Source of the DNA: Paraspadella gotoi
Lineage: Eukaryota > Animalia > Chaetognatha
Direction: 5' to 3'
DNA length: 64,000 nucleotides
NCBI GenBank assembly: GCA_051294375.1
Contig: CM119271.1
Span: 5,569,991 to 5,633,990 of the forward strand
The position numbers and the translations under genes were made by a program. Below, one piece after another: positions 1 to 64,000 of this stretch. The notes under the pieces are model-generated. The model was not told the origin of the DNA. It did no database searches and worked only from the letters and a program-made list of their open reading frames with translations. The stretch's first letter is position 1. Each line of letters opens with the position of its first letter.

Positions 1-3000
1 AGCGTTCTCTGTCCTTTACTCAGTTTGATCATCTTCTTTTTTCTCATAAAATCCTGGACGACGTTTTGCATGATTTCGTCCGCGTTGCGATCTTCTTTCG
101 TTCCCGAACGCTCCTTCTGTCTTCGCCCACCGCCGTCCTCCTGCAGCTCCTGCTGCTGCTGCTGCTCCTCGATCGACTGTCCCCGTTGACGCTGCTGCTG
201 TTGCGGTTCCAGCATGTCGACGGATAGAGATAAAGGCCTTCGTACTAAAACGTAAAAAAAAAAAATTAAATAGAATCGATCAATCAAATCAACGAGCAAC
301 GTCGCCACGAACCGTTTTTGGCCCAAACTGCGAGCTTCGGTGCCAGGGAATCGCCGACACCGCCGCTGCTGGTCTTGCCGCTCCCGACGTCGCCGCCGCT
401 GACGACGCCGCCCCCGGCGACGCTGTTCTTGCTGCCGAGGCTGCCGACGCCGCCCCCACCGATTGTGTCGCGGACGAGAGTGTGGAGGCCCGTGTCGCTG
501 TCAAAAACTCCGCGAGTGTCGATCGGAGTCAAGAGATTGGAAGAAACAAGTCGCGGCAGACTAGGAAATGCGAATGAGAATATATATAAAATATATATTA
601 AAAGATGAAAAACGGGGAAAAAATAGTATTAACTTTTGTGTGATTCTCAATCTGACCTAATCGGGTTAGAGGAAACATTCATCGAGCTGGACTTGCGAAT
701 TAACTGGATAAAGAAATAAGATAGAAGGGGTTTTCAAATTTAAATTTATAAATAAAAAGCTTATTTTTTTCAAAATCTCAAATTTATTAGCAAATATCAC
801 TAATATTTACGGTAGGAAATGCAATTTGAAAATGGCATACAATAATTTGTTTTAATACGCTTCAATCGCGTAATTGTGTAATTTTTAAAAACGAGCAATA
901 ATTTATACATCCTATTTTTAAGACAGCTCACTACTATAGTATGATTTAGTCGTAATTTAAATAAAAGTTGGTTAAACAGACTAACCAATCTCCAAATAGA
1001 CTTATAACTAAAAACAAGATTGGTTCATCCAATGTGTTGCGCCGGAGTGACTTTGTTTTCATGTGTACTTCTAGTGACATGAAATGACATGACCTGACAT
1101 GACAGCACTCGACTTTACATGACTACATGACTACTATAACTTTCTTAGCCTGTCTATTTTTTTTTAAACGTCAAGTATGAAATGTAAGCAACCTTCAAAA
1201 ATCAAAATCAAAAACCATAAAATGTGTTACAGAAAAGGGCATCGGGACCACAACAATGCTAATAATAGAAATAAAAACTACAATCAACAATCAATATATA
1301 TATATATAAGCACGCAAATCATCAAAAAAGAGATACAAATAAAAACAAAAAGAGACGCTAACAAGAAAAAACAAAACTAAAGATGCTAATAAAAACAAAA
1401 AGAGACGCTAACAACAAAATGAGATGCTAACAAATACACAAATACACAAAAACACAAATATAGCCTGTCCAATGTCCATTTATGACACGCATTGCATTGG
1501 AATTCCATCTTTATAGTTTTAGGATATCCTGAAAGCGGCGCAAGCAGTTCCTTAGATTTGAGGTTTTTTTTCTGTCTTAAGAAATTAGCAACTAACTAGA
1601 GGCAAGTTATGTGTATTTTTAACGTAAGTGGGACAGACGGACGGACATACCGACCGACAGATCGACCGACCGACCGAAAAGTGACTTATAGTGACATATA
1701 TATATAAAACAAGCAAAACTTGCGGGCGCGAACCCTAAACCTTCTCCGCTGCGACGTCTCCAACGGCGTCTCCCGTCTCCTCTTCCCTCTCCTCCTCTTC
1801 CTCTTTCTTCTCTTCCTCCTCCTCTTCCTCCCTCCCGTCCTCTTCCTCCGGCAGATCCACCTCCACGTGAAGATGTTGACGATTCGGTCCCTCGAAGGAC
1901 AGAGTCGACGCCGAGGGACGCCGGTGCGATTTAGGCGCCCCCTGCAGCGTCGAGACGGAAGCGGGCGTGTCCCCGAAACCGACGCCGCTGCTGACGCGAG
2001 CGACGCCGGAGAGACGAGCGGAGACGATGGCGTCGCGACGAGACGACGCCGAAAATCCCTTTCCCGATCCTCGGGATAATTTGGAGGACGCCGATTCTTG
2101 GAGGCGAAGAGTTGGATTTTTTTTTAAATTTTGAATTCGATTACAAAAAAAATAATTATTACTTTCGCAAATTTTTGATTCGGATTTTTGCATCGCAATT
2201 GATTTCGATTTCAATTCAGACCCAAATCGATCGTAGATATACCAAAATGTAAGAAAAAATAACAACAACGACATATCACAACCAAACCACACTGAGCCAC
2301 ACTAAATCGCACTTAACCACCACAACCAACCCCTCTTCTTCTTCTTCCTCGACGACGCGTCCCTTCTTCCCGATTTGGTTAAGCCAACTCTCGCGTCGCC
2401 GACTCCGCTCACGATCGACGCCGACGACCGCACCGGCGCGCCGACGCAGCCGCTGACGACGACTCCGCTCAGGCTGCTGATGCCGCCGCGTCTGACGGGA
2501 CTCTCCGTGGTTTCGCTTCGCCGAGGAGATTGAGCAGAATCTGGGAAGGGGATGTTAATTTGGACGCACGAAATTACGAATGTTTAAACTGTCGTTGATG
2601 TACCCGTAATGTACATTGTACACGTATACGAGGTGTTTTATTCAGATCAGACATCATGAAACAGATGCGTGCAAATATAAACAATTACAGTAAATAAATG
2701 TAACATAACAAGACAACGGAGGGACATGTGTGATGCATGGGGTGTGAGGCATCTCCCGACAGCTGGCGCTCAGGGCTTTGGACCTGCAGTGACCACCACC
2801 AGTGGCGTGTTTATGCCGACACCATCACACTTTAACCAGCGTGACCGTGAGGGGATTGAACCCGGAACTCACGGTTGGTGAACGAGTACTTAGCTGTCCA
2901 AGCCAATGGGACGAGCTGAGTTTCACCAAGCTATACGGGAGGCGAATTTAGGTTTCGTCACAACATTATATTTTGTATCAACCTTTTCGAGACTCGACGC

Positions 3001-6000
3001 CCATCATCGAGTGCCCTTCGTCCACGGTTCCACCAGCCGCCACTGAGAGGACTGTATCCCGCCTTAAGGCCATCTGCGAGGGCTGAGTAGCGCCCTTGTC
3101 CCTGTGAGGCTGATTGGCGTTCCCTAGTCGCTTGATTCGAGTATTCACAGCGTTGTGTCCGAAATGGTGCCACCCGCTGTGAGATGAATGGGCGTGGCCC
3201 TGATGGGGCTGTTGTTGTTGTTGTTGACTCAAACGAGAATCTGAGAAAAAAAATGGCGGCAAGGGGTTTAGAAATACGAGGACCGGCAAGTTTATGATGT
3301 GATGCGTCGTTGTGACTTTCTTAAAATGATCTTGTGACAACACAAGTATGCACATTGCACAACAACCTTCTACACGGATTTCAAATGGGAGTGAAATGAA
3401 AATAGTTGTTATAACTCTTAACTGACAGAAAGTGATTCATATTTGTTCATTTCATTAGTTAGAAAATTCCTAGACGTTTATGTTTATTATACTTTACATT
3501 ATAACAACTTGTGCGCTTGACTTCCAGCAGCTTTTTTTGCGACATTTCTCCCCTCTTATTTGATAGTTCTATTTTAAATTTATTATGAAAAATATCGAGC
3601 TAAAAATATTAATTTCTTTTACATTCATTAGTTAGTATAATATCTTGGGAGCACGAAACGAAATTCTTATTAATATTTTTATTATTAATTTTTATTTTCT
3701 ATAAGTTTTAACTAGAAAAACTACAAAATTAAAATGGCTGTCATTGTGGTTGTAAAAAAGATTTGACATTCTGACTGCTCAGGCACATACTCCAATGTCT
3801 ATACATATCTGTAAGATGAACCAAAATTTTTCAACGTTTAATTATTTTTAGAAAAATATATCTTATAACAAAAAGTTCCTTTTCAAATGGAACAAATTTC
3901 TTTTTTTGAATTTCTACCATGTCATGGATGAGCATATCACTAAGAAAATAAGCAAGCTGGACTACTGGGGGTTGGAAAACACCAGAGTGCAAAATTCCAA
4001 GTTGCTATAACAAATTATTTAGCCATAGTATTTCTTTTCATTTCATTCCCATTCGAAATCCGTGTATATTGGTTTACGCCTTGTCCGTAATCTGTTTCCG
4101 CATGGACCGCATGGACTCTAAAGCTCACATGACGGCATTTAACCTCTTTAACTAATATGACGCATCGCAGCGACAACAACTTTTCCGTCATGGAATTTAC
4201 AGTTGTAAATTAAGGAGACCAAAGAGGGTAAAGTATATTAAGAATTGAGAAGTGAAATTGGGGGGGAAAAATGGAAAGTGAAGATTGACTCAGAGGACCT
4301 CCGCTCGACACTTGAATTCTCCCAATGTCGTCTTCAAAGCATTGGGTTCCTCCCTGCAGAAGTGTAGTTAAATAGTAGTAGTAATTCGCAGAATGGACAA
4401 AGAGTGAGAAAAATGGCTGTCAAAAAGACAGGGAGACAGACGGATAGAAACTCGGTCATACCCTTACGCGCAAAAAAAGCGAGAGAGACGGACAGACCGA
4501 TTTACTAAGGGAAAGGGCCCTGATACACAGATAAAGACTAAAAGAGACAAAACGGACAAAGCCATTCCGGCCTCTCCGAGGCCCCGCTCGACCGACGTCC
4601 CGATCTATGACGCTCCACCCACGACGCCACCCTCCGATTCCGGTTGTGCGCCTCCCGCTCGTCCTCGGCCTCGATGAACTTCTTCAGATTCGCTTCTTCT
4701 TCGAGGCGACGCGCGGCTTTTTGGAGGATGAGGTCGTCCATTTTGGAGGAGGCGGGCGGAGGGCGGGAGGAAGGAAGTATCTGGGAGGAAGGAATTAGGT
4801 TTTGAGGTAAGGAAGAGTAAGTAATTGTGGGGGAGGGGGCGTAAATCAGTGGAGTAACGATGCGCGTATTATTGCCATTCGAAATACAAGCGTATCATGG
4901 GTACACTATCAAATATTGACTAAAATGACAATCGCATTATGAATAGTAGTAGATCGAACAGTTCCAGAAAGCAAACTCATTTAGTCAAACGCGCTACTTC
5001 TATCAAATTGATATCAATAATATGAAAAAAATATGATGGGGGGGAAAATCTAGTTTAGCGCATCCCAAGTTTTCAAGGAGCCAAAAAAAAAGCGAAAACA
5101 TGAGCCAATGAAGAATCTATAATAGGCGACAAGATTCTTTTTAGCTCACGCCTACTAGATCGCTCTCTCTCTCTGTCTCTCTCTCTCTCTTTAAGCATCT
5201 CTCTCAACACTCACTCTTACTCACTCCCTCGGGTTCTGTCTACCTATCAAACTCTCTCTCTCTATCACTATCACTCATCTTCTCACACTAAAAAACACTC
5301 TCTCTTTATCTCTCTCCCTCTCTCGTTCAATTTTCACCTTCCACTAAAGAATTCCATTTTCTTTTTATAAATTGAGAGTAAAACTGACAAACGTGAAGAT
5401 TGATTCTGTTGCCCGAGTTTAAAATAAAGCGTCAATTTCCTACCAAGATGTAGCGATAAACTTTTAAAAAAATAATTTTACAATACTTCTTAAAAATAAT
5501 AGTAATAATAGTTTGTTACTTTAAGATTACTCGCCGATTTTATTATTTTTGCACTCTCCATGACAGGACCGTTACATCTTTCTAGTTTCTTATTTCTACC
5601 CTTCTCCTTTGCCTCGACAAATCAAACTACCGACAATTTTCTTTCTTCCTCTCTCTCTCTATCTCTCTCTCCCACCAAACTGGCAACAGTCTTCTTCTCC
5701 TCCTCCAAAATTTCCTCCAACTTCTCGAGTTCCTCGTGAGAGACCCGCTGCAAAGACGAGAGCAGGAGTTCCGAGTCGATCTGACTCAGTTGACTGTAGA
5801 CCGGACACTTTGATCGGAGAAGCTCGTCCGCGGGTGTCCTGTATTGAAGGGAGAATGTTCCCAGCTGTTGAAACCTAGTCATCTAAAATGTTGTCTATTA
5901 GAGCTAATGTGATAAAGACGTGAAATTTTTTTTCTCTTGCGGCAAACTTTGTCCTTACCCGTTCAGCCGACGTCTCTTTACATCTTTGTCCATTGTCTTC

Positions 6001-6008
6001 TCTTCCAT
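1..6008 (-). CDS. Multi-exon gene for an uncharacterised low-complexity (Ser/Gly/Gln/Glu-rich) protein; 3' end lies beyond the window
   Basis: Phase-compatible GT-AG exons: ~5959-6008 (MEEKTMDKDVKRRRLNG), ~5680-5875, 4780 down to an uncertain donor, ~4299-4353, ~2983-3240, ~2331-2540, 1741-~2096, ~657-704, ~300-560, and 1-244 (open to the edge). The junction near 4350-4560 is ambiguous. No domain recognised. Confidence 0.6.
1031..1691. mobile_element. Helentron-associated non-autonomous element (HINE/DINE-1/pearl-like), interrupted by an insertion at 1155-1460
   Basis: Shares AATGTGTTGCGCCG end, (CATGA)n, GGCGCxAGCAGT core, (GACC/GACA)n and GACTTATAG with the copies at 33748-34074 and 44574-44922. 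Confidence 0.65.
2710..2962 (-). mobile_element. Diverged tRNA-carrying LTR-like element (distant relative of the 257-bp Helenus-like family)
   Basis: Colinear similarity to 39955-40211; TGTGACG terminus; A-box-like TGGCTTGGACAG and B box GGTTCAATCCC on the minus strand. TSD not clearly preserved. Confidence 0.6.
3373..4064. mobile_element. MITE with TA flanks (Tc1/mariner type)
   Basis: TIRs CACGGATTTC(A/G)AATGGGA(G/A)TGAAATGAAAA at both ends, each flanked by TA. Confidence 0.8.
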
Positions 6009-6389
6009 ATTATTTCTTATTATTATTTATTATTTCTTATTTCCTTCATGAGTAACAACTTTCATTATTTTTTTTTTACGATAAAGTTAGATTGTTGCAT
6101 TTTCTTTTTTAGTAGTCAATCTAAAATGTGTCAAGGAAAAGTATTCGAACTTATGAATAACTACGACGTCCACTAGGCGGCTCTCAAACTTTTGTAACGT
6201 GTCTCTACTAACGTATTCCATCTAAGTCAATTAATTCAAAATCAGAAAAGTTTTTTTGGGATATCAACATTTATTTGATTATTAAAAATACATAGGCATG
6301 CAGTTCCGCATCCCTAATTAAAATAAAATCAACGAATAAGTCTACTTCACATATCAAAAGAGCGCCAAGTAATCGAGTAATTTTAAACA

Positions 6390-9300
6390 TTATTTCAAAC
6401 GCTCATAGTGAAACGTCAACATCTGAGTGATTTTTTCCGCAAAGACGATGTATTTTCGCTTTTCTTCATTTTCTTCTTCGCTCAATAATTTCTCCGGTTG
6501 AAAATCGTTGATGATTTTCAGCAAAGTCTTCTTAATTGATTGGTTCGCATCTTGGTCAGGTCTCTTCTTGCAGATTTCCTTTCGAAAACAGAAGTCAAGT
6601 AAGTAACAATTAAAGTCGTAATGAAATTTAAATCATGAAACGAACGATTAAGTCGCTACCTCGAGGTTTTTTAGGTCCGCCGGTACTTTAAATTTTAGCC
6701 TCTTTTTTGGCTTTTTCGGTGGATATTTTTCGTAGAGAAATTTTACCAACGCTAATAAGCTTGAGTTGGCATCTTGAATTTTCTTGATATCCCCCTGTTA
6801 AAAGTGCATATATATACCAATGCTCAAGCAAGTTAGATTCGAGAAGACATAGCTAATTAATATTTTATAGTATTCCAACGATCTATATATATTTATAATA
6901 TTACTAAAATTTAGTAAAACAAGTAATCTTGCAATTTTTCATATATATTGTTATATAAATATATGCGAAGAGTGTCGATCGAAAGACAAAATCTCTTAGT
7001 TTCCCAATAGAGGTTCAATATTCATTACCTTCAACTTTATCCGAAAGGAGCTGGACCCTCCACGTATAAAATTTACCTCCAAAGCGTCCAAATATTTTTG
7101 TTTGATCTTCTGTTGTTCTTGCTTGTCACGCAAACTCTCTTTTCTCTGGAAATTCTGCAGAGACTCGAGTGTGTCTTTATACCAGAGTTTCGTCATGAAC
7201 GTCTTAGGTTTGGCTGCTTCGGTAAGTTGCATCACCTTGAAGTAATAAAACTTTGCACGAAACATGAAAAAATGTAAGCAAGACGAATTCGTATTGCTTA
7301 CTTGCATGTAGTACTCTTTAGCTTTAACGCTCAGTTTGAACACATTTTCGTGAATATAGCCAAGGTAATGGCAAGCAATCGCTTCTTGCTCCAGTTCGCA
7401 GCCTGAATTAGAAAGCGTTTGTCATGCCACGTCATTGGGGTGTTATTTAAAATATCCGTTTGCTTAAAAGTTTTTTCCCCAAGTCAAATCTAGTCCAGCA
7501 TTCAAACTGTTCAATCGATTGGTTCACTAATCGATACATTCAAAAGTTATATCATTGGAAGTCTCAATTTCCTCACCGCGGGAAAGTAAAGCGGCGCTCT
7601 TGAATCTGTCCATAATTTCAAAGATGGCGACCGTGTTGAGATCTTCCTTTTCGAAGAGATACTCGCTCAACATGTCCTCCGCTACGAAGTTCGCTTGCGT
7701 CGATTCCGCGATCGATATTTCAAGATCCACGTCGCTCTTTAAGACCCTGATGTCCGTTTGTAGGATTTCATCTAAAAATTATTTAAATTATTTAAATCTT
7801 ATTCGAAACTACATCGTTAATAATTAATTATTAATTATAATATTCGTCCAAAAAAACTCTAATGGCTTCACCAGATTTATCCACAAACATCTCGGCGTCT
7901 TGCAAGGGTCGCCAGCATTCCTTGAGCCAATAGAGGGCTTCTTTGAAGTCTTCCTTCTCTCTGGATCTTATGGCTTCGTGGAACATGTCTTCAGCCAAAC
8001 CAAAAACGGGCTTTACCACGCCGCTTTTGATTTCGACATTTTCGAACAGTTGGTAGATATAAGCGAACCGTTCCTTGTTTAGAAAATAAAGATTTAAAAT
8101 AAAACAAAACGGATAATGGCAGTTTTCTTGAAAAAAATTGAAAAAGAGATTATGATTAGTTCCAAGCTAAAAAACTTAAACAAAAAATCAAAATTTTAAT
8201 AACTTATTTTACCTTCAAATTTAGGTTAAGTTCCGAAACGTCGCTAAAAACTGAAAGGATGATTTCATCAACTTTTCGAATCCAAACTTGGTCTTTACAA
8301 GAGCCCGGCTGTCGCCCCTCCAAGGAGCACCGTGACAAATATTTGATGGCTTCTTTCTGATAGAACTGGACTTCTTTTCGCGATCGTTCCGTGTTCGCCT
8401 CGATCTTTTGGGAGATTCGCCAGTAGGTGACCCCGAGGTTTTTATTCGCGGAACTGGAAGACGAAACGAAAATGAGATTGATCAGGGAAAAGTAATCAAC
8501 CCCGAAACTACCCCGTGAGCCAAATCCAATGATACAAAATAAACCAATGCCGTATTTTACTGTATTGAGATGGACTAAATTAAATCTTTTTATTTGGTTG
8601 ATAAATCCTTGACGTTTTTTTTTTATAAATTATATTTTAATTAATCATCATTATAACAACTTTAAATCTATTTTCCAGTAAAATCCCCAAGTTGTCTGCG
8701 AAACGCATTTGTTAAAAATCAGTTACAATGAATAATTTTCCATTAGGCTTTTAGGACCCTAGTACAGATATAATTCAAATCTTTTACCCACTACAAAGTC
8801 CATAAACCTTTGGTTGTCTGGAAGGGTGACACACCAGCCTTTATTGAAATAATTTTGGCAGGCTGACACAACCATGACCAAGATTCCTTGTCTGTGGCAA
8901 AAGGATTATTGGCACATGGGTACCCACTAGGCCGGAACAGGTTGAAAACTAGAAGTTCTCTCAAATAAATAACGGTAAAGTGACTGTTAGAGAATATGAA
9001 AATAAAAATAATTTTAAAAAAAATATTTAATTAATAAGCGCACGGAAGCCTTTAAAGATTATTTTATTACTAAATAAAGTTAAAAATTTTTTTTTGAATT
9101 TGTCAATTTTTTTTGATAGATTCTGATAAAGCTTTAAAAGTTAGATAAAGGTTATTAATAAAAATTTTTACAATTTTTTTGTTTTATTGGTAAAAATTTT
9201 AAAAAACCATAAAATTCAGCCAATGATGATGATGATGATGATTTTTTAACGTTTTTTTTTGTTTTTAACCAATTTCTTGTCAAAATTTTAAAAAATTGAA

Positions 9301-10409
9301 GTACTAACTTTCATTTAACTTTTCAAGCCCTATAAGAATCCATTCTTAAAAAATATTTTTTAAAAAAAAATTTTTTGTCATTTGTTATATATTAATAAAT
9401 ATTTAAAAGCTTTAGTGCAACAACCCAATGAACTAATTCAAAAAGGTGCATTAAAAATCGATTTAATAATAGAAGGAAAAAAGAAATTTTTTTGAGAGAA
9501 TTAGAAGTTATAAAAAGTGTTCAATTTTGGCCCGCCTTAGTACCCACTGCCTAGCATTATCCTATCTTTCCTGAAAAAAAACTGAAAAAGCAGGATTGGG
9601 TTTTGTTAAGACAATGGTCAATTTTAAAGGATAGTTAGTTTAAGCAAAATAGAGTGGTCAGTGCATCAGTGCAGTTTTTACAGAAAAAAAAAAAGTTCTA
9701 AAAGTGGGCAGATTCCTTAGCCTTCCTGAGTTTCCATCTAATGACATCTTAATATTTTCTGGTGGTGATTCATCACTGGAAAGGTATGGGAGCAGGAACC
9801 AAAGCTTTTATCAGTATTCGACTTAATGATGAAAAATCAGAATTGCTTTTGGATAAGGTTTTTTACTTTATGATGAATAATTGTTTCTCGCGAATTTTTT
9901 GTAATTGTCTGAAAAGCATTTTGAAAAAGTTTTACACATTTTTAGCATTGTTTTGGAATTTTAGGAAGATTTAGCAATGTTTTAATTAAAAATATAGTAT
10001 AATTATGAAAAGTATATGCAGGAAATAAATATTAATTACTATAACTTTAATATTATTTTAAAAAATTATTTAACGCTTAGTTACTAAATAATCATCAAAA
10101 TATTTCATTATTAAAAAACGTGTAACTTTATAAAATATACTATTAGAAAGTAAATACAGACCTCATTTCTTCCAAATTAGTCCCTGCCAACCGGGCCGCT
10201 TTCTCGTAAGCCGCCGCGGCTTTGACGAGCCTGGCTTTGGAGATCACAGGACTAAGGCCTTTTTCGACGCCGCGCGTGAAGTCTTCGTTGCCCTCGAGCC
10301 GACATTTGACCGACGGGGAAATCGACGACGAAGACGACGAAGAAGACGACGAAGAAGACGACGAAGAAGACGACGACGAAGAAGACGACGAAGAAGACGA
10401 CGTTTCCAT
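6390..10409 (-). CDS. Helical TPR-like protein (~489 aa) with N-terminal poly-Ser and C-terminal J-domain-like helix pair
   Basis: Eight phase-consistent GT-AG exons: 10162-10409, 8213-8453, 7872-8073, 7577-7771, 7302-7402, 7077-7235, 6660-6794, 6390-6578. TPR-like motifs GNEDF...YEKAA, NKNLGVTY, EAIACHYLGYIH; C-terminus KKTLLKIINDFQPEK...FAEKITQMLTFHYERLK. Confidence 0.85.
8750..9960 (+). pseudogene. Possible heavily decayed Tc1/mariner transposase relic, split by the hAT MITE
   Basis: Only faint traces of DDE-type motifs (W-V-x-x-DN near 9595-9620; a decayed FxW-like stretch near 9750-9790); no intact ORF. Confidence 0.25.
8928..9539. mobile_element. hAT-type MITE, family TAAGGCGG
   Basis: Ends TAGGCCGGAACAGG / GGCCCGCCTTA; exact 8-bp TSD GTACCCAC at 8920-8927 and 9540-9547. 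Confidence 0.9.
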
Positions 10410-10844
10410 TTTTACTTCATTGACGAAGAAATAAAATTTTTAGTTCCGGTTCTCTTAATTTCTATTCGATTGCGCAATATATTTTTTTTTTTTGGCGATC
10501 AATTCGCGCGTATTATTCTTATCGAGTTTGACGATAGGAGTTAAACGGTTAATCATCGACGAAAAAGAATTTTAACTGATCCGATTAATTTTTTGCAAAA
10601 TTAAAGGTTAATTTTGACATTTTCTAATTACAGTTGTTTGTTTTTTTGGCCCAAAAATCTTTTGTTTGCTTGGAGTATGATTGTTTTCCACCTGAGACGC
10701 TGTCAAATACTTGGTTTCTGCTCTTTGGCAGGATCGAGCAGCAGGATCGTGGCGCTCGAAAAACAAAGTTGTTTATACTTGGAGATTTTACCTTAGCAGC
10801 CGGATCGTGGGGTAAAAGAATAGAGAAGCAAAGACCGTATTATT

Positions 10845-11405
10845 AACAGCAGGATTGGATTGATTGGCTCTCAAGTATTTTTTACTGCAGGATTAATTTT
10901 CGTGGCAGGAATAAAAAAAAAATGGGCTAAATTTTACTTTCGCCGACCGCGGTTATGGCGGCTTTTAAAAAAACTATTTTAAAATATTTATTTTTTTTTT
11001 TAAATTTAAAAAAAATATTACGTAATTACCCAAACTTTTTTAACCTTAACTACACCTAACCCTAAACTACCTTTAAATCACCTTTAACCCTAACCCCTCC
11101 CTAACCCCGGTCGGCGAAAGTAAATGTAACCCAAAAAAGGCTTGGTGGGATTTTTCTAGGCAGGAATGACTTTTTGCTGGCAGGATCAGTCATTTTTCGA
11201 ACAAAGGTTGAGGAAATATTAGCAGGATTTTTTTCTCACTGCACAAAATACAAATAATTCCCTTTTAAGTTTTTAGTAAAATAGTCCTGCTGGGAGAGAT
11301 TAATCTTGCTATGAGAAAAAAATCCTGCTAATAAGTTTTTTTACGCTTTTGTTCGAAAAATGACCGAACCTGCCAGCGAAAAATCATTCCTGCCATGAAA
11401 ATTCC
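10845..11405. mobile_element. GCAGGA-repeat foldback element(s) with a nested MITE (10924-11133) containing (CCTAAC)-like repeats
   Basis: GCAGGA motifs invert to TCCTGC. Inner TIR TTTACTTTCGCCGACCG / CGGTCGGCGAAAGTAAA; a related end occurs near 47520-47712. Confidence 0.6.
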
Positions 11406-11419
11406 TCTTTAACTAAGGA

Positions 11420-11520
11420 TAGCCTCACTCAATGGGGTGAGTCAAAAATTTAGAATGATTACATGCTCAATACGAAAATTTATACATTTTGAAGTATACT
11501 TTCAATGGACAAAACATTTC
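11420..11520. repeat. Dispersed repeat (probable transposon end), second copy inverted at ~51850-51948
   Basis: About 100 bp near-identical: CAATGGGGTGAGTCAAAAATTTAGAATGATTACATGCTCAA...TTTCAATGGACAAAACATTT. Confidence 0.75.
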
Positions 11521-12837
11521 TTATGTGGCTCTATACCCAAATAATTATTTTTTTAATATTATTTATAAATAGAAAAGGCCAAAATTTTTTTTATAATTTT
11601 TAAATTTTAAGACCAGATTCGATAGCTCATAAAAAGTTGTCTACACAAAGTATAATTCTTTTTAAATATTTTCATGGTAAGTGAGTCAAAAATAAAAAAA
11701 ACCGTAAAAAATCATCATCATCATCATCTTTCGATGATTTATTCAGTTTTTTTATATTTTCACATAGAAAACATAAGAATTTTTAAAAGCTGTATTTATA
11801 TTTTCTTGTTTAACTTTTTATGCTCTATCAGAATCCATCAAAAAAATTTAAAGATTTAAAAAAAAAATTATAATGTAATTATAATGTAATTATTTTTTTG
11901 AAAATGATTGCTTAAATATTTAGTCAAAACAATTTTATATTATAACAGATTAATGGATAACGGTTAATCATCAATGAAAAATAATTTTAACTGATCGATT
12001 AATTTGGTAAAATTAACGGTTAATTTTGACATTTACTAATTACAGTTTTTTTGTTTTTTTTTTTTGCCCAAAATTATTTTGTTTTCCCCGAGTACGATTG
12101 TTTTCAAATCAACAAAACAAAAATCTTTGTTTCCTAAAGTCCGCTTCAGGAACCAAGACCAAGAGTTAAGAACGCGGTTGTGTTCTCAAATAGAATTTTA
12201 ACCATGAATGACGATAAAGTCAAAAAAATGTATTTATTATTTATTTAATTTTATTTCTTTGAAACTGGCGAGCTTTACGGAAGATACCCTAGAGCCAAGG
12301 GATCTAAAATTTTCAAATTATTTTAAAATAATTCTTAATTTGACCTGAATAATCAATGCAGATAATGAAGCACCGACGACCATTAGATTCAGTGTATCGA
12401 GTAAAAAGAGGTTCACTGTTTTTCCTGTCTAATTTGAACAATCGATAAAAGGATTCAACCTTCGTTTCATTTCAAAACTAAGAAATTGGTTGAACTTGGA
12501 AATAAAAATAATAGGGAATATTTGCAAGATTTTTTATTATTTCTGTTGGTTAAGTTACAATACATCATAATCGTAACAAACAATAATTTACGGCTTCATG
12601 AAGAGGGCAGCCAAAATTACTAAGAAAAGCTAAAATACACATTTCACAAGATCGATCAAAGTTTCAAAGTATGTTTTTAAATCTATATTGAACTAGACGG
12701 TTCTCGTTGTACCAGAAAAATAGGTTTATTATAGCAGGGCAAGTATTCACGAAACGTCAAATAACAAAATAAAATTATATATTTGTTTTCGTATAATAAA
12801 GTCTTGATAGATTTGAATAACCTACATATTACATAAT

Positions 12838-12902
<65 letters not shown>

Positions 12903-13375
12903 TCTTCGAAAATCAAAACCTGCTTATGGTGCGAAAATAATCCCATGAGCTCTTGACGAATGACGCCGTTTGCCAGCGGAAGTAAAGACGATCTATTTTC
13001 ATAGAATTAATCCGTGAATTTTTCCTCCCTTTTCTCTTTTTTTCTTTTCTTTCACATTTCATTCAAATTGTTTTTTATTGGCTGTCATTAGTTTCCCTTC
13101 AAAAAACGTTGTCCTTGGGAGAAGATATTCGAGGGCATCATTCTATGATTGGCCGAGAGGGCGAGACAAATGATTGTTTCATCGACGCTTTGGTTTGTGT
13201 AAGGGGGGGGGATTCCTATCGGCCGGGAAATTAACAATGTGGAACTACAGGCGATTCTAATGTTAGTCTGTTTTCCGTTTCCGATTTCGTTTGCTCAAGC
13301 CTTTTTACGCCCAATCTTCAATACGTATTAATTTTTGCTCAGATTGTTCAGTTGTTTAGTTTATGTTCGTTGGTA

Positions 13376-28931
<15,556 letters not shown>

Positions 28932-30250
28932 CTCGTCATGACTTGGGGGTGTTGAGCGAGGTGGGTGGAGAAAGGGAGGAGTAAGGGGGGGGCGGTTGTC
29001 GGGATGTCGTTAGAATTGGGTAAAAAAAGGGTTAGAATGGTTAAACGTTGTCATTCAGTCTGATCCTTGAAAGTTGATTAAAATAATCAGAGATAAATAA
29101 ATATAAGGACGTCAGTTATATAGATCTCTACGTGAATAAGACTCCCCGAGTTAAGAGCAAGGCTAATGGGTATTCCGTCCGCTAAATAAAAAGGGTCAAG
29201 AGTTCGTTTCGTAGTCAATTTACAATTCTGAGAAGAAATAAATGGGTCGTTGTCAACTCATAGAGCCTCGCTAAAACGGTGACGTGAGACGTTGAGCGGG
29301 CGATCGTTAAAAAAAAGTTGGAAAGACAGGAGAAGAAAAAAACCGGGCCGTTTACAAGACGGAGGTCGTTAGCGTAGTCATGAGCGGGTTGACAGGCCCT
29401 TGTTAGTTACTGTAAGGGAATAGCGAGGGCAAAGAGACCGTCCGATCGACTTACGTAACGAAGATTAGTTTTAAAAAAAGAGTGGGTATAGGAGTGGGAC
29501 TACTGAACAATATAGAAAAGCATTGTAAAATCCAAAAATAAGCCTAATAATAATACGGTACAAAAATAAATTGGACTTAAAATGATTTACTACTATATGC
29601 AAATGAGATTGAAGAATTTACAATCTCATTTAGTCATTTATCTCTTACACGTGTTCCTGATTAAAACACTGTTTTAGCGACCAAGTCACACAATGCCTTA
29701 GCTTTTATTTGTCGCGAGTTTATTTATAAATGTGTTAACTGGGCCGGCGTCGAATAAGAAATTTGATGTGACCACCAATTAAGGTCATTACTTCGATGAC
29801 AGGAAATAAAAGTCCTGATAAATTGTCTCAACCTCCAACCGCCAAAAAAAAAAAAGATTCTACTTGGAAGATAAAAAAATGTCATAAAGGATATCCTTTT
29901 CTCGCAAATAAAACGCGGCATGAAAGCCATTGATTCAAATGACTCTCTCTCTCTCTCTCTCTCTCTGTCCTTCTCTCTCGTCATCTCTTATATATTTTAT
30001 GGGGCTACTCATAGAATAAAATCCTTTTTTCATGGTGTAATGTCCGGCCGTGAAATATTCAAAAAAAATCTATCTTCAGTATTTTTTTTCCTTCACTGCA
30101 GCCGACTTTCCTCCTGAGAATGAAGATCCTGAAAAAATAAGATGGAGCCGGCGATTTTGTCATTGTCTAAAACGACAACAAAAGAAAGGAAGAGTGAGAC
30201 CAGTTCCGCAGTAGATATGACGGATGTCTAAACAACATAAAATCATCTTC

Positions 30251-30291
<41 letters not shown>

Positions 30292-31645
30292 TATATTAGT
30301 CTCTGAACTTTGCAGAGTCTGTCATAACTTCACTCAATGCCCGAGGGAGAGAATCATGGACAACTAGGACGACGACGACGACGACGACGACGACGATTCA
30401 AGAGCACGAAGTTGATGAAGGAGACGACGAATACCAAATTTATCTCTATATTACCATCTAGGGAAAAAGTGTATTACATAATTGTTAAAAAGTAAATTCA
30501 TTTAATAAAAATTAAACTTAACATGGCTAAAACATGCTCAATATTTAGAATAACCTCCATCGGTAACTACTACTGCCTGCATTTGTGCTTATTAGTTTTC
30601 CAGGTCAAGGAGCCACGTCAAATGATTTTGGTTTGTTGTATCGCATTAAAAATTTTGCAATGGTGGAACAATTGAGTCCAAGTTCATTGGTTATAAAGTA
30701 TTTCGTCTTCTCCTTTTTCTGAGAGATATAATGGTACTATTGGTGCCTTCATGACCCAAAGAGAGGTGCGGTGCCCTTGGCATAGCCAAATTAAAAAAAA
30801 TGAAAAAATAATTAGCTTAATTTAATGCCAAATATGGTGGAAAATTAAATGTTGTTTTTTTTCGCCATTTTTTGATTTAAACGATTTGAGCTACAAAAAA
30901 AAAAGGAAGCTACGGAAAGGAAATTTACTGTAGATTCTGAAACATTATGATTCTTTTAAAATAAAATTAAGATTTTGAGAAGATATCTTCCACTAAAAAT
31001 AAGATATACTTTTTGCCTAGATGGTAATTGCTCCATCCACTCATGAGTAATCAGATGGACAGACAGATGGACGGACGGAAGGATGGACGAACAGACGGAC
31101 AGACATCGATTTGTTTATGAAATTGGTACAACCAATATATAATATATATATATATATATATAATATATATATTTATATAATTTTTTGATCTAAGATAATT
31201 TAAGTGATTTACCGATAAGATTTTAGGATAGGACTGATGAAACGACAGAGTAGATTTTCGATCAGGATTCTGCTCTAAGCAGGTCCGGCTGAAAAAAGGG
31301 GCGACGTCTTCCAACGACGATCGAAAACAAAAACAAAAGTCACTCGCAAAAAAAAACGAAAAACGACGTGAACCAAGGGGTCTCGCTGTGTCAGGCTTTT
31401 TTGACGAGTAAACATTGAGACTATCAATTGACGACAGTTTTCGTCGGGCTTGATTTTTTTCTATGAGTCTATCTTTTTTTCGTTATTTCTTTATTTCTTT
31501 ATTTCTTTCTTTCTTTATTTCTTTCTTTCTTTTCTTTTTTTTTCTTGCTTGTGTTTCTCTTCTTTTCTTTCTTTCCCATTTGTACTCTGTTTGATTTGTT
31601 CTGTAAGATACTTTTTTTTGCCTGCACTTTCTCTCTCTTTCCCGC

Positions 31646-31773
<128 letters not shown>

Positions 31774-32431
31774 CCGGTCTTATCTTTTCCCGTCAATTCG
31801 CTGCCTAATGTGTTTTTGATCCTTCAAAATGGTTTAGCATTTTTGTTTCATACTTTTTTTTTATCCTTCCTTTTTTTTAATATTTTTTTAACGTACAAAT
31901 GTTTTCATTCTCGCTCCATTACCTTTGGCGCCCTCTTTTTCGTCGCCACCGCGTCACCCGTTCGCCATTTGTTTATTTTTTAAGGCTGGAATGAAAATTT
32001 ATGAGTATTAATAAATGTGACTTTACGATAATGTTTTGTATCTTATATAAATAACAGATGTGTGGGATCGTTTAAAGTAAAGATAAAGTAAATTTTGTGG
32101 GGCGAAAAAATCTGTCGTGAATGGCTTTTGTTTTTTTTAGATATCTCGAGATATGAGAGAAACGCTTCACCTTGCATATATATATTAAAGCATAGAAAAA
32201 CTGTTAACAAAGAATAATGACGTTCGGAAGACTAGACGCGTTGACAAGAGATAGTCCAACCGACAGTTCACAAATTTAAAAATTCTATGAGTAAAATATT
32301 TTGAACTAATGAGTGGGGATTCTCACCAGTCCGCGTTAGGAGTATCAGACCTAAGAAGTATTAGAGTATCAGACCTAAGGAGTATCAGACCCTAAGTTTC
32401 GCCGCCTGCCACTGGAAACTTTTACTTGTAC

Positions 32432-32820
32432 TGTCACGCAGCGGGAAGTAGTTAGGACTGTGGATAAGGCGCTACGTGGGCTGAAGATGATTGTCCGTAA
32501 CTTCTATAACCCCCTCTAGCAGCTATGGAACGGGTCCCTGGGCTTGGAACCAGGCTTGAGGGTTTGCCATGCCCCCAAGGCGGCTTACGGCCGTCCCCAC
32601 GCTTCCCGCAGGGTAGGTACCGGGTTGGGATTGAACCGGGTACCTAGTGGTCATGAGCTGATGGCTTTACTCAATGAGCCACCGGGTCACAACTGAAAGT
32701 GTCATGATTCTAGGCGGGGTGAACCTAGGCAATGCCCGACTACAGGACTGTCGATGGAACGAATCAACGGGTTGGTGCGTTCCCCCGCTCACGCTCAGCC
32801 ACTGGGATTGGCTGAAACTA
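32432..32820 (-). mobile_element. tRNA(Met-like)-containing repeat (SINE or Helenus-like LTR)
   Basis: Minus strand GACCCGGTGGCTCATTGAG (A box)...CTCATGA loop...GGTTCAATCCC (B box). Second copy at 56187-56340; an internally deleted relative at ~25682-25777 shares TGT(C/T)ACGCA and TGGTGCGTTCCCCC...ATTGGCTGAA. Confidence 0.65.
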
Positions 32821-33460
32821 CTCGGAGGGAGTTGTTAACTAATGTTAAAAATTATCTATTTATAATTCAAGATAATAGACTACAAACCTTCGATCAAGAC
32901 ACGCTCACATCCGGGTTTTTCTAATTCCAACAACTTTTTATCAATAAAAAATAAGTTTTATCACATGTTTGAGTCTTGTAAAATTAACAACACTGGAGGC
33001 TAAGTGCGCTAAAGATTAATATCCGTATCTTCGCCAATGCTTGCCAGCAGGTATTGGACTTGGAACAAAGCTTGGGGAGTCGCTACTACCCCAAGGCTAT
33101 TTTTGCTCTTTTTCTTTCTGTTTTTCATTAGAAACCAATTTACTTTTTACTCTTAAATATTTTTCTCCGACCTCAGTTTTCTACGCGGCGCGTCATACGC
33201 CCGAGGGCGTCAGACGACGGGAGCGCCTGTTTGTGACACGAGCGCTAGAGCGCGACGACGTAGAGAGTCAATCTCGTTTACGCGTCTCTGCTTTACGGTC
33301 TCCGCCCTTCGTCAACCTTTTTTTTTCGTAGTGACATTAGTTTGAGGTTGAAGTCGAAACGTTACGGTTTACAAAATTCATGTGACGAGCGTTAGTCTCT
33401 TGTTTTCAGTTTTGCGAAACTTCGCATCAAAATTGCAAATGGCTCACATGAAAATTTTAA

Positions 33461-33518
<58 letters not shown>

Positions 33519-33747
33519 ATTAAAATGTTTTATGGTGCATTTAAATTCATTCAGCACGTGTTAAAATGGTAAATATTTAACTTTCTTTTTGAAAATAAAT
33601 AAAAAAGGGACCAAAAATAGAAAATAGGTAAAAATTAAAGTAAAACCGGTGACAAACGACGAGGAACGAAGCTGAGGTTTTCGTCGCAAAAGTGGAACAG
33701 AATCAAATTCGTTTTGCAATTTAAAAAAAAACAAGAAGGTAATTAAA

Positions 33748-34074
33748 ATGTGTTGCGCCGAAGTAACTTATTTTCACGTGTATTTCCATTCGATCACATG
33801 ATATGACATGACATGACTAAAAAACTTTCTTTGCCTGTGTATTTATAACAGGTACTTTATCAAAATTCCGTCTTTTATTCCTTATAGTTTTATGAATTCC
33901 CAAAGGCGGCGCTAGCAGTCCCTTAGTTTTGAGGGGTTTTTTTGTCTTAACAAATGAGCAAATTATATGAATTTTTAGCATAAGTGGGACAGACCGATGG
34001 ACCGACCGACCGACAGACCGACCGAAAAGCGACTTATAGAGTCGCTCCGCCAGTACTCGCGGCGCAACTAAAAA
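33748..34074. mobile_element. Helentron-associated HINE, near-complete copy
   Basis: Subterminal inverted repeat GTTGCGCCG / CGGCGCAAC, (GACC)n array, CTAAAAA end; inverted copy at 44574-44922; fragments at 20226-20345 and 42246-42311. Confidence 0.7.
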
Positions 34075-34319
34075 GGTGACGTTCGAGTCAGAGACTCAGG
34101 CGAAATTGAAAATTAGAAAAATAGAGAAGGAAGCGATAGACGGACGGAGAAGGAAAAATAAAAGGATTGACGAAAAGTTAAAAGGAAAGAAGAAAGGAAT
34201 TAGAAGAAAAAAATTCGATGAGGAGAGGAAACACTTGAGAGTTATAAGTGGTCTTAAGGAGAGAGGCAAGAGGATACCGGATGGAAGGGAGAGGGAGAGA
34301 GAGAGAGAGAGATATACAT

Positions 34320-34740
34320 TAAGGCGGAACAGGTAACTGAAGTCCGGTATAAATATTGTTAATGTGTTTATTAAAGATCGTGAAAATAAAATAAAAAATT
34401 AAGATTTATCTTATAGTTAAACGCATGGATGCTATTTTATATTATCCAAATACTATAAAATATTATTTTTTTTTGTAATAAATTTTAATTTTTTTTAACG
34501 GATTCTGATAGAGCTTGAAAAGTTTGGAGATTTTAATGATTTATCTATAAAAATTAATAAAAACTATAAAAAACTTAAGCATTTTTATATATTGTTAAAT
34601 ATTAAAATGCTTCCATGCATGAGGAAAATTAGTTTAATCAAAATCTAACATCATAAGTCAATTTGGTTGTAAAATGACAAAAGGCTTTTATCGCAGACTT
34701 TTTCATATTGTAAAAAAATGTTAAATCCTGGCCCGCCTTA
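34320..34740. mobile_element. hAT-type MITE, family TAAGGCGG
   Basis: TAAGGCGGAACAGG / CCTGGCCCGCCTTA; exact 8-bp TSD ATATACAT at 34312-34319 and 34741-34748. Confidence 0.92.
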
Positions 34741-34793
34741 ATATACATAGATAACGCGAGAGGAGATAGGAAATGCAGGGAGAGGGTACGGTG

Positions 34794-34925
<132 letters not shown>

Positions 34926-35496
34926 GGTGGAAAGATGGAAATATTAAGACGGCCTTCGCAAATTATCTACCATTGCTAGTTTCTGTCAACTGATATTAAT
35001 GATTTTTAGAACGAAAATGGAAAAATATTTTTTTCAAAAATGGTACCCTTTTTTGAAGTTTCTCTAGATAAAAAAATGGTGGAAAAAAAAAATATCATCA
35101 TAAAATTACAGGAGTAAAAAAACTTTAAAGAAACAGAATAGGATCAAGGAATCAAGCAAATGTAATCGGCCAACCGTGAGAGATCGAATCGCCTCAGCCG
35201 ATGAAATCTAACATTTCTCTCCTTGCTTTTGATCCGTTTTGTAAATTTAAAAACAATAGTTAAATTGCAAGGCTCCTGCGTGAGTAAAACCGTCGTTCGA
35301 TCTTGATCGGTTCTCAATCGCACCCATGAAGGGCTTGTGTTCAATCTTTCGGTAGCGGTAGGAATCAAACACACGCCTCGGAACACAGTCGCGAAATCCT
35401 AGTGAAATCCCGAGGAAACCCCAGTGAAATCCTCGTGTTTTTCTTTCAGAATAAATTGATAATTAATAACTATAAATACATTGCAGAGAAAACACA

Positions 35497-38400
35497 ATGA
35501 CGGAACTAAGCGCCAAACAAGACTCCCCGGGATTCTGGGCCTCGCGGTTTCAAACGAGCCAATTCTCCTTTAGCCATCACGGCTTCTCTCTCATGAACGC
35601 AGCGCACAGTTCCGTCACCTGGATCTTTTGGTTTTCCTTCACCGTTCTCACCACGGTGCCGATGGTGTGGTACATACAAGTAAGTTAATTGATTTTGTCC
35701 GTCAATCGCCTATATTATATCTTTTCTGCTTATCAATGGTAATCTACGGTCGGGTCAATCCCAAAAACGAGAAATTTTATTATAAAATTTGAATCTTATT
35801 ATCGTAACCTAATCAAAAATATTCGAAATGCATGCTTGAAATACTACTAGAATTAAATGAATATTTTTGTTTTGTTTACCGACAGAAGAAAAACCTGTTT
35901 CTGTTTCTTCTCTGAAAATAAAACAAATTCGTTGTCTGTCAACAAAATAAAAATTTTCATTTGATTTTAATTTCAATCTCTTAAGAACATGGAAATACTC
36001 CATACAAAAACTCCCCTTGTAAAAGAGATCCCTGACGGCGTTCGTCGAATTCAACGTCAACACGCGGTTTGAGAATCGAGAGCTGCTCCATCCGCCGTTG
36101 CCAGTCGTCACCCTCTGTCCCAAATCGCCCTTCAAGAAGCAAGAGTTCGTCCGGTTCCTTCAAGACTTCAACGAGACAGACGAGAAGTGGCGGAGATTTC
36201 CGAGCGAGGCTTTGGATTTTGTCAAGGGCGCTGCCGATATGGTACTGCATGGAAAAGGAAGGTCGGTTGAGTAATGAGTATGTTCCGTTTTCTTCGGTAA
36301 GATTTAGGGCTTATTTTGTTTAATATTGATGTAGAGTAGAGCGTTCAAAGATAACAAAATATAAGATATTTAATTTCAATCATTATTGTTTTAATGTAAT
36401 AAGGTCTGAAGAATTCGATGATAATAACCATTTTTTGGTAAAGTTTCATCTTCCTTGTCGCCAGTGGCGATTTTTGAAGCATATAAGGTGCTATTAAAAT
36501 GGCGTATCCATTGTAGAGTATGAGAAACTAAAATTATTAAAATTTTATAAAGGTCATATTTAGCTTATATAATATGAAAATAAAGACCCATAAAAATATT
36601 TTGGTAAGTTTATTTACAAATTTTATATTTTATTAACAGCTTGTTAACTATATTTATATATTTATATTTATAACTATAGTTAAAAATAGGCTAAAGTGAA
36701 AAAATAAATATTTTGAAATTTTAAAACCGGATTTGAATTCCTTGCAAAAAGTTGATAAAAGGAAGTAAAATCCATTTTAACAAATTCTTTTATTAAGTTG
36801 GTTAAAAATGTTAAAAACTATGATTTTTGTTTAATTTTATTATTTTTGGCTTAAAATTATAGTTTTTTAAAATTTTGACTAACTTAATGACATAATTTTT
36901 TAATAAAAATTCTATTTTCTTATATCAACTTTTTGCAAGGAATGCGAATCCGGGATAAAAATTTTAAAATTTTAATTTTTTAACTTTAGCCTAATTTTTA
37001 TTCATAATTATTAATAAATATAGCTAACTAACTATTAATAAAACATAAAATTGAGAAATAAACTTACCAAAATATTTTTATAGTTCTTTATTTTTATATT
37101 TCAAAAGCTCATGTAATTTAAAAAAAAATTAATAATTTGATTTATCATAACTTATAATGTTTTCCCTATTTTATTAGCATTTTATATACATTAAAAATCG
37201 TCATTTCCGACAAGAAAGATGAAATTATACAAAAAAATGGTCATCACCATCGAATTCTTCAGACCTTATTACAGTAAAACAATTATGAATGGAATTTAAT
37301 ATTTTATATTTTGTTATATTTGAACGCTCTAATGTAGAGATAGAAAATGTTGTTTACATAAGAACCACGCAGGAACACGCCTGTTAAATTCTATGCAGCA
37401 TCGCAGAGGTAAAATCCGTCGGAACCAGAATGGAACTCTCCTATTGGTCAAGAGACAAATGGCACCGGCCAATGAGCTGATTGGCTTCCATCCGCCAGTG
37501 ATTTTTACCCTTACCCCCGATCCGTTCACACTGTATAAATATGCACCAAAATTGTATTGATTCACTCTGCCTGGAAATTGACAGTCTTCTGAGAATAAAA
37601 TTCCACTCTGGTATCGCCGAAAAATCCCTGTCTACTTATTTAAATGTGGTGGCAGCCGTGAGATTTGAACCCACGCCTTCGAAGATTGGGAATTTAAACT
37701 TAGTTCATAATTACCGGAGGTTTTGGTATTCCTTTCTTCTTTAAAGCCACCAATGAGGCGAGAACCCCAGACCTCTTGGTTAGAAGAGAGCGTGCTCTTT
37801 TTTGTTCCAAAAGGCGAAAGGAGAGAGTGACTAGTGTCAAGTTGTCACCTTTTGTCCCTAGAAGTGTTTATAGCCCTCAAATCATGGCTTTGAGTTAACC
37901 GTTTACTTTTTCAGTTGCCTTACTTTCTGAAGTCTGGTAAGTTCTCAATCCTTTTTCGTCTTTTATGTTAAAGAAAATACCTTAACCCAAGTAAATATCA
38001 AAACAAAAACAGAAAACAAATAAAAACACAAAGATAAGTTACACAGTTTAACATAATACCAAACATTAGTTAAAACTAGCCTCTTCACGATATCTTTTAT
38101 AGGCTATAGCACGAGAGCAATGACTCCTAGTTTCCAATCTAAAATTACTTTTCTATTTTAAACCAGGAACTTTGAACTAAACCCCATGATGTTCATGCCA
38201 CACTTGTTTCACTATTATCCTGAGCTTCACCGGAATATCTCATGGACCTGCGAAGATCTGACTCATAGACTTATCTACAATGACGTTACGATTGCTGAGA
38301 ATAACGTATGTAAGGAATGGAAAACTCTTCCTCACGCATATTTCGGGACATGTTTTCAGTTTAATTCTAATCAGGTAAAAAAATCAAAGGAAAACCTAAA

Positions 38401-40628
38401 ACAACACAACACAAAGCCTATACTATCTATTAGTTCTTTTTTTTAACTAAACAGAAGTATGTCAAAAAAAATAAAACAACATTACAAATTCGGAGTTATA
38501 AAATTTTAACCCAGGAAAACTTATTTAAACAAATAGAGTTTTTTAAAGAATTTAAGCGGCATTTTGGAAGCTTTTCAAAGCTGATACTTTCTTACTTAGC
38601 AATACTTAGTAAATGCATAGCTCAGCCATTCTATATTCTTAAGTATACATTCTGTTCTCTATTCAATATTAATCTAAACTTCATTTAACAAGCCAAAAAT
38701 GCATGTAAAAATGTAATATTTGAAATCATTAAAAAATAATATAAAAATTATGTTCATGTTTCCCAGAAAGCAATTGCTTACGGCCCGGGAACTTTATTTG
38801 GAATCAAAATTTTCCTTTCAATGTCCGAAAAAGATTTCATAGACGTTTTCGATTACTGGTCTACCTGGAGTGGCTTCAGAATTTTGTTGTCAAGGTAACT
38901 CTAAGGTTAAGGTGTGGTACTCGTACAAAATTTTAATTTTTTTTTGTTGTTGTTGTCAAGCAATGAGACAAACATCCAGTTGATCGAAGAAGGTCGCGAC
39001 ATTGGCCTCGGACAAATGGTCCAGTTCGCTCTCAAAAAAGAAAGAATTCTGAAAACGACTTTGTATCCTTGGACTAAATGCAGGACCGATTATCCAGATC
39101 ACCTTAAGAGTTGGCAGAGAACGTTCGGAATCAAGGTCTATACCAAGAGAACTTGCTACAAACTTTGCTTCATTCGTTATTTGGTAGAGAAAGCTTCATG
39201 CTTTCCGTTCATTGATGTTGTCTGGACACCGATGGGGCAGATCTACTCGGATATTCCATCGTGCGACCACGACGATTTAAAAATCGACTACAACACTGTT
39301 TAGTGAGTTTCGTGTGAGGTTTTTTTTTTTTTTCAGACTGCTTTCCAAAATATATTTGAACTTTAATACATACATTATACTTACTCCAATTAACTGAACT
39401 GAACTTTTTCGTTTAATTTTTTGTTTTGAAATCCCAATTTAAAAAGCAAAATCTTGGACAAAGACTGCGGAGATTTTTGCAAATCCGAGTGTCATTGGGA
39501 AGTTTGGAAACAAGAAGTGATCACGGAAAATATCCCTCCCAAACTCGAGAACAGAAAAGTATGACCTCATGAAATTAATTTTGGAGCAAGCCGTTTTACA
39601 TTCTCGGTCGTCAACATATTTTACCGGTTGTTGCAACATATTCGCCCTGTTGGAGTCCATAATAAGTCCTTGCAGAGACAGTAATTAAGTTATGTGTTAG
39701 TGACAGAACCGTTTAATATGCCACAAATATAAGCAGTCCCTGAGATTCGGATCAGGTTGTAAAACCGTGTTAGAGGCGGGCTAAAGCGCCCCGTCGCTCT
39801 TAACTGCGAGGCGACCACCGGGATAGAACCCCGGACCTTTGGGTTGGGAGGCAAATGACTTGCCTCCTGCAGCAATGACCGTTAATGAACAGTTGATAGA
39901 TTTTAGTCCACCATACCCTTTACAATGGACAATGAACAAAAAAAAATAATATATTATGGCAACGGGAGGATAGCCTGTGATACCCGGGGCGCGGGGTATC
40001 TCACCAACTGGCGTAGGGGCTGCGGACCCTCAGTGACCGCCTCCTGTCACTGGCATGTTTATACCGGCACCGTCACATTTAAGCCAGAACCGGGATACCC
40101 GGGGATTGAACCCGGGACGCACGGATGGAATGAGATGATTTAGCCTGCTCAGCCATTGAGACGAGGCTGAGGACGGACAGCAGTGAGGCAGCTTTAAGTC
40201 TTGCTGCCACAATATCATTGTTAGGGAAGCATAGCAAGCTGGAAGTTAATAAATCTGACTGTGAGATAGTGTTGATTGACCGCTATGTCAAGAGCCGTCT
40301 TGTCAGAGAGATGTAGGTCTTACCCCACTATTGACTGTCAATTTACAAGGATCTGTTTTGAAGTTGGTAAAATAATAATTATCCATTCACGTAATTAAGA
40401 TTAGTTTTTATCTTCTTAGATATGCTCGAAACTCTGATAACGGAGAGTCCTGCCAAGCTGCCTGAGGATGTCATTGGCGAGGTTGGCGGCCAGCTTGGGC
40501 TCTGGTGCGGGATGTCGATCATGACCATCTTCGAACTCATCTTCATCTGCTTCTTCTGCGGATTCCATCGGACTCGAGCCAAAGTGACATCAGTTTCCGA
40601 TGAGAATGAAGTTTCTCATGAGCAATGA
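35497..40628 (+). CDS. DEG/ENaC family sodium channel subunit (frame lesion in the penultimate exon; possible pseudogene or assembly error)
   Basis: Exons 35497-35679, 36026-36261, 38167-38374, 38767-38894, 38961-39302, 39447-39626, 40420-40628. Motifs SHHG+TM1, LPVVTLC, FGTCFQFN, YTKRTCYKLC, CKSEC, GEVGGQLGLWCGMSIMTIFE (TM2, GxS filter). Confidence 0.88.
36337..37331. mobile_element. hAT-type foldback MITE (TAGAGCG...CGCTCTA), ~1 kb almost entirely palindromic
   Basis: Long inverted arms; exact 8-bp TSD ATGTAGAG at 36329-36336 and 37332-37339. Confidence 0.92.
37348..37690 (+). mobile_element. LTR with extended tRNA-Leu primer-binding site
   Basis: Starts TGTTGTT; CCAAT boxes, TATAAATA, AATAAA; then TGGTGGCAGCCGTGAGATTTGAACCCACGCCTTCGAAGA from 37647, the complement of a tRNA-Leu 3' half including CCA. 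Confidence 0.75.
39695..39915 (-). mobile_element. Second family of tRNA-carrying LTR-like element (TATGGTGG...TAACA)
   Basis: B-box-like GGTTCTATCCC and CTCCCAA loop on the minus strand; homologous deleted copy at 53913-~54086 (+). No TSD found. Confidence 0.6.
39955..40211 (-). mobile_element. 257-bp tRNA-carrying solo LTR (Helenus-like TRIM), copy A
   Basis: TGTGGCA...TGCCATA ends, 4-bp TSD ATAT (39951-39954, 40212-40215), internal A and B boxes; near-identical to 46441-46697. Confidence 0.85.
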
Positions 40629-41514
40629 ATTCTGAGATGAATAATCAAATATTGTAAAGTTATTTTAAAAATTGTAATACTTAAGATTGGTATAACATGG
40701 GTATGACAGATTTGAGACATAATGATTACATTATTAAATATTAAATAAATATACAGGTTTTATTTTACTTTCCCAGTCTCATTTTAGACACAGACGAATA
40801 GAAAAAAAAGACTTGGCTCAAGACGCAAGAACCCCTATATAAAAAATGAAAACATTTAAAAGAAAATAAAAAAAAACTCGATAATGATTTGGTTTTCCTT
40901 TTCATCTCGCGTCTACCATTTATTTGCAGGAAAGGTGGAAAGGTAGGTTAGGTGGAATAAGGGGGAAGGTTAAGGAGATAAGAGAGGTTAGGTGGGAGAA
41001 AGAAAGGAAAGGAGAAATTAGAAAAAGGAGAGAAAAGTCACGATAGTCAGAAGAGGAGACAGCTGAACAAAATTGAAAAAATGACAGAGAGAAGAGAGAT
41101 AGGTTCCATGTGGTCTCCTTCCCCAGTTTTACTCTCTCTATCTCCCCCCAGTGATAGACCTGTTGACGAAGAACTTCAGGACGATCATCCGACTCATCCC
41201 CGTGTCCAGTGTCCACCAATCTCCAATGCCTCTTCCTCTTCCAGTCCTGCTTCTCTTCACCCGCTCTCAGTCTACCCCCCCCCCCACTCTCTCCTCGCCC
41301 GGAGTCGAGGGGCGTCCGACGGTCTCATGCATCATTCCTCACTCGCAGAAACTCGGCGGAGAATTATGGGCGCGCGGGCGGGGGACGAGGGCGAAGGGAG
41401 GCTGAGAGGGAAAGAGGAAGAGTTATGTTAGGGGAAGTTAAGAAAAATTAGACTTAAGTAACATTAAGGGAGTGGTCTTTTCATACAATTGAAACATTCT
41501 TTGAAATATTATAC

Positions 41515-41640
41515 ATTGAAAGGAAAGCCAGGTACTCTGGGAGTGAATAAACGAGACTGTGAGAGAGTCTTGATTGAAAGCTTGTAGGGATCTGCTATGT
41601 CATTATCTTGTAAGAGTGATGGAGGCCTTAAACAACCAAA
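41515..41640 (-). mobile_element. Decayed dispersed repeat, possibly a LINE (CR1/L2-type) RT fragment
   Basis: Similar to 40216-40330 and (inverted) ~27970-28055; only faint W-L-x-F motif resemblance. Confidence 0.3.
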
Positions 41641-44573
41641 GCCTGTCCAAAGTCAACATACCTTGTTTATTAAATGAAATTCAGACCTTCATTTGTAAAA
41701 ATACAAATTAAAAACTCTACTACTTTGTAATCAAACATTTAATTTGTAAAAATGATGTAAAAGTGACTCTAAAAAAATAATAAGAATGACAAGAAAATCA
41801 CCCTCGACATGACGCCATTAAAGAGAAAGAACAGAGTGATAGAAAATTACGATGGCAAAAACTTGAGGGGAAGAAGAGCTTATATAGAAGAAAGGGATTG
41901 TGAACTTTAAAAGTTTGGGATCGGTGACGGAGGGAGAGAAAGAAGGGGAATAGAAATGTGAGAAGTGAAGGAAAATGAACTGATGAATTGGAGAAGAAGA
42001 GAGGAGACAAGAGGAGGGATTGTGAACTTGTGAACGCTGATAGAGGAAGGAGGAAAGACATAAAAACTAGTTTGAGCAAACAATCTCGAATCTGACCATG
42101 ATCATTAGCGGTAATTAATTAATTAATAAATTAATTAATGAAGACAGACGGACGGATGGACGGACATCTCTTTTTTTTTTGCATAATTTAACATAATTCG
42201 ATGTTCTGACATGATTTAAGTCACTTTCCGACAAGCATTTGGGGTGGGACCGACTGACCGACCAAGTGAATTATAGAGCCGAGATCTGCTGTAAGTAGAT
42301 CCGACTAAAAATAGGAATTTGGAGAAGAAAGTCTTAATTTAAGGGAAGATCTTGTTCCACTTGATGATTTAGTCGAGAAGATGTCGCTTGTCAAAAAGTT
42401 GTCGCGAAAAATGGTCGATGTACTTGGAAATTGGAAAGACTCGATTTTTTTGTTTTTTTTGGTCAAAATTCGACGCATGAGCCAATGACAGATAAATGGG
42501 TCGACTATGGCGACATATTAAGATATCGAAAATCCGTAAGAGGCGGGAAGTTGGACGATGATGACAACGACGATGACAAAAAAATCTTAAAAGCATAAGG
42601 ATNNNNNNNNNNTCGCCGGTCATGGCTTGATAAAAAAAACAACAACCGCGAGAGTGCACTCCGAAGCCAAGTCAACTTAACATTGGTTTCGATTCGCGAA
42701 AACCTTAAAAGAAGCCGTTTGGACTGAATAAAAACCTAAACTAACCTAACCTAACCTCCACTCGGTTCATATGACACAAAAACCTCATCCATCGACGATG
42801 ACGACGACAGCGACGACTACGACGACGACGACGACTTAAACAACAATTAACGACAAAGTCTCCTTCAAATCGCAGCTGGCGCCGTTTTTATTCCGGCGTT
42901 GTTGTTGTGATTCTTTGGCTCAGTAGCGCGTCGAGTTGAAAATCCGACTGAACTGGACGAAAGGTCATTGAACGAAAACGACGACGACGACGACGACGAC
43001 AAAGAGATGGTCAAAGAACAAAGAATATGACGAGAAGGAAAATGAAAATAAATGACAAAAAAAAAAAACAAGAACCGCGGTAAGTTCCTTTTGTTCTTGC
43101 ATTACCTGATCACGTGACAAGACCTCTAATCTACCTATTATCTGTAAATAATTAAATATGAGAACTTTGTCTACAAAAATATGTAGACAAAGAAAACGAC
43201 AATAATGTAACCCACGACGACGTTCAGGACGATGCAGTCGACGATAATAACTTTATAAACTTTTTTTCCCAAAAGTTTTATTCGTTTATCTCAATTAGTT
43301 GAAACAGTACATTCAAAAGGGCATAAAGCATTACAGATGAACGCCAAAAAATGTAAAGTTTACAATAACGAAAAAAAAATTAACAATAAGCAGACAAGAT
43401 TTTTAAAATATTGTTTCTAGAGGAAAACAGCAAAGTTTCAATGTTTATAAAATGTTGTCGCGTAATTGGCCGAATTTTCACTGCTTAGAGTTAAATAGTT
43501 CTGCCACTTTATAAGGCACACTTCATATTACCCCCTCCTATTTAATGATTCCTTATAACTTCCTCCATCTGCAACGAGTCATCTATCCGCCAATGACCCA
43601 ACCGTTTTCGTTGCCGCCATCTCCCTCAATAGATTCTCCTGCAACCTGCAACGCCTTCTCTTTCTCGTCCTCATTCAATCGGAATAACGATTTTTCTTTT
43701 TCGCCCAGAAAAAAATTCCAAGGCGGGAAAAAATATCGATGGCGAAAGTAAAGAAATATTACGCTGTCACCCAAAAAGGCCTCCCTCTAGTATCGCTGAG
43801 TAACTCTCGCGGTTTTTGAGTAGAAGAAACATAGAACAAGCTTCGGTCGGCAGTAATATGTGGGAGGCCAAATGTTCGGCCAATGTCATATGGTAAGATG
43901 GGGTCACCTGGAAATATCAGTACGGAATATCAAAGCCTCCAATGGTCATAAAATGTAATCAAGTTAATGCGATACAAGAACCAAAAAGCAACAGGAAGTA
44001 AAACTGTAAAACAAAATGAGGCACAAATTATGAATAAGGCACGTACTATAAAGTAAACATAATAGTAAAAAGAACCAAATAAATGTTTATGAAAAAGTCC
44101 ATGAGTATGAGTTTGTGAATCAATGATGAACGGAGGCCGATGATCCTGAAGGAGAGAAGGCATGAGCGTAACTGTAACAGCTGTAGCTGCTGTCGTGGGT
44201 GGCCGAGGTTTTAAACCTTAAATAAAAATACATTTTAAGTAAAAGCAAAAATAAACAAAACATCAATATTTTATAAAAGTTCTCTTTCAAAAGTATTACG
44301 CCTTCCCGCGCACCAAGGGGGAGTCCTTTTCATCGACGTAATACTTGATGTCTGAACCGACGAGAGGGCGGGGAAAAAAAATATGCGGGGAATGAAGACA
44401 AGATTTATGTGCGATCGTTTCGTCGTCAGAGTGGATGCTTTCTTGAAAAAGAAGAAAAACGTTGGCGAGGATTTCATCTAAATGGCGAAAAACACAAACA
44501 AAATCCTTCCAGTGGCCAACGCGTAAACATCCAAAAAGTTTTGGGCGAAAACGCTGAGAGGATAAGGTCGGTG

Positions 44574-44922
44574 TTTAGTTGCGCCGCGAGTACTCGCGGA
44601 GCAACTCTATAAGTCACTTTTTGGTCGGTCTGTCTGTCTGTCTCATAAATTGCATATTTTTTTTTTCTGATTGCATATATTGCATATATATTGCATATAT
44701 TGCATATAGTTGGTTGCTCAATGCTTATTTGTCTACTAGCGCCGCCTTCAGGAAGTCCTAAAACTATAAAAAACAAAAGACGGAATTCCGATACAATGCG
44801 TGTCATAAATACATGGGCTAGGAAAGTTATGGTAGTCATGTAATGTCACATCATATCTTGTCATGTCTCGTCGTGTCATGAGAAATACACGTGATTAGGA
44901 AGTCACTGCGGCGCAACACATT
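44574..44922. mobile_element. Helentron-associated HINE, inverted copy
   Basis: TTTAGTTGCGCCGCGAGTACT...CTCTATAAGTC...(GTCT)n...CGGCGCAACACATT. Confidence 0.7.
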
Positions 44923-45237
44923 TGAATTACCGTTCTTGTTTTGAGTAATTCTTCGTAATCATATTCGAGTTATTTTGGGTCAAAGCGATGTGCAAAAGTT
45001 TTAAACGAATGTTGGGTAGCAAATAACTGACTTGAACACTAGTGGCAAATACTTTTTTGCTTCGATAACTGTTAACGACGAGATGGTTTATGCAAGAAAG
45101 AACATGACACACAAATCTGTCTTTTTTTCTGTTTTTTATCAGCAAATAAATTCATTCAATCGTGCAAATCAATAGAGCCAAACAATCTAGGGGGATACAA
45201 TTAGCGAAAACCCTGGAGAGTCAGCTGCCTGGTAAAA

Positions 45238-45303
<66 letters not shown>

Positions 45304-45611
45304 AAGAGAGAGTAGATTCTCCGGTCTTCTCAGTAAAAAAATAGAAAAATAGAATAAAAAGGAAAGGTAGAGGCGGACCGGAGTTTATTTATCCCCGAGA
45401 TAATTGAGGGAATTATGTCATTAATCTTGCGTCGTTGGAGAGCCCATGCAGGCGCTAGTGGCAATGCCGTTTTCGTGCCAAGACTGATGCCATCGTCGAT
45501 CCTTGATACCTGCTACGGTGCCAGCGGCGAAGGCGTCGCCGGCCAATTTAGATTTTGATGAAATTGGTTAAGACAGGAAAACTGGACTACATACCAGAAG
45601 CGGCTAAATGG

Positions 45612-45709
<98 letters not shown>

Positions 45710-46440
45710 CACGAAGTACAATGGTAAAAAAGGACGACATTTCCCAACGACCTTTGGAAAAAAAAAGAAAAACGGATGCCATAACCGGATGTGAGGAAAG
45801 TGAAGGAGGAAATAAACGATGAAATAACCCGATGATTTACGGGAAAGACTTCAATAAAGTCGCATCGTAAAAGATTTACTTTCCCTACACGCGCGCCCGG
45901 ATCTTTGATACACGCTCCCTCCCTAGACAACTTTTTCTCCCTCTCTCAATCTCCAAAATCATCCATATTTTTCTTCCGTCCTTTCTCACTTCGTTTACTC
46001 CCTTCTCATTTTCTTTTCCCAAACCACAAACCCTTATTTATTACTTAACCCTCTCTCTCATTTCCTGCCCTCATTACTTTTCCTCACTTATTCCCACTCG
46101 ATCGTCTTATTTTCTCACCATGTTCCCTCACATACTCGATCAGCATTTTCTTTCACTCTATACGTATAGTGTACCTCCTCTCTTAGTCATCTTTTTTAAA
46201 CTCATTCCATCACAATTTTTCTCCTTCCTTAAGATTTGTCAAATTACTTCTTCCCTCTCTCTCTCTCTCTCTCTCTCTCATTTCCCTTTCCCTTCCTGCA
46301 TTCTCTCTTCCCCACTCAACTTGTTCGGTTCGGTTCGGAGAGATAAAAAGGGGAGGAGTGTGAGGCAAAATTCAGTAGTGGAAACTAAATGCAAAAAGCA
46401 CGAATATTGACTGAAAGGTGTATGAATTATATTTAAGGAG

Positions 46441-46697
46441 TGTGGCAGCAAGACTTAAAGCTGCCTCACTGCTGTCCGTCCTCATCCTCGTCTCAATGGC
46501 TGAGCAGGCTAAATCATCTCATTCCATCCGTGCGTCCCGGGTTCAATCCCTGGGTATCCCGGTTCTGGCTTAAATGTGACGGTGCCGGTATAAACATGCC
46601 AGTGACAGGAGGCGGTCACTGAGGGTCCGCAGCCCCTACGCCAGTTGGTGAGATACCCCGCGCCCCGGGTATCACAGGCTATCCTCCCGTTGCCATA
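46441..46697 (+). mobile_element. 257-bp tRNA-carrying solo LTR (Helenus-like TRIM), copy B
   Basis: TGTGGCA...TGCCATA; 4-bp TSD GGAG (46437-46440, 46698-46701); A box TGGCTGAGCAGG 46497-46508; B box GGTTCAATCCC 46540-46550. Confidence 0.85.
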
Positions 46698-46891
46698 GGA
46701 GGTCACTTAAATTTCATGAGTCCATAATTTAGAGATTCTTTTCTAGTGCGTATTTAGTAGAAAGAATTCAGTTAATTTTAATTCACTTTGTTATGTTGTT
46801 AGTCTTCTTAGCTCATTAATTATAACTACGTTTCCTACTTGAGTAGTCACGCAATCATGTGCAAATAAATATAAAATAAGTTATGCCGAAT

Positions 46892-47230
46892 TGTTGTTGA
46901 ACGTGACGTTTTTTGAACTTTGCTACCTTTTGTTTAGGCAATCTGAAATCTACCGAGGACTCTCTGATTGGATGAATCATCGGCGGAATCAACCAATGAG
47001 AAGACGGGCTTCATGCCATCGGAAAACGAGCCCGTGTCGATGATCCGATTGTTCACTATAAATAGCTGACCATTTTTTACTGAATCCATCTGTCTCAAAT
47101 TCTGACACCGTCTTTGCTTGTGACTTTTCTAAGAATAAAATCCACTTTGGTTTCATGTTGAAATCTCTGTCTACTTACTTAAATGTGGTGGCTGTCGTGC
47201 GTTTCGAACCCACGCCTCCAGAGAGATTGG
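46892..47230 (+). mobile_element. LTR with extended tRNA-Leu primer-binding site (diverged relative of 37348-37690)
   Basis: TGTTGTT start, CCAAT, TATAAATA, AGAATAAAATCCACT, CTGTCTACTTACTTAAATG, then TGGTGGCTGTCGTGCGTTTCGAACCCACGCCTCCAGAGAGATTGG from 47186. Confidence 0.75.
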
Positions 47231-48637
47231 TCGGGAGAAGAGCGGGAGTTTAACCTGGAGGTCTCTCTATACAAGATTTCTCAGTGCGCCACCTCCAGTC
47301 GCGCGGCTTTTTCGGATCCCTTTTCGATCTCTTTTTCGAATGCTTTACGGCTGCCCTTACGGTTTTATTACGCGAATTCTTTATGGTTCTAAACAATTGG
47401 ATATTTGCTTATTTTGAACGTTTATACTTCGTTATTCTATGTTTATATTACAACAATATATGAAGCTAAACTGTAAAATACGTCTACAATGCTTAAAGTC
47501 ATACAAAGTGTTGGATTATTTTTACATTCGCCGACCAGGATTTTGCGGTCGGTTATTTGTTTTTCGCTTCTTATGAGCGATGTATAGAAATCTCATTACG
47601 CAAAAATAAATGACACTGCTAAAGGTAAAAAATCTTTATATCACAAATTACATTTCGAAACCTCCCCTAACCCTAACTACCCTTAATCCCTAACCCTAAC
47701 CACCCCTAACCCAATTGCTTACCATTTAAAAAATATAACATAAAAATATTATTTTTTTTCCTTTCATTTTGGTTATTTGTTTAAGGTAAAAAATAAATTG
47801 TTTATGTAAGAGTTTTATTTAGAAATATAAATTTTGCAAAAACGAAATATAATTTTCTCCAAAACGAATTGATTAGTGAAACAAATATTTTCACAAAGTT
47901 TGAAGAGAGAGTCTGTAAAAATATTTGTTTCACAAATCAATTCGTTTTTGCACCGATGAAGGCTTACATTGAAATCCGAAATTTATGTTTCTTAATAAAA
48001 CTCGTACATCAACAAACAATTCATTTTTTACCTCAAACATAAAAATATCAATAAAATAAATTTAAAACAATTATTATTTATTATAAAAGTAAAAAATTTA
48101 GATATTAATTTGCAAGCTAAGACTCGACGCTAGAGAGAAAACAAAATTAAATGGATTAACAAAGCACCGACCGCTGGTACCTCAAGTTGGTTGCGGACGT
48201 CGAATAGTTTTTATATAAAAACAGCGCGACGACGACGACGACACAAAGAAGCAATCCTGAATGATTATAGTATGATAAAAATAAAAATTGTGACTAGATC
48301 CCTCGATACTCGACAGTCCACATTAGAGGTTTGTGCAAAAGAAAAACCTTCCGAATACTGTTTTTGAAATAGTAATCGTAAACCAACATAAAAAATATAC
48401 CAACCTTGACAAAAATACATGGCAAGGAGCAAAACCCATTAGCTAATTTCAATGTGTTGGCACAAGGTATAACTCACGATTTAGCGGTTTGCACTTTTAA
48501 AGTGACCAAAAAAAGTGAGAGAACATCGTAGTACAAATAATAGTAAAAGTATTCAATAGTATCAAAAAAATAAAAAAATACACCAGTCGTAAATCACATT
48601 TTTGAAATCCTACCACGAAAGCCAGATATTTCTGTCC

Positions 48638-51368
48638 TCAATTCTGGCTGCTCTCGAAGTACATGAAGTCGATGAGCATGAGGGCGCCGAGCAGCGAGGC
48701 TTTGAGTTTGACGTCGAGGTCGAGCGGAAACGTGATGCCAAAGTGGTCGGCGTCGGTGTAGGCCTCGCGGAAGCAACCCGTCCACTAAAGCGTAGTAAAA
48801 ATTCGAAATTTAACTTTAATTCAAATTCTAAAAGTGAGGAACGAACATCTTTATACTAATGAACATTTATGTATAAAAAAATTTATAATTAATTTTACAA
48901 TTTACGCAATAGGCTATATTTAATATTATTTATAGTTATTTATAGTAGTACTAATCCAATAAATGTTAAAATTTCAAAATCACTTTTTGTCAGATTTTTT
49001 TGGAGATTTGGATTCGTCATGAAAAGTTGATATAAAGAAATATAACTCTTTTAAAAATGTTTTCATTAAGCTGGTCAAATATAAAAAAAAACCTGTTATT
49101 TGTTTCAGAGTTATGATTTTGGCAGGAGATTTAATAGTTAAATAATAATAATTATTTGGTCTTTTCATGTCAATAATATAAAAAAAGAAAACAAATTATT
49201 TCTGTAGATAACATGATTTTTATTTAAGTATAAGCACTGATCTTCAGAGACTTCTGTCTCCCTCAAAGGTTCATAACAAATTGAGACACAAAATTTACAA
49301 AACAGTTTTTGGTGATGTTTCTACTATTCCATTTGGCTGAAAATCCATTCTCCTAAATCTGGCCATTTCTTCTATTCTCTGCCTTTGAATTCAATAAGCT
49401 TGTTTTCAGAATCTGAACATAAGAATTATGTAAGAGAAAACAAAATAAAAGATTCTGCTATCTTAGAACACCTTTTTGAATGCACTAATACCTGTCAATT
49501 TCCTGACCCAGGGGTTATTTGGGATGAATGTAAAATATTAGAACAAGAAAATAACAAATTAAAAAGATTGTAAATAGAAATGAAAAATTTTATATATAAT
49601 TTTAGCCTACTTAATGAAAGAATTGTTAAAAATGATTAATATTTTCTTTTATCAACTTTTGACAAGGAATTCAAATCTTCAATTAAAATTAAGAAAAGCT
49701 TATTTTGAAATTTTTCGATTTTATAAGGATAGTACTATATATAGCCTACTATAGCCTATTGCAAAAATTGAAGAACATAAAATTAATTTTTAAATTTTTT
49801 TTACTATTTATGTTCACTGATTGTACAAGGTGACACACGACAGCACGCCGCAAAAAAAATCGTCATTTGCAAACTTGTGAAGATTTTTTTAATCTGAATT
49901 TTTTTTGTAATAAAATACTAAATCATTTATATATCCAAATTTTATATTGATTGGTTTTGATTTTTAAAAGGTAGCCTTCCAAATCGTTTTTCATTTTAAA
50001 ACTCCATTTTTTTTTAATCTGTTTTTTACAAGAGCTTTCAGAAGATATTAATATTGATACCTTTTAATGTAAAAGTTCTTTAAAAAATGTTCATAAAGTT
50101 AAACAAAAAGATTGAAAAAAAAAGATTTGTTTTAAAATGAAACACGATTTTTAAATCAACTTTTTCCGGGTCACTTTTTCCAAGTCAAATCATAACCAAT
50201 CAATATGAAATTTGGATATATAAATGATTTAGGTTTTTACTACAGAAAAAATCTTTCAGATAAAAAAAAATCTTTACAAGTTTGCAAATGACGATTTTTT
50301 TTAGCGGCGGGCTGTCGTGTGTCACCTTGTACGTTGTTCAAAATTGACATTTAGAATTTTCGTATGTAACTTTCACCAAGCTCTACCTTCCACTGTTTCG
50401 TCACTGATCCGATCTTGTTCTTTTCGCTTAGGTCCAGAACCTTGAAAAGGGAGAATATATGGGAAAAGGATGAAAGGGTGGTAAAGGGGGAAAAGAAAAG
50501 AAGGTGGGAAAGAGGATAAGAATGAGAAGGAAATATTAATGTGGAAGAAAAAATGGAGATGAAGATTATCCAGGAAATTTACCCAATCAAGTCAGGAGTA
50601 AAAAAATGTCAGCGTGAGCAACTAACTAAATACTCAATAAGTGAATATAGCTAAATCGTATCATTTCATTTTCATTTTCAACCTGGAACTCGACGTCGGT
50701 GCACCAGATGATGTGGCAGCAGGGCCCGACAATCTTGAGCATCGGAGTCTTCTTGTCGGCGCCGTAAACGGTGAACTTGGGAATGCAGAAAGTTGGATCC
50801 TGTTTGACGAAGCCGATGATCTTACCCGGAGGGGATTCGATCTCAATTTCCTGTTAAAGTGAGCGAGGGGAAAGGAAAGGGACAAAGGGAGGGAAGAAAA
50901 AGAGTGAATTAAAAACCTTGGTGATTAAGGGAAAAAATCTTAAAAGCATAAAAATCGTCGCAATTGCATAAGAAAAATCGGGATTGACGACAAATTTTGA
51001 TACTAAAAAAAATCAAATGAGACCCTCCTAGGCTGTGACTGGATGCGTCACTGAGGGTCGGAAGCCCCCAAAGCCAACAAACAATTTTTTTTTTATGTCA
51101 CCTTCTCGCTCTCTGTAAAGAATAGTCGTACGTTTACTGAATAGCAGTATTGCACTGCATAGTCGTAATAGCGCTGCTTACGGCGTCGTCAATATTTGTT
51201 TATTTGAGTTGTCTAGTTACTGAAACCTTCACTACCGTTCTTGAGGCGCCGTAAGACGATTCGACGTCACGAGTTTTTGAAACTAAAGATTAATTTGAGG
51301 AAAAACGTAAAAATCCCTAACTGCCCAAAAGAGTTTGAACGCGCTCTCTTCGTGATTCGTCGAAAACC

Positions 51369-51435
<67 letters not shown>

Positions 51436-54400
51436 CAATTGCGACGATCCTTATGCTTTTAAGATTTTAAGAAAAGTGCATTCCGCTTTTCCCTTTAGCG
51501 TAGTTCAAACCTATTAAATAAAAATAATTATTAAGGCGAGTGATTTTTTTTAATATTAAAAAATTATAACTTTTTAAACGATATTCTTTTTTTTTTAAAT
51601 TCTTTCAGCAAAACAAAAGCAATTATCTCTTTATTGAATTCGGCATAATTTTTTTAAAAATCTTTCACAAACCTTGTTAAAAATATCATTTTTTAAAAGT
51701 TTTATTAAAAATATCCTGAAACAATAGGTTTTCAAAAAATTTTACTTGGTAAAAAACTAACTTAATTTATAATGCCAGGTATGTAACATAGTCAATTTTT
51801 CCACTCTACTTCTCTATTTTTTCTACTCTACTTCCACTCCACATAAAAAAATGTTTTGTCCATTGAAAGTATACTTCAAAATGTATAAATTTTCGTTTGA
51901 GCATGTAATCATTCTAAATTTTTGACTCACCCCATTGAATGGGGCTACCCCTACTACAAGATAGATTGGGTTTCGTCCCTGTAGTAAGAAATATTTAAAA
52001 GATATTTATCAAAAAGTCAATTATTTAGAATTTTTTAAATTTTTTTCAGAGTTGGCAGCATTTACTGTAAAAATCTTTTGAAAAAAATGTTCAAAAAATT
52101 CATATGATGTATGGGCATCTTTACCAATACTCGTTTTTGATTTAAAAACTTTTCATGCATGGAAAGGTCTACTCATTATGTCTGCATTAGAACTCTGACT
52201 TTGGTTGTGCAATGTTAGTAAGAAAAAGATAGGTGAACTCAAAAAGTTGTGAGGTTGTCCTCAATATTGCAGTAAATTTAAGTCCTTACTAAACCCTCGT
52301 CTGAGAAGAACCTCTGCCCTAGACGCTTCGGCCACGAAAGAATGGTTCAATTGCTTATTAAAAAAAATCTTATTCTTTTTTCATAAAAAAAAATAAATAA
52401 TGACACTTCTTCCCTTGATATCTTTGGCGAATGTTATCCTTCTCATTTAAAATTTTAATAGCAGGAAGATATTACTTTTTCAAAGTTAGTTTTAAATTTT
52501 TTTTTCAATACATGGACCTTATCATTTTTTATAAGGTTTTGCAAAAGGGATGATTTTCTTAATTTTTACAAATGTATGAGTCTGTAAAACATGAACAAGA
52601 AATCAAATTTTAAAAACAAAAATAGATTTGGAATCAGCATGATGTCCGCTTTCAAACCCTTTATAGTTTTTAAATATTTTAATTAGTTTTAAAACTATAA
52701 CATATTTTTATAATATTGAAAAAATATTTTTGGTATTTAAAATAATTTTTAAAAATTTTATTTGTTATTTAATAAAAGTGATCTTGTTCAATGTATCATT
52801 TTGTATAAAAAAAGAATCAATTACCTTGGATATTTACAGTATACTTTTGAATATTATTTTGACTAAATTAATTATTAAAACAAAAAAAATTAAATTAATT
52901 CAAAAATTGTATTACATCATTATGTAGGCCTCGTCTCGGAGTATTTATGAGCAAAAAATGATGGGGCAAGCTTCATTAACAACTGCGCAATTTTTTGGAA
53001 TTTTTAAAAATTCGCCAAATGGGGACACAAGCTAACCTTCCTGCATCTATTACTCATAGCTGAGCTGATTCCAACTCCTAGTTTGAGAGATATCCACTCC
53101 CTCCAGTTTATCGAGTAAAGAAAAAAGTTCAAAGAGAAAAGAGAGAGAGAAGGAGACATAAAAATAAAAGAGAAGAAATTTGTTTGTTTTGATAAAACGT
53201 AAACAAAACATATTTAATAATTGTCCTCACCCAATTTCAAGGACCTCGATGATGAGAAGCTGTATATAAATTTTCAGCTTCATACACCCAAATTTAATCA
53301 TAAAAAAGGCGATCTATAATTTGAAACGCCGACGACGACGACGACGACGACCCCTACGCCACTTATGCACGAAAGCATTACAATATCGTCGCAAACGCAA
53401 AGCGATTGCGACGATAAAAAGAAAAATCGGAAACTTACCATTTGGCAGCAGCCGCCGCACCAGCTCCAAGGACTACACCGGTAAGGTCGGTAAAAGTGCA
53501 TGACTTCCCGTTCGTTGTTGTCGGTAACCTTCATATCAAACGGGCGGGCTGGACCGCAAACCTGCCTGATATAAAATAAATAACAAATAAGAATATTTGA
53601 ATACGGTCGCTACCATGATGGAAAATTAAACTGTTGCGGTTACTTTCCGGATATTTTTAAGCATTTTAATATAAAATATAAAAATCGAAAAATAAAATTT
53701 AGATGTTGAGTAACTTTGGCCTCTTGTGATTCATTAAAAATACCTGCCTTTTCTCAGTCTCATATCAAATGGTTATTGCATTATTTCTATTAGGATAGAT
53801 TCAGGGATGAATCTATCATAATTTTAATTTATTTATTTATTCTAATCTTAATTTATATGTTAATAAAAAATGTTATTAAAAATACATTGATGCTGTAGAT
53901 GCTCTAGAATATTATGGTGGACTAAAATCCACCAACCGTTCATCAGCGGCCATTGGTGCCGGAGGCAAGTCATTCGCCTCCTAGCAGTTAAGAGGGACGG
54001 GGCGCTTAACGCGCCTGTAACACGGTGTTACAGCCTGATCGGAAGCTCAGGGACTGCTTATATTGAAAGGTTCTGTTTTTTACCATTTTTTACCCCAAAC
54101 GGTGTTCATGCCGGCGTTCTCGGCTCCACCAAAGTTCGCCTCTTGTTCAGCAAAACGATTCAACGTGATGACGGCATTCTCCTCATTCCCGACGCTCTGT
54201 CGTTTCGGCCTTGCTCCGATTCGCCAGGTCCCTGGAACAGAAGCCTGTCCTCGATGCCTTTCTCCCTTCCAGCAATGCCACCGGTCATCTCTGCGTTTCC
54301 CCCTGTTGACACTCCTGGGCCACAATGCCCATTGCCCACGGCTCCCGCGCCGGGTGTCGCCATCGCCCTTCCTACCGTTGGTGCCTCCGAGGAGACAGTG

Positions 54401-55276
54401 AAGGGGCACTGCCATTGGGCTTCCGAGCGTGTTTTCCTACATTACACTAAACCCCACCGCGTCTCTCGTTCGTTGCGCGAGGCCGTTACCTCCGACTTTT
54501 CCTGCAATCGTTTCCACCGCCCTTCCCTTTGGTCTCTCGCCTCCTGAGCCACTACTTTTGGTTAGGTTTGGGTGTGTCCTCTGTGTCCCCGCATGTGTCG
54601 TGTACTCAAGGTCATGCGGTCGTTCTCATGGTCTCTACCCACTACTAAACCAGGTGAGTCCAGCGAGTGGTCGCGGTGAATAGGTCACTATTTACCGGCC
54701 AAAAAATATATTTGACAATTAAATTAACTGACTTTTCTAAACCGCGACAGTTTTTTTTTTTCATCAAGGTATTTTACTACAAAATCAATAACCAACTGCC
54801 AAACGCAATTTTTTACCTTGTGCAACAATTCACATCTTCCTTCACGTAATAAACCTGCTGACCCTTCGAATTCTGGACTTTGAAATTATTCTTCATATCA
54901 CATCCAGTGATTAACTCGAAAACATTCACCTTTTGCTTCACTAGAATTTGATCCATGAGGGTCAAATACTCCAGACCTGAAAAGAATATCGAAATCTGAC
55001 AGGTGAGATGATATTTTTGACGGAGCTGGGCCAAAGGAAAATGAATCGAAGGAAAGAAGGTGTTTCCTACCTGGTGGACAGTTGGGCGGCGCCAGCAAAG
55101 GTGCCGGCATCCAGTTTTGAGCGCCTGACGTGATGGAAGAAAGAGTTAAATCGTGTGTTATGAACGGGTAAGGAATGACTTTCATTGAACTTACTGGGTT
55201 GAACTTGCACAGCATCCGGTTGGGTGAACTGCGCTCCGTACTGCCCTGGTTGAGCCACAACAGGGCGATTTCCCAT
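48638..55276 (-). CDS. PLSCR: Phospholipid scramblase (~263 aa)
   Basis: Seven phase-consistent exons: 55195-55276, 55071-55124, 54817-54976, 53439-53565, 50683-50850, 50387-50440, 48638-48784. Motifs [55 protein letters not shown]. Confidence 0.95.
49400..49580 (+). mobile_element. Penelope-like element GIY-YIG endonuclease C-terminal fragment
   Basis: [12 protein letters not shown]...[17 protein letters not shown] matches the SAxxEH...WD..KIL..E.N..KR pattern of PLE endonucleases. Confidence 0.7.
49826..50329. mobile_element. TA-flanked foldback MITE (Tc1/mariner type)
   Basis: CAAGGTGACACACGACAGC...GCTGTCGTGTGTCACCTTG with long inverted arms and TA on both sides. Confidence 0.85.
50935..51468. 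mobile_element. MITE-like element with ~35-bp inverted ends
   Basis: AAAATCTTAAAAGCATAAAAATCGTCGCAATTG / CAATTGCGACGATCCTTATGCTTTTAAGATTTT; the same end motif occurs near 42580 and 58500. Confidence 0.6.
53913..54690. mobile_element. Deleted tRNA-LTR-like copy (53913-~54086) abutting a GC-rich, probably retroelement-derived segment
   Basis: Homology to 39695-39915; the following ~600 bp are GC-rich inside an AT-rich intron, with no recognisable domain. Confidence 0.4.
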
Positions 55277-55379
55277 GTCGTCGTCGTTAAGAGAGGCTGA
55301 AGAGTTTTTTAAGGCGTGCCTCGAAGTTCAAAGGCAGTTTCCTTTTTAAATTTCGTCGCTATTGACAACAAAGTTGGGC

Positions 55380-55891
55380 TTAAAATTGCTCTCTGATAAA
55401 CTCAGGACTGCAAAAAGAAAACGTAAGTAGTATAAAAAACAAAACGAGAGGGACGAAAGTGAAATCAAAACGGAATGACTTTCCCCCGTCCCAACCCAAA
55501 TAAGATCCAGAGTCGTCCAGCGTGAGTCCGTCGACGATCGACATCAATCGCTTGACCGAATATTCCGTAGTGAAGATTTTATCTTCGGGAAGATTCTTGC
55601 GGTAGGGCGAGGTGAGATCAGTGTCCACTGTTCCAGGGTGAAGGGCGACGCAGACAACCTTCCGAGATCCGTGGCTCAACTCGATGCTAAGGTTCTTCGT
55701 CGCCATATTTAGCGCTGGAGATGAATAGAAAAGCAAGTGAGGATAGACAAACTCACCTGCTTTGGACTTCCTGTAGCTATACCATCCGCCGAAACCGTTG
55801 TCGCCGATGCTGCCGACCCTGGCCGATACATTAACCAATATGAGCCTTTTTGCAGAAGAGGAGCCAACAGTGGCGTTGGTCGTGCAATGAT
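55380..55891 (-). CDS. CsgA/C-factor-like short-chain dehydrogenase/reductase, 3' exons
   Basis: NVSARVGSIGDNGFGGWYSYRKSKA-ALNM (YxxxK), ALHPGTVDTDL, GSYLGWDG; 42-nt intron 55715-55756. Candidate upstream exon ~57966-58036. No GxxxGxG N-terminus found in the window. Confidence 0.85.
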
Positions 55892-56186
55892 CTAATAAGC
55901 AACGACTAAGTCGTAGAATCTATTGAACTAAAAATCCAAATCTTGACCAATTTTAACATTCTAAAGAAGTTTGCCCGCTAACTGAAAATAATAAAAGAAT
56001 AAAAGAATCTAGAAAAAATTGGACATAAGGCAGGGGCGAATGAACATAGGGAGCTAAATATCTCTAACTGAATGACTGACTATTAAAATTATTAATGATT
56101 TTCGGTTAACTAACTTCGGGCATTACTAAAAATTCTCACGCATGTTTTTCAAAATTCTTAGGTCGAAGTGCGAAAGCCGGTTGAAC

Positions 56187-56340
56187 TGACCCGGTGGCTC
56201 ATTGAGTGAAGCCATCAGCTCATGGCCACTAGGTACCTGCGGGAAGCATGAGGATGGCCGTAAACCTCCTTGGGGGCATGGAAAACCCTCAAGCCTGGTT
56301 CCAAGCCCAGGACCCGTTCGATGGCTGTTAGAGGGGGTTT
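56187..56340 (+). mobile_element. tRNA(Met-like) repeat copy lacking the B box
   Basis: Aligns to the reverse complement of ~32508-32689 except for deletion of CGGTTCAATCCCAACCCGGTACCTACC. Confidence 0.7.
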
Positions 56341-56483
56341 CTTTTCTCTTCACAAACTTAATCTCATCTGTCTTGAACTTATCTTGTCCTCACCTCTGAC
56401 CACTGTCCTTTTCCCAATTCTTTGTTGAAAACATTTGGACTCTTTCTTTCTCTCTCTCTTCTCCCATAATTTGCTATGAAGCG

Positions 56484-56515
56484 CTGAAGAAGACTCGAAA
56501 TAGTCGAAACATGTC
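56484..56515 (+). ncRNA. Minimal type I hammerhead ribozyme (Penelope-associated)
   Basis: CTGAAGA-A-GACT(cgaaat)AGTC-GAAAC-AT-GTC: core boxes, 4-bp stem II, palindromic ACATGT stem III; followed by AATAAA. Confidence 0.7.
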
Positions 56516-57206
56516 TGTCTTGTTAAAATAAAATCGTTGAACTCGGTTTACAAACCATTAATGGTCCATTTTCGTTAAATCTTACAACGAAACGAAAGGA
56601 TACTATAGAACAATGTAAATTATATATATATATATATATATATAAATATAAATATAAATATAAATATCTATATATTCCTAAGAAAGCAGTATTAGGAGTT
56701 AATTAGATACGCCAGAATTTGTTTTGTATTTTCAGATTTTTGCTTGATTATAGTTTTATTAGAATTTAGAATATGCTCTGAACGGGATGGATTTGGTAAA
56801 AATATTTTTCAAAATATTCTCTAAGTGACATACATGCTTATTGCTAATATATTTTAAAAATACCTATATTCATAAGGTACATCGATGCTATATTCTCTTT
56901 CATATACTAAATTAAACTTAAGGCATATTCTATGTTAATACTTGCCACGAATAGGAAGATTTTGATCATAGTAGTCGTCGTTGAGATCCCAGAATAAACA
57001 AGTTTGAGCAAACAACATCGGTTCTAACCATGATAATTTAGATATAATCAGTAGCTTGGCCCACCAATTTTATTTAGAATTGTTGTTATTGTTGTTGTTT
57101 GTGGTTTCCCAAAATGTGATAATTGTGATAGCTATTGTTCTCGCTGTGGTAGTTGTGCTGGTTATTAGGGTGGAGTGATGAAAAGATTGAGCGATGGAAC
57201 AATGTT

Positions 57207-57475
57207 TTTTAGCTGCCTTTGTGTATGTAATAAAAAATAATTAATCCCTTTTTCAAAAAAATTTTGACTAACAGTATCATTAATTGAATTTTCTTTATAG
57301 TAATATCATTATAAAATCATAAAATTTCAAAATCATATTTTTAGCTGCCTCTGTGTATGTAATAAAAAATAATTAATCCCTTTTTCAAAAAAATTTTGAA
57401 CTAACAGTATTCATTAATTGAATTTTCTTTATAGTAATATCATTATAAAATTGTAAAATTTCAAAATCATATTTT
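57207..57475. repeat. Tandem duplication of ~133 bp
   Basis: TTTTAGCTGCCT...AAAATTTCAAAATCATATTT occurs twice head-to-tail. Confidence 0.85.
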
Positions 57476-58534
57476 GTCAATTTTAAGGATAGTTCATATA
57501 TATTTATATTATTTATGAAGGCAAAAAAGAAAAAAATAGTATAAACTAATAAAGGGGCTCCATTTAAACTCATTTTTACCAGCACAATTCTATTGAAACT
57601 TGATTTCCAGCTCAATCATACAAAAAAAAATTAAAATATCTCATCAATCCTATCATGCGTATTGGAGTTTGAAGCTAACGGGGAATGAATGAATAGATGA
57701 ACAGAGGGACATAATTTTTTTGTACAAGTTTATAGTTTCATGTTCTAAAATGTTATAAGATTACAAGATTTTTGGGGACGGGAAGACAAACCCGCATAGT
57801 GCATTGTAATGTACATAGTCGGGTTTAAACAAGAGTTAACAGTTTGCTACCAATTATAGATGGACCAACCTACCAACCAATAAACAAATAGTGCCTTAAT
57901 TTTTATTATATACTTTTAACTTATTATTATATGTTTAAGAAAGTTGCCTAATTTATAAAACTCACCATTTTAAAGATGAGTAAAGAGTTGAAAAACGAAA
58001 ACTTCTTGATTTGAAATAACGGAACCAAAGCAAGTTCTGAACAGGAGAGTTGGGATGAGGGCTGCCCACAAGTTTCATCCCATTTTATAGCATTTTTTAT
58101 TTTAAGGCTATGGAAAGTTCTAGAAGGAGGCGTCAAGTGGCGCCATTGATTGAGCCAATCAATGGAGGGAAGGGAAATTGTTTCATTACAACCATCCATT
58201 CAGAAGGCAGGTCAAAAAGTAAAACAGGTAAAACATCATACGAGGCGAAATGCATTGACAAATTTATATTTCTTTGCCCGAAATACTTAGAATACGGATT
58301 TTAGTTCCTATTTTAAAATACAGGTAAAACAGGTAAAACATCCCACGAGGCGAAACACAGTGACCGAAATACTTAGAATACCGAAGTTAACTCGAGACGC
58401 CAGAGGAGTTTAGTTCCTATTTTAAAACTCAAAAAGATAACTTCGTAGATTGAAAGGAGAAAAATCAAGTATGACCACAATAATGACGACGACGACATAA
58501 AAAAAATCTTAAAAGAATAGGATCGAGCCTACCT

Positions 58535-58770
58535 TCAATGATAATCAAATATTGATGCGATGATAACCAAAGGATTGATGCGATGATAACCAAATGATTT
58601 ATGCGATGATAACCAAATATTGATGCTATGATAACCAATAATTGATGCGATGATAACCAAATGATTGATGTGATAATAACCAAATGGTTGATGCAATGAT
58701 AGTCATTAATTGTTGTGATGATAATCATTCATTGATACGATGATAGTCATTCATTGACGCAATGAATCAT
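58535..58770. repeat. Minisatellite, ~22-23-bp unit TTGATGCGATGATAACCAAA(TG/T)A
   Basis: About 9-10 head-to-tail, progressively degenerate copies. Confidence 0.85.
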
Positions 58771-58863
58771 TCATCATAAAACAAACAAATGCGTGTATGA
58801 GTGAAAGAGGGAGAGAAAGAGAGAGAGAGAGAGAAAGAAAGAGAGAGAGAAAGAAAGAGAATA

Positions 58864-60219
58864 AATCCAACGATCACGCAAGAGATCGTACAGAGAGAGA
58901 CAGACACACACAGAGAGAGACAGAGAGAGACGGAGAGAGACGGAGGCAGATAGAGAAAGAGCCTGATTCAGAAAAGGCAGCGCCTGATGAAAAAAGAAAG
59001 AAAGATATATATAATTTAAAGAAATAAAAGAAAGGAAAAAAGTTACAATTGTATACAATTGGAAATTGTTACAACTTTTTCCAATCATAGCTTGTATAAG
59101 ATTTTATTTTTATTTGTATTAAAATTAAGATATAGTTTCTCATTAAAAAGGTCTTTTGATTTCACATGTTTATTATAGATTTAAAGATTTTTTTATGAAT
59201 TTCATCTTCAATATTATTTACTGCAATATGTAAATTAGATTAAAGCATTTCTATATTCAAATTTGGATATTATAATGAGTACTATAATCTCATTTGCATA
59301 TTGCAGTAAAAATGGTAAGTCCCAGCCAAAACTATAAAAGCGTAGTAGTTTTTATATAAAAATGCGTGATGCCAATGACGACGACGTCACAAAGAAGCTT
59401 ACCCAAAACAATATCGAGCCTGAACCGGCTTTGCCGGTAGGCTCGATAATAGTTTTAGTTTATTTTTTTTTTATCTTGCCAAGGAATCTTGGCGAGATAA
59501 TGCGAAAGGGATGCTTCTTTGTGATCATCGTCGTCGTCGTCATCGTCGTTGTCGGCGTCACGCTGTTATTCTATAAAAACTACTACGCTTTTATAGTTTT
59601 GACTGGGACTTACAGTTTTTTTTTAAATAAAAAAAAATATGAATTACGATGAATTTTTATAAAAGTGTGCGATCATAGTAAGTTAAAAATTTAGATATGG
59701 CTTCTCATTTTGAAATAGCTTTGAAATTTTCATATTACATTTTGATTCAAGTATTTTTTGTGTGAATTTCTACTTCATTATGATTTACTGCAATATGCAA
59801 ATGAGATTATAGTACTCATTATTAAATCCAAATTAGTATATAGAAATACTTTAATCTAATTTACATATTGCAGTAAATAATATTGAAGATGAAAGTCATA
59901 AAAAAATCTTTAAATCTATAATAAACATGTGAAATCAAAAGACCTTTTTAATGAGAAACTATATCTTAATTTTAATACAAATAAAAATAAAATCTTTTAC
60001 AAGCTATGATTGGAAAAAGTTATAACAATTTCCAATTGTAAACAATTGTAACTTTTTTGCCTTTCTTTTATTTCTTCAAATTATATATATCTTTCTTTCT
60101 TTTTTATCAGGCGCTGCTTTTCTGAATCAGGCTCTTTCTCTATCTGTCTCCGTCTCTCTCCGTCTCTCTCTGTGTGTGTCTGTCTCTCTCTGTACGATCT
60201 CTTGCGTGATCGTTGGATT
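58864..60219. repeat. Large inverted duplication (~440-bp arms) enclosing a smaller inverted pair
   Basis: 58864-~59310 is the near-perfect reverse complement of ~59785-60219; inner pair ~59316-59356 / ~59572-59612. Confidence 0.9.
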
Positions 60220-60758
60220 GCCAAACAGTTGCATTTCGACGTCGCAAAACTTAATTATTCAAATGTGGGAACGAGAGCGAAGCAGGATAAAACAGATAGA
60301 CATCCAGCCATAGATCAATAGCCATCGTTTAGAGACAAAATTCAAAAACCCCTGTTGGTTTGTCGACGAAAAACGATATGATCCCTACGCGAAAAATCCA
60401 TACAACATCATCTCCTATTTTGCGCGAAAATCGTTCGAGCGGGTCAGGAGGACTTGGCAGCATCGATGGCATCGCGAGAGAATACGAGGAAACAATGCGA
60501 CGAGTCTCCGCCGATTTCGATGCATACCATATTTTTATATTATCGGTGTGCAAAAGAGTGGAATCACTGATCTCTACATCAAGCTGTCCTCACATCCTCA
60601 GGTCTTGACGTCACTTACTAAGGTAGCCATGTTCTGGCCCTTGGCCAAAAGCCAATCAAATTCAAATTTTTAATCATTGAAATGCTCATTTTTATCAACA
60701 ACTAAAGCAGCACTAAATATCGTAGTATAATATCCATGGATGTGGAGCTTAGAATTAA

Positions 60759-60873
<115 letters not shown>

Positions 60874-62639
60874 TAATCTCCCTTTCCACTCCGCCCTTCA
60901 TCTCGAAAATTAAACCTTTGCTTTTGCTTTAAATCTTCCTTTATTGCGTCGCGTTGGCAACAGAGATGCGTACTAGGAGGTCGTCGTCGTCGTCGTCGTC
61001 GTCGTTTCTTTCCTTGGAAACCGAAAATTGATTATTCGGGCTCCTCGCAGAGAAAACTCCTTTTTTTTTCGAAATTTCCTTTTATCACAAAGGAATGAGG
61101 TTCCGCGCACTGAAGTTGACGTTTTCAAAGAAAAATAAATTTAAAGTGTTGAATAAATCAGTCTTTTTGTATTTGTTATCTTCATTCCTTAGTAATTGTT
61201 CAATCGAGTCTCGTTTTTTAGTTTTTATGATTTTTATAATTTAGTTTTAAAATAAAAAAATATAGGGGGAAAAAGATTGTGTTTTTTTGACATATTATAG
61301 AGACGCATCATTGTAGGTTTGGTGGCGTTCCGATCTTTCTTCTCCGAAAAGCGTCCATCCAGGATTCTCACGTGAAATCGCCATTGTCACCATGGAAACG
61401 GCTCGAAGAATTTTTAGCCAATCACAATTTGATAAAAATCTTAAATTTACCCTCCAGCTATTGATTTTTGGAAAGATGTCTCGTTTTTGAGTATCCCAAT
61501 TAAATTAAAGCTGGGCCGGTTAAATTTTATATTACAGTATTCGTAAGTACGTCATTCTCTTTAGATTAGAAAGGGCTTTCGGAAGATAACGATATTGATA
61601 TTATTTTATTTCAAATTTCTTCAGAAAACTTACTGAAAGTAAGAGAAAAAAATTAAATCTAAAAAAAGTGAGTTTAAAAATTAGAGACGATTTTCAAATC
61701 CATCTTCCTGCTATCATTGCTGAGGCATATCAATGTCGATTCTGATAAAATTTGCATATATAAATAGTTTGGGTTTTTACTTTTAAATTCATATTTAACA
61801 TTGAAAAAATCTTTATGGGTTTGCAAATGACAGCATTTTTTTACCGGCGCTTGTAAAATTGTCACCATGTATTTAGATGTTAGATATATTTTTAGGCTGT
61901 CCGTTGGGAAATGAACCTTGATTTGTTTTTTATATGAAAATGGTCCCCATAATTAAATAAAATTATTTCATTGGTTTTCCGAGCGTCGATTTCGTCCGCT
62001 CGTTAACGTCACCGTCTATTCTCTTTTCACGACTCGAATAAAGCTGAGCAATTCACAGATTCGCGTCATCACATGACTTTCACCTCAATCAGCGCCATCC
62101 GCCCCCGTCATTTCCCCACTCCCTCATTTTCCCCACTCCAGTTTGAACCCCCTGCACCTCGATTGGAGAATAAAACCGCGCGGTCATTCACCGGTTCTCT
62201 CTCTCTTAACTCACACAGGAGTGAATTAAAGCCTCGATGCGAATGAATGAAGGCGAACGCCCTCCCAGTCGACGCCGCCGACGCCGCTGCCTCCGCCGCC
62301 GCCGCCGCCGCCGCCACCGCCGCCCGATTTTTGAAAAGGCGGAGAGAGGGCGTGACGCGAATTCAGAAAACGGGTGGCGGCGCTGGTGGCAGCTGAGGTG
62401 GAGGGTTTCAGCGATGGCGGCGCCGTCGTCAGAAGGCCGCCGTGGTGGAGGATGGCGGAGGTGGCAGAGGATTTTAAAAAGTTTTGCCAATTATTAATAG
62501 TGGAAAACTAAATTCAGATTTAAGACTCAATTTAAAGAGTTTCCGAATCAGTTGGAAAACGGCGTCATCGTCTACAACTCTAATTGTCTGCAACTGGCGA
62601 CGCCGTTGATGACGCCCCGGCGGTCGATGAAGGGAGAAA

Positions 62640-63085
62640 GATAAAGGGGAGGAAAGGAGAGGAGAAAGGAAAGATAAGGAAAGGAAAGGAATGGAAAGGA
62701 GAGGAATGGAAAGTTAGGGAAAGAAGGAAATGAAAGGAAATTAAAGGAAAGAAAAGGAAAGGAAAGGAAAGGAAAGGAAAGGAAGGGAAAGGAAAGGAAA
62801 GGAAAGGAAAGGAAAGGAAAGGAAAGGAAAAGAAAGAAAGGAAAGAAGAAAAAAAGATAGGAAAAGACAGATAGGACAGGAAAAAAGAACAAAGAAGGAA
62901 GATAAGACTGAAGGAAGAGAAAAGAGAAGAGAAGAGAGGAAAGAAAAGAAGGAAGAAGAACTGAAGAAAAGAAAAGAGAGAGAAAGAAAGGAAAGCAAAG
63001 GAAAAAAATAGGAAAGCAAAGACAAGCAAAGGAAAGGAACCGAAAAGAACCGAAAGAAAGAAAAGGAAACGAAAGGAAAGATGTG
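62640..63085. repeat. (GGAAA)n purine-rich tract
   Basis: Directly visible. Confidence 0.9.
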
Positions 63086-63203
63086 AAAAGGAAAGTTAAT
63101 CTAAGGAAAGCAAAGCAAAAACAAAGCAAAGAAAAGACAAATTTGACCCAAGGTGGGTGGAGGAAAGGGAGACGATCATGTGTCCATCGTAAAAGGGTCG
63201 ACG

Positions 63204-63237
<34 letters not shown>

Positions 63238-63921
63238 CAGAGACTGCGGCGACAGAGACCGCGTCGACAGAGACTGCGGCGACTGCGGCGGCGACTGCGG
63301 CGGCGACTGCGGCGGCGGCGACTGCGACCGCCGAAAACTTCTCTTATTCCCGCTGCGTTTCGATCGACATTGACAAGCAGGTTAATCGGGAATTGACTCG
63401 GATCTTTTCGGTTTGTGATTCCGAGGTCCGTTGCCTGGCAACGTTATCTGCAGTTCGGCTCGGTTGATGTTTGTTGTCGTCGTCGTTGCTCCTTTCGTTA
63501 TCGGAGATGAAAAGAGGAAATAAGTTGTTAGGTGTTGTTATGAAGTAAATATATACAACGACATGGAAGGGCAAGGCAATTTTTATGAGAAAAGTGTGAA
63601 GGTTTCTTTTGGTTTGTGATTGGCGCGCTACGGCCCCTTCACCAGCCTGGGAAATTTGAGTCGGTATTTCGACGGGAGGACGTCTGTAACGATCGAATAA
63701 AAAAATACTTCACAGAGCTAAGGCAAAGTAGAAAATATTTCTGAGTGAATGTTGAGAAAAATAAAGGAGTCGAGTAAGTTCGGCCCCAATTAAATTTGAA
63801 TATAAGAATAACAGGAGTTTGAACTTTGAATTTTAAATATTGATACTCTAACAGCGTTTAAGAAGTTAATTGCCTATAATGATTGATTTTTGTAGGCATC
63901 TTCCGATTGAATATTATGTAG

Positions 63922-64000
63922 TAAGGCGGAACAGGTTACAAACAAACAGAAGTCAGGTATAAATATTTTAATGTGTTTATTAAAGATCGTGAAAATAAAA
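63922..64000. mobile_element. hAT-type MITE family TAAGGCGG, left end (truncated by the window)
   Basis: Matches 34320-34390: TAAGGCGGAACAGGT...GGTATAAATATT...GTGTTTATTAAAGATCGTGAAAATAAAA. Confidence 0.85.

What the first reader, a model, noticed from the sequence alone, without database searches (positions are those of the whole stretch)
48778..50393. A hAT transposon turned into an intron: both splice sites are TSD/TIR chimeras and splicing leaves an in-frame 2-codon footprint
Seen: on the coding strand the last scramblase intron (50386 to 48785) reads CA-GTGGAAG|G-TAGAGC......GCTTTA-G|TGGACGG. The 8-mers GTGGAAGG and GTGGACGG are a 7/8 direct repeat flanking a 1600-bp TA...TA segment with decayed TIRs (13/18), which resemble the TAGAGCG end of the intact hAT MITE at 36337. 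The donor GT is the last G of TSD1 plus the first T of the TIR; the acceptor AG is the last A of the TIR plus the first G of TSD2. Eight duplicated bases minus two leaves 6 nt, so the protein reads KQWKWTG where the scramblase family has K(Q/H)W(S/T)G. Known: hAT elements make 8-bp TSDs, and Introners co-opt TSD sequence for splice sites. Inference: any TA...TA hAT MITE landing in a G-N6-G target would be spliceable and frame-preserving, and the single TSD change (ACG to AAG) strengthens the donor. Three such MITE families occur in this window, so this could be a general intron-gain route in this animal.
Basis: partly seen in the sequence, partly recalled or inferred. Interest (0 to 1): 0.85.

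Follow-up and report, generated by a model that had tools for sequence, protein, structure and literature searches.

The report
Transposon spliced out as new intron
A mobile DNA element, likely of the hAT family, landed inside the coding part of an animal's scramblase gene and is cut out as a new intron in RNA-like sequencing runs, with each splice signal made half from the element's end and half from its duplicated landing site; it leaves two extra amino acids, and an uninterrupted copy of the gene still exists in the same species.

Summary
Confirmed, with direct evidence. The 1602-nt GT-AG intron (50386-48785, minus strand) is a 1600-bp TA…TA inverted-repeat element plus one base of each 8-bp target duplication. 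Three RNA-like runs (2 studies) join exactly at the predicted junction; 0 of 5 DNA-like runs do. Two DNA-like runs hold the empty site, lacking exactly 1608 bp and reading KQWTG like 13 of 13 close orthologs, so the two extra residues and the C-to-A change in the upstream duplication are derived. hAT membership is likely but unproven (no transposase seen). Whether the empty copy is an allele or a paralog is open. The genome-wide claim is untested: no genome is held, the window has one case, and the flank pattern alone is at chance level. Transposon introns with partly TSD-derived splice sites, added codons and hAT origin are published (Gozashti 2022, 2025); I did not find the double-chimera +6-nt geometry with an 8-bp TSD described. 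The scan noted two similar MITE introns on other DNA, without RNA support.

The parts
48785..50386 (-). Intron 6 of the scramblase gene, 1602 nt, GT..AG, phase 0
   Evidence: joint 48784-50387 in X9 and X7, X8
48786..50385 (.). Outer non-autonomous inverted-repeat element, TA..TA ends, 1600 bp (1094 bp without the nested element)
   Evidence: loose contig ends of other copies run out at 50385 (table 7)
50386..50393 (-). Upstream TSD copy GTGGAAGG; its last G is donor +1; it carries the derived C-to-A change at donor -2
   Evidence: the empty-site joint 48780-50389 keeps the downstream version
48778..48785 (-). Downstream TSD copy GTGGACGG; its first G is the last base of the acceptor
49824..50331 (.). 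Nested 508-bp inverted-repeat element flanked by TA (Tc1/mariner-like MITE), likely a later insertion
   Evidence: other copies join 50329-50385 to sequence like that beyond 49823
49589..49816 (.). Inner part of the donor-side inverted arm
   Evidence: 67% over 235 columns to 48860-49091, E 1e-21
48860..49091 (.). Inner part of the acceptor-side inverted arm
50387..50440 (-). Scramblase exon 6, ending KQWK
   Evidence: bridged in RNA-like contigs
48638..48784 (-). Scramblase exon 7 coding part, WTG to stop
   Evidence: Pfam PF03803 E 1.6e-17
48638..55276 (-). Whole scramblase gene model: 7 exons, 263 aa, open frame; exons 1-4 are a sequence model only
   Evidence: 73% identical to ortholog P0181
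36337..37331 (.). Related intact MITE, TAGAGCG ends, perfect TSD ATGTAGAG
   Evidence: 67% over 214 columns to the intron element, E 7e-25
34320..34740 (.). TA..TA MITE with TAAGGCG ends, perfect TSD ATATACAT
19469..19898 (.). TA..TA MITE with TAGGCC ends, perfect TSD ATGATCAA

Best explanation
A repeated, non-coding inverted-repeat element, likely a hAT-family MITE, sits in the last coding exon of a scramblase gene between two copies of an 8-bp site and is removed at the predicted GT-AG junction in RNA-like runs, so one exon has become two and the protein gains two residues. Because the element starts and ends with TA and the site starts and ends with G, the donor is G(site)+T(element) and the acceptor is A(element)+G(site); splicing removes 1600+2 of the 1600+8 added bases and leaves 6 nt in frame. 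Shown: the geometry, the junction, the empty site, KQWTG in orthologs. Inferred: insertion by a hAT transposase acting in trans; later nesting of the TA-flanked MITE; that the C-to-A change helps the donor; that the two residues are tolerated because they fall in a short predicted loop.
For: Joint 48784-50387 (1602 skipped, CT..AC) in X9 and X7, X8: 3 of 3 runs that also skip intron 5 and have no depth inside it; absent from 5 of 5 runs that cover intron 5. In X7 and X8 one contig (991 and 935 nt; listed pieces with 0 differences) carries exons 5 to 7. Joint 48780-50389 (1608 skipped) in X1, X3 and X9 fixes the duplication at 8 bp. About 100 contigs per deep DNA run lie on the element's end region, and 30 contigs in X3 run out a median of 9 letters past 50376, which is the element's end. 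Arms reach both termini. 13 of 13 close orthologs read KQWTG; 166 of 171 scorable homologs have spacing 9 and none has the filled copy's 11. Three sister elements have 8-bp TSDs fitting nTnnnnAn, the hAT target motif (PMC3878927). The ortholog model puts W-T-G in a 3-residue loop between a strand and a helix.
Against: X7 and X8 are labelled 'DNA?' and X9 'RNA?' by the tool; I call them RNA from their intron skipping. Only contigs were available, so splicing efficiency and minor junctions are not measured. The empty joint was listed in 2 of 3 DNA-like runs (not X5) and in 0 of 4 runs (93% cut-off), though X2 and X6 carry the second copy's exon letters. The element's own target fits only half of nTnnnnAn. 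Arms of about 300 bp are longer than the 11-bp Ac/Ds TIR. No transposase was seen. Globally the element aligns only weakly to the 36337 MITE (107 against 62.6+-18.7).
Confidence: 0.88

Rival explanations
1. Same event, but the empty copy is a paralog or homeolog rather than an allele. The insertion then persisted because a second intact gene relaxed selection on this one, and it says little about gain of introns in single-copy genes. This rival concerns the context and is compatible with the best explanation.
For: Both copies appear in 4 of 4 DNA samples. Of 8 listed coding differences 4 change a residue, and at these the empty copy matches close orthologs (Q 12/13, I 10/13, T 13/13, V 4/13 where L is 0/13), so the changes look derived in the filled copy.
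Against: Sample S5 (X7, X8) shows only the filled copy's exon letters, as a homozygote would. One X9 contig at about the summed depth (647) crosses intron 5 with 51 letters a side, so the copies look identical around that junction. Only one scramblase gene lies in the window. Filled-to-empty depth varies from about 1:1 to 1:2, but two runs of one sample also differ, so depth cannot decide.
Confidence: 0.4
2. The element is a Mutator-like or foldback MITE rather than hAT; the splicing geometry is unchanged.
For: Inverted arms of about 300 bp; long TIRs are typical of MULEs (recalled); own target fits nTnnnnAn only in half.
Against: TSD is exactly 8 bp. TA..TA ends with 8-bp TSD were the stated basis for a hAT call in Gozashti 2025 Dataset S2 (Fusarium fam2). 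3 of 3 sister elements fit nTnnnnAn.
Confidence: 0.12
3. The intron arose by double-strand-break repair that captured a piece of repeat as filler DNA between short direct repeats.
For: Direct repeats flank introns gained by break repair (PMC3443670, passages).
Against: The insert begins and ends at the family's own termini, and its repeat length equals that of three sister elements.
Confidence: 0.03
4. The intron is old and the intron-less copy is a retrocopy or a product of intron loss.
For: I could not obtain genomic loci of orthologs (one search found none), so intron absence in other species is untested.
Against: Exact intron loss would remove 1602 and keep the 6 nt; the empty copy lacks 1608. 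Its DNA contigs extend at least 62 letters from the joint, past the end of exon 6 into intron 5, and 0 of 5 DNA-like runs skip intron 5. Orthologs lack the two residues.
Confidence: 0.03

Closest known systems
hAT introners of Gozashti et al. 2025 Dataset S2 (PMC12130899): Panicum virgatum fam14, Styela clava fam1
   Same: hAT, 8-bp TSD, 'co-opt both'; the listed 5' splice position is the last base of the upstream TSD (29 and 28), as here.
   Different: Their 3' splice position is TSD base 7 (201 of 195-202; 2630 of 2624-2631), so by my arithmetic the net change is zero; here the acceptor ends at TSD base 1 and 6 nt remain. They are families of 12 and 6 introns; here one intron is known.
Trifolium repens fam4 and Fusarium oxysporum fam2 (same dataset)
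   Same: Trifolium: 5' splice at the last TSD base and 3' splice at the first downstream TSD base, classed hAT. [quoted passage not shown]
   Different: Trifolium's automated TSD is 2 bp, so no footprint is implied. Fusarium's automated coordinates do not show the chimeric geometry. I could not check their sequences.
Introners of Gozashti et al. 2022 (PMC9860276): Florenciella and Aureococcus types
   Same: [quoted passage not shown]
   Different: Aureococcus carries both sites inside the element; median family lengths are 30-654 nt against 1.1-1.6 kb here.
Polarella glacialis introner-like elements, classes 9, 12 and 3 (bioRxiv 10.1101/2020.10.14.339549)
   Same: Either splice site can span the element-TSD boundary; one class has an 8-nt TSD and works in both orientations.
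   Different: Dinoflagellate with a relaxed GC/GA-tolerant spliceosome; here all six introns are GT-AG.
Drosophila sechellia Doc1053 intron (PMC3296678) and maize Ds introns (Giroux 1994, Dennis 1988; titles only)
   Same: Single transposon insertions that became introns; Doc1053 kept the frame and added five residues.
   Different: Doc is a retrotransposon. Ds is hAT in a plant; I saw only the titles of those papers.

Membership tests
Transposon-derived intron (introner mechanism) | Insertion in an exon that is removed by splicing | tested here: met
   Exact junction in 3 of 3 RNA-like runs, 0 of 5 DNA-like runs
Transposon-derived intron (introner mechanism) | Empty site or orthologs without the insertion | tested here: met
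   1608-bp skip in X1, X3, X9; KQWTG in 13 of 13 close orthologs
Transposon-derived intron (introner mechanism) | Intron ends coincide with element ends or TSD | tested here: met
Introner family | Several sequence-similar introns in unrelated genes | not testable with these tools
   No genome held; one case in the window; metagenome scan for the terminus found 0
hAT superfamily | 8-bp target site duplication | tested here: met
   Empty site lacks 1600+8; feature as stated in PMC3260210 and PMC3878927
hAT superfamily | Terminal inverted repeats starting (C/T)A as in Ac/Ds | tested here: met
   TA at both ends, 13 of 18; Ac/Ds TIR
hAT superfamily | nTnnnnAn target preference | tested here: inconclusive
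   3 of 3 sister elements fit; this element fits one of the two positions
hAT superfamily | hAT transposase in the element or in an autonomous partner with the same ends | not testable with these tools
   No ORF of 130 aa or more overlaps the element; no genome to search
Mutator-like element | Long TIRs | tested here: met
   Arms about 300 bp
Mutator-like element | Usual 9-11-bp TSD (recalled) | tested here: not met
   8 bp
U2-type spliceosomal intron | GT..AG ends with a pyrimidine-rich, AG-free 3' end | tested here: met
   Nearest upstream AG is 31 nt from the 3' end; branch point not mapped
Tc1/mariner-like MITE (nested element) | TA duplication and inverted ends | tested here: met
   transposase not tested

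The most novel reading that the evidence does not exclude
In this animal the abundant TA-ended hAT MITEs form an orientation-independent intron factory. Any G-N6-G coding site (46 of 782 sites in this gene, none creating a stop) yields a spliceable intron with a two-codon scar, and TAAG-ended subfamilies deliver a textbook GTAAG donor on arrival. Such introns are segregating now, so intron fixation and splice-site tuning can be watched within one animal species, and two-residue duplications at exon junctions would be a fossil mark of hAT-born introns across animals.
Probability: 0.2. Interest if true: 0.75.

Novelty: new variant of a known kind. Interest (0 to 1): 0.52.

Why it matters
Few intron gains in animals have the element, both target copies, the empty site and the spliced product all in hand; this one does. 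It shows that an ordinary, abundant MITE needs no built-in splice site: TA ends plus a G-N6-G target give GT-AG in frame. That is a simple rule that can be tested in any genome with TA-ended hAT elements, and screens built on families of similar introns would overlook single old copies like this. If the empty form is an allele, the locus allows a direct measure of the splicing cost and protein effect of a new intron.

Tried and rejected
No whole genome is held, so the genome-wide scan was not possible. No listed run is on record as RNA; RNA status was inferred. Ortholog loci in metagenome contigs: 101 stretches matched a pattern, none was confirmed. Element terminus in metagenome contigs: 0 matches. 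The G-N6-G flank pattern alone is not above chance (15 against 18.6), so it is rejected as a screen without TIR and RNA filters. Contig depth was rejected as a test of ploidy or allele status because X1 and X2, one sample, give different ratios. An apparent third haplotype in exon 7 is more simply a distant paralog piece (58 nt, 4 differences). The first fold (13 sequences, pLDDT 58.6) was too weak; the second (122 sequences, 84.4) is of ortholog P0181, not of the +2 protein. The PDB sequence search gave only weak VEGF matches, treated as spurious. The 39955/46697 inverted pair is not one transposon. Paper searches with zero results. Look-ups of earlier findings by place and by sequence were empty.

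Full report
Observation. On the minus strand GTGGAAGG (50393-50386) and GTGGACGG (48785-48778) enclose exactly 1600 bp with TA at both ends; the 1602-nt intron uses the last G of the first repeat and the first G of the second. Both flanking exons tested match Pfam Scramblase. A seven-exon model gives an open 263-aa protein, 73% identical to the ortholog P0181; within the conserved domain the only gap is two residues at KQ--WTG, and the intron is phase 0. The flank pattern alone is common (15 hits against a shuffled mean of 18.6), but with a TIR match of at least 13 of 18 this is the only hit and 0 of 40 shuffles give one.

The insert is one element. It holds a nested 508-bp TA-flanked inverted-repeat element (50331-49824) with a partial relative at 61571-61849. 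With that removed, the remaining 1094 bp align to their own reverse complement from end to end (364 against 50+-18 for 30 shuffles), best over about 300 bp at each end. It shares internal sequence with the intact MITE at 36337-37331 (67% over 214 columns, E 7e-25, low-complexity filter off), but the global alignment is weak (107 against 62.6+-18.7), so they are relatives, not one family. In public runs about 100 contigs per deep DNA run lie on the acceptor-side end region, and at the donor side 30 contigs of X3 run out a median of 9 letters past 50376, which is position 50385. Other copies join the donor-side end directly to sequence like that beyond 49823, so the nested element is likely a later arrival. 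The tool states that summed depth is not a copy number. Three further TA..TA elements in the window have perfect 8-bp duplications, all fitting nTnnnnAn, the hAT target motif given in PMC3878927 (passages).

Splicing. Nine runs of one organism hold the stretch; I laid 8 of 9. X9, X7 and X8 have no depth inside intron 5 and skip it at GT-AG, so I treat them as RNA although the tool labels X9 'RNA?' and X7, X8 'DNA?'. All 3 skip 48785-50386 exactly, with 51 letters on the shorter side; they come from 2 samples in 2 studies, neither being the study of the best DNA holder. 0 of 5 DNA-like runs show this joint. In X7 and X8 a single contig carries exons 5 to 7, with no differences in its listed pieces. 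Contigs drop rare forms, so efficiency is not measured.

Empty site. X1, X3 and X9 hold a joint that skips 1608 bp, the element plus one 8-mer, and keeps the downstream version GTGGACGG. It was not listed for X5, nor for any of the 4 runs at a 93% cut-off, although X2, X5 and X6 carry the second copy's exon letters. The DNA contigs reach at least 62 letters from the joint, beyond exon 6, and no DNA-like run skips intron 5, so this is not a retrocopy. The empty form reads KQWTG, as do 13 of 13 close orthologs. Among 243 fetched proteins 171 could be scored: 166 have spacing 9 and none has the filled copy's 11. The duplication is therefore 8 bp, and the C-to-A change in the upstream copy is derived. 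It raises a simple U1 match count from 4.5 to 5.5, within the 5.5-7.5 of the gene's other five donors; whether it was selected is untested. The majority loose end of other copies reads TAAGGCG at this terminus, as does the 34320 element; after a G that gives GTAAG, so the donor may have been stronger at insertion and decayed since (inference; loose ends are biased toward copies that differ).

Allele or paralog. Both copies occur in 4 of 4 DNA samples and in X9; sample S5 shows only the filled one. Of 8 listed coding differences 4 are non-synonymous and the empty copy is closer to orthologs at these, which hints at relaxed selection on the filled copy. I put allele at about 0.6 and paralog or homeolog at 0.4.

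Protein effect. The K-to-D segment is 13 residues in 118 of 122 homologs, 12 in 2, 15 in 1 and 17 in 1; the filled copy has 15. In a model of P0181 (pLDDT 84.4) W-T-G forms a 3-residue loop between strand 209-216 and helix 220-226, the least confident block of this region (about 69). Tolerance is plausible, not shown. From recall, this segment matches the atypical nuclear signal of human PLSCR1; one search confirms only that the family has such a signal.

Generality. 46 of 782 8-mers in this coding sequence are G-N6-G and none would create a stop; 12 fit the zero-footprint nnnnnAGG geometry. But 1 of 4 TA..TA elements in the window has such a target, no genome is held, and both metagenome scans were empty. 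The general claim is untested.

What is known. [quoted passage not shown] Gozashti 2025 (PMC12130899; passages, section 15, part 1 of Dataset S2 and 62 of its 63 'hAT' places) lists hAT introners, two with an 8-bp TSD and a donor at the last TSD base but net zero change (Panicum, the tunicate Styela), one with double-chimera coordinates and a 2-bp automated TSD (Trifolium), one with TA/TA ends and 8-bp TSD (Fusarium). The Polarella preprint (part 2 of 4) has both sites spanning the boundary. PMC3296678 (passages) has an in-frame fly case adding five residues. Also seen: PMC11282704 (part 2 of 5), PMC3443670, PMC3260210, PMC6104169 (passages); Giroux 1994 and Dennis 1988 as titles only. Searches aimed at the exact hAT +6 geometry returned nothing, and searches listed none by title or abstract start; the library lacks most subscription papers, and two supplement files of the 2025 paper and all supplements of the 2022 paper and the preprint were not seen, so absence is weak. 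Two earlier scan notes describe similar MITE introns in other genomes without RNA; they are not support.

Verdict. A real, well-evidenced intron gain from a hAT-like MITE in an unidentified animal; a new geometric variant of a known kind. Interest 0.52; it would rise to about 0.75 if the route proves genome-wide and segregating.

Noticed in passing
window 49824-50331 and 61571-61849: Nested TA-flanked Tc1/mariner-like MITE with a partial relative elsewhere in the window (70%, E 7e-38).
   Followed up: partly
window 50750-50823 and 48706: The insertion-bearing copy carries derived residue changes at positions conserved in orthologs (K151, V169, K175, L242), hinting at relaxed selection.
   Followed up: partly
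window 48710-48847: Filled-copy contigs of X5 and X6 differ from the window at 3 bases across the acceptor junction region, so the insertion haplotype itself varies between samples.
   Followed up: no
window 48568-48622: In the second gene copy 55 bases of 3' UTR are replaced by 148 other letters.
   Followed up: no
window 58864-60219: Large foldback structure with 94% arms (59015-59310 and 59784-60079) and outer arms; no obvious TSD seen.
   Followed up: partly
window 39955-40211 and 46441-46697: Two 99% identical 257-bp copies in opposite orientation, 6.2 kb apart, around what looks like the last exon of a DEG/ENaC-like channel gene (40395-40628; family name from recall, not scanned).
   Followed up: partly
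window 9099-11800: AT-rich inverted arms with weak similarity to the intron element's arms (E 1e-8 to 7e-5); ends not resolved.
   Followed up: no
window 53891-54700: GC-rich stretch inside scramblase intron 3 with a 218-aa stop-to-stop frame on the opposite strand; possibly a retroelement fragment.
   Followed up: no
window 55380-55919: Short-chain-dehydrogenase-like exons (label from recall) end about 200 bp upstream of the scramblase start on the same strand.
   Followed up: no
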